Source: an uncultured Planctomycetales bacterium (GTDB lineage: Bacteria; Omnitrophota; Gorgyraeia; Zapsychrales; JAHFFX01). Taken from it: a stretch of 64,000 nucleotides of DNA. Shown in pieces: positions 1-64,000 of the stretch. A program made the translations under genes and the position numbers. The stretch spans positions 508,896 to 572,895 of the forward strand of contig CAZTCI010000001.1 in NCBI GenBank assembly GCA_964612665.1, written 5' to 3'. The notes under the pieces were generated by a model. The model saw only the letters and a list, made by a program, of their open reading frames with translations. It was not told the origin of the DNA and made no database searches. Positions within the stretch are counted from its first letter, which is position 1; the number at the start of each line of letters is the position of its first letter.

Positions 1-3000
1 ATGCAGCACACTTCCTAAACTGTAGTAATTGGGAAGCGGTCGCGTTAAAACAGCGGTCAAGAGACCTTCGACCCAGGCGAGGCGAATGTCGACGTGCTCT
101 GTTAAAGAAGTGATTTGATAACCAGGCTGGCTTTTAATAAATTCCCACTGCTGCTTGATTTGACGCACAAATGAAACGACGCGGTCAAACACCGACTTGA
201 TTTCGCCAGCTATATTGTCGTGCTGTCTTTTAATTGTTTCGTTGATCTCTTTAATTAAGTCCATTAGGTTTTCATAACTGAACTCTTCTTTAATGGCCAA
301 TGAACTTTCTCTTTGAGTGGCAGCATCAGTTATCTCATCCCAATAAGACTGCACAGTTTCAGTAATAAGCTCCAGGGCGTTTCTCACATCATGCAAGCTG
401 AATAGCATTACTGCTTCAGTTTCTTTACCTTCTTCTTTATTCTCCGACGGAGGGATCTCCTCTCCAAAAAGACCGGCCACCAAATTACAGAGTCTTTCTC
501 GTCCAGCGATCTTCGGAATACGGATGACCTTACCTTTATAATCTTGGTTAGGTTCAACTTCAGTCCAGTATAAAGAATCTGTAATACCATACCCTCTAAA
601 ATCATAAGCCAGGATATCGTCGTCTTCACCACTTCGAATGATCATGGGATTAGGGAATCCGATTCTTTTCATTTCCACAATCAATTCAATGCCCGCATTA
701 TTCTTTCCCATCTGATTATCCGTCAACAATAAGTCAACGAGTTTTCCTTCTGCCAAAAGCTGATGATACGTTGATAAAGCCTTTTCCTTGTTGGCAGCCG
801 TATATACTTGATAACCTCTTTGTATTAAATCATTGGATATTGTCTCAAGCACGTCTTCGTCGTCGTCAACCAGCAAAATTAAGCGTTTATACGCCTGAAC
901 ATTGGGAGTTAAAATGGATAAAAGAACAATCATCATTAACCAATCTAACGACACAAAAATGCCTAATGTGGCTCTGGACTCCACTCGCGTTGAATTCTCC
1001 AACCCATTGAACCACCGTTCGACAATTAGCTCGAAATTCCGCAGTTTCGGATCGAATTGCGCTCTCATTTGGATCAGAAGCGATTGGATTTCCTCAATAT
1101 CTCTGAGCGAATTCATTCTAAAATCGGCTTCAAGAATTTTTCGTAAGGAATCAATTAGATATTGTTTCCCATCGGGGATAAAGGCCTTAAGTAATTCTAC
1201 GATTCTGGTCCTCGAGAATCCTCTATTCATCAAGCGCAAAACATGTTGGTTATTTAAAAAGGCCACAATATTAATTGCCGCAAGAATGTCGACATCTTCT
1301 AGGAGGAAAAGCATTTCGTTTAGTGAAATAAATTGCCCGGCTATTCTTAAATGCCAACTGAAAGAAGTCTTAAATTCTTCTTTTCTCGGCAGGCGATCCG
1401 CTTTATTTACAATCCGCATAAAACGCGCCAGCGAATTGATGCCCATTAGATAACCATCAAACGGTCCTTGTTTTAAGAGTTGCATTGCGAATATATCAGT
1501 CAAAAACTGCGGCGTAAGATCCTTTGTGTCCGTCGTCGAATAAAGTGGAGAGCTACGATTGAAAAGCTCTCGAAGGAACTCATAATAGGACAACACATTT
1601 TTCTGAATGTCCTGATAATCAGAAACTCCCGCATCAACAGCCAGCGCCACGGCCTGGCCAAGCAAAGCCAAGTACTGCGGCTGGCTGATTCCGACGGGTT
1701 CAGTGAGTCTCCATAAATCAGAAATTAGCGTGTCGACACTTACTGGAATATTATCTACCCCAATTATGTGCTTGAATCGATTGAAGCTGGCAGCGACCAG
1801 ATTCTCATCGTTCCTAGATTTATCCAACCAAACTTTCTGCCACTTTTCAACCGATGAGAAGAATTCCACCTGAACAGCCGCAGGTTGTCCAATATCAGCA
1901 TCTAAATTCTCCTCGAGAATACGACCGTTGCTCAACACCAAATAATTAACAGGAAGCATTCGGATATAATCCAAATACATCAAACGATCCTCATCCCTAA
2001 AATCTTCAATCGCCGGTTCGATGAGAATGATTTGGATCGGTACTTTGAGACCAAACACCGCCTGCATGAGGGCAATAGCAAACTTCTTAAAAATGCAGTC
2101 AAATGCGGTACTGCCGATCAAAAAGACAGTCAATTTCTTGGAGTCTCGCTCTTGATTTTCAATTAAAGATTTCAAAAACTGGGCGGTTGAATGTCGCGAA
2201 TTGCTTGCGTGCCAGCGCTGAATTATGCGGTCAGGGCCGACGGGAGGATTCTCCGATTCGATGGCCGAGGAGAGAATTTTGCAAGGTTGCTGTGCCACTG
2301 AAAGTTCTTTCACGTCAACCGTTTTTTGATTCCACAAAATGGAACGTAAAAGATTGCCTGCTATTTTTGCGGCACTTCCTTTTGGCGAAGCCGAATAATC
2401 ATTAACAACATCGATTCCAATGCCCCGTACCGCCGCGATAGCTCCTACTGATACGAACAAGCCTGTCACAGCGCTTAAAACTGTCGGCAAAATCTGCGCC
2501 AGCATCCATAGGAAGAAGGTTAGAATATCACCGTGGGGTAAAACGATCATTTCATAACTTTCTTCATCCGACGACATAAATAGTTCTTGACCTTCCAACT
2601 CTTCTTCTAACGATGACAGCCCTTGAAACTCCTGCGTCAGATGTTCCCAGCTAAGTGGTATCTGTCTTTCTTGTGCCTGTATCATGACCAACTTTGCTTT
2701 TTCTTCATCCACACCTAATTGTTGAGCCAGGGCTTTGGGATTATTAATTAGCTCGTACCATTGTTTTTCTGTTACTTGTTTTTGCAAACGCCAGTAGCGA
2801 AGTAATTCTTGGGAGTGACCAAATTTCGCTTCCAATAAGCGTTTAACCACGTTTCTAAAAACAGCTATTACCATGTTATAAGTTAACGCGCCTAGGGCCA
2901 TGAGATAAAATGAGAAATGGAAAGAATAAACTGCTTTTGCTTTTGCTTTTGCTTTATCTTTATCCATCTTGAACTCTGCATCGGTAAATGCCAGCAAATC

Positions 3001-6000
3001 TGTGAATATAGAAATTCTGACTTGCCATTGACTGGAAAGTTTATTCCACGCTGTTGGCTTGCCATCAAATGTAATGATTGATGGCAATTCGTAAGATTGG
3101 CCCTGGACTTCTGAAATCCAATATTGTCGTATCCGGGATTTACCGAGAAATGTTTCGTCACTTCCAACAACAACGAGTTCTTCGATCAGTAATATTTCGA
3201 TAAAAACTCCCTTATCTTTCGCATAATCCATAATAATAGCGGCGGCATTCAAGAGACAATCGCCATATTTCCCGCCGAGCAGAACAACCTGAATACCGTT
3301 TTCTTGGAGAAGGAGATCTAAGAATTTATAAATACGCTGACGGTCTTCTTTAGAAGATTCATGAATTTTTTCGGGCTTGGGTTCTTCTAATTCTTGAACT
3401 ACGATCCCACGCTTTTTTAATAAAGTAACCAAAGATTTAAAAATCGGCTGCATCTCTCTTCCCAAATCACCAGAAACGCTACGATAATCCCTAACTTCGA
3501 AAATTCCAATTGTGAGAGACCTGATTCGATTTATAGCTACAAAAGATTCTTGAGATGATGTGTATTGATTTCGGCGTTTTTGTCGTTGAATAATAATAAA
3601 CTTGCCAAATTCAAAGATAACTATGCCCAAAATAATACTAACCATTCCCACAGTAAATCCCAACATCCCGGCCGTTTCTTTGGTGGCCTTTAAATAAATA
3701 ACATCCGCCGATAAATCTTTATGACCACCCACATTGATAATCATCTGCTGTTCATACGCTAAAGAAAGCGCGGCCGCTTCGTTGATTTCAAATCCGGCGG
3801 ATTTGACCTGAGCGATCAGTTGGTCTTTAAGTTCGCCGAGCGGACCAAAGGATTCTTCAATCATTTCACCATTGAAGGAGACGAGATGTTTAGTTGCCTT
3901 AATAATATGTATTTCACCTCCATGGGAAAGGACGTTATAAACCTCAGATAAAACTATGGACGGCCTCGTCGATTCAAGCACGAAACTAAGCAAGGCCACA
4001 TCAAACGTCTCTGGCGCAAACGACAAATGCTGGGCGTCTCCATTCACCCAGAGACCATCGCTTACTGTGTGTTGCACGATGCGTATCTTTGAGAAATTAT
4101 TATCTAATCCAACAACGACATTCCCCTGTCTTCTTAACTTACCGGCGATGCCGCCGGAACCAGTACCTACATCCAAAATACGATGACCGCTCCCAATTTC
4201 CTGCAGATACCAAAACGAGAGCATAAAAGAATTATTAATAGTGTGCCGCAACAAATCCTCCAACGTTATGATGATGGGCTTACGCACGGCGGCAACAGAG
4301 ATCATTACTACAAGCAGCATCCATTTTATTAATCCGACGAACCAGATCATCGAAATCAAAGAATAAATATCTACATACAGCGAATTATATTGGCCTTGTT
4401 TATAATGTTCATTCGCACGCCTGATCAATTCTTCATGGATCCGATCACCAATCGGAATCATCCCTCGCCGGTGATTATCGGCCAAATATCCGAGCGCCTC
4501 TGCCAATGTTTGCGCGGCGATGCCGAAAAATAGGCGGACATCATTTGTGCCCATTATGCGGGCCGCGGGATTGGGCGCTGGGGGTTTTTCACGCGCGATA
4601 AACTGGCGGATTTCTTCCAGGACATTGAAGACTTCGGTGAGTTGTTTGAGTGTCTTGACCGATAAATGCGGTTGCGGTTCAACAAAGACAATTGAGTTGA
4701 CCAAGGCCAGCAGATGGTTTTGAATTTGATATGCATAATTATCCAGGTCTTTTATATTGGTCTGCTCGGCAACATGCATTTCATAATCTAAATCTTGATT
4801 AGGAAGATCAAGGATTTTGATCGACAACAGCCCTTTGTGTTGCATCTGTTCCAAAGCCGTGTACAAGGCGGCCATTGATTCCATGAAACCTTCACCCGAC
4901 GGAATATAAGTTTGATTCTTTAATTTCGGACCTTCGCTTCTCTTATCTTTCTTGGGCACAGACTCTTTCTGCGTGTAAGGTAAGAAAACGGCGCCTAATT
5001 TTTGGTTGTCTTTCTTGCCATAAAGGAAAAATTCAATCGCCAGCTGCGGAAAGACCCGGACCGTTTTGGGCAAAGCATCAATAGAAAATCTTTGTATTGT
5101 GACGTCCGCTTTCTTAATCGAGACATACTTGGGGTCCTTAAAGAAAATGACCGCTTCTCCATAATCCGTTGAAATCAGGAACTCAACCTTTTCGCCGGCT
5201 GCAAGATTTTGCTCAACCGCTTTCAAATTGATCGTCAATTCAGACTGGGAATTCTGTTCAAGTACTTCTTGTTGGGAGATCGGCTGTCGTCGAGGATGAT
5301 AAGAAGCAACGTCGAATGAACTTCCTTCCAGCAGCATAAGGATAGTTACGACCAAATAGATATTTTTGAAAAGTTGGAATGAAGATTTAAAGCGCGACGC
5401 GAAAACAGCAATTAAAACTAACACCGCGATAATTACCCAAAACTCTTGTGAATGAATAAGGGAAAAATTACTTCCCTCATCAACAGCATTCAAATCTCCA
5501 TTCTTGGCTCGAACTTCCCAAGTTTTATCAGCTTGTTGGTAAGAATTCTTTTGAATCGCCTCTCTAACTCTTTGAGTCAAATCATTTTCGTCGATGCCGC
5601 CAACGTCGATCCAATTCACGAAGGCAGCAATAATATGCTCCTGAAATTCCTCCGAACTTGCCGACATCCTCACTCCGATTTCCATAAATTCTTTGGCCGC
5701 CCTTTTGAGTTCTTCAATGGCTTGACTGCGTAATGACAAATCCTCGATGCTTCTCGCCAGCGTCCATCTCAGCTGATTGTTTAAATACCGTATGAACGTC
5801 TTTAATTTCTCCATATCTCCCTCGAGTAACTTAATTTTCCATAATTGATTGGCCAGCCGGCTGATCGTTTCAAATGCCTTTTGCCAGGTCTTTTCCGACG
5901 ATGAAAGCGAAAGACGCTCTGCCATTAAAAGCAAAGTCTCATCCAAATATTTCAACTCATTCGATGGATAAAAAAATAAATAGCTATCGTAATCATCCAT

Positions 6001-9000
6001 GCGTCCCATTGCGTGGCTATGATAAAGATCTCGCTCGGGAACAAGGGCGATATTCAAAACATAATCTCTGAACGGTGCTTTTTCATAACTGCAATTTTTT
6101 TCGTATCTAAGCCAACCATCGAGATTTTCCATCGCCATTGAAAAAGATCCACGAAGTCCCGGGTTCGCCCTCCAAGCAACGATTTTCAGTAAGAGCTCTT
6201 TCAGTTTGTGATTTTCAAGTAACCGGCCCGTCGCTTGTCCTTGCCAGTTTAGTTCTTCCACATTAAACAACATCTGCGCCAAATATTGCGGAATCGAATT
6301 TAGTCGCCCTTCGGTCCCCCAAAGATCCAGGGCATTTGTTGACTGAGGATCGTTCGAGATCGCAGGATCAAATGTTTTGAAGTCCAGCGCCTCTTTGAGC
6401 ATCCATAACGTTAGATCCTCATAAGTAAAATCGGAAAATCCGCCATTACGCAAAGACAACGGCTGCTGTAATTGTTCACTCATAACAAAATAAAGTCCGA
6501 TCAATCGTCGGAGGCCTTGAATCAGCGGCGGGAAGTCAATCGGATAAGTTCTTTCTTTATCAAAGTGCATTCCAATTGTTCGCACATGCAACAAAAAGAA
6601 TATCGATGTCCAGGCGGTTAACCATTGTTCTTTCAGTTGTCCACCTGCCCAAAACCACATTCGTCGGGTTCCTATTTCAAATGGTTCGACATCCTCAAGC
6701 GAAGCCAAGCGCACAATATCCTGATTGGGATGACCATACTTTGATAACCAGCCTCTGGCTTTCCAATACCGACGCAGACAATCGCCGATCAATGAAAGCT
6801 CTTGCTCCGAAAGTGGGAGCAAATGACCATCTCCTGTCTCACTATCCATTCTTTCAGAAGTAGCATTCACAATTAGATAACCTAAGAGCTTTGTGAAACG
6901 TTGACTCTCGTGAGTGAGAGAATCAAAAATGGTTGAAGCATTAGCATTATGCAGGCTATACAAAACATATCTTCTCTGCTTTTCGTTATAATGTTCCGTA
7001 TTCAAATCTATCTTAGAATCTAACGTAAATTCCCACGCAGGTGGAAGTAACATGCCTTGCGAATTGATATACCCTAGTTGAACAAGATCATTAAATAACT
7101 GTGGCAAGTCTTTGTCAGGAACAATCCCCTTAAAACTTTTCAAGCTTACCGCATCATATTGATCGAGGAGGTTTGTCAGTGTTTCGATCCATTGCGCAAC
7201 GGGCCGCGATGTATTCTGAGCATTGGAATCAGTTAAAGTAACTTTCTGCTGTCTGACTGAGAGACGACGCCAGAAACTCTCTCCCCATGACAACTTCAGC
7301 ATCATCAAAATCCCGAAGACAATCAGCGCAAGCCATCCCCAACTTCCTTCCGCACCCGTCGTTGGCCAGAGAATCAGATGGCTGCTCAATTCATTTCCCG
7401 ACGCTGATTGAGCACTCAACATCACGATCCCCATCGCAGCGGCAATCATTCCGCCGCGCAGGCGTCCCCAAAATCCTCGTACTAAGCGAATTGCTAACGT
7501 AACAACGAGACCCGCAGTAATGACGGTCAATAATCGATTGAGAATAGATTGCAAAAGGTTTGAAAAAATAGGGTTGTGCTGCAGGAAGGAAAGAAGCGGA
7601 GTATCTTTTTTGCCGACGGGCGGGGCGTTGGGCTGCATCTTAGCATAGTGCCACACAATCAAAATACTAACGCCAATTAAAATCAATAGATATTGCACGA
7701 GTGAGTAGGTGTCCATGTTGAAAATGTTATTTGTTTTAGTCTCCCGATCAAAACCTCCATCCCGTTCGGCGAGCATCAGAAAAGCCGTCTCGGCGATGTG
7801 CATGTCGCTGATGCCGTGATGCAGATAGATTTTATGCACGCTGCGCGTCGAAAGACCGTTTCTGACGAGGCCCAGGTCCCAAACGCCCTGTCCTAACCGC
7901 AACCGATCACCGATTCCAGCGAGAAACTCCGGCGATGCATCCGCGACGGTAACAACCGGGGTGAACTTCCGTTCAGTCTTTGGAATTAATTTTTCTAATT
8001 GTTCGAATAGATTTTCTCTTCCTAACCGTCCAAGAAGAAGATTGGGGCTCGTCACCACAATCACATTGGCGTAAATGGGATAATTTTTATGAAGTTTCAA
8101 AAGCTCGTCGGACGCGGACAAGGCGGCCTGGACCATAGGACCGATGGCGACGATGTTAACCACATTGTCATCGGGATGGTAATCAGGAAGATGGCTGTAA
8201 TCGACGAGCCGGTAACCGCCTTTGAGAATTTCTGGGCCGAGACGCTTGATGGCGGCGGGTTCATTAAGGCCGGAATAAGTTTTCTGTTCCCGCAACCGCC
8301 GGAACAATCCGCTGCGTTCAACCAACAGGCTCGATGCGCGGATATACACGGCGTTACGCCCGTGGTCATGGCCGGTCAACATAAGTTCAAAGGTTTTTTT
8401 CAATATATAATCTAACTCGTCAAGAAAAGCCGGTTCCCACATAACCGTGTTGGGCATCGCCCGGCCGATGTCCGCCGAGACACTCGATTGATGTTGAGCA
8501 CCGTCGGTGGCCAGCGTTGGGCCGGACGGTGTTCCGACAGCAATAAATTGTGAACCCCAGTACTGGGCGTAAAAAAATTGATCCAGCGCCCGGCGGAATA
8601 AAAACATATCATAGATCGTAACAACCGGAATCAAACGCACGCCAAACAAATCATAAGCCTTGCCAAAAGCCGCCGCCAAGGTCACGGCGTTCATTTCTGT
8701 AATGCCAATGCGTAAATGATTTCCCGCAAATGAATCGGCGCTGACAACACCTTGAGTGGCGCCAGGAGCAATCATTCCCGTAGATGATCCAACATCCGGA
8801 GAAATCGTGACCAACCGCGGCGCTATTTTCTGCCAGAAGCGATCGTCTTCGGAAAGGTCCGCCGCCGCCGATTGACTGAGTAGACCTTTCACCCTATTAA
8901 TCGACATACCCAGATATGTCTGCGTTGGAATTCTCCCGCGGGCCGGTGAATAAAGTTTTTCCGGCCAGATTTGATTCTTTAATTCTGCTTCAAACGCCGC

Positions 9001-12000
9001 GCGGTTTGCATCGATCATTTGCTGCGCTTCGGCGGCTTCATGATCTAAACGTGAACGGACATTCTTAAGTGTCTTAAACTCGACGGAAGTTTCATTGAAA
9101 TTGGGGAATGGATTATCTTGCGGCATGCCTAATTCGTTACGGACCTGCGCCAATTCTTCGGGAGTCAATAACTGCGAATGGTTTCCTTCCTGACCAATCA
9201 TCGGTCTTAGACCCCAGCCTTTGATCGTATGCGCAATAATTACCGTCGGGCGATCGCTGGCGCGGGCTTCGCTCAAGGCTTTGATTAACTCAACCAAATC
9301 ATGGCCGCCCAAATCGGTAAAGAGCTCATAGATTTTTTCATCGCTGTATTTCTTCAAGAACCGCTTTATTGGCCTTTTCCTTTCCAAAGAGAGTTTCTTA
9401 TTCTTATCATCCAAGGGAAAAGGCCTAATATTGACTTTTGTTTCTTCCTTTGGATTCACAAAAGTCAATAAAGAAGAACGTTGTTCGATCATCCAAGCGC
9501 GGATTCCGGCGCCGTTTTGAGCGGAAAGATTTTGGTAAACTTTCTGGTCGATTGTTTCCATAACTTTCCTAAAGACACTTCCCCCTCGTCGGGCAAAAGC
9601 CGCTTGCAATTTTCGGCCCCAGCGCAGTTCAACGACTTGCCATCCAGCCGCCGCGTACATTCCGCGCAGTTGATCCAATTTCCAGTTTTCGGTATTTCCG
9701 TCGAGTGATTGGCGGTTGTAATCGACAATATGCGTCACGCGGTCCAAGTTAAATTCTTTCACTAACGTCAGAATCTCCCGCAGGTTTCCTTCTTCAGATT
9801 CAGCATCACCCAAGACCGCGAAGAAATGCGAATCAGAAACCGCATGGCCATGCGCCTTGAGCCATTTCCAAACAACGTTAAGTGCTAAGGCAACCGCCGG
9901 CCCTATGCCAACCGAGCCCGTCGGAATTTTGACGCCGTCCGGGTCCGCCATTCCCGGATACGCGTGCAGGCCTGGTTTGTCTAATTCATCCGTGTTGACT
10001 TCCGGATGCTTGGCGATGAAGGCGGCTTTTAATTCTTCAAGTTCTTTTAAGACTTCTGGCGCAAGACGGCCCCTGATATCTTCAGCCCTGAAATCAACCG
10101 GCAGCCGGACAGCGTTATCACGCAAACGATAAAGTGTATCGACGGGTAATCGACCTAAAAGATATTGAATGGCATGATACACCGGCGCGGCGTGCGGTTT
10201 GTGGGCGACAAAATCATGACCGCGCATGACAGCCAGCTCGAGGGCGATCATAATGTGCAATGCAGACGCGGATGCAGCCTGGTGCCCGCCGGTTTTAGGC
10301 AGTTCATATTTAATTTTATTGGCTTCATCAATTTCACCGATTGAAATCCCAAGCGCCCGACGGGCGATGCTTTCTAAAGCTTCGATGTCCTTCGGTGCAA
10401 ATCCTTCCGGAATTTTATCATTTCTATTTCGGGGAGGCCGGTGTCCGGATGAGCTCATTGCAACAATCATCATCGTGGACAAGAACAACGCAGCCACATG
10501 TCCACCTACGAAGTAGGACACAGCCAATAGTCCATCCAGTGCCAGCGCGATGAGGACAAGCGCAGTTGCAAATACGGTGGAGAGGTTTTGATCTGAGCAT
10601 TCTTTTATTCCATTTTTTGTTTTTTTGGTTTCCTGAGCTGAAAACTTTTTCCACCAGGCAAACGTTTCACTCAAACCCGTCCCAATATTCTTTTGTCGTC
10701 TCAACTTGTTGACAATCAAAATGATTAATGTTATGTTGGCGTCGAAAAGATCATTGATCAATAATTGCGTGGCCCTCTTTGAAAGATGGGAGAATCGTAA
10801 GTGAAGATCTGGGAATTTGAATGGGACAACTGGAATATTGAGCATATTGCTAAACATTCCGTAAAATCTCAAGAGGTAGAAGAAGCTTGTTATCGCCGCC
10901 ACGTCGCTAAGAAAACTAAAGATGACATTTATCTTGTCTATGGTCAAACGTATTCTGGCCGTTATCTTTTCATCGTTATTAAATATAAATCTAAAGGAAT
11001 TGTTTACCCTATAACCGCTCGAGACATGACTGATTCTGAGCAGAGATTCTTCCTTAAACGGAGGTAACATATGATTAAGAAGTCTTCTGTAATCCCAAAA
11101 TTTAAGAATGTCGCCGATGCGGCTGAATTCTTCGATCAACATGATACGACCCAGTTTCTCGACGAATTGCAACCAGCGCATCTTAAGTTCCCTAAGCCCA
11201 AGCATCTTTTGATCACCTTGAAACCTAAACAAATAACGAGGCTCAGACGCTTGGCCGACAAAATGGGTAAACCTTCCGATCAAATTGTTGAGCAATGGAT
11301 CACCCAAAAACTTGCCGAAGGGTAATGATCTGCCCAATGTGGCACGGCTCAATTTCTTTACAATCTCTTTAAAAACGCCTTTCGCTTTATCTGAGGATTT
11401 GGTTCGAATCGTCAGTATCAACAGCAACACATCAACGGCCAACACAAGGAACATCAAATGTAATCCCGGTCCCGGAACAAAATATCCTTTAAACACAACC
11501 ACCGGACGTTCCTCATCAGGCAGAAAACCTAATTCCTCGCGGATCTCCTCGGGAGATATTCTTAAAATATGTATGGGCTGAGGATGATCTTCAAAATATT
11601 TTAAGAACAGGCTTGTAATCGTTTGTCCGTTATCAGAAGCAATATGAAGACGGCCCAGAATAAAAAACGTGTCTTTAGCAGCTTTTCGGCCGCGCGATAA
11701 GATATTGATCATATTGGGGAACATGAATGGTTCCCTTAGGTCAATAGCGAATCTAAAGTTCTCCGAGACATTGATCCCTTTCAAAATTTCTTGAACAGCG
11801 GGCTCGGCCTGGCCGACGACATGATTTTCGCGTTTGGCTCTGGCCATGAGGGCTTTTATAAAAACAACAGTCAAATCACGCCAAGTTGTCAAGTCTTTAA
11901 GCATGTCCGCTGAGTTATCCGGGGGCAATGTTACGATCGCGGAAAAAACGAGACTGTTCCGGGTGTTGTAATAAAGAGAAATGCGTCTGTATAACGTTGT

Positions 12001-15000
12001 AACAGGGTGCATATAGCCGGGAGGTAACCATTGGGCCAAATCCTGCCACGTGGGAAGGATGAACAAATTCAACGCAGAATGAATAAATCCTCTTTTTAGC
12101 GATTGCAGTTTATCTAAAGAAACCTTCGAAGGGTCGGACAGCCATTGTTCATATTGCAGATAGTCATCTAATCGGGTGGCCAATTCATAACTCAAAATCT
12201 CCTCGACGCCAAACAAATGTCCTTTGGTACTACGGTTAAAATGGGTCGACACATACCACAGTTCGTCTTCTTTAAACCGGGCCACTCCTTCGACACCCGC
12301 AAAGATTTTCTTGCGTGCGGCCAGGAGATGGATCTCTTCTCTAAATAATTCATGCTCGGGATTGGTATGGTTTTCCCCGATTAAAAACAATCGCGGTGCG
12401 GATTCGGGTTTCAGGCGGACAGCGAGGAAAATTAATGTGCTCAATAAAAACGTCAGGTTTAAACTATTATCGAAACCATGGACGGCAATAAAGAAGCTCT
12501 TGAAATTTTCAGTCTTTTCCAATTTTCTTGACGACAATTCTTTATTGATCTTGTTGCGTTCTGATGACACATAGGCCAGGACAGCATCCAAAAATTTTCG
12601 ATGGATTGAATCTGTGGGTTTTACAATACGGCCATATTCCGCATATAACGATACAGCTTTATCAAAGGAAACTTCCCAACGGAAGCTGACAGTCTTTTGC
12701 CAAACAATGATTTGGCCCCGCCCGACAGATGACAAGAAGGCATTGGCTTTCTCGTCCGACGGGTTTTTCCGCGCCTGCAGCAAAACACACTCTCCATTAA
12801 ATGGAGGATAAAGAACCATCCGGTAAATAAAACCCAAATCACCCCCAAATTTTTGTTTCCTAAATAAATTTTCCAGTGCCTTGAAATGATGTTGTCGGTT
12901 GGAAATATCTCCCCCTCCTTTAGGAAGATATCCGGCAGCAGCATTAATCTTTGACCAAATTGCTTGAACGGCTTTTTGTTTGACATTAAATCTTTCCGCT
13001 ATCTGTTGATCACTTAGACCTTCAACGAAACCATATAAAATATTCAATTGTTTTTCCGTAAATACTGGTTTTGCCACATCGAATTTTGGAAACGGAGGCC
13101 TCCGGTCGACAAGTCCTAACTTTCTCGCTTTTTTGATAAGTTCCCTTCGCTCCGACGTCACAGCCAACACTTTATAAAGTCTCGAAATCTTTGAGCGTAT
13201 ATTGATTGCCGGTGAACTCAGCGCCTGGCCGATCTCAATCGTAGTATTTCCTTTATTAAGCAATCTTAAGATATGAAGTTCAAGCTCACTTAGGATGAAC
13301 GCATGTTTTTTTGCGAAAAGTTGTTTAGGTTTAACCAGCCGCTCAGACGATCCGAAAATCGCCACGCGGTATTCTTCATGCTGATTGAAAAATTTCCAAA
13401 GAAGATAAGGGTAATCATTATTAAAGTCGCGGGGTCCGCTTTTAATTTCCAGATTTAAAAGTTGATGAATTTGGCTCCTTGACTTGCGGATGGTTTCGGA
13501 CCCTGTCTCAAGCTGAGCGGCAATGTCCTTGTCATTTAATCCAGCATAAAGGCCTTTTAGAATGGCTATGTGTCGCGAAGAGAGTTCTTCGACGGACGCA
13601 CAAGATTGAACGCTGCGCGCTATGGCCGCGAGGACAGCGACAAAGATAAAACTGAAATTGGATAAATAATCCGATGGATTTGTAAGGATAAAAAAGTTAT
13701 GCTCTCGCTGCAACCCTGGCAAAAGACTTTGATTATCTCTTTTACGAAAGACTTCAAAGGGTTGAACAAACATAAACTGCGCGCCCGCTGTTCCCCTGCT
13801 AGTTTTAAAAACTTCACTTTGCCTAATCTGATTATTCAACGCATCGAGCGCTTCTTTAAGCGGTTGCGAGGTAATCAAATCTTTCCAGCCTCTTAAGAAG
13901 CCTATCTGTTCGAGCGCGCCAAAGATCCATGGTTCTTCATCAAACACAATAATGGTATCACTAGACCTTAAATCCCTTAATGTATTAAGCAGCCTAACCA
14001 CGACTGGTTGATCGATCCAAAAAGTTCCTTTTAGAATAACAGTCACACTTTCTTGTCCAGCTCGACGTAGAAATTCGACAATATCATCCAGCGCGTTGTC
14101 GATGTGTAACGTTTCCTTAGGGTAAATTCTATTTAGCAAAATTTTTTCTGGCTCCATAAACTGATTCACGAATGATTGCAGCTCCTTATAAGCTCTTTGC
14201 CGGTCTTCATGGTCATAGAGCCGGTCAATTCCGAGGACCAATTGGGCCGGCAGCTCCGCCACAAAAATGTCAACGCCTATTGCGGGATAAATCCGATACG
14301 GTTTTAAGAGACCAACCGCCGCTAAGACTTCTAACTCTCGCCGCCAGGCCTCGGCCAATGGCCCATAATCAACGCTTCCCCGCGATGCCAACCGTCTGCC
14401 TTGTTCTTCAACTATCATGGAAATCGCTTGAATCTGCTGGAGAATTTCTTCTTCGGAAATTATTTTGCCTCCGGTCCGTCTTGTGCTCTTTCGTAACGCT
14501 CGAACCAAAAATATAACCAGCGCGCTAATTGAAATTAGAGCAGCTGCGGCATAAATAAAACCAGTATCAACTAACATCGACGATGATTCTGGATATTTCG
14601 CGTCATAAGTTTTCGCTAATTGATACAACGTCCGCTCTACACGGTCTTTAAGACGGAGGAATTGCCTTTCTGATAGGGTCAATGTCACCATTATCTCTGG
14701 CCAGGAGCATGTCAGAATATGATTATTATTGTTTTTCTCAGCGAAATCACTTTGGCTTGTATCACTGACCGCATCCATAAGGACTTCCAGTTCTAATAGC
14801 GCTTTGACAATTATCTGACTTGTTTCTTCACCTCGACGATAAACATCGGTCATATCTTGTTTGGTTGGCTCCAACCTTTCATCCGTTGAAGGTTCCGGAA
14901 CATTTTCAAGTTCCGTCTCAAAATCAAAAACTTGCTGCTCCAGTTCTCTTCCCTTCTTAACAGCCCAATCCAAGACCGACGCTTTATAAAACAAAAGTAC

Positions 15001-18000
15001 AAATTTCGGCCCGCGCAAATTATGCTTTAAAATATTTAAAATCCTTTCGGCTTCTTCTTGCATCTGGACATAAGAAATCTGGTCTTCATAAATCTGACCC
15101 ATGAGTATCTCAATCAGCTTTCGTTGATCTACATTTATTCTTTCCTCTCTCCAAATTCTCTCGAGGATTGAAGATGTTCCCGACAACTGGACAACCGGCA
15201 TCAGAGTCTCATAAAATTGAAACACCCTCTTTATCATTTCTGATATTTTTTCTGTTCTTTGTCCTTCATGCTGAGGCTTGAACCAAATATCGACTTCCGA
15301 CGTCACAATAAAATTCTTCATCTCTTCGTAATTGGTATTGATCTTTTCTCGAAAACTCTCAATCTTTTCTAATATAACGTTAAAGACTTTGTCCCACCCG
15401 ATTTCAGCTTCGGTTTTGTTTTCATCGGCCGATTTTGTGTCTCCCTCTCGATCCCCTGCTATGCCTTCCGAATGATTTTCAGTGACGATTACCACTATCA
15501 CTGCTCCCACCCACAACATAAAAGAAATGACCGAGAGATCTAAGAAGGAATGCTCATTGTTCCGGTTTCTGTTTCTGAAATTTCTCCTCCGGCCTGATGA
15601 ATTAAATCTTTCTGTCAACCGCCGTAGATCCTCTAAGTTTGCACTCATGCTCAAACCGTAGTCATTAAAAATATCTCTCAGCGTTTCGGTGACTTTGGAA
15701 ATTCCAGAAAAATCGACCTCTTGGCTCAATGAAAGCATTTCCAAGTTATATTGCCGCAGCCAGCCCTGAAATTCCGCGGGGGTGATTCCACGGGATTCCA
15801 AAGCCTCCCAAAGCCGGAGTAATACAATTCCCATTTCTTCGATTGTTTCCGATTGCTGCCGTTCTATTAAATATTCTCCGCTTGTCGCGGGTTCTGGCAA
15901 TCTTGCCGGTTTTTTTCTTGTTTTTTCCGGCCGGGGAATTCTATGGCGAGGAAAGGCATTGTAAACAGCGCGCTGTATATTTACGAGTTCAGTCACTCCG
16001 CTGCTGATGGCATTTTCAGCCGCATGCAATGCCTTTGTGAATTTACTCCGGCTGGAATTGAAAGACTCGAGGAGCCATGGAATAACTTGTTGGTTCAAAA
16101 TTTCTTCACCACGGCGTCTGGCTTCTTCGCTTAAATTAACCTGATGGGATAAAGAAATTCTCTTATTCATCCAGCGGTCTGCGACGACTAATCCTAAGAA
16201 TTTATATTCAGGATACTCATAAAGATAAACACTGTAACGCGGCTCGTCTTCATTCAATTCGACTAACCGGTATGACCTGCCTTCGCCCCGAAAATCTTCA
16301 TAAATTCCTTCACCCAAATCTCTCAAAGAAAACCAGACAAACTCTCCATCTCTAATCTTGAAGATATCCTCCAGCCATCTTCTTTCTTTTGTTATCTGAA
16401 CGAAATACTTTCCGGCCTGCAATTCTTTGGGGGTGGAATTTTGGGGATTAGGTTTCCGGCGTGTGACTAATGTAAACCACAGCCATTCACTCTGATCGCC
16501 GCGTGCCGTAACGATTTTGGCTTTCAGGGAAACATAACCTCGAGTTCCCCATGAATACCAAAGATCAGCGAATCCGCCTAAATACGCGTCTCCGACGTAA
16601 ATTTTATCTAAACGGTAAAGACCTGTAGATACTCTTGGGTCAACAGCTTCAATCCCTTGGCCTTTCTTAATAATCATGTCGAAACCCTTGCGGTGAAAAT
16701 CAGCGATGTCTTTTCTCACATGACTACTCCGCGCTTTAAGCAGCTTTTGTTGCTTTCCTTGAATGCCCCAATAGTGAAGAATCGGGGAACGTTGTAATTT
16801 TCCGCCGATATTTTCTTCAAACCATACCGCAACATACTCGGAATAAACTGAAGACCAGCGCAGCCCTAAGTTTCCATAACGCTTTCGGACTGTAAACGTC
16901 GAATATCTTTTTCCAAAGAGCGGAATCTTTCCGTCGGCGGTAGTTTTAACATTCTCAATCTTAAGCAATTCATATCCTTGGGCAGACCATCGCTGCGCCA
17001 GTTCAAGACTAATGACACTGTATTGGCCCAAATTTTTTTCACGTTGTCCTTCGCGTTTCGATCCTTTAACGACCAGAATTAAACGCTGTTGACGATCGAC
17101 CTCATGCAGCACCATTTCCTGCTTCACTCTTCTCCATAATTTTGTCCACAACCGTATCCAATCTCGACGGCGCGGATAAATCCGTCCAATTTCAATATCA
17201 TTAATAACTCTGGCACTAATGTCTGCCAAAAGGCCGGCGTCTTTTTGGGACATTCCTAATGACTCCCGCACGGCTTTTAATCTCTTCCCTGGTTCTTGAT
17301 AGAAGTGATCCAACAATATCTTCCAGTCTCGCACCCCCCATCTTACCCGTGCCCCTTTTTCTAATCCCTTAATTTTGAAAGGAGTGGTATTGGATAAGTC
17401 AGCGATTTTTTGCGGCGAGAGTTCTAATATATTCCTGAATAACTTTAACTCTCGTCGGGCTTCTTCATACATTGTATTCAACAATAATGCCAAATCATCG
17501 GCTTTCCATCTGGCATTCTTTGACTTTAAATCATTAATTCTATTTCTACTGATATGCGCAAGAGCCGCGAGTTCTTCTGGCGACATTCGCAAAGCTTCCC
17601 GCAATATCTTTAATTGCCGACCGGCCTCTTTATGCAGTTTATTCAATATAATATTCCAACGGTCAACACTCTCCCTAACATGACCATTCTCTAAAGCACT
17701 AATGCGTCTGGCCCTAACCTTGCTCAAAGCACCAACATCTTTTGCCGTCATTCTCAAAGACTTTCTTAATACCTTTAATTGCCGATGGGCCTCTTCATGC
17801 AGGTCCTCGAAGTTCCATAATTCCGATCGGGACATGTTGAGTAATTCTCTGGATCTCTCTAACAGTTCAATCGATTTTTTATCATCTTGCCCCTGTCTTT
17901 GGGAAGAAGCCGCCATGCCAAGAATCACTAAGGATAAAACGGAGTATACCATCCATAAATTGCTTATAATTTGAACAACCGTTAAGATAATAATCGTCGT

Positions 18001-21000
18001 CGGTAAAATGATCAAGATTTGGGCAGATGAGGTTTTGTCGCGATAAGTCTTTTCAAATTTTCTAAGTGATTTCTCGGTTTTAGAAAGGACGTCATTATAT
18101 GAAACAACCATGAAGACCGCTGCTGATACAAACATCAACAACGGCAAAACAAAATGCCCAGTTCCCCGGACACTTTCCCATCCGGTAAAGATCGGCACCA
18201 GAAAGGAATTTTCCACCTCAACATCGGAAGTTGAGGTCATTTTGCTCTGATTTTGCAGGATCCGAGCTATCCGGGAAAGATAGAGAACATAAATAACGCT
18301 TGCGAAACCAATAAGCAACGTGAACAATTCTCCATTGAAAGCAATCATTCCGAAACCAAACAACTTTGTACGATCTTCCATGAATGTTTTAAGGAAATCT
18401 CTCATCTTTTCTTGAATTTGAGATCGAAAGATATCCTGAACCCGGCGAGGCATAATATTCATACGGGTGCCCGCTTGTTTCCATGCTTCAAATTTTTCTT
18501 TGGTGAATTCTGCCATGAGCCATTGATCTTCTTCGATGGTCTTCAACATGCCACCTTTTTGGGGGTCAAACATTTCACCCAAAACTCTTGAAAAGTCATT
18601 CACATCAAAAGCGACCATGCGACCCAGCTTTCCATCATGAGAAAATGTCAGACCGTAATTTTCTCGCCAATTATGAAAATCGCGATCAACCAGTCCATAT
18701 GTCCAAATCCGACGCGTCAAATTCGAGAATTCGTTTTGAATGTGCCGAAGCTCCATTTGCAAAGCACTCACCTCATCCCACTGTTTATGTTTCTCAGAAA
18801 TCTTTATACGACGGGCAATGGCATCCAGCACTTCTCCAACGGGATGCACGCGTTCTTGAACAATCACATAAGGGAAACTGGTAAGTTTCTCATCCACGAC
18901 AATCGTCAAGTTATTTAAAATAGTCAACGTCATGGCAAAAAGATGGCCCAAATGTTCTTTAACCAATAGGTATCCAGGCAACACTTCTCTCTCGAAGTCC
19001 ACGTCGGCCTTCGGGACCTTGATAATAAGATTTGGAAACGCATAGGAGTAATATGCTTTCATCAGCCCGCCTTGGTCCAAATAATGAAAGGTATGACCTC
19101 GTAGAATACCTTCAACGGTGGTGATTCGAATGTGGTCAAGGTGTTCCTGTAAAACAGTATCCTCTATTCCCATTCTACGCCCCCATTGCATCAACCTTTC
19201 AGGCCAGCCCTCCATATAATTGTCCAATAGCGCTTCCAGAAGAGCATCTTTTAAATTGTTCCTGATCCGACGTGATATAGGTTGGAGGTGGCGTTGAATT
19301 AGTTTTTGATATAACCATCTGAGTATTAATATTAGAGTAACAGCAGTAACTGCGATCAACACCCCTACACGCCACCCATGCATCAGCTCGCTAGAAATAA
19401 GCTGGGCGTTGGATTTTTCCGTTGTTACATCAACCTGCGGGGCCGAAACAGATGAAAACATTTCATCCACCAGCCGTTTGGCTTCCTTGGCCGCATCCAT
19501 GCTTGAACTCATTTTTCCCGAAAAAATGGAAATCTCTCGCGGACTTAAATGCTGAACCGTCGTCGGCCGCGCCGCATTCTGAACCGAACTCACCAGAAAA
19601 TCTTTGAGGGTAAAGATCGAACCAATATGGATCGGATTGAAATCGTGGAAGAATCGATGAGCTTCTTCTTTGATTTGGTCAAATGCCGTCACCGTTGGAT
19701 TCCAGATGATATCGCGTCCCAGTAAATCTTTATACTCATCGGGAATTTCTGGAAATTTGCCAACGTTGAGATGATGAATCGAGTGCTTCACATGAGCGAT
19801 AAAGTGCGCATTATTGCCTAAAGGATTGATCCCGACAAACGGCCCGTCCATAATCAAAATACTTTTGCCCCGGAATGCCGGAGGAAGAAGGACGACAGGC
19901 AACTCAAAAACTTCGAATTGATAGTTTTGCTGATTGGCCGGTTCCGCAATGAACCGATTAATATCGCTGTAAACGGCGTAGACAACGGCATCATAGTTCT
20001 TTAATTTTTCCGGAGTTGCCTCCTGAATGAGCACCTGCACATTGAATTCCTTAAGTTTATCAACGGAGATCTCCGCCAGCTTGCGGATGTTCATAAAGTC
20101 TTCCCCAACAAGCAGCGATAATCCCACAGAATTTTGTTTTAACACCTCCGGATACTTTGTCTCGTAAGGCAAATTAAAACGATTTAATAAAGTCAAATAC
20201 TGCTCGGGCGTAACCGCGCTTCCTTCCGCGGCGATTGCATAGTATTGTTCCAAACTCAAAACCGCTTCACCGAAGACACTCAAAAAGCTTTCACGAGAAT
20301 TAATGACTTCTTGGACAGTTTCTGGACTGCGCGGGTGATGATAGCCGCGATGCAAGCGGCGATCCCAATTGCCGGACACGCCGCCGAAGAGTTTGTTGCG
20401 TTCATACAAAGTCACATCGTATCGAGAATCTTGAGCAATAAACCATGCGGCCGTGATCCCGAAGATTCCGCCTCCGATGACAGCGACTTTGCGTTTCGAT
20501 GGAGCAACAAACGCAGAACGGGACGCCGAAGGAGGTATCCCGGCATCGGCACTCAAATCGAAATCAAAGTATGGCTCCTCAAGCATGTCATCCAAATCGA
20601 TTCCCTCGAAGACCTCTCCCGAATTATCATTAGATTGAACAACTTTAGGATTCACGGGTTCTTCATCTTTCCAATTCCATCCGCCCGCTGCGATCTTTTC
20701 ATCAAACAACCGATGCGGATAACGCATAATGACCGCGTTGACGCCGGCGAATCCGCCCATGCCGTCGTGAACATCGTAACGGCCGCGGATGATGTATTCG
20801 CGATTCCAACGCACCGCTCCGTTTTTCTCGTGATAGCCTTGCGCCGCGTCGGGACTGTAGGTCAGCAATTCTTCCAGAGCATCGCGCCAGGCTTGCAAAG
20901 CTTGAATGTAAATGACCGCAGTGCCGATCCCGCCGACTTGCTTGCCTCGCACGCGATAATGATCGACCCGCGGATGTTTGGCCACAGCCAAGACCGATGG

Positions 21001-24000
21001 AATCGGCGCTCCGACGGAAAAATTAAATCTGACATTGCCATCGTTGTCCTGGATTCCTTCTCCAGCGAGCGTAAAGCGATTCGTCAGCGTCTGAACGTGT
21101 TCCAAAAATGTGCCTCGAAATTCCTGCGCGTCACCATGCTGAATCAAGTCGATCATCTCCGGCGTTAGTTTTTTCTGAATGCTCCAGATCACCGCGCCGA
21201 TGTAACGTCGAGTCACTGCCGAGCGAATCATTTTCCCATCGGCATCCAACGGGTGTTCGAAGACCTCCGCGACCACATGTCCCGTTGGGTGATTCAGAAT
21301 CATGGAACGAATTTGACGCGGACGGATCTGTTCGTAGGGCTGATTGACCCACGCGTCGTTATGAACCTGATAAAGTTCAAGGACATTCTCCAACGTCGGC
21401 CAGCGATACACAATCGTAATCCCCTGCTCCGGACGCTCCTCGCGCACGAACAGCGCCAGGTCGTCCAGCGGAATCTGCTCTATATTAGGAAAGAAGCGCT
21501 GCAGGGCATGATTCAATGTCGTGGGGATGTCTTGCCTTTGGAGCGCCAGCGGCGACGGAGCGGTGGACTCAAAATTCTTGATGCGGAATTGATAATATTC
21601 ATCTAAGGTGCTAAACCACGTTGAGAGCGGATGGCGATTGTTCTGGCGCCGAGCCGCTTCAAGAAGGCGGGAAGTTGAGCCAGAGAAGAACATCGTCGTC
21701 AAATGGCCGTTCAGATGGAGAGCTCTGGTATGAAGGATGGATACAACAAGGACTAAAATAATAGCCAAATTCAAAATCATCATCCATCCCCTGTCGTCAA
21801 AACCGTGGATGGCGAGGAAGTAGGTATGGGTGTTAGAATCGGCCGGACGAGTTACATAAGAACTCTGTCTAAGGACGGTCGCAATCAAAGCGAAGGCAAC
21901 GACAATGTATATATTAGAGAAGATACCTCGAACCTTTTTCTGATCTCCTCCGAACGCCTGCTCCATCGTTTTAGTCTCGAGACGGCCGGGATTGAATGGC
22001 GTCCGATCTTCCATCACTTTCCTTAGAATTCTCAACCGCCCGCCCAAGGCCAGTTCGCGGGATTGTCTGGCCGTAATGACATCCACATCCTGATCCGTAA
22101 ATCCGCGGGTTTGGAAATTGGAAATAGGATGCGCGTTAAAATTCTTGAGACGGGAATATTGTGCGTCGGTCAACCGGGCCTTGGCTTCATCCACATAACG
22201 GCCGGACGCAATCATTTGATCGGCTAATCCTTGAGGAGCAAAGACCCCGAATCGGGTCGGATGCTCCCAAACAACAATGATCACTCCCATTGGAAGACTC
22301 GCTAAAAATTCTTCTGTCCATCGCCGCGTCGATTCCAAGGGCGAAATGGTTCGATCGAGTTTGCGCGTTAGCCAAATATAAATATATTCATAAGCAAATT
22401 TTAAAAACACAACGTCCGCCGGCTTTATGTCTCGAACAAACGCTCTCATTTCATCTCTCGACATCAAATCACTCATATGATGATGAAGAGGCGCCAACTT
22501 TTCCAATCGCAGAATCGGATGACCGACGATCCCGACCAATTTTTCTTTCAGTCTTTTAAAACCCATCGTGATATCCCACTCACTCAGCCGATTGTCCACA
22601 GTTGTCATGGACGAAACATAATAACCGGCAAATAAATCAATCCCGGAAAGGATGTTGTGGAGTTGCGTATTGTTACGATTGAAGATCCCGATGGCGGAAA
22701 GGAGTTGTAATTGCAGGAAATAAATTCTGACTTTGATCGGAATCACGCTGTGTACGGTGAGCTGATCCTCACCGAGCCGAATCTGCTCTTCAATTTTACT
22801 GAGGATTTTTCGAACCGATTTTAGTGAATGGAGGAATTTAAATTTGAAAATGGAAACGACCATGAGTAACACGATGGCCAAATTCAAAATCATCATCCAT
22901 ACCCCGTCGTCAAAACCGTGAGTGCCGAGAAAATAGGCTTTGGTGTTGGAATTAGGAACCATGCACGGCATGTTCCACCCGATCATCATGTATCGGTTAA
23001 AAACAGCGATATCATGGTTCCCATCAGGTTTGACACCTCCAGTCATGTGTGTTATTCTTCCTTCACCGGAGGGGGACAACCAATGCATAAACGAAAGGAT
23101 AAAAACATGAACGCCATCAACATGACGGACATCGTCCGCAAGTCGATGCAAGAACTTGTTGTCCCTGAGTTGAAAATCTTGCAGGGTGATGTTCAGAGTC
23201 TCTAGAATGACAATCTTGAGATCAAGGCTGATCTTCGGATCCTCAATAACCGTGTCGACAATCTGGAAAAATCTTTGAACAGCCGGATGGATTCTCTCAA
23301 CAGCCGGATGGACTCCCTCGAGAAAAGGCTGGATAACTTGGATAAAAGGGTTGACGGCCTTGAAAGGCAAATTCATAGCATGCGCGAGGATTTTAAGCTC
23401 GCGCTCGATATTCATGAGCGGCTCACTGCGCTTGAAGTCAAAATTTCTCATCATAATTAGGCAGTGGTTTTGTTGACGAATCATCGCCGGGCCGATTTCC
23501 TCAAAGTTATATAAAGGAAATCGGCCCGTTGTTTTTTGGTTGCTGTATACGATTTTATAGAACGCCGTCACTGTCGAATCCCAGATCATATCGCGCCTAA
23601 GTAAGTCTTTATATCCCATCCCACCGGATTGACCATACCAAATGAAATAAACCAATGCCCATAAAACCAAGGCCACATCAATTCCAACCATGTATGATAA
23701 ATATGCCGATTGAACGCTGTTTTTATTTTGATCTGGCTCAAACGCAAACAAGCGCACGGACAGACGCGAATTCATATTCCTTAAAAGTTCATTTTGCTCA
23801 TTTATGATTTTTTCCAAATTCAACCGTCTCGCGATGGCCGCCGCGCCCACCAGTGCGACAATAACTTGGATCTCCCGTTGACCGGGCAGCCAGTTTTCCT
23901 GAAAATGCAGACGATTCATCTTCTTGATCAATTCTTTCTTCAAATTTAATTTTATTGATCGAATTTTGCCGGCCCGGGACGACAGAGGCACGTCAAAACT

Positions 24001-27000
24001 TTTGACTTCCACAAAAACTAATCGGTGGTTAGAGTCGATCAACACAGCGTCGATTTCGAACGACTTGTTTTCTCGATGGGGATCAGCGATTTCTTTATTC
24101 AAACTCACTACTTTGAAATGAAAATCCATCAGCAACTTGTGTACCGCCCGCAACTCATTGAGCGTGCCAAATCGTAACCCTTTTTTGATGCGGTAAAGAG
24201 CTTTCTCGATACCGTCCTCATTTAGGAATCTTTCCACCAACGAGGCCTCATTCACATTCAACGTCGGTTTCACCTCAGACCAAAGTTGTTGAATGTACGT
24301 TCGCCTGTCTTTCTGATGCTGTTTCCAAACCCGCTGATAAAATCCGCCATCAATCCATCCGTGCTCTAACGATAATCCCAGCCATCGCTCTTGTTTTTCC
24401 CACCGAGAAAAGATAAGCGGCTGGAAGAATTCTCGCGCCTGCAAAAAGGCCTGCACATCTTCATTGAGAAGCTCGTCGGAGTTCTTTAAAGGAGAAACAG
24501 CGCGGCTCAATTCATGCCGCAACAATAGCTTGAGCCATAACCGGCCGGTGCCAGGTTGCAATTTATTGAACATCTTCACAATCCTCTCGACCTGCCGGTG
24601 AATCAAAATGACGTGGTGTTGCGGATCATAGTCAGACATCAGGTCGATCAGTTCTCCCGTTGCTAATGGACACAGAATATGGTCTGCCCACAAAACCGTT
24701 GTAACCTTGGCCAAACGACTGTAATCCAAATTAAAGCTCTCAATGTCTTTAACAGCGATATCAAACCTTTCCGGAAAGTAAAACGCCTTCCCGTCGGAAA
24801 ACTTCAATGTAAAATGTTCTCGCCAGTTTCCTTCGGCCAATGAAACTCTCTGCGTATCTTCGTCGGTTGACGATGATAAGGCTTGTTGAATGTCGTTGAA
24901 CAACGCGTCCGTCGCTCGCAGCGACGGGCCTGATGGCGTCTTTAAATAAACCCCTTCACCTTCTTTAATCAACTCCGGCGCAACAGCCTCAGGCCATATC
25001 GCCCAGTGCCGATGAGACATCTGCACAGCCGCCGCAAGAGCGGCAGACATCAAAACAAGACTTACAATGCCAGCCCAATGCCAAACAATCATTACAACCG
25101 CCACAATTAAAATAATCCCCATGAATAAACTTTGATTTTGGTCTTCGTTCTTTTTATCGACGGATGCGCAGGATGCGTTATGACCGTTGCCATCCGCCAA
25201 AACCAATTTGTGCCGGCGCCAAAATTCATCGAGCTTCTCGGGATAGTTCACGACCGTTTTTACATCCAGCAGTGAGAATTCTTTGAATAAACTAAAGGCC
25301 ATATTGACCAATTGCTGTTCCGTGACTGGAAGTGACGGTTTATAAAAACTTAAAACCGCGTGTTTAAGCATCCCTTTTTTGCCGTCGGTCGCAAATCCGG
25401 ATTTTTTCTTCATATCCGTCAGCGCCTTGCGGATCGCCCAAATTAAATCCTGGTTGTTTTCAAAAGCCCTGGCTTCTTCCGTCGATATAAATACAGCCTC
25501 CTGAATAGGAACGATGATTGTTCCATCACCGTTCTCAAAAGGTCCTGTCAGTTTAAACAATTTCCGTTTTTGATCGACCTCATAAACCCTGGCCATCGCA
25601 TAAATATTCGTCATCACATAAATTGCCCATTGCCGGCTAATCAAATCTAAATCTTCCGCTGACAACCATAAATGAATAGGGAAAGACGGCTTATGTTCGT
25701 GGTAGCCCATCGAAATTTTATTGGGATTGCTTCTGCCTAGGATAGCGGCCGCTTGTTTATGGGTGATGCCGGGTAAAAAGGCTTTAATCAAACGGAAGCG
25801 CTCACGCATCCCCATCCATTTATCTAAGACCCTCAACGACGGCTGGCCGCTTGCAGCTCGTCGCTGGTTAATTTCCACCACCCAGTGTGCGATTGTTCGT
25901 TTAGGAATATTTGTCATCTGCGCGAGCTCTTCGGCCCAGGTGATGGTCAATTGTTCAGCCATGGATTCAACTAACTCTTGGCCCTGGGCATGTGTTGTTT
26001 GTGGACGTCTTTGTGATTGCTCAACCCATCGCTCTAAGAAAGCAGTATCCTCGGCGCTTAAGGTAATTTTTAAAATAGACAACAGGTTTTGGACAGCTTG
26101 CGGTTTCGGAATAGTAAAGCCTCTTTCCCATCGGTCGTATCTTGCTTTGCGGATTTCCATTCCGGGCATAGCATTGAGCATAAAGTCAAGCTGACGTCTC
26201 GATATAGTTTCGTCCTGGCGTTCTTTCTCGATGAGTTCGAAGACGCGTTTCAGGAAATCTCTGTATGCCGCATCCCGGGTCCACGGCAAGTTGCCGCGCG
26301 TCAATTCCACAACAGCCATTACCCAAAAGATACCAAGCCCGAGCAGTCTAACGCCCCAACCGCTCCCCAACGTCTCCCATCCAATCACCGCCTTCGCTTC
26401 ATGATCGGATTTTCTTTCATCGGAATCAACCGGCGAAATTGAAAAATGATTGGCGTTTATCGATGGGCCATTTTCAAAATCCAAATACTGAATAAACTGT
26501 TCAAATCGCTTCCAGAAAACAATGGTGACATCTATATTCTTCGTCGGATGATTGGCTTTGATAGTCCAGAATCCGAAGGCCGTGGTCCATTTCAATGACT
26601 CGATAATTTTAAAATCGCGGGACAAAACATGCTGCAAATGGTAGGCATCTTCCATAGAAAAATGCGCCATTTTTCCAAACTGATAAATGGGCCCTTCAAA
26701 CGGCAGATGGAATTCCCAATGTCCTTCGGAACTTTTCGGCAAATTCGCAAAAAGATCCGCCATTTGCGCACTCAAACATAAGCTATTATTACCGCCCACC
26801 ACAATAACATGGTGCGCGTAAGGCCATAGCTCGTCGGTTAAGTACTCTGATTTATAACCCGCATGACTTAAATAACTATCATCTCCGTTCAGATTCTCAC
26901 TGACATTTTCAAAAACGGCAGTGATCCTGGGATTCTCTAAAAGCTTATTGATAGACGAAGCGGCTGTCTTCAAAGGATCAAACTCTTCGTTAGTATGAAC

Positions 27001-30000
27001 GATCACCAACGTCCATGGGTTAGGAACTTTTTTAGACAAATGCGCGGACAAATGATCTGAAATGGTTTCTTCCAGCGCACTCTGCCAGATATATCGTTGA
27101 GAACGACCGGCAAGAAGTTCGATTCTTCTGGATGAAGAAACGATATTTATATTAAGAAAATCAACATTCTGTTGCCTGTGGATTTGCTGTGCCGCCAGCT
27201 GGACAACGCTATGTAGGATAAGGCCGGCTAACGCGGGTTGATTGTTCAGTTTCAAAAGACCGACGACAAATCTGCGGGGAAGATAAATGACGGGGCCATT
27301 GTCATTCCATTCCGTCGCAGCGACAGCCACATGACGCCAGTTGTCCGCATAAAGGAATGGTTGGCTCTCATCTTCGCGATCGCGAACCAAGATCAATTGA
27401 CTTCGAAGAAGGATGTCAAACAAATCGCTCGCCGCGACGAAATCAAACAATCCTCCCCGAATTTGATCCCACGGGATATTCATCAACGCACTTAAACTCG
27501 CGTCGAGAATTGAGCGATGCAACTCCATGTGAGTTAATAACGGTTCAACATAACGTTCATTCCTTCGACGAACTTTGTCGATTAGTTCCTGGATTTTCTT
27601 GTACTCTATATTCCATGCCTTCACTAACCTGCCGTTCTCATGATTTGTCATGACACCTGCGGCGGCCATCAGCATGAGGGAAGCCGTCACCGCAATGAGA
27701 CTAAAAGACCAACCACCGCCGAGCTGCTCCCATCCCAACAAAGCCTTCGCTTGATGATCTTTGTGATTAAATCTTTTATCGTCTGAATTAACCAGGGGCG
27801 TAATATCTTGAGCCATGGGCAGCGGCTCGATATGATTTCCGTTCGTGGATTTTTCTCTTGGCTCCCGTAAAAGTGAAGCCTCGTAGCCAATACCTCGATC
27901 TTTTCCATTATTTGGCCATAAACGATATTTCTGCAAGAACGAAGGGTCCTTAAGACTCTTTTTCAAATTTTGAATCATGATTCGACTCTTTATATCGCTT
28001 TTGAGAAATTCATTCCTTAACCTCAGAATGATATTCACAAACTGCTGTTGAGTTACAAGGACTCTTGTTTCTTTAAGCATCTGGTGTCCATAATATTTTA
28101 TGGCCATGCTGATGAGTTGCTTGATATCAGACTTTCCACCGTATGAATTCTCACTATATTCCTCAATAACTTTTCTGATCGCTTCGATCAAACCTGGATC
28201 ACCTTCCACCCGTCGATATTCTTCTTCTGTGATATAAACTGCATTCTCCTCGGGAAGCAGCATGACATCACCATTCGCAAACGGGCCTTCTATTTTTAAA
28301 AGACCGTCCCGCTTGGCTATCACGTGGCCAACTTTATAATAACGGTGTTCGACATATAAAACATCATTCTTAACGGGGTTAAAGCGGCGTCCAGGCATTT
28401 GAAAACGCCACAGAGGATATAAATTCTTTTCCAATTTTGAGATGATCTTAAGACTTATTGGATAGAGCGTATTCTTGCGAGGCAATCTCGCGCCACGGAT
28501 TTTCGCAACGGAAACTTCACATATCTGAACAAGACGCTTATCGGAGATCTCCATTATTTTGGGATTGTCCATAAGGCGATTGAGCGCTTCGCGCGCCTCG
28601 ATGAGTTGTTTAAGCACCGGCCGCATCTTGGCGATCACGTTTTCAGATGGAGTGGCTTTTTGTAGACGATATAGCTTGGCATCACGAGAAACTTTGGAAC
28701 GCTGATTGATCTCTGAATCCGTAATGCCCAGTTGGTTGGCTTGCGTGAGCAGTTGAACCAGTTCTATTCGAAGTTTTTTGAGATCTGGCCTTTGTTCTTT
28801 GAAATATTCCGTCAGGGCCATAAGCAATTTAGAGATAGTCGATGCGTGCGGCAACGTCCTATTTCCGGCTGCAATCATACTGATCGTGGTCTGATCCACC
28901 CCAGATAATTTTGCCAAACTCTCCTGATTTAATCCTTGCTCAAAAGCGTTCGTCATCAAGACGAGTACACTTCTAAATTGTTCCGCCGGAGATCCTGCCA
29001 TAGGCAGTCGATCCAATTTACTTTCAATCGATGCAATCGTATCTCGCCTTAATTGCGCCGGAGCCTCTCCTAATATTTTGCGCAGCGTTTTGTCATCAAT
29101 ACCCAATCTCGCCCGGATGGCCCGTCCCGAATATTGGCCTTCCTTATTAAGTCTCTTGATGTAATTCTGAAGGTCAACGGGAAGAATCACCATCACAGCC
29201 AATCCCGACAGGATTTTTAATACAATTATTATTCCTTTGAGGCCGATCAAAAGCCACGTGGATTCGAGGGTGATCGAGGAGAGTTTCTCCGTGTTTTCGT
29301 TTGAAGATTTTTTCCCAGGTTTGTCTTCATACTGCGCCACTTCTTTTAATTTCGACGCCAAACGATCAATATAGTCCTGAGCCTCGTCGGTGACGACGTA
29401 ACCCTGAGCTTCCAGGACATCCAAAACTTCCAGCACAAAAGCGGCCATCATCAAATAATGAATCAAATTTCTACTTTTCCAAGAAGACCATTCTCGAGGA
29501 GAATTTTCTTCTACATAGATCGGTTGAGGAATCGTTTCAACACGGCCTCCCACTTCTCTCAATTGCGAATGAATATTCTCAATCTTAGGAAGATAATCAA
29601 CATACCGCCACAACACATTTTCTTCTGTCTCGATATCCACCCCTTCGCGGAAATAATTCCAGGCCGTCACGATCATTTTCTGATCATAATCTCGCTTTGA
29701 AACGATTCCTTCCCGTCGAAAAACGTACTCACGATCAATCGTGCCCGAAATCATATGCATATAATACAGATCAATATATCGTCGGCCGCCGTTATTCCAT
29801 GGTTTTAAGTCCAAGTTGAATCGTTGATTGGCCTGGAAAATAACCTCGGGGTTAATCAATGTTCTATACAATAGAAGTTCCGTACCAATGGAATCGATGG
29901 TTCTCGTATCCGTGTCGATGAGTATAATTCGGTCTGTTTCCGGAGATAAAATCCCCTCGTCGTGCCAGTATTTGACAAAAAGGACCGCTTGAAGTGAATC

Positions 30001-33000
30001 TTGCCGAACGGCTTGGTCATTGTGCATTGTCGCCCAAACACTATGCATGCGCTCTTCAGGAAATTCTTCTGTAATTCTGGTGTAAATCTTTGACATTTCA
30101 AAAAGCGGTTCGGCTCCTGCTCGCAAGAACACAATACGCGTGTTCTTCCGGTATTGCTTATTCTCTTCGTGGGATCGAGGATATTCTTTGATACGCATGA
30201 ATACGTGTTGTATGAAATCCATCAATCCCAGTCTGCGCTCGGCGCCATGACCCAAAAATGTCGTCAAATGTTTAGTATCCAAATAGTGTTGATACGCTTT
30301 GGCAAACATTGCTTGATCCCCCGCAGAAAAGATTCGTCCGAGGGATTGAATACTCTGATTACGCGCGCGAACATTATCTTCATGTAATCTGAGTCGATTT
30401 AATCTAACCGAGGCAATGGCCGCAAATCCTGCCAGGATTTTAAAGATCAGCATTACACCCTTGATGCCGATTATGATCCACGCGGCGTCGAGGGTGAGGG
30501 CGGGAAGCTTTCCAACATCAGATGTTGGAAAGGGCGGGTTCAACCTGCGGGGTTGATGTCCGTTGGCATGCTTCTCTTGCGGATGGGTGAACTTTTCCGA
30601 GGAAAACTTCTTTATATCTTGGTCGCTCCACTCTTCTCCAAACACCTTTTTTAAATCCGATTTATTTCCGTTCTTTCCGTTCCTCTCCTTCTTTGCCAAA
30701 TCGTCATAGAATTTTTTCATGATCTCATCTTGCCGACGATCGAACTCCTCGGCGGAGAGAGACCAGTCATCTCGCTCTCGTTTGTATGCTTCCTCCGGTT
30801 TCCGATTCTGATTTAACCAAACGTCCTTAAGAACATCGTAGAGATTACACAACATGCGATTCCCCGCAAATTGCCTTAATCCCTCCCGATTGTCCTTATT
30901 CTTCAATATAATGCGGGCCATTTTAGTCTTCTCGAGATCCTGCTTGAGAAGGTGAACTAGGGCTTCATGGCGTCCGAGGTTTATTTTGGCCTCCCCGAAC
31001 ATGTCTTTCACAATTTGAACAAAAAGCTCAGGACCGATCTCCCTCATCGATAGCCAGGCATGCAAGACGATTTCTACTTTTTCTTCCTCGCTTTGAATAC
31101 GATGATGCCAAATCCAGATTTCATCAGAATTTTTGAGACCGCCAGAGGCATGGGAAGATCGAGAAAGGTCCCCATAGATCACACCGACGACGAAGAAGAC
31201 CACGATCAACATTTGTATCGGCGAGAGAACCGTCGACTCCACTCCCAATCCCAAGGCATTCATGGCCGTTGGTTTCCCGGGCCCGCGGAATGCTGTGAGT
31301 TCATTCAACCTGCGGGGTTGATGCCCGTCGGCAATTTCATTCGAAGACTTGATGTGGCGGAATCCTCGGTCGGAGATGTTCAATGTGAACCCATCCTCAT
31401 CAGAGAAACTACTGTAAAACAAAATCTCCCGGGCCAAATACGTTTCGTTAAACTCGATGACCAGCGCCTCACGCTTTTGGCCCATCTCCAACAGATCGTT
31501 CCACAAGAATGTTCTTGAAAAACGAAGTTCGCCAGCACCGATACGAAACGTAATGATGATGTCATTTCCGATGAGCCGGCCTTTCACAAAATAGATCCCT
31601 TGATCTTCCGTCACAATCCGGATTCTGGAATGTCTCAACAGCGTTGAAATCGGCAATTTGATTACTTCTCTGATATGATAAACTTTCTGGAGGGAATATT
31701 CGGCGTAGAAGGACAGCTCGTCTGCATCTGGAAGATGAAGGATAAAGTCATGAATCGGCGGCAATCCGCAGGCGGAATTGGTGAGCATGGCCATGATCAT
31801 AAAACGGATCAGCGTCGGGCTGCGAGTGAAACCAGCGACCTTAAGCCAGAATAGCCATACGATCATTGCCGTAATCAAAACGGCGAGGAAATATGCTAAG
31901 AAAGCAGCTGATAATTTCTCCTCAGAAGACGTCTTCCACCAGGTATATTTTTCCTTCATCTCATGATAGGAATTCAAAATAAGATTTAACGTTCCCTTCA
32001 CGCTTTGTTCCGTTGTCCCCCGCTCGGTGCTGATGTCTTGAATCGTCCATCCATTTAAGATCAGCGTAATAATCTCGCGCTGCGGCGGCGACATTTGATT
32101 CAATAGGGCCCGACGATGTGGATCCAATGATTGAGAATCGCGGATAATTTCGCCCAGGATTTGTTTCCGTTGAGAAGCACCCGCGCCTTGGAAATGAATG
32201 TTGATGCCTTCATGCAGCGGATATAATTCATCGCACCTTTCTTCCCGTTCAATTTGTTCTCTTAGGGGTTTCAAAGACAATTCGTTCTTAAGATCACGGT
32301 ATCTGAGTAATCCTCGACGGGCGGTGATGATCACCGTAGTCCACTTAATCTGCAATAGTCGGGCCACATCCGCCGGATGATAACCTGCAATGGCAAACGG
32401 AAGAATTTCTCGCTCCTTTTCCTCCAGCTGATCAAAGATCTCTCGATGGTCCAAGAGAAAATCTTGTTTAACCTCTCTGAGAATATTGATGAATTCTCGA
32501 CGGTTGGGAGATTTCAGGAAGAAATTGAATTCCGCATCTCGATCGTTGCGGATAACCATCATGGCCAACATGCCGGGTAAAAGGAGTATGACCAAAAAGT
32601 AAAGGCCCTGTATTTCTATAAAAATGATCTGTGTAAACGCGATCAAGACAAGCACGGACGGGAATACGGCGGAAAGTTTTTCCACCTTCCGATCTTGCGA
32701 TGTGGGGGCCAACTCTTTCTCAACAAGCTCCCCACGATATACCATCCGCTGAACAAGGCCCATCGGATAATTGATTTCTTTTAAGTCACCCTTATAGGCT
32801 TCACGCCGGATAACTTCATTGAGCAGGCGAAGTTTCTTTTTGATCTTTTGGACCTGATCTTTTTCTTGCGCACTTAAACTTTGATGATTAACGTATTTTT
32901 TGTGAAGTGTATAATCGTAAACGCTGAGCGAGATCGTCTGTTGTTCTTCTCCAACAATAACGACATTACCTTGATCCCCGGCTGGTTCGATGAAGAATTG

Positions 33001-36000
33001 ATACACAATTCCCTCAGCATAGAGATAATATTGGATTTGTGCATGGCTGTTATTAAAAATGCGGATATCATCAACCGAAAGATAATGCGGCCCATCAGGA
33101 TGATTGTGCAGGTCCAAATAAACGAGGGGATAATCTGGATTTAGTTCCGGACCGACGGAATCCTTATCGCCTTTGACGATACTGTAAAGGTCCCCTTCCA
33201 AGGATTGATGGGAAACTTCAAAAGGTAAATATCCAGAGGCGACGGTGTAAAAACGATCAATCGCGCGCCAGAACTCCGGCGTCCCGACGGCCGCGGCAAA
33301 TGGTCGAGCGCTGTAGCGTGTTCCTTCCTTCGCACTAATAATATCCTGCTTTATCTGATCGAGCGTCATGACTGGCCGACGCTGGATCCGGGAGATAAAC
33401 TTCCGACGGATGAATTCCTGGGCTTCCAGTTCATGGACGGCCATACCGATTATCGCGACCGCCGTCAGGCCGAGCAGGCTAAGCCAATCGGTATAGGCGG
33501 AAAGTTTTTCCACCTTCCCAACCCCGGAGGTTGGGGAGGATAATAATTTTTGGCTAAGATCTGCAGCCACATCCAAGTTTTCCAACACTTTCGTCGCATC
33601 TTTAGAACTTTTAATAAAGACAACCGCCTGAGAAACCGCCGCCGATATTGTTTCTATTTCGCCGATCATCGGAAAACTTCTCTTCCAAATAGCAAACTGG
33701 TGATTCCACGCAGCCAAACGCAGTTTGATGGCCAGATACCTCTTATCGGCCCATAACTCCTTCACTTGATCTCGGGCATGGACCATCGACGGGATTCGGT
33801 CCAAGGACAGGAGCAATCTTTCCTGATTTTCCCGTCGTTGTGCTTCCTGAAGTTCCCGTAATTCTTTTCTAATTTGCTGTAGTTCTTTTAAACTATGGAA
33901 CAATTGCTCAGTGGACGGGCCTTTAAGGACCGTCCGCGACATAGCTGCTGCCATTGCCCCCATCCCAGCAGAGAGCAATATCTTTCCGACGGGGATTCCA
34001 AACCATAACGCGGTCCCCCCATCTACACCTACGAGGTAAAGATGGATCCCCACTCCATACAACGCCAGTGCAATCATGACGGATGGAAATATGGCGAAAA
34101 GTTTTTCCACCTTCCCAACCCCGGGGGTTGGGGAGGATCTGAGGATCACCGCCAGCATTTCAATTAGTCCAACCAATCCCTTAAACACAATCCAAATCCA
34201 CACGGCTTCGATCGTGACGGCGGAGACGTTCTCGATGGGATTGTGATCGAATTCTTCTAGCGCATCGATTTTTCCGTATAAATATTGGGCCAAATGGCGG
34301 ATATCTTTTCGATAGTCGTGCGTCTTAACCAAATCCCAGAGGTTCAATTGTTCCCATTGATCGCCGGCAGCTTCGAGAGCTGCTTGGATTATCTTTAACC
34401 ATTCCTTCGCATAGAATTCTCGATGACGGAAATTGGACGCCACAATCCAGTGCAGTAATTCTTCTTCGGAAGATGTCTTCAACATCTCAATCGCGGCCCG
34501 GCGTTTGGCTGGCGAAGTGACCACCAAATCATTCATCCGCAAATGCTCGTTGAGAATGTGCTTCAGGCGCCGAGTCCTGGCAGAATTCGCCAAGCTGGTT
34601 TTATTTGTGAAGTCATCAAGAGAATTGAACGGATTGTTTAGCTTGCGAACCATCACCACAAATTCGGTCTGCGTCATTGTAAATCCACTCAAAAGAAAAT
34701 CCACCTCATCAGCGTAATTAAGGAAATATAGAATTTGTTTTTTGGTGTTTTTCGGGTGCTTCTGCAATTCTCGACGATGTTGCTCCGCATTTTCTTTCTT
34801 CTCTTTTCGTCTTTCGTTCTCTTTCTCTAAATCCGCCCGTGCCCTTTCACGAGGATTCTGAAATAGAATCTCTCGACGGTTTTCGGACGTTCGTTCCCAC
34901 GACATCGCAAAGACAAAGATATATGCCAGCAACATCCACGGACTGAACAGATAAGTACGAACTCCGGAATGATGGACGATTTGTTTCTGTGGAGTTTCTT
35001 CTTTAGTTGACAAGCCAACTTTCAGGGCTTGGGCGCGGCTGGCGGAGAGGTAAATCAACCGTTGAACAAACATGCCCGCGATCATCAGCACCGTAAAGAC
35101 ACTCATTCCCGTCGATAAATCGATCGTCACGGCGCGGTGTTTTTCGATATCAGAAGAACGACTTGGTGTTTTATCTTGTGCATTCAACCTGCGGGGTTGA
35201 ATGGACATCCTGTTCCCCTTCACACCTCCGAGGCGCGAAAGAGCATTATTTCTTAGCTTTTTACGAATACTTATAATTTTTAACACTGAACGAATATGCC
35301 ATTCTCTTAGCCCCAACCGCTCTTCCCGGATTTCTAATCTATCCCCAGGATATTTTTCAAAATCTGCAGTCACAATTTCGATAAGCCGTTCCCTTTTTTC
35401 TAGCTTTTCTCTTAAACGCACTCCCGCGGCTTTCTGCTTTAAGAACGTTAAATCATAATCCGGCCATATTTTGCTAATAATGTAATTCGACACTTGTTCA
35501 ATGTATTGATGCGATGATCCCATCTGTTCGACAATGATGCTTGATGATTGATCCAAAGCTATTTTGCGGACTAACACTTCTTTTTGCGGGAGCGTTAGTC
35601 CATACCTATCTCCTATATCGTTAAGGGTCCTTACAAGTCCTTCTTTAGTGATGGCATAGCCACTACTCTCCATAATGTCGCGAGCAAAACTTACTCTATT
35701 ACCATGCTCCATCGCTGTCTCCTGAGACGATAGAGAAGATCGGTATTCCTGGATCCCTTTTTGGCGATCTCGGTTTCGCGCATATGTATTTCGTTCGCCT
35801 CGAATTTTTAAATTAATTCCATTAACGACATATGTCAATAAGCCTACGCCATTGCGCCGATCAAATTTGATCACACTGCTGCGAATAGTTTTAATGAAGT
35901 CATCTGTTCTTTCCTTTAGGAAGGATCTATTCCATCTCTGTTTAACTAAGGGCATTTCTGTCAGACCGGCGATGAGGACTTCCATCGCCAAACCATCTTT

Positions 36001-39000
36001 CTTATCTTGAATAAGGTCAATTAAACGGCTCTGTTGCTCACGGCTTAAATATCCTCTGGAATGACGTGGCATGCCCAAGATCGTATTGACAGCGGCTTCA
36101 TCTCTTTGCTGAGGAGCCCAAATAATTTTAAGTTTAGACTCTTTAATAACCGGCACAGGAGGATTCAGCCCGTACCATTTCTTCATTTCATAAAGAATTT
36201 CTACTGAGCTTTTTCCTTTTAGATCGTGATTTTTTGCCCAGTTCAGCAGAAGCCCCTCTAAACATTTTCCTCCAAACCCTGGAATACCTGTATGAATAAT
36301 ATCGCCCACTTTTAAATCTACTATCTTCCCTGCACGGCGATGATTGGCTAGATGTTGAAGGATCGCCCATTGCAACCGCTCTTCAAGTTTGTCCCAGGAG
36401 AATTTCCTCGCCCGTCGGAATTGATCCAATACCGTTTCCAATTCTTCAAGGGTTACTGGTTTTTCTTCTGCCATCGTCATAAGAACAGCAGATGCGCAGA
36501 GGACTGCTATCCACGCTTCCGCACCTACGAGGTGCTGATGGGTAACCATGGCGACGAAAGCGGCGGAAATGATGATAAAGCGGAAGACTCCGTCGAGGAA
36601 ATCATTCAGTCGGCTGGGTTGAACAAATACAATTCGACGCAAAATGGAATTCACATTGTCTTGGCCGACATACGCAAGCGCCGCCGCAATTCCTACCAGA
36701 ACAAAAATCCATAAGGATGGACCAACGGCCATCAGTTTTATCTCTCGATCCCAAAACTGACTTGGCCCACACCGGCGGACAACAAATTTCTTTTCCAAAT
36801 CCTCTTTGACCGTCGTCACATCTTCTTGGACGATCGCGTCCGCCACACGTAAAGAAAATCCCATTTGCAGGGCCTGACGGCCGGGCATGGATGGGCTATA
36901 TCTCAAGCGAAGCCCCTGAATCAACGCGCGATAGGGCGCTTCCTGTCCCCGGAGAAACTTAAGGAAGGCAAACTGTTTGATTTCTTTGGTGGATACGGAG
37001 GTTTCAATATTATTTCTAAGATACGCTAAAAATTCTTTGTAATAACTGACCCAGTGCTCAAGGATTCTTTCCAGCCCCAACTCATTTAATTGTTTGTTCA
37101 AACGATTTGTGTTCCCAAAGACCAAATCTGTCGGTTTAAATTTATCAAATGTATCGGAGGTAATAGGACTCAATAAACAGCGCTCATTTAACGTTGATAC
37201 ACTGAGCTCATGCTTTTCGCCCCCGATTCTGACCCACCGCCCCAATCCCCGTCGGGCCAGGGCAATGAGATATTCGGGTTCGATATCAAATTGATCTTTC
37301 CCTTGATAATAAACGTGAATGTCCAGGTCCTTGATCATGGACCACAATGGGATTTGATTTTCGCTAAAAAGATAGGTCGAGGAGCCGGTGACCGTGATGA
37401 TCGGAGCCTCCACAATGGATAACGTAGCGACTTGCTTTAGAAGTTCGATTAAATCGACCGGCGGTAAAGCTGGATTGTCTGGCTGAACAATAAACTGGCG
37501 CTCAGGACGATAGTAGGAAATGTGTTCATCTTGGTCCACGATCAAAACAGGCCAATGCACTGTTTGGACCGCCGCCAGTAATATCAGCGCGTAGACCGCC
37601 TCGTTCAAACCGATCAGATCTCCGTGGGCCAAAAGACCGGATAAAGCCGCGAGGATGGCGATAGGGCGGAAGAGTTGTGCGATCAACCTGCGGGAGTGAA
37701 CAGACTTGATAAAGCGGAAAATTCCGTCGAGGAATAACATCACCCTCTCCGACGGCGGCGAAGTCTTGAGAAATTCGTAAAACGCGCGGAGGTTTTCAAG
37801 GATGACGCGGGATTTGGAGATTAGAACAGCGGCCATCAAAACAATAATGAGAATTTCCGCGAGGTGAAACACATTATTCGACGAAAAATTTGATTTTCTC
37901 GTCGGTCTTATCCGTGCAGTCGAAAGGAAATCGATTCGATGGGCGTTCAACGTCGCGGCATCTAATAATTCAAACCCTGGGAATGTTTGATCGACGATAT
38001 GTTTAATCAAATCCGCCAACTGATCCGCAGGGATTTTGATTAGATATCCTGGAATTCGGTGCATCTGCTGAGGACTAATTTCCCTCATCTCTTCTGCAGT
38101 CAAAAATTGAACCGCGGCCATCGATACAACCCGGCCTTCTAATCTGTTGACAGTCCATTTTCGCGACATTATACTTTGAATCGAAAAGGAGATAGATTGA
38201 TGACTTCTCTTCAAGATGCTATGAAAATCATTAAACCGCTTCAAAACCGTTTCAAGAAAAGCCATAAGTCCAGAAGAAAAACGAAGATTGCCGACGATCT
38301 TTTGGGTGCGTTCAAAGGTGCGACCGAAGGTAAATCTTCCAGTCAATGTGTTCGAGAATTGAGAAATTCTTCTTATGGTAAGTTTAAATAACCCTTCCTT
38401 GCTCTTGGACTCCGATGTCCTTGTCAGCTGGTTGACGCTCGAAGAAGATATTCTTACCCATAAAAAGCTCTGGGAAGCTCCCCACAAAATAATGACAATG
38501 GTTGAGGAAAATTCTTCTCTCGGTTGTTCAACGATTATCAATCTTATGGAAATCAGGTTTGTGTTGCGTGCTAAGAAGAAATTCAGTGAGCATAAGATTA
38601 CATCTTCTCTTAATAAACTCTCCGAGATTCTGAAGCTATTCATTCCAGATGAAATCAACCTATTAAAGGCGAATGAACTCCAGTCCAAATATCTTTCATT
38701 ATCGCCAACCGACGCTATCCTTCTGTCTGTGGCCACAACCCTAGACAATGTTGTCCTAATCACCCGCGATCGAGAATTATTGAAAGCTGCCTCAAAAATT
38801 GTCTCCGCATCAACTCCTGAAGAATTTCTGGCGAAACGCTGATCTCTTCTGTTCCAATAAAAATTCCCCACCAGCATTGCAATTAGCCCAACCACTCCCT
38901 TAAACACAATCCAAATAAAGCGGAAAATTCCGTCGAGGAATAACATCATCATCTTCGACGGCGGTGAGGTTTTAAGAAGTTCGTAGAACGCGCGGAGGTT

Positions 39001-42000
39001 TTCGAGGATGACGCGGGATTTGGATAGCAGAACAGCGGCAACCAAAATAATGATTAGAATTTCCGCGAAGTTAAAGGAGTTATTCGTTGGAGAATTCGAT
39101 TTACCCGTCGATCTCGTGGCGAGAGCTCTGCTGTCCTGAGATCTTCTTTCTGTGGTGACGAAAGTTCCTACCCTTCTTAAAATTTTGATAACTCTATCCC
39201 TTCCCTGAAGGTTATTAGAACTCTGTCGAGATTGGGGTTGTTCAACGATCGGCAAAGTGACGAAAAAGCTGGCGCCCTGGCCCAACTCGCTCTCCACATC
39301 AATCTCTCCATTGTGCGCCGTAATAATGCTTTTCACAATGTAAAGTCCCTGGCCGGTCCCGTCTTTTCCTTTCGTCGTGAAATATGGCTCGAAGATTTTA
39401 GAGACCAGCTCGGGCGCGATCCCGGGGCCATTGTCTTTCACCTCGAATTGCACGAGGGGCGCATTGTCGATTGGCGTGACGATCAACTCAATCTTTCCGT
39501 CTGGTATCTGCGCTAAGGTATACACCGCATTCTTTAGGAGATTGATAAACGCATGCGTCATCTGAATTTGTTCGACATCGATTCTAATCCCGGCGGCAGC
39601 GGAAAAATCAATCTGAAGTTGCTGTGGATCGAAGAGAGCGAAGATCTCTTCAAAATGTCCTCTAAGATTAGTCAAGAATTCCTCGACGGAAATGACTTTC
39701 TTCTTACCTTTCCCGGAATAACTGAGATAAAAATCAATGATTATTTTAAGCCGGTGGGTAACGCTGTGGAGGGTTTTGAGGACTTCACGCTTGGCTTTAG
39801 GCTCAACGATACCTTGATCGATATTTTTGTCTTGCGGATGCTGGCGGAAATCTTTGACGAGCTGCTTCCAGGCGCGATGAAACTTTTTCAGTTCAGGTAA
39901 ATCATCGAGAAGGATTTGCAACGCCAACATAATTAACCTTTCGCGCTGTTCTTGTGTAAACGGTTGGGCATAATTTTCAAGCACCTGTTGTAATGCCGGA
40001 TTGAATAACCCACCTATTGGCCTTTTCTCTCTTAAAGATAAGGTTGTTCTGTCATGCTCGGGGAGAAAAGGCCTAATACTAGACTTTTGCAATGCAAAAG
40101 TCAGTAATAACTCCGCTCGCTGTTCTCCTGTAAGCAGCTCAGCATATTTTTCAAGCATCGCCCGTTTTAATTCTGGGTTTGATAATGACTGAATATCGAC
40201 ATAAGGTTGATCAGATGCGGCATGGTTGCGAAGAATCTTCAAATCATTAATTTTCTCGAGAAGATTTAAATCCATAATATTCTCACTCAAAGATTGCATA
40301 GCGGATTTGAATGGTTCCGGCAAAATATCGGCATTACCGTTTGCCGGATCAAAGAATAAAGTAATCACGGTCAAATCATTGCCGATTTCATGCAGGAAGA
40401 CCGGCCCCAAATCAGCGATGATCCCCTGCCAATAATCTTCTTTTGGTATCCGCATTACCATAACGACAACCATCGATAGTCCCAGCAGCCAATTGAACGG
40501 CATAATGTATACGGCGTTTCTCTCGGTTGGGAGCTTCATAAATACATATTCCCTTCTGGCCACTGTCTGAATTTCAAGACCAAGCGGCTTTCGGTTTAAC
40601 GTTTTGAGCATTTGGGTGATAAAGTTTATCCGCCGCAAAACTGATGTGATCGGCATGCTGCTGCCATCACCCAACGTCGTCCCTGGTTTTTCTTCCAGCA
40701 GCATCTCCATGGTCTGCCCAATAACTGTCAAGGCCCCGGACAGATTTATGACGACGGGCCCGTCTGTAATAGAATTTCTAAACGCCGTCCCCATCACATT
40801 GCTTTTCCGCACTAAAGCGATCAAATCCTTGGCCTTTGGTGTCGTATCATTGCCAAACACAGGGTCGGATTCTGCCTCCTGCTTGACGTTTAGCATTGCT
40901 TCCAAAATCAATCTTGCGGACTCGCGTGCCCGTGTCGGATCTCCTAACGCTTCGCGTTGGCCATTAACAAATTTAACGAACTTAACCAGCTCCGTGCGCA
41001 GAGCCTTAATCCATTGCGGCCATTCTAGGTAATAAAATAATTGTTCCAGGACTGCCATAATAAGGAGCGTGCGTTCTCCGACGGGTTGGATTGGATTTCT
41101 AGATATTTGTTCTTCTTTCTGTTCAATGTCTAGAATCAAATGCCAGACTGGCTCTACAAATGCTTTCCTCTCAAGCAAGCCCCTTGTATATTTGAAGAAA
41201 TCATTCTGAGATTCATGATGACGCAATACTCGACGGGCAGCCAAACGGGCCATGGGATATTTCATGGAGCCGATTAAATCAGTCAACGTAAGATAATTTT
41301 TTACAAAGCTGCGCAATCCTGGCTCTTCAATCAATCCTTTAAACTCAATCAGCTCGGAAATAAAACGGAAATAGAAAACAAACCGTTCTCCGCCGGCCTT
41401 ATAAAGGATCCGTTTCCTTCCCGTGGCGGAAATAGGCCTATCATTTAAAACTTCGATCAGCCAAGCAGCGATCAAAAGTCTTAATGCCTCCATGTCCTCA
41501 TCCTCAACCGGCCCACTTAAAATCCACGCGCGTTTTTCGTCGGTGGAAAGGGCCAGGAGATTATCGAGACCAGTATACTGGCCGCGCACCGCCATCAAAA
41601 ATACCGGAGCGCTCAGCAACATCAAAGACATTCCCATCCATAAAACGGTTTTGATGGCGAGTATAACCAACATCAATCCGCCCACGGCGCCGACCAAGGC
41701 GATGGAATGCAATTTCTCCTCGAGCTGCGCGATTTTATTTTCTATTCCATTTGTCTTTTCAGATTCTTGGTCTTTCTTCCCGTTTCCATTCAATTCAGTG
41801 GAATACGCTGTCAGAGTGAATAATTCTTTTAAGTCCTCTTCCCATTGCTTATGAAAAGGAAGGCTCTCTGCATATTCCTGGAAGAGACCTGCGCGCAGCT
41901 GACGCCACACCATATGGTCGAGCAAGACCTGACCATTGATGACAAATGCCTGCGCAAAGTGTCTTAATTCCTCGACGTAGGCCGGATATTTCTGTGAGAT

Positions 42001-45000
42001 CTTTTGTAAAGAAGACAATTCCTCGGATAGAGAATCTTTCTTAAGCAAAGCATCCACGTATTGTTCAATCTGTTGGCTTTTAGCATAGTCATGGTCTTGC
42101 GATAAACGGATACGTTCTTCAATACGATCCGTGGCTGTTTCAAAAGCAATGATCCAATCGGCATCAGAACCGGAGAATTCCGAGACATAGCTTGATACCC
42201 TGGACTTTAATAAAAGCCTGTGCGTCGTCCCGGCCTCACCGTTACGGGCGATACGGGCCATGATTTGTCGCATATCACGTTTGGAAAAAAGAACGTTGTA
42301 AAGAACAGCCACAACGCCGGAGGCAACATTGGTCAAAATATTCACCCCTCGGCCTCCCATGGGACTGGTAATAAGAATCGTAATCTGTAAGCGGCCTTTC
42401 TGGTTAATAACATAACCGGCCTTTTCAAATTGACCGGCTTCTTCCCTGCGCTTTTCAGGATTTTGATCGATCCCTAAAACAGTCTCAATCTTGATATCAT
42501 TGTTGGGCCGGCCTCTTTCCAAGATGGCGTTTAATAGTTCCTTGACATGATGGGCCGAAGCGATATCTTCCGTCGCGATAAAAACCGGCCTTCCTGACAA
42601 TAAAGCATTCATAACAATTTCGATTAAGCTTTGGTCCATCTCTTCCACGGTCTCATATCCGATGGAGGAATGATCAACCCGGATGGATTTGATATCGGAG
42701 GGTTGAACATACACTTGCATGTTCAATCTTTTCTTTAAATGCTGTTCAATCGTCGGACTCATCTCTGAACCACTGACCGCGGCATAGCCATGTCTATACA
42801 ACTTTAAAAGGGAGTGATACGTCAAGGCCGCCAAAAGCCGGCGCGGATTCTTTTCATTGTCGATACCGGAACGCGCTTCTATCATACGTTGTACCTCGGG
42901 AGAATAAACACGCAAAATGTCCGGGCGTTTACTATCGTCGGGAATAGGCAATACATTTTCACGTTTAGCATCTAAACAAAAATCATGATCCTCTTTAAGG
43001 TTCCAGCCAATCACCGCAAAGTCCGCCAGCTGACGCAAATGCGCATCAGAGATTTCATCTAATTCCCGACGATTTCTAAGAAATTCCATAATCTTCCGCG
43101 GGTCACGCCAAACCACTTGTCTTCCCTGATCGGAAGAAATAATCTCTTCGGGATTCGTAGCCCAATCTTTCAACAAAAAGAAGACGTCCTTATCAAAACG
43201 ATGCCACGCTGTATAGGCTGCGATAATTCTCTTCACTAATTCTTTATCCTTACCGTTGACGATGATGTCGATCGACAGAGTATTCAAGACGGAGAAGATA
43301 TCCCAAAGATAATAATCCGCCTCATCCAATAAAGCCCGACGATCAATGGTCAATGGTTGTTCTAAACTTTTTCTGGTCGAAATTTCTCGCGCCAGGGCTG
43401 TTAAAGAAATATATCGGATCTGTGCTTTGCCGGCTTCAGCCCAGAGAGAGGAACCAAAAAATCTAGTGAACCTTTTTGACTGGCCCGGAATAAGTAGTGT
43501 ACGGGACCCTTCGGTGATGCAGCTTACGGAATGCCCCAAAGAAGCCAAAATCCCGGCCTGACTGTTAAAGCCGTCTTGGGCCAAATGATCTGTCGTGGTG
43601 ACGATATCCGTTGATACACCCATTTTCTCCAGAGCATCGGCCGCCATCGACAAGGCCATGGTTTTTCCGGCGCTGGTATCAAACTTGACAAAATATCCCC
43701 GCGATCCGTCTTCGGTCCTCGGTTGCATCAAGAGTTCAGCAGTTTTAAGTTGTGCGGGGCGGCGTTGATACTTAATCATAATATTCTTATCAGCCATCCT
43801 TCGACGCGCAATGACCTCAAATTCCTCTAATGATTCCCTAATTACGTCGGGAAAATATTCGCTCAAGGATAAAGGCAGATCGGTCCACGCCACGCCATTT
43901 TGTATCGATGTTTTAATAATTTCTTTTTGTTCACTGAATACGTTCAGTTGAGGGGTGGGAGTCTCGTCGATCTCCCCAATGATATTCGCGGGCGTAGATA
44001 AAGATTCCATCTGAAGTCTTTCTGCCTCCTCTTCCAACGGCGAAACTTTTTCCGGACGCTGGAACTCAAACGACATCTCGGGTTCAGGAGGCTGAAAAGC
44101 AATTCCAAAATAATGGGCGAGATGATGGACTGACTTAAAGAATCTTTCCATTGATATCTCAAATCTTCCTTGTTCATAATTCTTCACTGACGACTGGCTT
44201 AATTGTAGAATTTCGGCAAATTGAGTTTGAGATAAGTCCAGCTCCTTACGAAGATGGGTTAAATTCAAGAGATATTTTTTCAGTAAAGCATTCTGTTGGC
44301 TGTTTGGAGAGGATTTCGCTTCTTGTTGAACATCATTGATGAATTCTTTCACTTCCGTCGGGACCTCACTGGAAACATTGTCCATTAAGAAATCTATAAC
44401 CTTCTTCATTGACTTTGCGCTAAGTTTCCATGCCTTGGCAGAACTTGCGTGATCTACAATATATTTTTGCCCTCCCATCGACGCGATCATTGTCTCGACA
44501 GAGTATCTCTGCTTAAAACGATTTAGTAAATGCTTAATCGGCTCGCTCAATCTCTTAAAAATTTCGCGTCGTTCTTCTCTTGATGCACGCAAAGCTTGTG
44601 CATACAAAAGCTGTATCTGCTGCTTCCACTGCTTAATGTCTCGAGACCACTCACCAATGGGCTGAACATCCTCATTCTGCCCACCGAAAGTAGAGATGAT
44701 GATAGATTCATCGATGAGCTGAACATTCTCATTCTGCTCAAAAGCGATAGGAATCTCGTCCGCCTCTTGTAATGAAATCAAGCTAGAGATTGGCTTTTCT
44801 TCTTCAATGAACTGAGTATCCTCATTCTGCTTACCGATCAAACTTTCATCGACCTCAGGCAAAGTTAATTCAAAAGTCGTTTCTTCATCGCTTTCTGGAG
44901 TAAGGATGATGATAGATTCATCGATGAACTGAACATTCTCGTTCTGCTCAAAAGCGATAGGAATCTCGCCCATCTCCCCAATTCCATTCGTGGGCGGAGA

Positions 45001-48000
45001 TAAAGATTCCATCTGAGATATTTCCGCCTCCTCTTCCAACGGCGAGACTTTTCCCGGAAACTGGAACTCAAACTTCATCTCGGGCTCAGAAGGCTGAAAA
45101 GCAATTCCAAAATAATGGGCGAGATGATGGACTGATTGAAGAAATCTTTCCATTGGTATCCTAGATCTTCCCAGTTCATATTCCGACACTGACCACCGGC
45201 TTAATTTTAGAATTTCGGCAAATTGGGTTTGAGACAAGCCCAGCTTCTTACGAATGCGGGTTAAATCCGAAAAATATTTTTTCAGTAAAGCATTCTGTTG
45301 GCTGTTTGGAGAGGATTTCCCTTCTTGTTGAACATCATTGATGAATTCTTTCACTTCCCTTGGAACCTCACTGGAAACATTGTCCATTAAGAAATTGATG
45401 ACCTTCTCCATTGACTTTGCGCTAAGTGTCCCCGCATCGGCAGAACTTGCGCGATCTACGATATATTTTGTTACTCCCATCAACGCCATTTTCTCGACAG
45501 AGAATTCTTGCTTAAAGCGATCCAGTAAATGCTTAATGGGCTTGCTCAATCTCTTGCGTTGTTCTTCTCTCGACGCACGCAAAGCTTGGACATACAAAAG
45601 CTGCATCTGATGCTTCCACTCGTTAATGTCTTGAGACCACTCACCCATGGGCTGAACATCCTCTTCTTCTTTCCGTAGAATTTCTTCCGTCCGTTGGGAC
45701 TCAAACTTCGTTGCGGGCTCAGAAATCTGAAAAGAAATTATTGAAAACTTTTGAAAATAATTCTCCACAATTCTTTCTAATAACGGTGTTTCCTGCATCC
45801 TCCAAGGACGAATTGTTTTGCCTTTGTCCAAATCATTCTCATCGCGATGAGAAAACTTCGCCATCCCCAACATCACGCCCGCGAATCCCAGAAGATTAAT
45901 GAACGCGATGAAATCCATTGCATAAAAATGCGCCGTTCCGATCATGGCCAGGATGGATGCGATGATCTTTACAAAAATTCCGTTGATCATTGTAAACAGC
46001 ACCATCGCTCCCATAACGACCGACCAAACCACCCAACCACCGGCCACGTTGAGAAATACGATAGAAGACAATGTGCTTATCCCCGATGGGACCAATTCAA
46101 GTTGCTCTGGATTGGTTTGAGCAATATAAGATCTAAATATATATAGTTTCTCAAAGTAACTTTTATTTATGTCGGAAACGAGATAATCTAGACGATGATG
46201 ACTAATTCCCTTTAATCCTTCCAACCGTAACATCGCATTAACAAAATTCATGGCTAATGAATTATTGCCTTTGCGGAATAAAAACCATTGGCTCGATTCA
46301 TCGTGCCCAAAAGTGCCTAAATAGAAACCAAAAATGCGTTCAATACGACTATTGATATCCTTCTGTTGCTGACCGTCCTTGACCCATTCCCCCAGATGAT
46401 TCATCATCTTGAGAATCCGTCGATGAATATCCTCTTTGGATCTCGCTCTCAGTTCTCCTGCGACATTCAAGGCATAATCCTCACTTGGATAAAAGCGTTT
46501 TCCGTCCTTGCCTAACAGAAGAATGATATTAAAATTCTTAAGCCAAATTAAGAAATCTTGGGTCGTGGTTATACGGTCCGAGACGAAATTGAATAACAAA
46601 CGCAAAATCTCTCCTCGAACTTCGTGGGAATTAATCCAATAATTCCTCTGCTCATCCATCGACGGCCATATTGCTAAAGTCGAAGGATCCGGGTTTCTGA
46701 TCATTTCTTCTTTAGGTAGCTGTAAGGCATTTTCCCAATTCCAAGTCGGCATGGCCCGTTTGAACATCGCCAGTTCTTTTGTCGCCACATCAACAGAAAC
46801 ATCCCGGTCTTGCTGAAGAACCGGATCAAAAATCACAACAGTTGGATTTTCCGAAGTCCCCTTCACTGCCATCCTCACAGCACCCGCCATAACGATCGAT
46901 GCGATCCCCAGATAACCAATCATCGAATGCCCAAGCCAGGCAGCCGTCAATACCTCCAAAAGCCCGGTAATTCCGACGATAAGAACCCAGTGATACCACT
47001 TTGCTTGAGCCAATAGCTCATGGAAAAATTCCTTTGTGTCTTGAACGATGACCTTCCAACTCAGCCTGGTCCTCCATGCCCGTTTCCACTCCATGACCAA
47101 GATGAGGAATTGAATCAAAATAATCAGGCCTGTTACGATTGTGATGACAAGATCGGCCGTCGGTGAAAGTTCCTGTTGGGGCACCACATAGGCCGCCTCG
47201 GTCAAGCTTGGCAGAATCCCCTGCAAAAACAAAACGCCGGCAAGCACCAACAACAGCGCAATAGCCACGAATACGAAATCAAAAATTCCTGCTACCGTTA
47301 CCAGATCTCCAAATCTCTCAGAAAACTTCGAAGATAAAATCCGTGCATTCCAGCCAAACGGAGAAACGAGGCCTTCATCCCCTAGGTGGATTTCCGGTAA
47401 ACGTCTCAAATCCAAAATCAAATGATCCTGGCCAGCCACTTGGCGTTCTTTTATTTGGTAAATTCCTCTGAAAAAGTCATTGTTCCGTAAGAGAAGATAA
47501 TCAAATTGGGCGGCTAATGTTTTAAGGAAATTGTTTTCTGGTTTGAAGAAGTCCCGCGCTCGACGGTACATTCTTTGTTTGGCCTGCGTTTTGTTCAGTC
47601 CTTCATGTTTTTGATAATAGGCGCGCACGGCCTCGTGGTTATATCCGGCCATATGATAGACGCCGAGCTTAACGATCCTTTCGTTGAAATAAAGCTCAAG
47701 CGATACGAGACTTGACTCTTTAGATGATCCGAATAGATCAATCGAGACAAGATTTAAATTTTCATTAACCTCAATCTGTTGAACACCGTCCCAATCGTGA
47801 GTTAATTCCAAAACCCATTGCTTGAAGGATTCTGATAATTGATCATCATTAACAAATCGCATCGATGCCAGCGTCGAAGAATTTTGGTCCATCATTCCCG
47901 CGGTAACAAAAATCATCGCCCACAACACCCCGATTCCACCTACGAGGTGGAACGTGGTCCAAACGGCGATTAGGAAGGAAGGTATAACGGTGAAGCGGAA

Positions 48001-51000
48001 TAATTGATCGAACAGCGGCGCCGAAATCTTCGCCGGGACTTGGGTACGTTTGGCGGTATTTATAATCAACACAATAATGACAACCGCCAGCGCCAACATG
48101 GTAACAGCAAGAAATTTCTTATTTGTTGATTCAGGATTGCTTTTTTGGACCGATGGTAAGGATGTCCACGGCATTAAGACTCCATCGACTGAGAATCGCG
48201 CTGCCAAGGCTTCCGGCGACACGACGTAATTTTGCGGGAGAAATATATCCGCCAGAAAGTTCGGGTCTTTTTGACTTCGACCTTCTGCAGTTTCTACTCT
48301 GATCAGTAAAGAAAAGACATAAACCTGAAGAGGTATGACATTTATATCTGTCTTTGCGTCTTTCAAGACGGCTCCGATATGATGGAAACTAACAATCTTA
48401 TAAATTGTTTCATCATCAGAAAAAGCAGCCGTATCGTGGAGAACACCCGCCAACCATTCTCCATAACCGATACGCTTTTGAAGGTCCATGAGATGCTCGG
48501 ACCGGATGCCTCCAGCTTTCTCATATTTAATATCTTTGATATACCCTGCCCCTTCCATTCGCATAATTATAGCGGCCATCACTTTAATAAAGTCGCCAAA
48601 TAAAGTATGCGCCAAATCCTCCGACGGAATATCAGATACATTTCGAACACCTTTCTGAGCGTAATGTTCCAGTATGCTAAAAAAGGCCTTACGACCTTCT
48701 CTCAATGAGCGACCGAGATAAGGAAATTGAGTTAAATAATCGGCACCCGCCAGTTCCTTGACCAACATGCCAAGAAGAATCGTCTTTAAAATCTTGCTTT
48801 CTTCGCTCGAATCCTTTGTATAACGAATTAAAACAGGAATAATCCTCGGATTAATTAGAAAATCAAATTCAAGATATCCTTCACTGTTGATTGCGAATCC
48901 TTGATCTGTCATCTGGGGAACAATCGCGATGGGTGATTTGGAATCTCTGGGAAGAAAATCAAACTTACCGGTCATTCGCTTTAGGATTTCAGCCCAGCGC
49001 CGTTCGCGCTCATCGGAAGAATGAGCCCATTGAGCGGCTGTTGTCTGGAAAAATTGTCTAATAACCCGTTTAATTTCTTCGGGAGAATCAGGTAAAGATT
49101 CCTTTTCCTTGCGGGAAACAGCAGGAACGGAATTCGATGGTGCGGCAAATATGAGCGTTGATGTAAAGAGGAAATGAACGGCCGTCAGAAGAATCAAGAT
49201 CTTCTTAGAAATCGGCGGCGGTGAATTCTTCTGACGTTCAAAATAGCGTCGAAACTCGCTTAGACTCATCAATCCGCCGGCGAATCTTCTCCCAATAAAT
49301 ATAAGCATTACAACAACCACGCCCAGAATCGCATACCCATCTACACCCCGGAGGTGTAGATGGGTAACAGGATTTTTCTCTGACTCAAAATCACTTTCAG
49401 CAAAAGCACCTTCCAAAAGTGCGCCGACACGTTTCAGCCAAACATCAAAGTCAATCGCTTCATGCTGTGCCAACCACATAATGGCCTGCTCGAGCACTTT
49501 CACATGCCGAGGAAGTGCTTTTTGTTTCCAGGCCGGTAACGCGTTATAGGCCATGACATCCACTTGGACGCGGGCCGTTGTCCAATTTTCCTGTATGAGC
49601 AATGCGCGTACACTGCGCAAGACGTCTGCGCAATTTTCTATACCAATCGCATCAGTGAGAAATATGTCGATGTGCGTTGCATTCTCTTCTTGGGCTTCTA
49701 CCTTGGCCCATACATGAACAGCCGAAAGGTCGCGGTATTCAGCGACGACGGAATTCACCAGATCAATCAACGCGCTGCGGTCGTCGCGGTGCATGGTCAA
49801 TGCAATGTCCTGATTTTCCAAAACATCTTTGAGATGAAGCAGGAAGCTTACAACTTTATACGTGCCGGCCTGCGCAGCGAGTTCGATGCCTCTGGAGACA
49901 ATTTCCATGCGGACAACTGGATTGCGAAATTCAACAGCTGTCAGACCTAAAAGATCGTTGAGCGCAACAACGCTCGGTGATCTGTGAATCTCGTCGGATA
50001 ATTGATTCATAACAGTCAAGACACGATCCATTTCTTCTGTTTGAGCTTCGATAGCCGCTGACAAACCGTTAAGTATGTATAAAATCCAACGGAATTCTGG
50101 ATTATATTGCTTAGTCATCGCTGATACTATTGCCTTCGCCTGTCGAAGCGGCGCTCGAGCCAGATCTATTTGATCATTTGAATAGTGACTCCAGGCCAAG
50201 TACACGTAAGCAGCCACTTTTTGCGGTTCTAAAATATTTAATGATGTGATCGACGTCCAGCGTCTCACAGCTTCATCATATTCTTTTTGTTCAAAACTAA
50301 TTCTAGCCTGAGCGATTGCGGTCAAAGACAACACGCGGCCCTTTATGCCCAAATCGGAATACTGCTGGCTCCATGCTTTCAGAAGCCTGATTCTCTCGAC
50401 GGCAGATTCGAATTTCTGTTCCGTAATATCTATGATGATTCTGTAATAATTGGCCAGAATGTCCAACTCGATATAGCTAAAGTGGGGATGAAACTTCTGG
50501 GTCAGCATTGGCTGATAATGTGTCACATACCGATTGTTGATAGCGAGCGCCTGCACAAACGCTTGATTAGCTTCTACATAATGTTGCTGATCAAAATGAA
50601 TCATGCCTTTAAACAACGTAAACCATGCTTGTTCCAAGGAATCATCAGGGAATTTTTTGATCGCTTGATCGGCGGCCTGCAAAGCGGCTTCAAATTCTTC
50701 AAAAAGGGCCAAATGTAAGACCTTTCCAGTCAACTGCACAGACATGTCATCATCTTTTTCTGTCCTTTGTACCAAAACGCTCTGTTCCTGACGTGACAAC
50801 CATATCTCGACGGCATTTTGCACTTTCGCGACATCCAGGTTTTTCACTCTCGTCGCTTTCGAAAGAACAGCGCGTACCGTCGCTTCGTTTTGAATGCCAG
50901 CGACCAATGTTCTTAACTCCTGATCACTCGGCTGACCGCTTGGCAGATTCGGCAAAACATTCCGCAAGGCTCGACGCAGAGACGCATAATCTGTTTTGGG

Positions 51001-54000
51001 TCTGCCGGATGATATGGCCATGGCGAATATGAACATCAACAAGATAACCATCTCTAAAGACACAGGGTGGGCTTGCATCTGGTTGTTACCGTCGGCCAAT
51101 CGCATTGATCGGTTGTGTTGCGGATGTTTTGTTGCCAGGTTATTCTTTTGTGGACTGCCACTGACGACTTGTTCTGCCGCGATAAGACATTTCGTTCTGT
51201 CTTCTTTAGGTAGATACAAACACTTCACAACCAAATCAAGATACTGTCTGGCCAGCTCTGGATTATCAGAATTACTGCTCATTTGTCTAGTACGCTCGAG
51301 TACTATCCCCGCGAGAATGAGGGTTCCTTGTGGCCCTGTCCATAGAATGCGTCTGGCTTCCACGTTTTCTAATCTTTCTTCCGGTCGGAGAATTTGCCGC
51401 ACAAGAAAGCGGCCGGATTCAATCCAATCCAGCTCATCACGATTCCAGGCAATACTGCCATCCGCCGCCGCGTTCACGGCCCGGTAAGCGCGATTAAATG
51501 AGGTGTCTTTGCTATACCAAGGAATATTGCTCAAGATAATTGACCCGATGAAAAACACAACAACAGTCCTGCCGGTCATATTCAACAATCGTCTTATCGA
51601 TTCTCGCCATGACCATCCTAGCATCGTCGAGGGCCTCGCAAATTCCCGATGACTTTCGAAGTAATCAGAAAGCAGTAACCACACAACAAAAACCACAAAC
51701 AACCAAACACCATAGTGCTCAAAGAACGGCTGTATCAACTGTATATCGAAAAGATAATTCTTGTTTTCGACAACTTTGAAAATCTTCCAATCATGAGTTG
51801 AATAAGATCCTAAAGGATCTGTGCCGATAGACCCTTGGGCCACTTCTACCAATTGCCGTCGGGCTTTGTTAAGCAGTGTATTTAATTGATGCAGGTAGAC
51901 CTGAGTATCTTGCCATTCGATTGAAGATCTTTCTCCAGTTTGTTTATCGGTAACTTCCTCATAGTGCGTATACCATCCGACAATAAAATAACCGTTTAAT
52001 CTTAATATCCGCGCGATTGAATCAAGCATGCGTCTTTTAACGTCTTCCTTAATATAAGGACTCGAAAAAATGCTCATGGCAACGATTACAGCCACTGACT
52101 CTTTGCCTAACAAACTGTTTTCAAAATAAGCTTGAGCCCGTGGAAGGACCTGGAGTTTAGGCTCTCGGGCTGCACGGTTCTGCCAAATTTCATGGGAATT
52201 AATTTCTAGCGGATTGGCATCGGAATCATCGGAGGGTTGATAGATGATCAATTGATCGATGTGACAAAGAAGCATATCCTCCCATGGGATCTGATAAAAG
52301 TCTGACGGATTAGCGCTGGGTCCGATTGAAACCGCCCGCTCCCATCTGGATTTTTCAAGAGCGTTAATGGCGTTTCGCGCCCGCTGATAATACTCGGGGA
52401 CAAACCCGCTCGCCAAAAGTTCGCGTATACGAGTTCTCCTCTGCATTAGATCAATCCGCCTTTGCCGTCGAATTTCTTCCTGAAACTCTAAAATTGAACC
52501 TCGAGGATGTGCCCCTGTTATCCGTGCCCAAATATAATTCGCCCCAAGAACGAGGAAACCAAACACAATAATCAGGATTATTACTGCGGTTGAGTTATCA
52601 GGGATAACATTCTGCTGAATGAGAACATCCGTGATCGCTCCGGATGAGATGGCGCGATTAACTTGGGCGGTACGAGGAGAAGGAATCGGGATAATCTGCT
52701 CGCGCCATGCCATCAGCGGTTGATTAAACTCCACATTTGGATTTCGGAGTTGGACGGCTTCCCACATCATCTGTCTGATCTCTTCCTGCCTAAACTGACC
52801 ATCAAAATAATTATGTGAAATACCGTTGAGGTTATGAAGCCGCAATAAGGCGTTAACAAAATTCATAAATAAAGAGTTGTTACCTTTTATCATAAGGTTC
52901 ACGGCACGATTATTCAGATGTCTAGAAGAACCGATATATCCATTGATAATAAAATCAACGATTTCAGCCAATCTCAAATCGGAGGCTTCCGGAGTTAAAA
53001 TAGGAATGAAACGTTGCCAGATGGCTGCCGATAGTTGTAGAGAGAATTCTTTGGGATAACGTGTTGTTCCGGCGACGAAGCGGATGGAGCGTTCGTCCCG
53101 CTTTTGGGCGCCGATCATGGTGGGGGTGATGTAGTATGAATCGCCCAGTCCGATGATAACAATTTTGTTCAAGTACCGGAACCATTGCAGAATGTCTTCT
53201 GGACTGCCGATTGTTCCTTCGTTTTGTGCCAGAATCATCTTTAGAATTTCTGGCCTTACAGTTTTCTGATTTTTCCAGTAATTTTCTTGGTTGGGTGTTT
53301 CGGGCCTAATTTGACGTTCAGGAAGTCGAATAACTTCGTTCCAAGGCACCTCCAAGGCCTTTGTAAAATTAAAATAAGGGAATGCTTCTTGGAATCTCTT
53401 CGCCAGATTTTCATGGTCTTCTGCAGAATCCCCCGCAACACTACCGACGGCAACCGCCAATGCCGCTGCCCAAACCCAAGCGCCGGACAATCCGGCCGTC
53501 CATAACTTAATCAGTGCCATGATTACAGCAGTCACGGCAACCGGCCCTGCGCGAAGTTTGATTGTCAGGACGATAATCGCCAGAATAACGAGGAATCCGC
53601 CGATGAGATACGCCGATGATTCTTCTTTTTTGCTTGAAGTATTTTGAACGAGACTCGAAATCGATTGTGCCTTCTCTTCTTCCGCTTCCTTGCGCAAGCG
53701 TTGCCACATCCTTCGAGTTTGTGTTTGAAATCTGGGAGTTTGAACTCGTCGATATAATTTATTCAAAATATATTTGGCTTCCGATGATAACTGATGAGAT
53801 TGCTGCACCAACTCCCCTTGACGCAGGTTCAGCACATACTGCAAATCTTCTTCTCCTAATAAAAATGCAAAACGCAATTCTTGCAATAAAACATGCGGGT
53901 GGGCATGCATTTCTTCATAGTACCGTGACAGTAATCTCATTCTAGCCGCTCTTCCTCTTGACCAAGAAGGATTGAACACCTCATTCCAAATATTTCTAAA

Positions 54001-57000
54001 CGAATCAGAAATAATTTCTCTCCACGTTGTGCGATACGATAACTCCAGAATTCCGTTTCCGCGATAGCGCGTGTGATCGTAAACCATCTCAAATAGCTCA
54101 TGGACAAATGCAGCCTTGTCCCTATTGGGCGACGTCGGTTTGGGTTTCTGGTAATAGAATTGTCCCGATCTGAGGAATTGATTTTTGAGCGCAACCCAGA
54201 CTTGGCCTCCCTCAGTCACATAAAACATGTCACTCAAAAATGCGTACTCGGGTCCTTCCAAAAGAATGGCCCCTAACGTTTGGCCGAATTCATCGAAGCT
54301 CATCGCCTTGATCTCGTTGATCGTGCCCAGCCGCGCAATACGCAGCCAGGCCTGGTGAATCAAACGATCATCGTGGCGTTTCATTGGCCGATAATCTCTA
54401 AAGTACCAAAACAATAGCTGTGTCACGGATATCGCCAGAATATTAACGGAGAAAGGATAATTTTTAATTTCTTCCATAAGCAACGAAGCCATCGTCATGA
54501 TGATCGTCGGCGCGGTTAGGTGCGTCACACCCACTACGACGATGATGATAAGAATCGCTATCGAACAAACCCATAACATTCCATGCAGTTCCTGCTCGGA
54601 GGAATTTGTTTGAACCTTCTTCGCATTGGCGTTGAATTGTTTTCCAAACACCTTCTCCTGCGCCTCTTGAGCAGAAACTTTGTCGGCGCGCAGATTAATA
54701 TATTCGAGCGCGAGATCTATTTGATGACCACTCAATTCCCACGCGATGCCGGCGAGGATCAGGCCGTAGGCTTCTTCGTGATTTTCGATATCGTTCAGCA
54801 CCTTCTTAATGACGGCTTCCCGTTGATCCACATCTCTGATTCCCGCCAAGGTCATGGCGGTCTCAATTAACTCACGGTCTTCTTCCGGTTCGATTGTGTT
54901 CAATCCATCAATGGCCATCCATTGCACATATGTACGGGCATGCTTGTAGGGATCCGTGATCTCCTGCGCCCAGGAGACTTTGCTAGACAACACAAAGGTA
55001 GCAATTAGAAGTAGCAATTCTCGACGATGAAATGCAGATCTATTTTTTGTGCTGATAGAAGATGTATTCGTGATTGTAGTTGATCGGGTGTAAGATTTGA
55101 GGAGCCAAAGAAGAAGGACAATCAGCAGGAGATCAATACCTAACGAAACTATCCAGACTTTTTGTTTTAATAAATCTTCAAAATCCGAAAGACCATCATC
55201 TTCCTCATCAATTTCTAAATTATTCTTACTTCTCGCCATCGAGATCATACTCATCGTTTGGTTAAACAATACCTCTGATCTCCGCTCTTCCTCTTCTTTC
55301 TGTGTCAAAACTTTGGGCCGCAGTTGCTGCTGTTCGGCGATCGCCATTAATGTTCCAAAATAAATCGGATAAAGTGAAGATGATTCTCTAAGAATCAGCA
55401 TGCCGTGACCATCATGGAATTCTCTATTTTTGAGCTGCTGAATCTGACTTAATGTTGCCAGGGCATTCATCGCTTGAACAGTGAACGGCTCATCGTATTC
55501 AATCGCCTGTTGAACAAATTCTGCCTTCAAAATTGGACTGTCAGCGTACGCATGAGGATTCGGTAAAATGATCTCAACTTGGATATTACTTTCTGCATCC
55601 TGATAAATAAATCGTGTGGCTCCATCCACTATCTCCTGAGTTAACTGATCAAACCTGATGTCATGACGCAGATTTTCTGTCGTATAAATCATGACATCGT
55701 TATAAAGGGTGAGGACGGCTCTTGAGATTTGACTGAGCGCATAACGGCCCCCAATGTCATCCATTTCAAGATCAGACCCATCCAGAACTTGAGTTTCATC
55801 CGCATCAGATCGTGGAGCATTAAATTCAGCGATTAGACTTTCTATTCCAAACTTTACCATTCCGAAAATTTCATCCAAATCCGCCTGACGAACTTTCACA
55901 TCAAATTGGCGTCCTGAAGAATATATACTTGAGGCTCTTTTTAAAAAGTAATCGATAAACTCTTGCTTATCAACTCCTGTATTTAAATCTTCAAAATTTT
56001 CTTTCCTATTAAGAAATACTTCCCAGCTGTCTTTAATAAAAGAATTCATCTTCTTGATTAATGAAGGTAAGGTCAATGTAGAGCTTGACCATATTTGGTG
56101 AGGATAAAATTCCGTATTGAAAAATTCTTTCCGATAATCATTCAAATATTGATTTAAAACAGGGACACTTAAAACGAGGCCATTGCCACCTAAGACTTTG
56201 CGCAAAATATCATGGATAATCCGCCCGCCGTTATTTTCTCCCATTTTTATAAAATAAATGTCTCTAAAGGTCGGCGGTACATTGTGGTTTGTGTAATTCA
56301 TATTCATCAGTGTCAACAAGGCACGAACTCTAGAGATTGTTTCTGCGCGACTTTGATTTTTTTCTAGCGCCGGTAAAAATCTGCTGGCGAGGTTCGGATA
56401 ATTCATGATTCCATCAAAAGAACGTTTACCAGCAATGGACACTTGAAATGCAAAATGTTCACTGGTCATAATCATCTTTCGAATTGCGTATCCCTTGACG
56501 AACCAATTTTGTTCAATCAGTTCTTCTCGAGCCGGAACATAAACAATTAACATCTCAATGATCAGTTCAGCCATGGCCAAATTCTGTTCAAACAAAGCAT
56601 CCTGTTCTGGATACATCCGACGGGATAGAATGACAGTATGTTGCAGCGCTGAAAGAATTCTAACGGCCGGCCAATGATCGATGCTAAGCAATGCGGTTCT
56701 CAATTGCCTGACCTCCTCGATCAAATTAGACAGATAAGACATTTTTGAAATTTCTGGATATTCTCCGACAATCGCTTCCAACTCCTGAAGAAGCGGCTCG
56801 ATGAATTCCGGGATAACATAATACCGTTCGTAGGTCGGTTTATTCTTCGTCCGCGTTAGAGTCACCATCCGTTTCTCTTGCTGGCGCTGTCGCTGTCTTA
56901 AATGATTCACGATCGGACCGTAGTCATTTTGAATTCCTTTAAAACGAGAGACCGTTTTGGATGAAAGGGGCGTCGTCGTTTCTAAGGTCACGACAGCGTC

Positions 57001-60000
57001 GAGAATGGATTTCAAACTCTCTAATACATGTTCGGTCTGCGTCAAAACGTCCGATTCCTCGGCTTCAAGCTTATCGGCCTCAGCCATTAATTCTTCAACC
57101 TTATAGGCTGGAGCCCTATGCGTTTTTAAAGCTGCCTCCATGTGAACCATTCTCGTCCTGGCCGCATCAATGAGTGCGATGGCTCGTTTTTCTGAAACCT
57201 CTTGCATGTATTGGGTCAATGTCTTCCCGAGTGCGTCCTGATCACTGGCTAATGTTTGTAATTCATTCCGTCCTTCCTCGGAAATCTTGGATTGATGAAC
57301 GGTGATGGCACTGATCGTCAGCGCTGCTTTACTCACATCATCCGTCATCGTCTTAAGCCTCTGATAAAGATCATTAAACTCCGTCAACAAGACGCCCATA
57401 TTATCATCACTGACGATTAGTGTCTTCTTTAGATAAGTGGCTACGGATGCATTGATCTCTAAAGACACAACGTTGCGCATCTGCGTCAATCGATCCTTCG
57501 TTTTTTCCATTAAATCTTCGAGCGTAATAAATCGATGACCAGCTTCAAAAGAGTCCTGAAGCAAGATCATTTGCGTCTCTTGCGTTCCTTGATAGACATT
57601 GCGGGTCTCCTCAATCAGCGTCTCAATGGATTGAGGATCTTGCTGCAGAATTTGGGCCGCTCTTCTTATTTCCGCCACGGCCAGCGTCCAGAGATCCTCG
57701 TCGGCCTGATCCATCAAACGTTGCGCCCAAGCGATAAATTCAAATTCCATCAACTCTTGATTCCAAGACGAACTCAATTCGTGAATCAATTTAATCGTTT
57801 CAAATTCGGGAGACTCTTTTAAATAATCTCGTCGAACCATTCTTAAAATACGTGCCTCGATGACATCGAATTCATCCCAATTAGAAATTTGTCGATCAAT
57901 GAGGAACTCGGCGACCTCATCCAGCGTTTTGAGTTTTACGATCGCCGTCAACAATTCTCGCTCTTGTTTCGATTCTGTCTTCTCTTCTTGTTGCAAGTTT
58001 TCGTTCGATTCTCCGTTTGCACGGAAAAGTTCGTTATGCTTTGCAGATCCTTCTTCGATCGATTCGTTAATGGCATTCGCCAATACTCGTCGGGTGTTTG
58101 GATCAAAAGCCACATTGTCCGGGAGATCTCTGCGCATGCTAAAGTAAACAAATAATATTTCGCGCCGTTCTCCTTCCCGCCAGCTATATCTGAAAAAGAT
58201 TCGATATGGTTTCCAATGAAGTTCTTGTAAGTTCAAGTAATTAATTCCAAATCCCATAATCACCTTGCCCAACGCCTTCCCATGCTCAATTTGCGATGCC
58301 GACGTCATCCATCGATCGATCTCATCCAGTAAACGCTTCTTTTCTTTCTCGTTGAGTTCGGATATGTTTTCATAAAATTCTTCCGAGGCCCTAGCTCGTA
58401 AACGTTTCAATGATGTGCTGCCATTGGCATAAATTGCTGTGCCGACAATAATGCCAAGGATAAACATCCATGAAAACGACGTGTCGATCATAATCCCCAC
58501 CACCGCTCCGATGAGAATCATGCGGAAGAGGTGATCCGCCGTGAGATGGTAGAGATGACGAAGGACGTAGGCGGAGACGCCGATAAAGAGGATGCTAATG
58601 AGCAACACTGGCGAGATCGCTTTGAGATTATGATGTTTCGACGGGTTTAACTCACCAGCCTTCTCATCCAAATGCTGAGTGATGTCTTCAACGGGAATGG
58701 CAAGACCATAATAACGTATAATTTCTGATAAATTGACAAAAGTGGTTTGGGCTTCATCCCATTGTTTCAGAGTTTGAATCTGTGATACCTGTTGCGCCAG
58801 TTGATGAATCTCTTCGACCATAACATCATGCAGCGCGTCTTTCCGAATGGCTTGACGGCGAGATTCAATCTCGTCGATCATCTCTTGGAAGGTCTGACGA
58901 TAAGCATCCAGAGCTTCCTTTGTCGATTGATATTGATCATCCAGCAAGGATTGCTGTTTTTGTAAACGCGACTGCAACAATCGTACGCGCTCAAGGGGAT
59001 CTTGAGGATGACGTCGCTTCGCCTTCGCTTTGGATATCGTTTTCCGCCCATGAGGATATCCTACAAATTTTTGATCACGAATCACGCGCCGGACGGCTTT
59101 CCCCTGCGTTTCTCCTCGCTGATTCTTTCCGGTGATGAACTGAATCGCACTTCGCCTTTTATTCCAGATGTTATCCGAACTGATTTCAACCGGCAAACTG
59201 ACTCTGATGGCACTGTTGGGCCAGATGCCTTCGGAGGTATCAATTCCAAAAGACAGCCGGATGATTTCAGCGGCCGCCGAATCTTTCCCTTGCAACTCCG
59301 CATATCTTAAACGCATCGCCTCAGCCTCGGGAGTATCGATCTCACCGCGGAAAACCTTTCTCAATTCCAAATCTCGCGCATTCAACACGACCGCTTTTTG
59401 CTTAATCGCCAGAACCTCCTTTTTCCTGGCCTCAGGCAGAAGCAAGATGGTTGACAACGGAACATTGAAAGCTGCGGCAAATTGAGGCAACGCACTGATC
59501 GAAAGCGTGCCGTCTCTCATTTGCTTCTGAAGATTTTGATAAAACATCCCGATCCGCTTGGCAAAATCTTCTTCGGTTAAATCGCGTTCCAGGCGAAGGA
59601 CCAGAAGATTGGCGAAGATTAAGCGTACAAATTCTTTTCCATCCGTCGGGCCGATGAACGGATACTCGGCTTCGTCTAAATTATCCAAAAAGAAAAGCAA
59701 TGGATTTCGCTGCAAGATATTCGCTATCTGGACAATTTTCGCCACCTGCGTGAATTGCAAATTATTTTCAATCCGGCGAATAGAATTCCCCGACATTCCC
59801 AGTTTTGTCGCGAGCCCTTGACGGGCTAAATCTGATGACGATGCTTCACGATATTTTTCAACCTGAGCGCCCACCCATTGACCATAGCGTTCAATTTCTT
59901 CCAATTTCTCGGGAGTGAAAATACTCGTCCTCGACTTCCTATCCACTCTGGCCATCCCGGCGAGGAACATCAGGTTAAGACCAAGGGCGGTGAGGGATAG

Positions 60001-63000
60001 CGATGAGAACAACATCCCCATTCCCGTCGATAATCCGGAAATGATTTTGGCGAGGGCGAGAACGGTGATCACAACAGGGGTCAATGCGACAAGGCTCAAA
60101 CGGCTTTCGGTGATCGATGGAACTGGATCGAATCTCGCTTCTCGCCGCGGAAACTTTTTGCGCAATTTCTCTAAAATCGATTCCAGCGTTTCATTCTTCG
60201 GTAATCTTTGGATAGTAAGGCAAAGGCGGCCTTCCTCAACTCCTTTTAATACCTCGACGAGGTAACACGCGGAGGGTGGCTTGAGGATCTTTCTTAAAAT
60301 GAATGGGAGTCTTTCTTTATCTGATAACGTCAGGCCGGGCGCCGCTTTAATCTCCTGTAAAATTTCTTCGAGCGTGCCCTGGAATTTGAAGGACTGAATT
60401 TTGAGGTGTGGATTTTCTTGTGTCCCAGCATCCGGCGCAGAGGTTTCGAGATAAACATTGATAGAACTATCATTGGAAGGGACCATCGCGGATTCGTTCG
60501 GCACCGTGACAAGGAAACGAACAACCGCCGCATGCAGTGCTAAACTCAACATCAACGCCAGGATATTCACTTTGCGGTCGGATAAAATTCTCAACGAAGA
60601 TGCAAAGATACGCGACATCCGCTGCGTCGGTGACCGGATCATGCCCGCCACAAAATACAAAACGAGGAACAATCCGATGATAAGGATGCCCGCCCAAGAA
60701 AGATTATTGAATCCTTCTCCAATGAAATAGGCCTTCAGTTTTTCCTGCTGGGCTTGATCCAAATTCGATTCTGATCTCACGCGGATCGGCAACAGATTTT
60801 CATGCTGGGCAATTTCCTTGAGCATGCCCAAGGCAGCTTCTGATTCGACTGATCCCTTCTTTAGTAAACCATCTTCACCTTGCAGTTCATTGTGCTGATG
60901 AAGGAAAAACATTTGATAAATCGTCCCGGCAAACAAAGCGCGCTGAGTAAACTCTGGATGCATCGTGGCCGCGGATTTAAATATGCGCTGCTCTTCTGTT
61001 TCTTCAGACTCCGATGAAGGCGATGAATCATCGCGGGAAACTTGATAGGCTCTCCAATCTTCCACAATAAAGCCGACATGGACAAATTCGTTCTCAAAAT
61101 AAAATCGCGTTGACTTACCGTCGGAGTCTGAAATTTCTATGTCCTCATACTTGACACCCAAATGCGGTCGCAACATATAGTGTTGTACCTGGACGTAAGT
61201 ATCAATAAGCACTCTGACAACCTTGAGTAAATTCTTTCTGGCTGTAAGAATTTCCAATCCAGCCAGATCGCCCTCACTTTCCATCTTTGCCTGCAGTTTC
61301 GCAATGGTTTCCCCCACACCTTCTTTCTTATCCAGCATATTTTTGGTTGTATTCAGGATAATTTTTCTATTGTATGGATAACGTAAGTGCTTTTTGAATA
61401 CCTCAAAGCCGTTGGGGACCAATCCAGTCTTGTTGTAATCTTCAATAAATTCGTGCCATATTGCAAGGGCCTCATTAATCACCTCCGGAATTTCATAACT
61501 CGACCGCGGTCTTCTAACATGCGGCAGATTCTTATTGCGAAAGGCGGACAAAATTCCAGTCTTTTTCTTTTTTAATTTTGGATCAACCCACTCCAACTCT
61601 GGGAACAGTTGCAATCGTTTTAAAAAGAATAAATAAATGCTCATCATAAATGGACCAAGATCCATATCGTGATAATAGGAGGTAATCAAAACCATAGGTT
61701 CAATGCCAAAAATGATCATGGCCATTTCTCGAGCAATAAATCTGGCTCTATTTAACTGAGTCGCCAGATTTTTATTAAATGTCATCGCTGGTTTTAATAA
61801 ATTTGAAATATTAACTCTACAATAAATCAATGCTTCAAATTCTTCATCTGTAGAAATGGTCTTTATTTTTTGAATGATCCCAACGTTGATTTTCTCCGCT
61901 CCCTCAAAACGAACGATTCTCGCTCTCGCCATGGCATATTCTTGAAGCATTTCCACAGCCAGCATGGATATGGCGATGCGGCCACTTAGCTCATCTAGAT
62001 ATTCCTGTAGCTCAATGCCCTGGCTAATCGCTTGCTTTTCAAGTTCGTTTCTTACTAAAGGATTGATTTCATCGAGAGTCTTAAATTTCTGTTCAATAAC
62101 ATCATCATCAAATCCAAGGAAATACAAGATACGCTCCAAAGCAGCACGCAAAACGTCAAGAGGGGCAAATGAATCTGCATCGTCGAGATGACGCAGCGAT
62201 TCTCTAAAATCCTCAACGTCAATGAATAAATTCATCGACGAAGAGAAGAGTGTCAGTGTGGGGGCAAACCGGATGGTGTCTTCAATGACCTGAATGGCTT
62301 CTTCGACCAATGGAGGAATGGAATAATAACGATCAAAACTGGACTCATCGGCGACTTTCTTCTTTTGAAGTTGATTCAACTTAGTCGTGAAGTCTTTTTG
62401 CTGGGCCTTGAATTGTGCGGCGAGCTCTCCATATTGTAATTCCAAAGTGTTAATCCGGGTTTTGGTGGCATCAGAAACCTTTTGTTGATCTTGCTTTATG
62501 ATATTTAATAATCCTCGGCTCCATCGCATCAAAACTTCGCATTTTTCCACAAATCTTTTCTGCGATTCAATAATGGCATTCACATCTTGTAAATCTGTTT
62601 CGGTGATTGTCGGCTGACCATGTCTCAAAATTATTAAGAACTGGCCTGCTTGCATTTCAAAAGCTTCAATTTCCAACGCCACGATCGCTTCATACCCGGC
62701 GGTGATGACTTGTTGAACAGAAGCGGTCAACTGCGCAAATTCATTTTGAATGACAGAAATATCTTCGGTCCAGCCATTCTCAATCCCCGTCGCAATTTCT
62801 TTTAACAAAGCAACCGCGTGGCCGATTGATTGCAAATGATTCTTAACTTCTGTCTGCCTCCCTTCGATCACATCCATTTGATCCAAAACGTCTTTTTGTT
62901 CGCTCCAGGGCTTTGTCGGATCGATATGGCGTGTCAGCTGCACAACAGGCCAGCTGGCCACGACAGTGGATAACGTTTGAATTTCCGTCTGAGTTCTTGC

Positions 63001-64000
63001 GATCAGTCCGGAAATTGAAATCTTTTCTTGTGACTCCAAACGAAATGGATCTCTCACCAATACATCCATATCCTTCGGTTCCGACGGATTAGCCGCCTCC
63101 AACGCTTCTTGAATCAACGCGCTCACCGCGGATTCATCCATTTCCAGAATTTTTCCGGCTTCTTCAATTTCCAACGACGCCACGGCGATCAAATCTGAAT
63201 CCCCTTCGGTATTTTTATAACTCAACAATCGGCTGCCCCATAATGTAAATTCATGTTCAATCAGCGTGCTTAAAAAGATCGACTCGCTGTGATCGATGAT
63301 GGATTTTAGACGTTGGAATTCCGATGAGCTCGGATTGCGAAAGGCCTCGCGAATGCGTTTGGCGGCGCGTCGTTCAACAAATGCGGCTTCTTCACCTTCC
63401 ACATATTGCCTGAGGAAGAACTGTTCGACATCCTCAATACTCTGCATGGCCTTGACGCTTTGAACCAATGCCTCAGATAAATTCGCATTTGGCATTGAAT
63501 CTCCATTGGTCTCAGAGATATCTTCAACCTGGATATATCTCAACAACCGCTCATCCAATCGACGAATCATGTCGACTTCACTCACGGGATCGAGAATATC
63601 CCCGAGCACTCTCATAAGAATATCATTTATTCCTATCTTGGCGCGGGGGCTGTTAATGTCTTTCCTAAGCGTGTAATACAATAAAGTGATCTCCCGTTGG
63701 CGCCATTCGTATTGGAAAAAAATGCGATGGTCGCTCCACGGCAATTCCTGAATATGAGTCTCTGCGAAAATACTTGTGAACGCCTTTCCGATACTTTTCG
63801 GCTCGATCATCTGATTAACCCCACTGATCCAACGGGCGAGTTGATCCAAAATTTGATTTGTTTGATCGGCTGTCAATTCGTTAAACATCTGGCGATAAAA
63901 CGCAAGCGAATACCGCAGGGTTAATGGTAGAATCGCCGTCGTTCGAATCTCCGACGATTCATGGACCTGACCATTTCCATTATTTTTGATCGATTCTTTT
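1..64000 (-). CDS. Giant multidomain, probably membrane-tethered protein. One continuous reading frame covers the whole window, partial at both ends, with at least 21,333 codons in view.
   Basis: Minus-strand frame with codon first bases at positions divisible by 3. The provided track has zero complete ORFs in this frame, versus 24 and 8 short ones in the other two minus frames. About 15 manual spot translations between 600 and 64000 are all stop-free, in the same frame, and give recognisable domain motifs. No in-frame start or stop lies in the window. Confidence 0.85.
545..890 (-). other. Response-regulator receiver (REC) domain within the giant ORF.
   Basis: Translation of the reverse complement of ~900-560 reads KRLILLVDDDEDVLETISNDLIQRGYQVYTAANKEKALSTYHQLLAEGKLVDLLLTDNQMGKNNAGIELIVEMKRIGFPNPMII. 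This carries the acidic pocket DDD, the phospho-acceptor in LLLTDNQM and the conserved K. Confidence 0.8.
2933..2956. repeat. Simple hexanucleotide repeat (ttttgc)x4, encoding a (KA)n / DKDKAKAKAKA low-complexity stretch in the giant ORF.
   Basis: gcttttgcttttgcttttgcttt is seen directly. Minus-frame translation gives KMDKDKAKAKAKAV. Confidence 0.8.
3900..4215 (-). other. Class I SAM-dependent methyltransferase domain embedded in the giant ORF.
   Basis: The reverse complement of 4206-4141 reads LQEIGSGHRILDVGTGSGGIAG, which is motif I (GxGxG). Downstream are VVGLDNN and VNGDAQHLSFAPETFDVALLSFVLE (motifs II/III), ending near HGGEIHII. Confidence 0.75.
7720..10440 (-). other. Pyruvate-dehydrogenase E1 (AceE-type, homodimeric ThDP enzyme) domain of about 900 aa. 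It sits in frame within the giant ORF, with hydrophobic helices on both sides.
   Basis: Manual translation matches E. coli AceE along its length. GGHQAASASALHIMIALE...HKPHAAPVYHAIQYLLGRL aligns with GGHISSFASAATLYD...GHISPGVYARAFLEGRL. GIGPAVALALN...FAVLGDAESEEGNL...DGNTENWKLDQLRGMYAAAGWQVVEL aligns with MGLGPIGAIYQ...LGDGEMDEPES...DGPVTGNGKI...GAGWNVIKV. IIAHTIKGWGL aligns with ILAHTIKGYGM. A C-terminal GLSTRSVHKIYLHHGISDMHIAE is present. There is no stop before or after the domain. The flanks are LVLIALALDGLLAVSYFVGG on the N side and YSLVQYLLILIGVSILIVW on the C side. Confidence 0.8.
10709..10737 (+). promoter_or_regulatory. Sigma70-like promoter for the nested brnTA operon: TTGACA-N17-TATGTT.
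   Basis: ttgaca at 10709-10714, a 17-nt spacer, then tatgtt at 10732-10737. A palindrome TTGATCAA at ~10763-10770 lies between the promoter and the start codon and is a possible operator. The GTG start is at 10801, preceded by GGGAGAA. Confidence 0.55.
10801..11067 (+). CDS. brnT: BrnT-family (DUF497) type II toxin, nested antisense inside the giant ORF.
   Basis: The 88-aa product MKIWEFEWDNWNIEHIAKHSVKSQEVEEACYRRH...GRYLFIVIKYKSKGIVYPITARDMTDSEQRFF has the BrnT signature (FEWDxxKxxxNxxKHxV...EA, a GR.L.VV core and a C-terminal ARxxxxxE). It has a GTG start and is followed 3 nt later by brnA. Confidence 0.85.
   Translation: MKIWEFEWDNWNIEHIAKHSVKSQEVEEACYRRHVAKKTKDDIYLVYGQTYSGRYLFIVIKYKSKGIVYPITARDMTDSEQRFFLKRR
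11071..11325 (+). CDS. brnA: BrnA-family antitoxin (ribbon-helix-helix C-terminal region).
   Basis: The 84-aa product reads ...FKNVADAAEFFDQHDTTQFLDEL...LRRLADKMGKPSDQIVEQWITQKLAEG. The FK.xxEAxEFWDxHDxTDY N-terminal motif is typical of BrnA. A strong SD (aacGGAGGTaacatATG) precedes it, and it is operonic with brnT. Confidence 0.85.
   Translation: MIKKSSVIPKFKNVADAAEFFDQHDTTQFLDELQPAHLKFPKPKHLLITLKPKQITRLRRLADKMGKPSDQIVEQWITQKLAEG
12930..13600 (-). other. Three tandem LuxR/GerE-type HTH motifs within the giant ORF.
   Basis: The reverse complement of 13296-13100 reads ILSELELHILRLLNKGNTTIEIGQALSSPAINIRSKISRLYKVLAVTSERRELIKKARKLGL. Upstream is LSSRHIAILKGLYAGLNDKDIAAQLETGSETIRKSRSQIHQLL, and downstream is LNILYGFVEGLSDQQIAERFNVKQKAVQAIWSKI. 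Confidence 0.55.
17350..17950 (-). other. Four consecutive ~48-aa helical repeats (XRE-like HTH pattern) in the giant ORF.
   Basis: LKVLRKSLRMTAKDVGALSKVRARRISALENGHVRESVDRWNIILNKL, LKILREALRMSPEELAALAHISRNRINDLKSKNARWKADDLALLLNTM, LKLFRNILELSPQKIADLSNTTPFKIKGLEKG.. and LKAVRESLGMSQKDAGLLADISARVINDIEIGRIYPRRRDWIRLW. The first two units are each 48 aa as written. Confidence 0.45.
19450..20520 (-). other. FAD/NAD(P)-binding Rossmann oxidoreductase-like domain (DAO-type) in the giant ORF.
   Basis: The reverse complement of 20520-20401 reads RSAFVAPSKRKVAVIGGGIFGITAAWFIAQDSRYDVTLYE, then RNKLFGGVSGNWDRRLH. This is a GxGxxG dinucleotide-binding motif followed by an acidic residue ending the second beta-strand. 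Confidence 0.6.
23030..23058 (+). promoter_or_regulatory. Sigma70-like promoter TTGACA-N17-TATTCT upstream of a nested small plus-strand ORF.
   Basis: ttgaca at 23030-23035, a 17-nt spacer, tattct at 23053-23058, then GGAGGGGG at 23068-23075 and ATG at 23083. Confidence 0.45.
23083..23205 (+). CDS. Small nested ORF of 40 aa (MHKRKDKNMNAINMTDIVRKSMQELVVPELKILQGDVQSL) ending at TAG. It may be the N-terminal part of a ~125-aa coiled-coil protein interrupted by an in-frame TAG.
   Basis: It has its own promoter and SD. It is in plus frame 1, so it is codon-aligned antisense to the giant ORF. The heptad pattern continues directly across the TAG into the next ORF. Confidence 0.4.
   Translation: MHKRKDKNMNAINMTDIVRKSMQELVVPELKILQGDVQSL
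23275..23460 (+). CDS. Coiled-coil small protein (NSRMDSL NSRMDSL EKRLDNL DKRVDGL ERQIHSM...), in the same frame as and contiguous with the upstream 40-aa ORF.
   Basis: This is track ORF 23275..23460 with a TTG start. The in-frame sequence from 23206 reads NDNLEIKADLRILNNRVDNLEKSLNSRMDSL..., clean heptad repeats. No TTA/CTA/TCA codons are used, so the antisense giant frame stays open. Confidence 0.4.
   Translation: MNSRMDSLNSRMDSLEKRLDNLDKRVDGLERQIHSMREDFKLALDIHERLTALEVKISHHN
28830..28960 (-). other. HTH_XRE-like motif in the giant ORF.
   Basis: The reverse complement of ~28945-28860 reads QGLNQESLAKLSGVDQTTISMIAAGNRTLPHASTISKLLMAL. Confidence 0.5.
33517..33536. repeat. GC-rich palindromic element cccaaccCCGGAggttggg (7-bp stem, 5-nt loop). 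A near-identical copy at 34114-34133 shares the flanking aaagtttttccaccttc.
   Basis: Both copies and their 17-nt upstream flank are seen directly. The flank alone recurs near 32,680. In the giant frame the copies encode SSPTSGVGKVEKLSA / SSPTPGVGKVEKLFA, just before hydrophobic helices. Confidence 0.6.
37715..37875. repeat. Left copy of a ~160-bp direct repeat (~88% identical to 38915-39075) bracketing the nested vapBC-like locus.
   Basis: aagcggaaaattccgtcgaggaataacatca...cgcgcggaggttttcaaggatgacgcgggatttggagattagaacagcggccatcaaaacaataatgagaatttccgcgag matches 38915-39075. In the giant frame both copies encode a linker module AEILII.L.AAVL.SKSRVILENLRAFYE.LKTSPPS...MLFLDGIFRFI. Confidence 0.7.
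38147..38175 (+). promoter_or_regulatory. Near-consensus sigma70 promoter TTGACA-N17-TATACT driving the nested VapB-like/PIN operon.
   Basis: ttgaca at 38147-38152, a 17-nt spacer, tatact at 38170-38175, then AAAGGAGA at 38185-38192 and ATG at 38200. Confidence 0.6.
38200..38391 (+). CDS. Small basic antitoxin-like protein of 63 aa (MTSLQDAMKIIKPLQNRFKKSHKSRRKTKIADDLLGAFKGATEGKSSSQCVRELRNSSYGKFK), upstream partner of the PIN-domain gene.
   Basis: It has a strong SD, and its 3' end overlaps the PIN ORF start by 17 nt (38375-38391), as is typical for type II TA operons. Family assignment of the antitoxin is uncertain. Confidence 0.6.
   Translation: MTSLQDAMKIIKPLQNRFKKSHKSRRKTKIADDLLGAFKGATEGKSSSQCVRELRNSSYGKFK
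38375..38842 (+). CDS. vapC: PIN-domain (VapC-like) toxin, nested antisense in the giant ORF.
   Basis: The 155-aa product is MVSLNNPSLLLDSDVLVSWL...MEIRFV...SPTDAILLSVATTLDNVVLITRDRELLKAASKI. The acidic residues are arranged PIN-style (LLDSDVL, E in the middle, TDAILL, TRDRE). It overlaps the upstream small ORF. Confidence 0.75.
   Translation: MVSLNNPSLLLDSDVLVSWLTLEEDILTHKKLWEAPHKIMTMVEENSSLGCSTIINLMEIRFVLRAKKKFSEHKITSSLNKLSEILKLFIPDEINLLKANELQSKYLSLSPTDAILLSVATTLDNVVLITRDRELLKAASKIVSASTPEEFLAKR
38915..39075. repeat. Right copy of the ~160-bp direct repeat bracketing the vapBC-like locus.
   Basis: See the left copy at 37715-37875. Confidence 0.7.
39250..39565 (-). other. GHKL histidine-kinase ATPase (HATPase_c) domain in the giant ORF.
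   Basis: The reverse complement of 39561-39521 reads MTHAFINLLKNAVY (N box). The reverse complement of 39435-39421 reads DNGPG (G1). Then GTGQGL (G2) and a C-terminal GASFFVTLP follow. Upstream helices resemble a DHp region. Confidence 0.6.
42200..43750 (-). other. SF2 helicase-like module (DEAD-like Walker A/B motifs) in the giant ORF.
   Basis: The reverse complement of 43680-43661 reads DTSAGKT (Walker A). The reverse complement of 43329-43303 reads LDEADYYLW (motif II, DEAD). The reverse complement of ~42280-42242 reads RDMRQIMARIARN (a motif-VI-like arginine finger). Confidence 0.55.
43960..45700. repeat. Tandem direct duplication of a ~1 kb unit (~85-90% identity), plus internal 65-bp sub-repeats at ~44697-44760 and ~44905-44968.
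   Basis: gataaagattccatctga(a/g)...cctcctcttccaacggcga...aaaagcaattccaaaataatgggcgagatgatggactga... recurs at ~43995 and ~45000, and the similarity continues for ~700-1000 bp. The sub-repeat gatgatgatagattcatcgatga(g/a)ctgaacattctc(a/g)ttctgctcaaaagcgataggaatctcg encodes DEIPIAFEQNENVQ(L/F)IDESIII. Confidence 0.8.
44150..44290 (-). other. HTH_XRE motif, with one copy per tandem-repeat unit. The second copy is at ~45150-45290.
   Basis: LTHLRKELDLSQTQFAEILQLSQSSVKNYEQGRFEISMERFFKSVHHLAHYFGI. Confidence 0.55.
50160..50700 (-). other. TPR-like helical repeats in the giant ORF.
   Basis: The reverse complement of 50640-50581 reads SLEQAWFTLFKGMIHFDQQH, continuing YVEANQAFVQALAIN..., with further W/Y...A...F...A spaced units downstream. 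Confidence 0.4.
59700..59870 (-). other. HTH_XRE motif in the giant ORF.
   Basis: SSSDLARQGLATKLGMSGNSIRRIENNLQFTQVAKIVQIANILQ. Confidence 0.45.

What the first reader, a model, noticed from the sequence alone, without database searches (positions are those of the whole stretch)
23030..23460. A third nested plus-strand unit: a promoter-equipped small coiled-coil gene with an internal in-frame TAG.
TTGACA-N17-TATTCT, GGAGGGGG and ATG (23083) give MHKRKDKNMNAINMTDIVRKSMQELVVPELKILQGDVQSL, which stops at TAG (23203-23205). The same frame then continues with perfect heptad repeats (NDNLEIKADLRILNNRVDNLEKSLNSRMDSLNSRMDSLEKRLDNLDKRVDGLERQIHSM...) to a second TAG at 23460. This is either one ~125-aa coiled-coil protein with a recent nonsense mutation or stop-codon readthrough, or two adjacent small ORFs. 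It is also codon-aligned antisense to the giant frame and stop-free in antisense. It lies right next to a duplicated linker module (HGFDDGVWMMILNLAIVLLM at ~22.9 kb, with a copy at ~21.75 kb).
Basis: partly seen in the sequence, partly recalled or inferred. Interest (0 to 1): 0.6.

Follow-up and report, generated by a model that had tools for sequence, protein, structure and literature searches.

The report
Broken coiled-coil gene inside giant gene
A small coiled-coil gene with its own promoter and terminator lies backwards inside a giant (over 21,000-codon) bacterial gene that reads straight through it; this copy carries a premature stop, but relatives sit the same way inside other large genes and inteins, which has not been described in the papers I could search.

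Summary
The plus-strand unit at 23030-23540 has a near-consensus sigma-70 promoter, a Shine-Dalgarno site, an ATG, a 125-codon frame with an in-frame TAG at 23203-23205, a terminal TAG, and a 14-bp hairpin followed by a T-tract.

It is one gene, not two. The parts before and after the TAG both align to single proteins of a widespread, uncurated family of 76-160-aa single-helix coiled-coil proteins. None of 41 homologous loci has an internal stop. The terminal TAG falls at the family's conserved C-terminus, so TAG terminates here. The internal TAG is most likely a nonsense mutation. It is synonymous (Leu CTA) in the host frame.

The host is a stop-free minus-strand frame across all 64 kb (at least 21,333 codons, about 77 TM-like segments, weak SecA-like domain), resembling Omnitrophota giant genes. 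Two toxin-antitoxin units (BrnT/CopG and VapB-like/PIN) are nested in the same way.

The unexpected result is that 11 other family loci are also embedded codon-aligned antisense in long ORFs. These include a 6,363-aa ORF and intein splicing domains. There the coiled-coil frame is under purifying selection and the host frame is merely kept open.

Function of the protein is unknown.

The parts
23030..23058 (+). Sigma-70-type promoter: -35 TTGACA (23030-23035), 17-nt spacer, extended -10 TGtTATTCT (-10 hexamer at 23053-23058)
   Evidence: 10/12 match with TG; one of only 4 exact TTGACA-N16-18-TAnnnT sites on the plus strand, 3 of which precede nested units. The same TTGACA-N17 promoter precedes family members in 13 of 47 loci, mostly the nested ones.
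23068..23075 (+). Shine-Dalgarno sequence GGAGGGGG, 7 nt before the ATG at 23083
   Evidence: Read directly from the sequence. One search finds the SD plus start downstream of the promoter.
23083..23205 (+). N-terminal 40 codons of the coiled-coil gene, ending in the premature TAG (23203-23205). Carries the family N-terminal motif (..DIVRKSMQELVVPELKIL..).
   Evidence: Translation. Alignment A1 (invariant Pro28). The TAG is the complement of host-frame CTA (Leu), read.
23206..23460 (+). C-terminal 84 codons of the same gene plus the terminal TAG (23458-23460). Uninterrupted 3-4 heptad pattern and the family C-terminal motif REDFKLALDIHERLTALEVKISHHN.
   Evidence: Full HMMER search. Alignment. 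Local HMM search E = 3.5e-31 (the model included this sequence). 21-nt tandem repeat at 23278-23319.
23488..23537 (+). Intrinsic-terminator-like element: 14-bp perfect stem (23488-23501 / 23515-23528), 13-nt loop, then TTGTTTTTT. On the minus strand there is no U-tract after the stem, so it should not terminate the giant transcript (inference).
   Evidence: Fold (-31.2 kcal/mol, z = -3.96, 0 of 200 shuffles as stable). (pair I2, one of the two longest perfect inverted repeats in the window).
1..63999 (-). Host: one stop-free reading frame of 21,333 codons that runs off both ends of the window. It is a giant multi-domain, multi-TM ORF whose translation passes through the antisense of the coiled-coil cassette as a ~170-aa loop between two TM-like segments (about 23709-23632 and 22917-22820).
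   Evidence: 0 stops. (translation). (HTH_3, DAO, Transketolase_N/pyr, Methyltransf_11, GerE, Response_reg, HATPase_c, Sigma70_r4_2, and weak SecA_DEAD / P-loop_SecA). (about 77 TM-like segments). (no Pfam hit in host residues encoded by 22501-24000).
22850..22952 (.). Copy B of a 103-nt direct repeat (host: SNTKAYFLGTHGFDDGVWMMILNLAIVLLMVVSI), immediately downstream of the cassette in the host direction. Copy A is at 21737-21839. Spacing is 1113 nt, which is 371 codons.
   Evidence: (family D1, 81% identity).
10709..11325 (+). Sister nested unit: TTGACA-N17-TATGTT promoter (10709-10737), BrnT-like toxin (10801-11067) and CopG-type antitoxin (11071-11325), antisense and codon-aligned to the giant frame
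   Evidence: (BrnT_toxin 9.2e-7; CopG_antitoxin 5e-9).
38147..38842 (+). Sister nested unit: TTGACA-N17-TATACT promoter (38147-38175), VapB-like small ORF (38176/38200-38391) and PIN-domain toxin (38375-38842). It is bracketed by 200-nt direct repeats (37709-37908 and 38915-39114).
   Evidence: (PIN 9.5e-9).

Best explanation
The unit at 23030-23540 is a complete, self-contained expression cassette. It has a sigma-70 promoter, a Shine-Dalgarno site, one ~125-codon gene and an intrinsic terminator. The gene belongs to a widespread, uncurated family of small proteins that fold as a single long alpha-helix and presumably form oligomeric coiled coils.

The cassette lies antisense and codon-aligned inside a giant minus-strand ORF. 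That ORF has at least 21,333 codons, many TM segments and a weak SecA-like domain, and resembles Omnitrophota giant genes. The giant frame reads through the cassette's antisense strand as a meaningless ~170-aa loop between two membrane helices. Only that frame's openness is preserved: the cassette contains no TTA, CTA or TCA in register.

The internal TAG is a premature stop. It most likely arose from a point mutation of GAG, CAG or AAG. Such a change is synonymous (Leu CTN to CTA) for the giant gene and therefore invisible to selection on the host. This copy is thus probably a recently inactivated pseudogene that makes at most a 40-aa peptide. Its promoter may still drive a ~470-nt antisense transcript.

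Shown here: the anatomy, the family membership, that it is a single gene, and that host-frame openness is not chance. Inferred: the direction and recency of the mutation, loss of function, and that the cassette arrived by insertion into a permissive loop and was tolerated because it was in frame and stop-free. The protein's biochemical function is unknown.
For: Anatomy.

Family and single-gene status:
- One search gives 27 hits at E<=1e-10 and small full-length homologues at 40-56% identity.
- One search shows both halves aligning to single proteins, with invariant P28, R101, A107, E112, R113 and E118, and with C-termini that coincide with the terminal TAG.
- One search finds 143 members at E<=1e-8, all annotated 'hypothetical', from Omnitrophica, Planctomycetes/Brocadia and Parcubacteria.
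- Searches find no curated family.
- AlphaFold2 of homologue P0055 gives one helix over residues 3-88, pLDDT 93.6.

TAG is a stop and is unique to this copy: 0 internal stops in 41 homologous loci. Other decayed copies exist: L046 is frameshifted and L039:11354-11470 is a fragment.

Host-frame openness is not chance. Synonymous resampling with the host's codon usage gives P(no antisense stop) of about 0.22 x 0.004 for this gene, and about 1e-7 for all six nested ORFs together.

The host frame is a real gene: 21,333 stop-free codons with in-frame Pfam domains.

The host translation of the cassette region has no Pfam hit and antisense-like codon usage.

Sister nested units have homology and identical promoter architecture. 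0 of 66 other antisense ORFs hit Pfam.
Against: - No orthologous locus was found, so TAG versus a sense codon could not be compared in close relatives.
- Apart from the TAG the gene looks intact: all family-invariant residues are present and the promoter, SD and terminator are intact. Low-level readthrough, a strain polymorphism or a sequencing error at 23203 cannot be excluded.
- The insertion boundaries and an empty site were not identified.
- There is no expression evidence for either strand.
- The source organism is unknown, so its genetic code and tRNA set were not examined.
Confidence: 0.62

Rival explanations
1. The gene is functional, and the internal TAG is decoded by programmed readthrough, a suppressor tRNA or pyrrolysine, giving the full 125-aa protein.
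For: Everything except the TAG is intact, including all family-invariant residues and the expression signals. The heptad register continues across the TAG (read).
Against: The same gene ends with TAG exactly at the family's conserved C-terminus, so TAG must terminate efficiently here. 0 of 41 homologous loci have an in-frame stop. No tRNA gene lies in the window (weak evidence). The other nested genes end in TAA or TGA, which does not bear on the question.
Confidence: 0.1
2. The TAG is a sequencing or assembly error, or a minority allele. The real population carries an intact gene.
For: There is a single-base difference from GAG, CAG or AAG. The rest of the gene shows no decay.
Against: Nothing in the sequence suggests an error: it is not in a homopolymer. 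Decayed copies of this family occur elsewhere.
Confidence: 0.13
3. There are two independent small ORFs: a 40-aa peptide, plus a 61-84-aa coiled coil with its own start.
For: A TTG at 23275 opens a 61-aa ORF.
Against: Both parts align collinearly to single proteins. There is no SD before 23275, and the only nearby ATG (23207) is out of frame.
Confidence: 0.04
4. This is a chance antisense ORF created by the giant gene's codon usage. The coiled-coil look would then be the mirror image of a host-strand amphipathic segment, and no plus-strand gene ever existed.
For: The codon-aligned antisense frame is generically the least stop-prone. The plus frame 0 has the fewest stops of the five non-host frames. 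The longest antisense ORF in the window (307 aa, 20245-21168) is such an artefact and has no Pfam hit.
Against: Strong homology to free-standing genes whose antisense frames are closed. In nested relatives the substitution pattern shows purifying selection on the coiled-coil frame and not on the host frame: differences by codon position are 15/5/35. The promoter, SD and terminator are conserved. The host-strand translation contains periodic prolines and has no homologues.
Confidence: 0.01
5. The nested cassette is retained for a function that serves the giant gene. For example, antisense transcription could tune or block giant-gene expression, or the coiled-coil protein could be a partner of the giant protein. 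On this view the TAG copy still works at the RNA level.
For: The family recurs inside giant ORFs: the window, L039 and L027. It has a strongly conserved consensus promoter facing the host gene's transcription. One free-standing Omnitrophica member sits in a T2SS/pilus/Tra-like operon, and the giant-gene paper reports T2SS and pilin loci as conserved neighbours of giant genes.
Against: The hosts are unrelated to one another and include inteins and a HEAT/Hint protein. Free-standing members have heterogeneous contexts. There are no expression data.
Confidence: 0.1

Closest known systems
Giant genes of Omnitrophota (SecA_DEAD-type / 'Archaeovorin'-like; West-Roberts et al. 2023, bioRxiv 10.1101/2023.11.21.568195; bioRxiv 10.64898/2026.06.07.730766)
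   Same: The host is a single ORF of more than 21,000 codons with many TM segments, sparse and divergent domains, and a weak SecA DEAD / P-loop region. The papers describe numerous TM regions and divergent SecA DEAD domains as typical.
   Different: Neither paper mentions antisense, nested or opposite-strand genes. Here three promoter-bearing antisense gene units lie inside the ORF. The taxon of the window is unknown. No sequence homologue of the 1,200-aa host segment around the cassette was found.
[quoted passage not shown]
   Same: A separate gene overlaps an ORF that must stay open. The embedded gene is under purifying selection while the host frame evolves freely. The authors interpret it as secondary invasion of a mini-intein. 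Relatives of this coiled-coil gene sit inside intein splicing domains, apparently at or near the slot between the N- and C-terminal splicing blocks.
   Different: There the ORF is on the same strand (+2 frame) and encodes a nuclease that explains mobility. Here the gene is antisense and codon-aligned, carries its own promoter and terminator, and encodes a non-enzymatic coiled coil. The window copy is not in an intein.
Antisense overlapping genes in bacteria (own knowledge: e.g. nog1/citC, laoB and asa in E. coli O157:H7)
   Same: A protein-coding ORF lies fully embedded antisense in another protein-coding ORF.
   Different: Those are thought to arise de novo by overprinting an older host gene. 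Here the embedded gene belongs to an old, widespread family, and it is the host frame that reads through foreign DNA.
Rickettsia palindromic elements and other in-frame insertions translated as part of host proteins (own knowledge)
   Same: A repeated or mobile DNA segment is tolerated inside ORFs because it is in frame and stop-free, and it is translated as an extra loop.
   Different: RPEs are short, non-coding palindromes. This cassette carries a complete gene with a promoter and terminator on the opposite strand.
Type II toxin-antitoxin modules as stabilisers of large dispensable arrays (own knowledge: superintegron TA cassettes)
   Same: BrnT/CopG and VapB-like/PIN units with their own promoters are embedded in a very large, deletion-prone locus.
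   Different: They lie inside a translated ORF and not between cassettes. The coiled-coil unit has no toxin or antitoxin signature.

Membership tests
Unnamed small coiled-coil family (alignments A1/A2; members such as P0055, P0035, P0003) | N-terminal motif h-h-Q-[DE]-h-h-[VA]-P-E-h with a near-invariant Pro | tested here: met
   Window residues 20-30 (KSMQELVVPEL) align. Pro28 is invariant in A1 and nearly invariant in A2.
Unnamed small coiled-coil family (alignments A1/A2) | C-terminal motif R-[ED]-[DE]-[FY]-[KH]-[LI]-A-[IL]-x-[IL]-H-E-R-[LI]-A-x-[LVI]-E-[AV]-[KR], ending 3-6 residues before the stop | tested here: met
   REDFKLALDIHERLTALEVKISHHN followed by the stop. R101, A107, E112, R113 and E118 are invariant. 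Homologue C-termini coincide.
Unnamed small coiled-coil family (alignments A1/A2) | Single long alpha-helix / heptad coiled coil, 76-160 aa, with a variable number of internal repeats | tested here: met
   Heptad pattern read. More than 100 coiled-coil Pfam families hit weakly. AlphaFold2 of homologue P0055 gives one helix, pLDDT 93.6. The window protein itself was not modelled.
Unnamed small coiled-coil family (alignments A1/A2) | Uninterrupted reading frame | tested here: not met
   In-frame TAG at codon 41. 0 of 41 homologous loci have one. The window copy is therefore filed as a disrupted member.
Omnitrophota-type giant gene (host ORF) | Single ORF of tens of thousands of codons | tested here: met
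   21,333 stop-free codons, truncated by both window ends.
Omnitrophota-type giant gene (host ORF) | Numerous transmembrane helices | tested here: met
   About 77 segments with Kyte-Doolittle mean >=1.6 over 19 residues. This is a crude predictor, not TMHMM.
Omnitrophota-type giant gene (host ORF) | Divergent SecA DEAD helicase domain | tested here: inconclusive
   SecA_DEAD E = 2.6e-4 (20.8 bits, cutoff 24.6). P-loop_SecA E = 6.4e-4 (19.8 bits, cutoff 27).
Omnitrophota-type giant gene (host ORF) | Encoded in an Omnitrophota genome | not testable with these tools
   The source contig was not found in genome contigs, metagenome contigs or the protein collections.
Programmed TAG recoding / readthrough gene | In-frame TAG conserved among homologues | tested here: not met
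   0 of 41 loci have an internal stop.
Programmed TAG recoding / readthrough gene | TAG not used as an efficient terminator in the same genome or gene | tested here: not met
   The gene's terminal TAG is at the family-conserved C-terminus.
Programmed TAG recoding / readthrough gene | Suppressor or Pyl tRNA and its machinery present | not testable with these tools
   No tRNA in the window. The rest of the genome is unavailable.
Intein-embedded gene (as in relatives L032 and L045) | Flanked in the host frame by intein splicing blocks | tested here: not met
   No Hint or Intein_splicing hit in host residues encoded by 15001-30000 or 22501-24000. The flanks share no similarity with the Hint-containing hosts.

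The most novel reading that the evidence does not exclude
The coiled-coil cassette (consensus promoter plus small gene) may be a selfish or mobile gene adapted to live antisense, codon-aligned and stop-free inside translated 'permissive' ORFs. These hosts are the loops of giant beads-on-a-string proteins and the dispensable slot between the splicing blocks of inteins. Selection on the host keeps only the frame open, while the embedded gene stays under purifying selection. On this reading giant genes are safe harbours that accumulate functional antisense genes, including toxin-antitoxin modules that could in turn stabilise the giant gene against deletion.
Probability: 0.45. Interest if true: 0.85.

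Novelty: new variant of a known kind. Interest (0 to 1): 0.72.

Why it matters
Giant bacterial genes are currently treated as simple, if enormous, single-strand coding units. This window shows three horizontally acquired, promoter-bearing gene units on the opposite strand of one such gene, with the giant frame purged of stops across all of them.

The same small coiled-coil gene is embedded in the same way in at least 11 other long ORFs from unrelated hosts, including intein splicing domains.

If this is general, several things follow.
1. Gene callers systematically miss real genes inside giant ORFs. A caller that forbids long opposite-strand overlaps would drop them (inference).
2. Parts of 'giant proteins' are translated antisense filler and not functional domains. 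This matters for structure and function mining.
3. The arrangement is a natural system for studying two-strand coding constraint and convergent transcription inside a gene of more than 64 kb.
4. Inteins and giant-protein loops emerge as safe harbours for selfish genes.

The internal TAG illustrates a built-in fragility. Host-synonymous Leu CTN-to-CTA changes create nonsense codons in the guest gene.

Tried and rejected
- Orthologue comparison for the TAG codon led nowhere. A 580-aa host segment found nothing in genome contigs. A 1,200-aa host segment had no homologue among 5.8 billion proteins. Family-profile scans of genome and metagenome contigs returned only distant relatives, at most 43% identical, and not the source. 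Exact look-ups of the window's PIN and CopG proteins found nothing.
- The first word-indexed search with the read-through product gave one weak hit. The family appeared only with the full HMMER scan.
- Curated families: Pfam, PHROGs and NCBIfam gave only generic sub-threshold coiled-coil matches.
- A viral origin is not supported. No relatives were found in IMG/VR.
- No RNA family and no tRNA were found.
- The sense-versus-antisense codon-usage log-likelihood flags the cassette. It also flags TM-rich host segments, so it is not specific.
- I looked for a conserved neighbour gene that would hint at function. The contexts are heterogeneous: a T2SS/Tra-like operon, the gap between rplU and rpmA, next to EPS genes, and between opposite-strand genes.
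- I looked for shared host flanks or intein remnants around the window cassette and found none.
- A fold search was not run, because the model is a single helix and matches would be meaningless.
- The 307-aa plus-strand ORF at 20245-21168 and 65 other antisense ORFs were rejected as genes. None hits Pfam.
Full report
**1. The observation**

- The promoter is TTGACA (23030-23035), a 17-nt spacer and TATTCT (23053-23058), preceded by TG. It scores 10 of 12 and is the best promoter-like site in 20-26 kb.
- GGAGGGGG lies at 23068-23075, 7 nt before the ATG at 23083.
- The frame translates exactly as quoted, with TAG at 23203-23205 and TAG at 23458-23460.
- The minus-strand frame whose codons are aligned with this plus frame contains no stop codon anywhere in the 64,000 nt, which is 21,333 codons. 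'Codon-aligned antisense to the giant frame and stop-free in antisense' is therefore literally true.
- The duplicated linker is a 103-nt direct repeat at 21737-21839 and 22850-22952, 81% identical and 1113 nt apart.

A 14-bp perfect hairpin (23488-23501 / 23515-23528) followed by TTGTTTTTT begins 28 nt after the stop codon. Its free energy is -31.2 kcal/mol with z = -4, and no shuffle folded as well. It is one of the two longest perfect inverted repeats in the window. On the minus strand no U-tract follows the stem, so I infer that it terminates only plus-strand transcription.

**2. It is one gene of a real family**

The word-indexed protein search gave a single weak hit. The exhaustive HMMER scan with the 84 residues after the TAG found 1,694 proteins at E<=1e-3 and 27 at E<=1e-10. 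Among them are many small proteins (83-155 aa) that align to almost the whole query at 40-56% identity, and whose C-termini coincide with the query's end.

Aligning eleven of them with the read-through product (A1) gives three results.
- The pre-TAG segment carries the family's N-terminal motif (..DIVRKSMQELVVPEL.., Pro28 invariant).
- The post-TAG segment carries the family's C-terminal motif (REDFKLALDIHERLTALEVKI, with R101, A107, E112, R113 and E118 invariant).
- The TAG falls in the length-variable coiled-coil middle.

So this is a single gene interrupted by TAG, not two ORFs. After the TAG there is no in-frame start with a Shine-Dalgarno site.

A profile search found 143 members at E<=1e-8. 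All are annotated 'hypothetical', and the named ones come from Omnitrophica, Planctomycetes/Brocadia and Parcubacteria MAGs. No Pfam or NCBIfam model covers the family; only generic sub-threshold coiled-coil hits appear. AlphaFold2 on an intact homologue with a 43-sequence alignment predicts one continuous helix over residues 3-88, pLDDT 93.6. This fits an oligomeric coiled coil.

**3. What the TAG is**

None of 41 homologous loci has an internal stop. The window gene's own terminal codon is TAG, placed at the family-conserved C-terminus, so TAG terminates translation in this organism.

On the host strand the TAG is CTA (Leu). The one-step neighbours GAG, CAG and AAG correspond to host CTC, CTG and CTT, which are also Leu. 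A mutation that is silent for the giant gene therefore creates a nonsense codon in the guest gene. Because the guest is rich in Glu, Lys and Gln, it is full of such vulnerable sites (my inference from the sequence).

Other decayed copies of the family exist: L046 is frameshifted and L039:11354-11470 is a fragment.

I conclude that a recent inactivating mutation is most likely (about 0.6). Sequencing error or polymorphism (about 0.13) and readthrough (about 0.1) remain alternatives, because the rest of the gene and its signals look intact and no orthologue could be found.

**4. The host**

The minus-strand frame encodes a protein of ordinary composition with about 77 TM-like segments. Sparse but genuine Pfam domains lie in frame: HTH_3, DAO, Transketolase_N/pyr, Methyltransf_11, GerE, Response_reg, HATPase_c, Sigma70_r4_2, and weak SecA_DEAD and P-loop_SecA.

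This matches published descriptions of Omnitrophota giant genes, which have numerous TM regions and divergent SecA DEAD domains. A later preprint reports a SecA_DEAD architecture cluster. Neither paper mentions antisense or nested genes. The taxon of the window could not be established.

Across the cassette the host translation (..NPFIQVIQPFLEGVHPAVERIHPAVQRFF..) has periodic prolines and no Pfam hit. The 1,200-aa host segment that includes it has no detectable homologue. The stretch forms a ~170-aa loop between two TM-like segments.

**5. The host frame is open by selection, not luck**

I re-drew synonymous codons for the guest protein from the host's own codon usage. This gives P(no antisense stop) of about 0.22 for the first 40 codons and 0.004 for the last 84. 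The product over all six nested ORFs in the window is about 1e-7.

**6. Two sister units**

The plus strand holds only four exact TTGACA-N16-18-TAnnnT sites, against 1.2 expected from shuffles. Three of them lie immediately upstream of an SD and start of a homology-supported unit:
- BrnT toxin plus CopG antitoxin (10709-11325; E = 9e-7 and 5e-9).
- The coiled-coil gene.
- A VapB-like ORF plus a PIN toxin (38147-38842; E = 9.5e-9).

As a control, none of the 66 other plus-strand ORFs of at least 70 aa hits Pfam at 1e-3. The 307-aa ORF at 20245-21168 is an ordinary antisense artefact.

The VapB/PIN unit is bracketed by 200-nt direct repeats 1206 nt apart. The coiled-coil unit adjoins 103-nt repeats 1113 nt apart. 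Both spacings are multiples of three. This suggests that in-frame segmental duplications of linker-plus-module units provide redundant places where foreign DNA is tolerated (inference).

**7. The unexpected generalisation**

Family-profile scans fetched 49 independent loci. In ten of them the antisense frame is open across the gene and far beyond it on both sides, or to the contig ends. These are L005, L016, L024, L027, L032, L037, L038, L039, L045 and L050. In every case it is the codon-aligned frame. L058 adds an eleventh.

The hosts are as follows.
- L039 is a complete 6,363-aa ORF at 32% GC, with many modules separated by 'DGG' motifs.
- L027 has at least 2,928 codons, with Sigma70_r2.
- L050 carries HEAT repeats and a Hint module.
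- In L032 and L045, and more weakly in L037 and L016, Pfam's Intein_splicing model aligns across the antisense cassette. In L032 the E-value is 2.1e-18, with host residues 6-295 matched to profile positions 19-155. The cassette therefore appears to sit in the region between the N- and C-terminal splicing blocks.

The hosts share no sequence outside the cassette.

Selection acts on the guest frame.
- Between the nested copies L039 and L038 the differences fall 15/5/35 on guest codon positions 1/2/3. There are 27 guest-synonymous changes against 19 non-synonymous, whereas only 9 of 46 changed codons are synonymous in the host frame. L024 versus L016 gives 24/9/48. The guest protein is thus under purifying selection, and the host frame is only kept open.
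- In AT-rich hosts the chance of zero antisense stops is 0.0004-0.002. A free-standing Omnitrophica member has eight TTA/CTA/TCA codons in frame.
- An exact TTGACA-N17 promoter precedes 13 of 47 members, mostly the nested ones.

**8. Mechanism**

Shown: the cassette anatomy; the homology; that it is a single gene; selection for host-frame openness; and guest-frame purifying selection in relatives.

Inferred:
- The cassette entered a permissive loop of the giant protein. It survived because, in the antisense codon-aligned register (the least stop-prone frame), it was or became stop-free and in frame.
- The giant protein is translated through it as filler.
- In intein hosts the filler would be removed by splicing.
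- A sense-orientation insertion would be more likely to bring stop codons into the host frame, which may explain why all three units are antisense.

[quoted passage not shown] That ORF is on the same strand, and the authors interpret it as secondary invasion.

The coiled-coil protein's own function remains unknown. Its genomic contexts are heterogeneous: a T2SS/pilus/Tra-like operon in an Omnitrophica MAG, the gap between rplU and rpmA, and isolated positions. There are no viral relatives.

**9. Verdict**

The local story is mundane: a guest gene knocked out by a mutation that is silent for the host. The setting is not. Bona fide, promoter-bearing genes sit antisense inside a giant ORF that is kept open through them, and one family recurs in this way in unrelated large ORFs and inteins. 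I did not find this described in the literature available here.

I rate it a new variant of known kinds (overlapping genes, and in-frame selfish insertions), with interest 0.72.

Noticed in passing
window 1-64000, minus strand: The entire window is one stop-free frame of 21,333 codons that runs off both ends. It has about 77 TM-like segments and scattered ordinary cytoplasmic-type domains: HTH_3, histidine-kinase ATPase, receiver, transketolase/E1, methyltransferase, FAD oxidoreductase, GerE, sigma-70 r4, and a weak SecA-like region.
   Followed up: partly
window 10709-11325 (+): A BrnT-like toxin and CopG-type antitoxin pair with its own TTGACA-N17-TATGTT promoter, nested antisense and codon-aligned in the giant frame.
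   Followed up: partly
window 38147-38842 (+), repeats at 37709-37908 and 38915-39114: A VapB-like ORF plus a PIN-domain toxin with a TTGACA-N17-TATACT promoter, nested antisense. The PIN frame is offset by one base from codon alignment. The unit is bracketed by 200-nt direct repeats (84% identical, 1206 nt apart) that encode a TM linker module of the giant protein.
   Followed up: partly
window ~23550-23620 versus ~19690-19770 (minus-strand translation): A short fragment just upstream (in the host direction) of the cassette, YKDLLRRDMIWDSTVTAF, resembles part of the FAD-oxidoreductase module at 19.7 kb, YKDLLGRDIIWNPTVTAF. This suggests patchwork duplication inside the giant gene.
   Followed up: no
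window ~44200-45700 (minus-strand translation): Two adjacent ~300-aa modules with an HTH_3 domain are clearly paralogous (..GEWSQDINEWKHQMQLLYVQALRASREE.. and ..GEWSRDIKQWKQQIQLLYAQALRASREE..). This is an in-frame tandem duplication within the giant ORF.
   Followed up: no
L039:1145-20236 (-), metagenome contig Ga0190363_1000022: A complete 6,363-aa ORF at 32% GC whose modules (PGM/PMM-like, HAD-like, subtilisin-like and others) are separated by recurring 'DGG' motifs. This is reminiscent of double-glycine protease sites and hints at a polyprotein. It carries an intact antisense coiled-coil gene (9989-10291) and a second partial copy (11354-11470).
   Followed up: partly
L032:1891-3687, L045, L037, L016 (host strand): Intein splicing domains (Pfam Intein_splicing up to E = 2e-18) are interrupted, in frame and without stops, by the antisense coiled-coil cassette between the N- and C-terminal splicing blocks. 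In L045 the insert is flanked by 72-nt direct repeats (93% identical, 519 nt apart).
   Followed up: partly
L046:5577-5940: A frameshifted copy of the coiled-coil gene with an intact TTGACA promoter. This is another decaying family member.
   Followed up: no
L001:7166-20250 (Omnitrophica MAG GCA_023485205.1): A free-standing family member (P0187) lies directly after T2SSE/T2SSF genes and before PilS-, TraF-, TraH-, TraG-, TrbC-, TraL- and TraE-like genes. The giant-gene paper reports T2SS/pilin loci as conserved neighbours of giant genes.
   Followed up: no
L056:5684-6688: A more distant family member (P0204, 130 aa) sits between ribosomal protein genes L21 and L27. From my own knowledge, that slot is often occupied by the L27-processing protease gene in other bacteria.
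   Followed up: no
L054:2161-6281 and L059 (Omnitrophica-type contigs): The coiled-coil gene, with its TTGACA promoter, sits antisense in a ~1.1-kb gap between two minus-strand genes of an ECF-sigma/FecR-containing gene row. Its codon-aligned antisense frame is open within the gene. This may be a formerly nested state, or a state in which the host ORF is split.
   Followed up: no

Follow-up and report, generated by a model that had tools for sequence, protein, structure and literature searches.

Type II toxin-antitoxin operons of the VapBC type, such as FitAB of Neisseria, the VapBC systems of Shigella and Mycobacterium, and PAE0151/PAE2754 of Pyrobaculum, pair a PIN-domain toxin that carries four conserved acidic residues with a small upstream partner gene, and are transcribed from their own promoter. 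Separately, the giant genes of Omnitrophota (West-Roberts et al., 2023, bioRxiv 10.1101/2023.11.21.568195; 2026 preprint 10.64898/2026.06.07.730766) are uninterrupted reading frames of tens of kilobases with many transmembrane (TM) helices and SecA DEAD-like domains, and these papers list toxin-antitoxin genes only among flanking or hypervariable-region cargo. Toxin-antitoxin cassettes are also scattered through chromosomal super-integrons and genomic islands, where they reportedly counteract large deletions (Rowe-Magnus et al., 2003; Szekeres et al., 2007), and both antisense overlapping (dual-coding) genes and genes nested in very large ones, such as comS within srfA of Bacillus subtilis, have been proposed or described in bacteria.

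The locus described here combines elements of these systems. The window that was analysed is a 64,000-nt stretch of an uncultured Planctomycetales bacterium assembly (GCA_964612665.1, contig CAZTCI010000001.1, positions 508,896 to 572,895), which contains no marker gene. The minus-strand frame whose triplets start at plus positions 1, 4, 7 and so on has no stop codon over all 64,000 nt (21,333 codons, GC 44.7%) and runs off both ends of the window, while no other frame stays open for more than 978 nt. A crude Kyte-Doolittle scan of its translation gave about 80 hydrophobic, helix-like segments, and Pfam scans returned sparse in-frame domains (HATPase_c, HTH_3, transketolase/E1, GerE and sigma-70 region 4), plus SecA-like fragments that score below threshold (SecA_DEAD at 23.2 bits against a cut-off of 24.6, P-loop_SecA at 19.7 against 27). 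The original prediction, that a promoter, a Shine-Dalgarno site, a small basic protein and an overlapping PIN protein lie on the plus strand within this frame without closing it, was confirmed in all its elements; an in-frame minus-strand stop within 38150-38900, which had been named beforehand as grounds for rejection, is absent.

The operon begins with a sigma-70-like promoter (TTGACA-17-TATACT, 38147-38175, plus strand), which is the only match of 11/12 or better on either strand of the window. As chance alone gives about 1.2 such sites per 64 kb, the weight of this element comes from its position and its conservation and not from the match itself. A Shine-Dalgarno site (AAAGGAGA, 38185-38192) lies 7 nt before the ATG of a 63-aa ORF (38200-38391, plus strand; pI 10.5), the putative antitoxin gene, which is codon-aligned antisense to the giant frame and contains no TTA, CTA or TCA codon. 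It is overlapped by 17 nt by the VapC-like PIN gene (155 aa, 38375-38842, plus strand), whose third codon positions coincide with the third positions of the antisense giant codons. The PIN protein matches Pfam PF01850 at E 9.5e-9 (36.4 bits against a cut-off of 23.6) and PF13470 at 28.1 bits against 27, has 24 homologs at 36-66% identity, and retains D12, E59, D113 and D132, which are invariant in 25 family members. A sequence-only search of the PDB found nothing, but an AF2 model (pLDDT 94.5) has a predicted VapC fold, with FitB, PAE0151, PAE2754 and the VapC proteins of Shigella and M. tuberculosis as top Foldseek matches in the PDB (TM 0.6-0.8).

The reading of this locus in the original prediction is supported, and is strengthened by comparative data: it is a real two-gene toxin-antitoxin operon, its activities being inferred, nested antisense in a giant frame that stays open, between two copies of a duplicated TM-linker module. 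Four points required correction. First, the operon had been called a classic type II system, but classic VapB is not shown. The small protein belongs to a conserved 56-64-aa partner family of this PIN clade (..ADxLLGxxxG....TSTE.I..LR.S.YGK), of which it is the most divergent member; it has no recognisable DNA-binding domain (AbrB, RHH, PHD or HTH), it matches no Pfam or NCBIfam model, and no operator-like inverted repeat was found at the promoter. Its assignment as an antitoxin rests on position, co-conservation and a single relative (locus L036) in which the peptide is fused to a MazE/AbrB domain. Second, the operon had been placed in a cargo slot where other slots carry an in-frame enzyme domain, but the duplicated module is not a general slot delimiter, as it has only two recent copies here plus two remote relatives at about 36544-36735 and 34045-34227, and neighbouring intervals show no Pfam domain. 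In-frame cargo next to the cassette was seen only in one related nested locus, L004, which has a receiver domain, together with the HATPase_c domain of the giant protein in the window (PF02518, E 4.3e-23; 39247-39570, minus strand), immediately N-terminal of repeat copy B. Third, the giant-frame peptide across the operon had been described as low-complexity, whereas it is a 214-aa Ser/Arg/Phe-rich mirror image of the toxin-antitoxin proteins (38200-38841, minus strand) with no predicted TM helix. Fourth, the repeats, which had been given as about 160 bp long with starts 1200 nt apart, are real and alignable, but their register is 37709-37908 (copy A) against 38915-39114 (copy B), an offset of 1206 nt (402 codons); they are about 200 nt long and 84-87% identical.

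In the giant frame (minus strand), repeat copy B encodes a predicted TM helix, a linker and the motif FLDGIFRF, and its second predicted TM helix continues to about 38872. Copy A encodes the same TM-linker module, which contains a hydrophobic helix, and is 84% identical to copy B in nucleotides and 78% in amino acids, with differences by giant-frame codon position of 13/3/17. The bracketed interval also holds a 74-codon segment (37909-38130, minus strand) that is readable only in the giant frame (MAAVQFLTAEEMREIS...), has no family match, is not shared with the other nested cassettes and contains no plus-strand ORF of 40 aa or more. Only 5 local direct-repeat pairs exist in the 64 kb, so a pair that brackets the operon is not a background feature.

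Comparative analysis revealed that this arrangement is not confined to the window. The close relatives (loci L001-L008, L029, L065 and L066, about 10 independent contigs, mostly Omnitrophota MAGs, the MAGs being labelled Candidatus Omnitrophota or 'uncultured Planctomycetales'), whose PIN proteins are 35-67% identical to each other and 48-57% identical to that of the window, all have one antisense frame, always in the same phase, that is stop-free over the whole contig or locus (1.7-20.4 kb). One further partial copy at 53% identity, L130, lies in a frame that is open for 1.4 kb and then stops. By contrast, none of the roughly 65 relatives checked outside this clade (49% identity or less, from Nitrospirota, archaea and others) lies in a long antisense open frame, the longest being 699 nt; these more distant relatives are ordinary stand-alone operons. 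The nested copies form one clade in a neighbour-joining tree. The -35, -10 and Shine-Dalgarno elements are conserved at the same position in 8 of 10 nested loci, the 17-nt gene overlap is seen in the window and in all ten other nested loci, and homologous 56-64-aa ORFs (longer in four loci) lie directly upstream of the PIN gene in 40 non-nested loci.

Nested copies also carry a signature expected of dual coding. In the nested antitoxin genes, 0 of 84 Leu/Ser codons are TTA, CTA or TCA, against 103 of 330 in the PIN genes of the same operons and 122 of 427 in non-nested antitoxin homologs (29-31% in these controls). In the nested PIN genes, 0 of 38 risk sites create an antisense stop (0 of 5 in the window), against 111 of 341 (33%) in non-nested relatives (Fisher p 1.7e-6), and Tyr+His+Gln content is about halved, at 2.6 against 5.8 per 100 aa (p 1.5e-5). 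These statistics treat sites as independent although the sequences are related. It could be argued that the giant frame is not translated across the operon, which would then be an ordinary locus between two separately expressed genes, with the open antisense frame incidental. In keeping with this, public gene calls never read the giant frame through the cassette (in L001 the minus gene is called to start at 1956), no database protein contains the mirror peptide, and the antisense phase used by the PIN gene is intrinsically stop-poor, as about 1 in 20 non-nested PIN genes is open in it by chance. However, there is no in-frame stop on which an upstream gene could end, the frame is open for 64 kb here and for the full length of about 10 other loci, the codon-level avoidance is specific to nested copies, and every repeat spacing that brackets a cassette is a multiple of 3, so this alternative is considered very unlikely, even though translation through the mirror segment is inferred only from stop avoidance.

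Selection acts on the PIN protein and not on the mirror peptide: PIN-frame identity to the window is 48-57% whereas the giant frame over the same DNA is 35-42% identical to the mirror peptides of other nested loci; the giant frame, in turn, is kept open by codon and amino-acid choices specific to nested copies. These comparisons also bear on the possibility that the cassette is a decaying relic, captured long ago and no longer functional, so that only the giant frame matters. Toxin-antitoxin loci commonly decay, one nested copy (L029) has a PIN gene truncated after about residue 100, and the antitoxin of the window is the most divergent of its family. On the other hand, both ORFs in the window are intact, the catalytic residues are invariant, the modelled fold is confident, the promoter, Shine-Dalgarno site and overlap are conserved, and the PIN frame is the better conserved of the two, making a relic improbable.

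Homology between loci stops at the cassette edges (about 38107-38890 in the window), the flanks are unrelated between loci, and cassette positions are not conserved relative to giant-gene domains. In 178.6 kb of giant ORF, 8 of 16 local direct-repeat pairs bracket a toxin-antitoxin cassette, against 0.63 expected, and none of 200,000 simulations reached 6. Other toxin-antitoxin families (BrnT/BrnA, MazF, DUF433/DUF5615 and DUF5647) are nested in the same giant frames, with at least 4 cassettes in each of L029 and L065, and no empty-site ortholog or mobile vehicle was found among the sequences searched. Because only toxin-antitoxin families were detected on the antisense strand, and some such systems defend against phage, it is possible that the cassettes are abortive-infection modules for which giant genes merely serve as a tolerated landing zone, in effect a defence island inside a gene. 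This is regarded as unlikely: no PADLOC defence model matches the PIN protein, the BrnT toxin or the BrnA-like antitoxin, the 63-aa protein has only a marginal hit (SspE, E 0.004), no other defence genes were detected on the antisense strand, and no relative occurs on viral contigs.

Taken together, these observations are best explained, with fairly high confidence, by an autonomous VapBC-type operon, with a short basic antitoxin-like protein and a translationally coupled VapC-like PIN RNase, that lies wholly antisense inside an Omnitrophota-type giant gene and belongs to a single clade of cassettes that have become 'frame-transparent'. In this view, the antitoxin avoids the three codons that read as stops on the other strand, the toxin is depleted in Tyr, His and Gln and never places a T or C before them, and ribosomes reading the giant gene can pass through the mirror peptide. 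The typical flanking duplication of 45-200 nt of local host sequence points to insertion accompanied by a long target duplication, or to single-crossover integration of a circular intermediate. While the gene content, the open frame, the clade-wide nesting, the codon-level stop avoidance and the association with flanking repeats are established by the analysis, it is an inference that both strands are expressed, that the PIN protein is toxic and is neutralised by its partner, and that the pair acts as an addiction module whose loss, for example by recombination between the flanking repeats, would release the stable PIN toxin, so that the cassette would persist selfishly and, as a side effect, protect that stretch of a long, deletion-prone gene. 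A primarily regulatory role, which does not exclude this explanation, is also conceivable, in which head-on transcription from the toxin-antitoxin promoter and about 700 nt of perfectly complementary RNA would couple giant-gene expression to toxin-antitoxin activity in either direction: a strong, conserved promoter faces the giant gene, no convincing terminator follows the PIN gene, and several cassettes can sit in one giant gene. This remains doubtful, as the lack of conserved cassette positions fits opportunistic insertion better than a tuned regulator.

A more far-reaching, tentative possibility is that Omnitrophota giant genes and several families of type II toxin-antitoxin cassettes have a long-standing, co-adapted relationship, in which cassettes insert antisense with long target duplications, evolve stop-free mirror frames, and then act as anti-deletion 'rivets', and possibly as head-on transcriptional governors, of genes otherwise too long and repetitive to be stable. 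As a corollary, gene callers would split giant ORFs at every cassette, so that giant-gene lengths and numbers would be systematically underestimated and hundreds of nested operons would be hidden in existing data. More generally, the locus is one of the cleanest natural test cases for long antisense dual coding in prokaryotes, as about 640 nt and two complete genes of a known family overlap a frame inferred to be translated, and the signature is measurable at the codon and amino-acid level. It also links two fields that have not been connected, toxin-antitoxin biology and the maintenance of genes of 10^4-10^5 codons, and makes the anti-deletion idea directly testable. It exposes an annotation blind spot in which either the operon or the giant gene is called, never both, which probably affects published counts and lengths of giant genes, and the long and variable duplications hint at an insertion mechanism that has not been described for toxin-antitoxin cassettes.

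No prior report of such an arrangement was found, and neither paper on Omnitrophota giant genes mentions antisense, nested or opposite-strand genes, although the host frame resembles those genes in its length and, tentatively, in its hydrophobic helix-like segments and its below-threshold SecA-like fragments. Compared with VapBC-type operons, the toxin, the overlapping upstream partner and the promoter correspond, but the partner is a basic peptide without a recognised DNA-binding domain, and the whole operon lies antisense within another ORF that constrains its codons. As in super-integrons, several unrelated cassettes, each with its own promoter, are scattered through a long, recombination-prone array, and the proposed anti-deletion or addiction logic is the same; however, the host is a single ORF, inferred to be translated, and not an array of separate genes, and cassettes must stay stop-free on the other strand. 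Nor do these behave as integron gene cassettes, since the flanking repeats are local host coding sequence that differs at every locus, the 58-nt hairpin repeat of L008 lacks, by eye, the attC core motifs (RYYYAAC/GTTRRRY), and no integrase domain appeared in the Pfam scans. Finally, like other proposed dual-coding genes and comS, a small gene is embedded in a very large one and the same DNA would encode two proteins, but comS lies on the same strand as its host and most proposed antisense overlaps are novel small ORFs of debated function, whereas here the embedded genes belong to a well-defined family with free-standing relatives, which gives a direct control for the dual-coding signature.

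The minus frame whose triplets start at + positions 1, 4, 7 and so on contains no stop codon in the 64,000 nt of the window, translates to 21,333 residues and runs off both ends, while no other frame stays open for more than 978 nt. The overall GC content is 44.7%, and a GC profile places the toxin-antitoxin cassette at about 40-41%, which is within local variation and provides no clear signature of foreign origin.

On the plus strand, a TTGACA-17-TATACT promoter lies at 38147-38175 and is the only σ70 match of 11/12 or better on either strand of the whole window. Since about 1.2 such matches are expected by chance in 64 kb, the weight of this observation comes from the position and conservation of the element. 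The Shine-Dalgarno (SD) sequence AAAGGAGA lies 7 nt before the ATG at 38200, and the 63-aa product of 38200-38391 is basic (pI 10.5). This ORF overlaps by 17 nt a 155-aa ORF at 38375-38842 that passes the Pfam threshold for the PIN domain (E 9.5e-9). An exact look-up of the PIN protein found no record, but it has 24 stand-alone homologs of 145-170 aa at 36-66% identity and it retains the invariant residues D12, E59, D113 and D132. Although a sequence search of the PDB with the family profile found no match, a fold search with the predicted structure (pLDDT 94.5) identified VapC-family toxins as the best PDB matches: FitB, PAE0151, PAE2754, and Shigella and M. tuberculosis VapC.

The small protein belongs to a partner family that is conserved upstream of this PIN family in bacteria and archaea, with the pattern ..ADxLLGxxxG....TSTE.I..LR.S.YGK. 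Searches of Pfam and NCBIfam returned no family for this putative antitoxin, and PADLOC gave no defence model; the possibility that these loci form a phage-defence island is ranked below the interpretation developed here. In one relative, from a Bacillales MAG (locus L036, 4766-5035), the partner peptide is fused to an N-terminal MazE/AbrB (SpoVT-AbrB) DNA-binding domain (PF04014, E 1.3e-8), whereas elsewhere the family lacks any DNA-binding domain. This fusion is the best evidence that the small protein is the toxin-binding part of an antitoxin. Scans for inverted repeats and Rfam families around the operon found neither an operator-like inverted repeat nor an Rfam match.

The operon is bracketed by direct repeats at 37709-37908 and 38915-39114 that are 84% identical over 200 nt, with an offset of 1206 nt, or 402 codons. 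In the giant frame these repeats encode 78%-identical peptides of the form TM helix, linker, FLDGIFRF, and their differences fall 13/3/17 on giant-frame codon positions 1/2/3, a pattern expected for a translated sequence. Only remote relatives of this module occur elsewhere in the window, at about 36544-36735 and 34045-34227. The bracketed interval also holds a 74-codon piece (37909-38130) that is readable only in the giant frame and has no homolog, and a HATPase_c domain of the giant frame lies just upstream at 39247-39570. A plain tandem duplication of a module was considered and rejected, because only the 200-nt ends are repeated and the interior is not. A search for orthologs of the surrounding giant-protein segment, intended to find an empty or differently filled slot, returned only generic histidine-kinase hits to the HATPase_c domain.

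To ask whether this arrangement is conserved, contigs carrying the closest PIN homologs (loci designated with L numbers) were obtained from gene look-ups, GTDB genomes and JGI metagenomes. Every locus of the nested clade (L001, L002/L003, L004-L008, L029, L065 and L066, with best-segment PIN identity to the window of 48-57%) has one antisense frame with no stop over the entire contig or locus examined (1.7 to 20.4 kb), always in the same phase. These loci are mostly from Candidatus Omnitrophota MAGs or from MAGs labelled ‘uncultured Planctomycetales’. In contrast, none of the roughly 65 relatives checked outside that clade, which have 49% identity or less and come from Ratteibacteria, Nitrospirota, Elusimicrobia, one Omnitrophota MAG and many archaea, lies in a long antisense open frame, the longest among them being 699 nt. 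A further 53%-identical partial copy at a contig edge (L130) lies in a frame that is open for 1.4 kb and then stops. In an NJ tree the nested copies form one clade with deep branches, and the copy in the window is the earliest branch.

The nested genes also carry a dual-coding signature. The antitoxin gene is codon-aligned with the antisense giant codons, so only TTA, CTA and TCA codons would create stops in the giant frame. Nested antitoxins use these codons at 0 of 84 Leu/Ser codons, while the PIN genes of the same operons use them at 103 of 330 and 40 non-nested antitoxin homologs use them at 122 of 427. The PIN gene is in the phase where its third codon positions coincide with those of the giant frame, so stops can arise only at Tyr codons preceded by T or C, or at His or Gln codons preceded by T. 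Nested PIN genes have 0 stops at 38 such sites, against 111 at 341 sites in non-nested relatives (Fisher p 1.7e-6), and they carry half as many Tyr+His+Gln residues (2.6 against 5.8 per 100 aa; Mann-Whitney p 1.5e-5). These tests ignore phylogenetic non-independence, but the sequences are only 35-67% identical to each other. Over the same DNA, the PIN frame is more conserved than the giant frame (48-57% against 35-42% identity to the window). Therefore, protein-level selection acts on the PIN protein, and the giant frame is selected mainly to stay open. The peptide that the giant frame would encode across the operon (38200-38841, the ‘mirror’ peptide, including QRFARNSSGVDAETIFEAAFNNSR...) is Ser/Arg/Phe-rich, has no predicted TM segment and is not low-complexity.

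Public gene calls take the operon and cut the giant frame. In L001 (gene calls over 1-2934), the minus-strand gene is called to start at 1956, just beyond the cassette, and the toxin-antitoxin genes are called instead, while a search of 5.8 billion proteins with an alignment of mirror peptides found none that contains this peptide. Giant ORFs are therefore probably split at nested cassettes in public annotation, which probably explains why the arrangement has gone unnoticed. The alternative that the giant frame is an untranslated, incidental one is ranked lower. The two giant-gene papers and a related Omnitrophota preprint do not mention antisense, nested or opposite-strand genes, and full-text searches found no report of toxin-antitoxin operons nested in giant genes.

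Giant-frame homology between loci stops at the edges of the cassette (about 38107-38890 in the window), the flanks are unrelated or non-syntenic, and there is one copy per locus. The −35 and −10 elements and the SD are conserved at the same position in 8 of 10 loci; the proposal that the cassette is primarily an antisense regulator is ranked lower. In L065, two 50-nt, 78%-identical promoter-like segments (TTGACA-17-TATGTT; 8380-8429 and 9775-9824) precede two different adjacent nested cassettes, a MazF cassette at 8569-8961 and the PIN toxin-antitoxin cassette, suggesting a shared promoter module.

Cassettes in several loci are, like that in the window, bracketed by duplications of local sequence, and all bracketing spacings are multiples of 3. 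The repeats are 141-155 nt (95-99% identity, spacing 2400 nt) in L004, where the interval also contains an in-frame receiver domain; 45 nt and 117 nt (93% and 87%, spacings 1038 nt and 1683 nt) in L005; and 64 nt and 173 nt (92% and 76%, spacings 1251 nt and 1218 nt) in L006. In L008, perfect 58-nt direct repeats (9670-9727 and 10468-10525, spacing 798 nt) hug the cassette, and each contains a hairpin with a perfect 16-bp stem (AGAGGCGCTCTTTGCC-N17-GGCAAAGAGCGCCTCT). The element occurs nowhere else in the loci obtained; this is the youngest-looking insertion and the best place to define the junctions. In L029 (9808-11448), the PIN gene is truncated after about residue 100, exactly where a 203-nt, 96%-identical direct-repeat pair (spacing 930 nt) begins, and that pair brackets an AF2212-like antitoxin plus MazF cassette (10630-11206), so one nested cassette has apparently inserted into another. 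The view that the cassette in the window is itself a decaying relic is ranked lower.

Of 16 local direct-repeat pairs in 178.6 kb of giant ORF, 8 bracket a toxin-antitoxin cassette, where 0.63 are expected, and none of 200,000 simulations reached 6. These repeats could reflect a long target duplication or Campbell-type integration of a circle, although no mechanism was identified and a scan of viral contigs for the cassette found no vehicle. Another local pair in the window (21737-21839 and 22850-22952; 103 nt, 81%, offset 1113, a multiple of 3) brackets an interval (21840-22850) in which a search for a plus-strand gene found nothing gene-like.

Nesting of toxin-antitoxin genes extends beyond the PIN family. 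Among 150 plus-strand ORFs of 64 aa or more in the window, only three places hit Pfam: the PIN gene, a BrnT toxin (10801-11064, PF04365) plus CopG/BrnA antitoxin (11068-11322, PF12441) pair, and a coiled-coil ORF at 23206-23457. Nested pairs homologous to the BrnT and CopG/BrnA genes occur in L029 (1483-2094) and L066 (3847-4464), and no flanking direct repeat was found around the pair in the window. The 84-aa coiled-coil ORF has heptad-like repeats (NRVDNLEKSLNSRMDSLNSRMDSLEKRLDNLDKRVDGLERQ...) and hits several Pfam families (HSBP1, DUF7310, FlaC); it could be a third antisense gene or a compositional echo of the giant frame. Among 150 antisense ORFs of 80 aa or more in eight nested loci (114.6 kb), every Pfam hit is a toxin-antitoxin component or a likely one (PIN 9, DUF433 3, DUF5615 3, PemK/MazF 3, CopG 2, BrnT 2 and DUF5647 1), and L029 and L065 each hold at least four cassettes. 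Further plus-strand antisense ORFs are conserved between giant-gene loci (L002 134-415 and L005 7586-7870; L005 6765-7154 and L006 11030-11320). One is a DUF5647 protein, and another is an unannotated ORF of ~100-130 aa (stop to stop) containing ...KKLKKFDADNWLKEHIEELVDRFAGEYLVIANGQIY... with no Pfam match; these are possibly more nested cassettes.

Taken together, the analysis establishes a complete VapBC-like operon nested antisense in a giant ORF, conservation of this nesting across a clade, codon and amino-acid adaptation that keeps the host frame open, and an association with flanking duplications. By comparison, expression of both strands, the toxin and antitoxin activities, and an addiction role are inferred; in this view, loss by recombination between the flanking repeats would release the toxin, and stabilization of the giant gene would be a by-product. 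The observation in the original prediction, an antisense toxin-antitoxin operon between two alignable repeats in a frame that stays open, was confirmed. Its interpretation is supported with four corrections: the repeats, placed at 37715-37875 and 38915-39075, have the register 37709-37908 and 38915-39114; the small protein, presented as the antitoxin of a classic type II operon, belongs to a partner family that matches no Pfam or NCBIfam model; the ‘cargo slot’ between linker modules is not general, since only remote relatives of the module occur elsewhere in the window; and the mirror peptide, described as low-complexity and a plausible spacer, is not low-complexity.

The similarity of these loci to integron cassettes was also considered, but this idea was rejected because no attC site was found and no integrase domain appeared in the Pfam scans. 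As for the host frame, Omnitrophota giant genes are described as having many TM helices and SecA DEAD-like domains (bioRxiv 10.1101/2023.11.21.568195). In the window, a crude hydropathy scan gives about 80 helix-like segments, and Pfam finds only sparse domains in this frame: HATPase_c, several HTH_3/Xre, SecA-like fragments just below threshold, σ70 region 4, GerE, a DAO N-terminus and transketolase/E1 pieces. The partial housekeeping-type domains within 5800-20800 and 20200-35200 on the minus strand (Transketolase_N, Transket_pyr and PDH_E1_M; the first ~65 residues of a DAO/NAD_binding_8 Rossmann fold; Sigma70_r4_2; and GerE) are odd cargo for a membrane-anchored giant protein. Within the frame there are also four tandem copies of a unit of about 165 nt at 17240-17802 (62-100% identical over a 65-nt core) and an in-frame tandem duplication of about 1 kb at 43958-45667 on the minus strand (86% identity over about 720 nt, offset 1002) that has an HTH_3/Xre domain in each copy. 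Xre-like, MqsA-like, HTH_19 and Phage_int_SAM_4 matches cluster there in the giant frame, as if mobile-element regulators had been fused in frame.

Follow-up and report, generated by a model that had tools for sequence, protein, structure and literature searches.

The 64,000-nucleotide stretch of DNA analysed here (the window) is spanned on its minus strand by one stop-free reading frame that is open at both ends (Table 1); the longest rival frame has at most 325 codons, compared with 21,333 for the giant frame. Codon usage favours the giant frame in 423 of 424 scoring windows, and Pfam domains lie in frame all along it, many of them of kinds usual in stand-alone genes. The coding signature is normal across the duplicated region described below (z of -0.6 to +2.0), where there is no competing frame. 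On the strength of these sequence signatures, we infer that the giant ORF is translated. A Kyte-Doolittle scan, which is cruder than a TMHMM prediction, gives 88 overlapping 19-residue peaks with a mean of at least 1.8 in the giant protein, corresponding to ∼60-70 separate transmembrane-like segments by eye.

Table 1. Features of the giant reading frame and its duplicated region
Feature	Position	Strand	Residues	Remarks
Giant ORF	1..64000	-		21,333 stop-free codons; open at both window ends
Hydrophobic transmembrane-like cluster	45862..46077	-	∼5975-6046	N-terminal of the duplication
Partial third copy of unit tail	45695..45739	-	∼6084-6113	Just N-terminal of copy A
Core, copy A	44959..45669	-	6111-6347	Orphan helical region, XRE-type HTH, tail
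XRE-type HTH, copy A	45103..45261	-	∼6247-6299	HTH_3 34.7 bits; HTH_19 30.9 bits
Acidic linker between cores	44680..44958	-	6348-6440	93 residues, 279 nt; 24 D/E vs 2 K/R
Core, copy B	43957..44679	-	6441-6681	Orphan helical region, XRE-type HTH, tail
XRE-type HTH, copy B	44101..44259	-	6581-6633	HTH_3 34.3 bits; HTH_19 32.3 bits
Sub-repeat, copy 1	44899..44976	-		78 nt; encodes GEIPIAFEQNENVQFIDESIII; 91% (repeat search), 93% over 73 nt (blastn)
Sub-repeat, copy 2	44689..44766	-		78 nt; encodes DEIPIAFEQNENVQLIDESIII
33-nt boundary motif, start of copy A	45645-45677	-		Repeat search
33-nt boundary motif, start of copy B	44655..44687	-		Peptide (Q/E)(N/E)E(D/N)(V/T)Q x I
33-nt boundary motif, remaining three copies	44712-44744, 44805-44837, 44922-44954	-		Repeat search
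Divergent SecA-like ATPase region	42211..43704	-	∼6766-7263	Follows copy B immediately on its C-terminal side; shares its inter-transmembrane loop

Two segments of this frame are copies of one another. When the region is compared with the window by blastn, positions 43958-44678 pair with 44960-45667 in a 721-column alignment that is 85.9% identical, with 89 mismatches and three gap openings (839 bits, E = 0), and a codon-guided alignment of the two cores gives 94 differences in 711 aligned nucleotides (86.8% identity). The core proteins are 75-76% identical (E = 1e-110), and the similarity spans the whole unit of 237-241 residues in the same order and frame. A repeat search places the copies 1002, 999 and 990 nt apart, start to start, and the indels between them are therefore of 3 and 9 nt and in frame. 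The tandem duplication within the giant ORF that had been predicted from the sequence is thus real, with two adjacent, collinear copies on the same strand. Of the predicted ∼1 kb units with 85-90% identity, the identity stands at 86-87%, but the length does not, because the core measures only ∼720 nt and the rest is the acidic linker. Tandem Repeats Finder reports no repeat here because its longest period is 500, and an HMM of the unit run over the giant protein recovers the two copies and a partial tail, and no more.

Each unit of ∼330 codons comprises an acidic boundary motif (QNEDVQxIxEW), ∼130 helical residues, an XRE-type helix-turn-helix (HTH) and a tail (YFGIAFQPxEPEMxFEFQ...EEEAE). The partial third tail is detected by blastn (84% over 45 nt), by the unit HMM (i-E 0.012) and by alignment, and the tail segment is present four times in the alignment. 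The acidic linker matches no Pfam family; within it the tail-plus-acidic segment appears a second time, in partly diverged form. Its sub-repeats, which lie 210 nt apart, correspond to the nested 65-bp repeats of the original prediction, although their size is 73-78 nt and their identity 91-93%. The boundary motif is degenerate, and its peptide form occurs five times in 21,333 residues, always in the duplicated region. Both peptides quoted in the prediction are found in the minus-strand translation. An HTH is indeed present in each copy, but the acidic peptides do not occur one per unit as had been proposed: both EIPIAFEQNENVQ(F/L)IDESIII peptides sit in the linker between the two cores.

The assignment of an XRE-type HTH to each copy is borne out by profile scores above the Pfam cut-offs for both HTH_3 (PF01381; 23 bits) and HTH_19 (30.2 bits). 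Lambda-repressor-like HTH structures, as well as PezA and HigA chains, are matched at unit positions 133-192 only (best E = 2e-4), and there are weak matches to the antitoxin-type HTH families Xre-like-HTH and MqsA. The five-helix lambda-repressor-like fold is not confirmed by the AlphaFold model, in which the HTH part has a pLDDT below 50 and which is poor overall (mean pLDDT 54). The N-terminal 130 residues of the unit are modelled as helical with pLDDT 63-86; searches of 1.84 billion representatives and of the PDB yield no relative of this part, and a fold search with the unit model returned no match with E below 1. Helix 2 of the HTH (SQTQFAEIL) is identical in copies A and B, while 5 of the 12 residues of the recognition helix differ (SRWSVSEYELGR vs SQSSVKNYEQGR). 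Within the giant protein, the modules may act on the cytoplasmic side and bind nucleic acids or partners, and the duplication would have added a second putative binding unit whose recognition helix is now different. XRE folds can also serve protein contacts, as in the interaction of RodZ with MreB.

The duplicated unit probably lies on the cytoplasmic side, in a long loop bounded by a transmembrane cluster and a divergent SecA-like ATPase, as judged from a crude charge count and from domain types. The 20 residues after the cluster contain five K/R and the 20 before it contain one, which suggests that the loop following the cluster is cytoplasmic. In the SecA-like region, the Pfam scores are sub-threshold (SecA_DEAD, 22.9 bits against a cut-off of 24.6; P-loop_SecA, 19.6 against 27), and 22 SecA structures match with a best E of 1.6e-8 over SecA residues 327-539; the structure-profile search of this region showed no match to the C-terminal parts of SecA. 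A related fragment, P0002, carries SecA_DEAD.

Between copies A and B, dS is 0.21-0.26, dN is 0.13-0.17 and omega is ∼0.6-0.67, with 39, 40 and 46 differences at the three codon positions. The changed codons comprise 56 nonsynonymous and 19 synonymous cases, a ratio of 2.95 compared with a neutral expectation of 3.24:1. Neither a stop nor a frameshift has arisen, and the probability of no stop after 94 neutral substitutions is 0.013. Overall, the amino-acid divergence is close to neutral and the frame has been held strictly open, presumably since any stop would cost the gene the 14,652 codons that follow in the window and anything beyond. The description of the duplication as recent holds relative to the other internal repeats of the gene, for which dS ranges from 0.07 to saturation, but not in absolute terms, since 13% of sites differ. 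We consider it likely that a segment of a giant, multi-domain and membrane-anchored gene of more than 64 kb has genuinely been duplicated here, in tandem and in frame.

The pattern within the HTH raises the question of whether positive selection on the recognition helix, as opposed to drift under relaxed constraint, has given one module a new binding specificity. The invariance of helix 2 beside a changed recognition helix, a sliding-window omega of 1.25 over the recognition-helix part and the full Pfam scores retained by both copies are what such selection would predict. However, the counts are tiny and the excess of omega over 1 is not significant, the tail has an omega of ∼0.65-0.9 although it lies outside the HTH, and the overall nonsynonymous-to-synonymous ratio is near neutral. 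Selection for a new specificity thus appears unlikely.

Less likely still is that the duplication is far older and that its 86% identity is upheld by concerted evolution through ongoing gene conversion, a process that the original prediction had raised. Most of the recognition helix differs between the copies, but one stretch of ∼40 residues is conserved, and the corresponding 120 nt contain only four differences (scan statistic p = 0.003). Recombination could be seeded by the identical runs of 45-46 nt, and other paralogous segments of this gene also share short patches of high identity. Conversion should erase synonymous differences too, yet the conserved stretch shows no shortage of them (2/38 compared with 17/143 elsewhere, p = 0.37) and is therefore explained by constraint at the protein level. 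Longest-run and window-variance statistics are unremarkable (p ∼0.1), and the differences are spread over the whole unit, so there is no positive signal of gene conversion.

An assembly artefact, in which a single-copy segment appears twice because two divergent alleles or strain variants of it were joined in series, is very improbable. The sequence probably comes from a metagenome assembly, and Nielsen and Lui (bioRxiv 10.64898/2026.06.07.730766) name collapsed multi-copy assembly as one of two candidate causes of inflated marker counts on some Omnitrophota contigs. The join is not clean, however, because the linker has sub-repeats of its own and a partial third tail lies upstream, and everything, including the indels, is in frame. 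Roughly three-quarters of the changed codons are nonsynonymous at 13% divergence, unlike typical strain variation, and the same giant gene has several other internal repeats of graded age. The related suggestion that the locus is a hotspot for assembly collapse or expansion is weak: the longest identical run between the copies is 46 nt, and at ∼13% divergence they are unlikely to confuse an assembler. Independent capture of the two modules from related stand-alone HTH genes, such as an antitoxin or a regulator, is likewise very improbable despite the many stand-alone-type domains in the giant ORF, the foreign cassette demonstrably inserted elsewhere in it and the weak antitoxin-type matches, because the similarity is collinear over the full unit, from the orphan helical part through to the tail, the copies are adjacent and have boundary motifs found nowhere else, codon usage is native and no stand-alone relative of the unit exists among the 1.84 billion representatives.

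The duplication probably arose by unequal recombination or replication slippage between copies of the short boundary motif flanking the unit, as the motif positions suggest. A smaller, 210-nt duplication of the tail-plus-acidic segment may have followed in the linker. No orthologue or second strain was found in GTDB representatives, JGI metagenomes, IMG/VR or the 1.84 billion representatives.

The gene fits the membrane-anchored, SecA-domain-bearing giant proteins of Omnitrophota, which have been described as the 'Archaeovorin' type (West-Roberts et al. 2023, bioRxiv 10.1101/2023.11.21.568195) and as a 'multi-enzyme / TM-only' class (Nielsen and Lui 2026, bioRxiv 10.64898/2026.06.07.730766). 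Its length of at least 21,333 codons compares with predicted proteins of more than 10,000-30,000 aa in that class, and it has dozens of transmembrane-like segments. The known giants carry divergent SecA DEAD and preprotein-binding domains without the SecA scaffold and wing, and the region next to copy B is a candidate for such a divergent ATPase on its sub-threshold Pfam scores and its SecA structure matches. HATPase_c, Methyltransf_11, Response_reg and TPR domains, among the commonest in the published catalogues, are also present. In contrast, HEAT repeats, glycosyltransferases, NUDIX and C39 peptidase domains were not detected in this 64-kb part, and the sequence has no close relative in the collections searched; for an embedded PDH-E1 segment, the best named relative is a Candidatus Omnitrophota MAG fragment with 42% identity, and the taxon of the giant gene is inferred. 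HTH (XRE), sigma, DNA-binding and GerE domain types all occur in the giant ORF, whereas the main texts of the two papers make no mention of HTH (XRE) domains and that of the 2023 paper contains neither 'sigma' nor 'DNA-binding'.

The modules resemble XRE / Cro-C1 HTH domains in score and in alignment to lambda-repressor-like and PezA-type structures, but they lie in the middle of a giant membrane protein rather than in a small soluble repressor or antitoxin, each preceded by the orphan helical residues and followed by an acidic tail. The multi-XRE proteins P0001 and P0005, with five and eight HTH_3 domains, also have HTH_3 amplified in tandem, and the giant ORF itself has such an array, of four ∼55-residue XRE-type HTH repeats at aa 15400-15620. 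In those two proteins, however, the repeat is a bare HTH of ∼55-70 residues, whereas the HTH makes up one-fifth of the unit described here. As with the TSP3/dockerin arrays of Omnitrophota giants, the gene has become longer through the copying of a module in tandem and in frame. Another tandem-repeat scaffold of giant surface proteins is the Ig-like array of large adhesins. The present locus differs from such scaffolds in having only two copies, at 86% identity, in a gene that is ∼85% non-repetitive, and in a module of regulatory or cytoplasmic type instead of an extracellular repeat domain.

Elsewhere in the window, at 38147-38842, the antisense strand of the giant frame carries what seems to be an intact PIN toxin-antitoxin-like operon. 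The gene for the PIN protein (∼155 residues) is overlapped over 17 nt by a small gene upstream of it, the pair is preceded by a promoter-like site and a Shine-Dalgarno sequence, and the PIN acidic residues are conserved. A direct repeat of 200 nt, itself in frame, flanks the operon. The antisense-in-stop-free-frame arrangement recurs in six independent related contigs with the same codon phase each time. The overlapping gene pair is like that of VapBC-type (PIN) type II operons, and a more distant homologue is an ordinary MazE-PIN pair, but here the whole operon is antisense within a stop-free giant frame. The upstream partner matches no known antitoxin family.

The origin and lengthening of bacterial giant genes is an acknowledged open question, and Nielsen and Lui (2026, bioRxiv 10.64898/2026.06.07.730766) conclude that such genes do not as a rule owe their size to recent tandem expansion at the nucleotide level. 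That this gene grows by module duplication, as had been proposed, agrees with its other internal duplications of graded age, but paralogy is detectable in only 14.6% of its 21,333 residues, so duplication is one contributor to gene size and not the main visible one. The duplication described here is real but is an ordinary growth mode for such giant genes. The locus offers a dated case of module duplication (dS ∼0.2) in a gene of the non-repetitive class and displays the aftermath, with the frame strictly preserved and the protein sequence drifting almost neutrally. In practical terms, tools that count domains or markers will register the duplicated HTH content.

It is possible, and we suggest only tentatively, that the giant frame acts as a harbour that retains any added DNA as long as the frame stays open, with two growth routes in the window: in-frame tandem duplication of modules, of which the older four-unit HTH array would be a second case, and the insertion, in frame, of foreign cassettes whose antisense strand can be read through, as with the PIN operon. 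The antisense cassette matters more than the duplication, because, given transcription, it would amount to a functional operon within a translated giant gene and to a second way for giant genes to grow that has not been described before. Should the harbour reading be true, a live antisense operon with a promoter-like site would reside within a translated giant gene, and a subfamily of cassettes would have evolved a permanently stop-free antisense frame.

The tandem duplication is confirmed. When the 43-47 kb region was compared with the whole window by blastn, positions 43958-44678 aligned with 44960-45667 at 85.9% identity over 721 columns (839 bits, E = 0), and the proteins encoded by the cores of copies A and B are 75% identical (E = 1e-110), bearing out the two consecutive similar units, with off-diagonal similarity, of the original prediction. 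The predicted unit size of ~1 kb is too large, as the repeated core spans about 720 nt. Shorter matches join 44689-44761 to 44899-44971 (93% identity) and 45062-45106 to 45695-45739 (84%). In a repeat search, the start-to-start spacing between the copies took values of 1002, 999 and 990 nt in different parts of the unit; the indels therefore measure 3 and 9 nt and preserve the frame. The same search returned two 78-nt sub-repeats at a distance of 210 nt (91%) and five copies of a degenerate 33-nt motif. Nested sub-repeats are thus present as predicted, but at 73-78 nt rather than 65 bp. Tandem Repeats Finder reported no repeat for the duplication because its longest period, 500, is exceeded here.

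Each core consists of ~130 residues without relatives, followed by an XRE-type HTH and a tail (YFGIAFQPxEPEMxFEFQ...EEEAE). The HTH is recognized by Pfam HTH_3 in both copies (34.7 bits in A and 34.3 bits in B, cut-off 23), and a core profile matches the HTHs of lambda-repressor-like, PezA and HigA structures over unit positions 133-192 only. These nearly equal scores indicate that neither copy is visibly decaying. The linker that separates the cores is 93 residues long, with 24 D/E versus 2 K/R. An acidic peptide followed by an HTH had been assigned to each unit; the HTH is indeed found in each, but the acidic peptides are both located in the linker. Four copies of a tail-plus-acidic segment are present: one preceding A, one following A, a further one within the linker and one following B. 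Among the 21,333 residues, the motif (Q/E)(N/E)E(D/N)(V/T)Q has five occurrences, all in the duplication region, and the first residues of both cores carry it. This layout is what would be left if unequal exchange or slippage between short flanking motifs had duplicated the unit, and a later, smaller duplication of 210 nt had then arisen within the linker. There is no enrichment of promoter-like or terminator-like sites in or near the duplication region, and neither strand carries a competing ORF there.

The aligned copies (711 nt) differ at 94 positions, 59 by transition and 35 by transversion. By the Nei-Gojobori method, dS is 0.21 and dN 0.13 for the 237-codon core, and dS is 0.26, dN 0.17 and omega 0.67 when flanks are included. 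The duplication had been described as recent; it is comparatively young among the repeats of this gene, but with dS of 0.21-0.26 it is moderately old. Differences are spread over codon positions 1, 2 and 3 (39, 40 and 46), and codon changes number 56 nonsynonymous and 19 synonymous, a ratio of 2.95:1 where neutrality predicts 3.24:1. The probability of acquiring no stop after 94 neutral substitutions is 0.013. All indels between the copies are multiples of three. Selection has therefore preserved the frame, whereas the protein sequence has drifted almost freely. A stop in the duplication would cost 14,652 downstream codons within the window plus anything beyond, so upkeep of the frame does not require that the module itself be important. 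Constraint along the unit is uneven: residues about 90-135 (VIxFLMDNVSSEVPxEVKEFINDVQQExKSSPNSQQNALLKKY) have an omega of 0.17-0.30, HTH helix 2 shows no differences between copies, and 5 of the 12 residues of the recognition helix differ (local omega 1.25, not significant).

The most conserved 120-nt stretch contains 4 differences, which is unusual under shuffling (p = 0.003), but its synonymous differences are not depleted (2/38 versus 17/143 elsewhere, p = 0.37). The longest identical run is 46 nt, and neither run length nor window variance stands out (p about 0.1). The run-length, variance and synonymous tests thus gave no positive evidence for gene conversion between copies A and B, and the proposal that conversion is ongoing gains nothing from them. 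Collapse or false expansion by current assemblers is unlikely because the longest exact match is so short and divergence is 13%, contrary to the expectation of an assembly hotspot. A mis-joined pair of alleles could in principle pose as a tandem duplication; we consider this artefact very improbable, since such alleles would not give an in-frame linker with sub-repeats of its own and a partial tail upstream.

Relatives of the complete unit were sought widely. A word-indexed protein search with aa 6050-7000 gave none at E <= 1e-5; a GTDB genome scan found no match to either the two-copy alignment or an exact 37-mer; and JGI metagenome scans (the 37-mer and a degenerate EFINDVQQE pattern) and IMG/VR likewise gave no match. 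Exhaustive HMMER comparison of aa 6087-7286 with 1.84 billion representatives yielded 103 matches (best E = 5e-12), all of which fall on the bare HTH or the SecA-like part. The ~130-residue orphan part therefore has no relatives in any collection searched. AlphaFold2 with a two-sequence alignment gave a poor model (mean pLDDT 54, with only residues about 11-104 at 63-86), and Foldseek against the PDB matched the orphan part to nothing but generic helical bundles, with E above 1. Weak Pfam matches to Phage_int_SAM_4, IraP and ENTH fell below cut-off when the copies were scored singly, with IraP then absent, and were dismissed for this reason. Other HTH domains of the giant protein were considered as older copies of the unit, but a unit HMM and hhalign detected generic HTH similarity only.

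The entire window is a single minus-strand frame without a stop; it comprises 21,333 codons and runs off both ends, so the gene is longer than 64 kb. No other frame in the window exceeds 325 codons, and the giant frame has the best codon usage in 423 of 424 windows of 450 nt, with normal values across the duplication. The window contains no Rfam family and no tRNA. About 60-70 hydrophobic segments are spread along the encoded protein, interspersed with in-frame domains of enzyme, signalling and DNA-binding types (table); the SecA-like region matches 22 SecA entries among solved chains (best E = 1.6e-8).

Features of the giant frame, its repeats and the antisense cassette, with direct repeats at related loci
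Feature	Window position	Strand	Residues (aa)	Remarks
HTH_3		minus	about 1382	Pfam
TPR		minus	about 4464-4623	Pfam
Layout, N to C		minus		transmembrane-like cluster, partial tail, copy A, linker, copy B, SecA-like ATPase
Transmembrane-like cluster		minus	about 5975-6046	N-terminal-most part of layout
Partial tail		minus	6084-6113	weakly recognized by unit HMM; between transmembrane-like cluster and copy A
Copy A, core	44959-45669	minus	6111-6347
HTH_3, copy A		minus	6247-6299	Pfam
Linker	44680-44958	minus	6348-6440	acidic
Copy B, core	43957-44679	minus	6441-6681
HTH_3, copy B		minus	6581-6633	Pfam
SecA-like		minus	6766-7263	SecA_DEAD, P-loop_SecA below Pfam cut-offs
HATPase_c		minus	8144-8251	Pfam
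Sigma70_r4_2		minus	10631-10671	Pfam
HTH_3		minus	about 11687	Pfam
DAO / NAD_binding_8		minus	about 14504	Pfam
HTH_31 / HTH_3		minus	about 15571	Pfam
GerE		minus	16805-16850	Pfam
Transketolase / PDH-E1		minus	about 18014-18743	Pfam
Methyltransf_11		minus	about 19942	Pfam
Response_reg		minus	about 21041	Pfam
25-codon acidic sub-repeat				dS 0.07
HTH module (copies A/B)				dS 0.21
Transmembrane hairpin pair			8296-8362 / 8698-8764	dS 0.44
Repeat pair			13683-13724 / 14054-14095	dS 0.8
Several further pairs				28-39% amino-acid identity; saturated
Promoter-like site TTGACA-17-TATACT	38147-38175	plus		11/12 positions match
Shine-Dalgarno AAGGAG	8 nt before ATG at 38200	plus
Conserved 63-residue ORF	upstream of PIN ORF	plus		overlaps PIN start by 17 nt
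Direct repeat flanking cassette	37709-37908 / 38915-39114			200 nt, spacing 1206
Direct repeat, locus L008				89 nt, spacing 1023
Direct repeat, locus L010				88 nt, spacing 1089
Direct repeat, locus L011				31 nt, spacing 834

With its transmembrane-like segments and its SecA-like, HATPase_c, TPR, methyltransferase and receiver domains, the gene appears to match the giant proteins described from Omnitrophota. The main texts on those proteins describe numerous transmembrane regions (West-Roberts et al. 2023, bioRxiv 10.1101/2023.11.21.568195; Nielsen and Lui 2026, bioRxiv 10.64898/2026.06.07.730766), a divergent SecA without scaffold and wing together with HATPase_c and TPR (West-Roberts et al. 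2023), and a repertoire to which methyltransferase, HATPase_c and receiver domains were added (Nielsen and Lui 2026). By keyword, neither main text mentions an XRE-type HTH, and the words 'sigma' and 'DNA-binding' are absent from that of West-Roberts et al. 2023. A pyruvate dehydrogenase E1/transketolase-like enzyme is embedded in the giant frame at about 7600-10152 (minus strand, aa 17950-18800). Its best match overall is a stand-alone 1,428-residue gene (GCA_964583975.1, 47% identity), and among named relatives the closest is a Candidatus Omnitrophota fragment occupying an entire 3.6-kb contig (42% identity); a faint methyltransferase match on the latter echoes the domain order of the window. 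A 307-codon antisense ORF at 20245-21168 (plus strand) is long for the base composition. No family matches it, and the giant frame has the better codon usage there; this ORF is therefore likely to be a by-product of the coding strand.

The HTH, SecA-like, kinase-type and receiver domains, together with a K/R bias after the transmembrane-like cluster, point to a cytoplasmic loop. The two HTH modules would then be cytoplasmic docking units adjoining a SecA-like motor, and their binding target could be nucleic acid or else a protein, as for RodZ, whose XRE-fold domain binds a protein partner. Under this model, the duplication would have supplied another such unit, with a recognition helix that has since changed.

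Self-comparison of the giant protein reveals a graded series of internal repeats (table). Four consecutive XRE-type HTH repeats of ~55 residues lie at about 17140-17802 (minus strand, aa 15400-15620; HTH_31, 75.7 bits), with neighbouring units at best 78% identical over 65 nt. This array is an HTH module of the giant gene that was amplified in tandem earlier than, and independently of, the duplicated unit, to which it is only generically related. The repeats and the array favour the view that the gene grows by module duplication, but detectable internal paralogy covers just 14.6% of residues; the remainder is unique and looks like accretion of unrelated domains. For comparison, Nielsen and Lui 2026 report repetition of one or more Pfam domains in 65% of the long proteins catalogued.

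Three patches of 37-52 nt with 89-96% identity (33496-33541/34093-34138, 34146-34197/38865-38916 and 32654-32690/34079-34115) link distant, otherwise diverged transmembrane-hairpin modules (motif W..I.KG..G). They could represent tracts of micro-conversion or a motif under constraint. One of them abuts the direct repeat beside a PIN cassette. Another transmembrane-hairpin direct repeat (21737-21839/22850-22952, 81%) has a spacing of 1113 nt, a multiple of three, and a geometry like that of the repeat around the cassette. The interval within it holds no recognizable gene or PIN remnant on either strand, and no PIN remnants were found between the gene's other direct-repeat pairs.

This cassette, at 38147-38842, is an apparently intact PIN toxin-antitoxin-like operon with the sequence elements listed in the table. 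Its ORF at 38375-38842 (plus strand, 155 aa), antisense within the giant frame, encodes a full-length PIN domain (PF01850, 36.4 bits, cut-off 23.6) that keeps all of the conserved acidic residues of the homologue alignment. The cassette is also the site of the only codon-usage window, among 424, in which the giant frame does not have the best codon usage, scoring 8.6 versus 21.2 for the antisense frame (giant-frame mean 39.3, SD 8.7).

Full-length homologues are up to 66% identical to this PIN. We retrieved loci for eight of them and compared all but one (P0224) at the DNA level. Six independent loci carry a PIN at least 50% identical to that of the window (L007, L008/L009, L010, L011/L012, L014 and L015), and in all six a stop-free antisense frame of 303-978 codons covers the entire contig in the same phase as in the window, with the third codon positions of both strands coinciding. 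A 46% homologue has a long antisense frame only in part, and a 43% homologue forms an ordinary MazE-PIN pair among normal neighbouring genes. Homology between loci is limited to the ~0.69 kb of the cassette; the flanks and their long frames are unrelated. Host direct repeats flank the cassette in four loci, every spacing being a multiple of three. Tyr, His and Gln, whose codons in this phase can give rise to stops on the antisense strand, make up 3.3% of embedded PINs versus 5.7% of more distant homologues (p = 0.017). In L007 the long antisense frame has direct repeats of its own (91-154/1666-1729 and 1413-1597/1710-1894, 78-81%), which encode a recurring SSPVRGW(K/R)ER peptide, and internal duplication therefore seems common in cassette-hosting frames. 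Antisense or nested genes are not mentioned in the main texts of West-Roberts et al. 2023 or Nielsen and Lui 2026.

The original interpretation of the duplication is thus partly supported. The duplication is biologically ordinary, and giant genes of the Omnitrophota type are already known; two aspects are mildly new, namely that a gene of the non-repetitive class contains a nucleotide-level duplication of comparatively young age, and that frame-only selection after the duplication is so clearly visible. The antisense cassette is more surprising than the duplication, as it looks like one member of a toxin-antitoxin lineage adapted to sit in long translated frames without breaking them, and the larger interest of the window lies in the giant gene together with this cassette.
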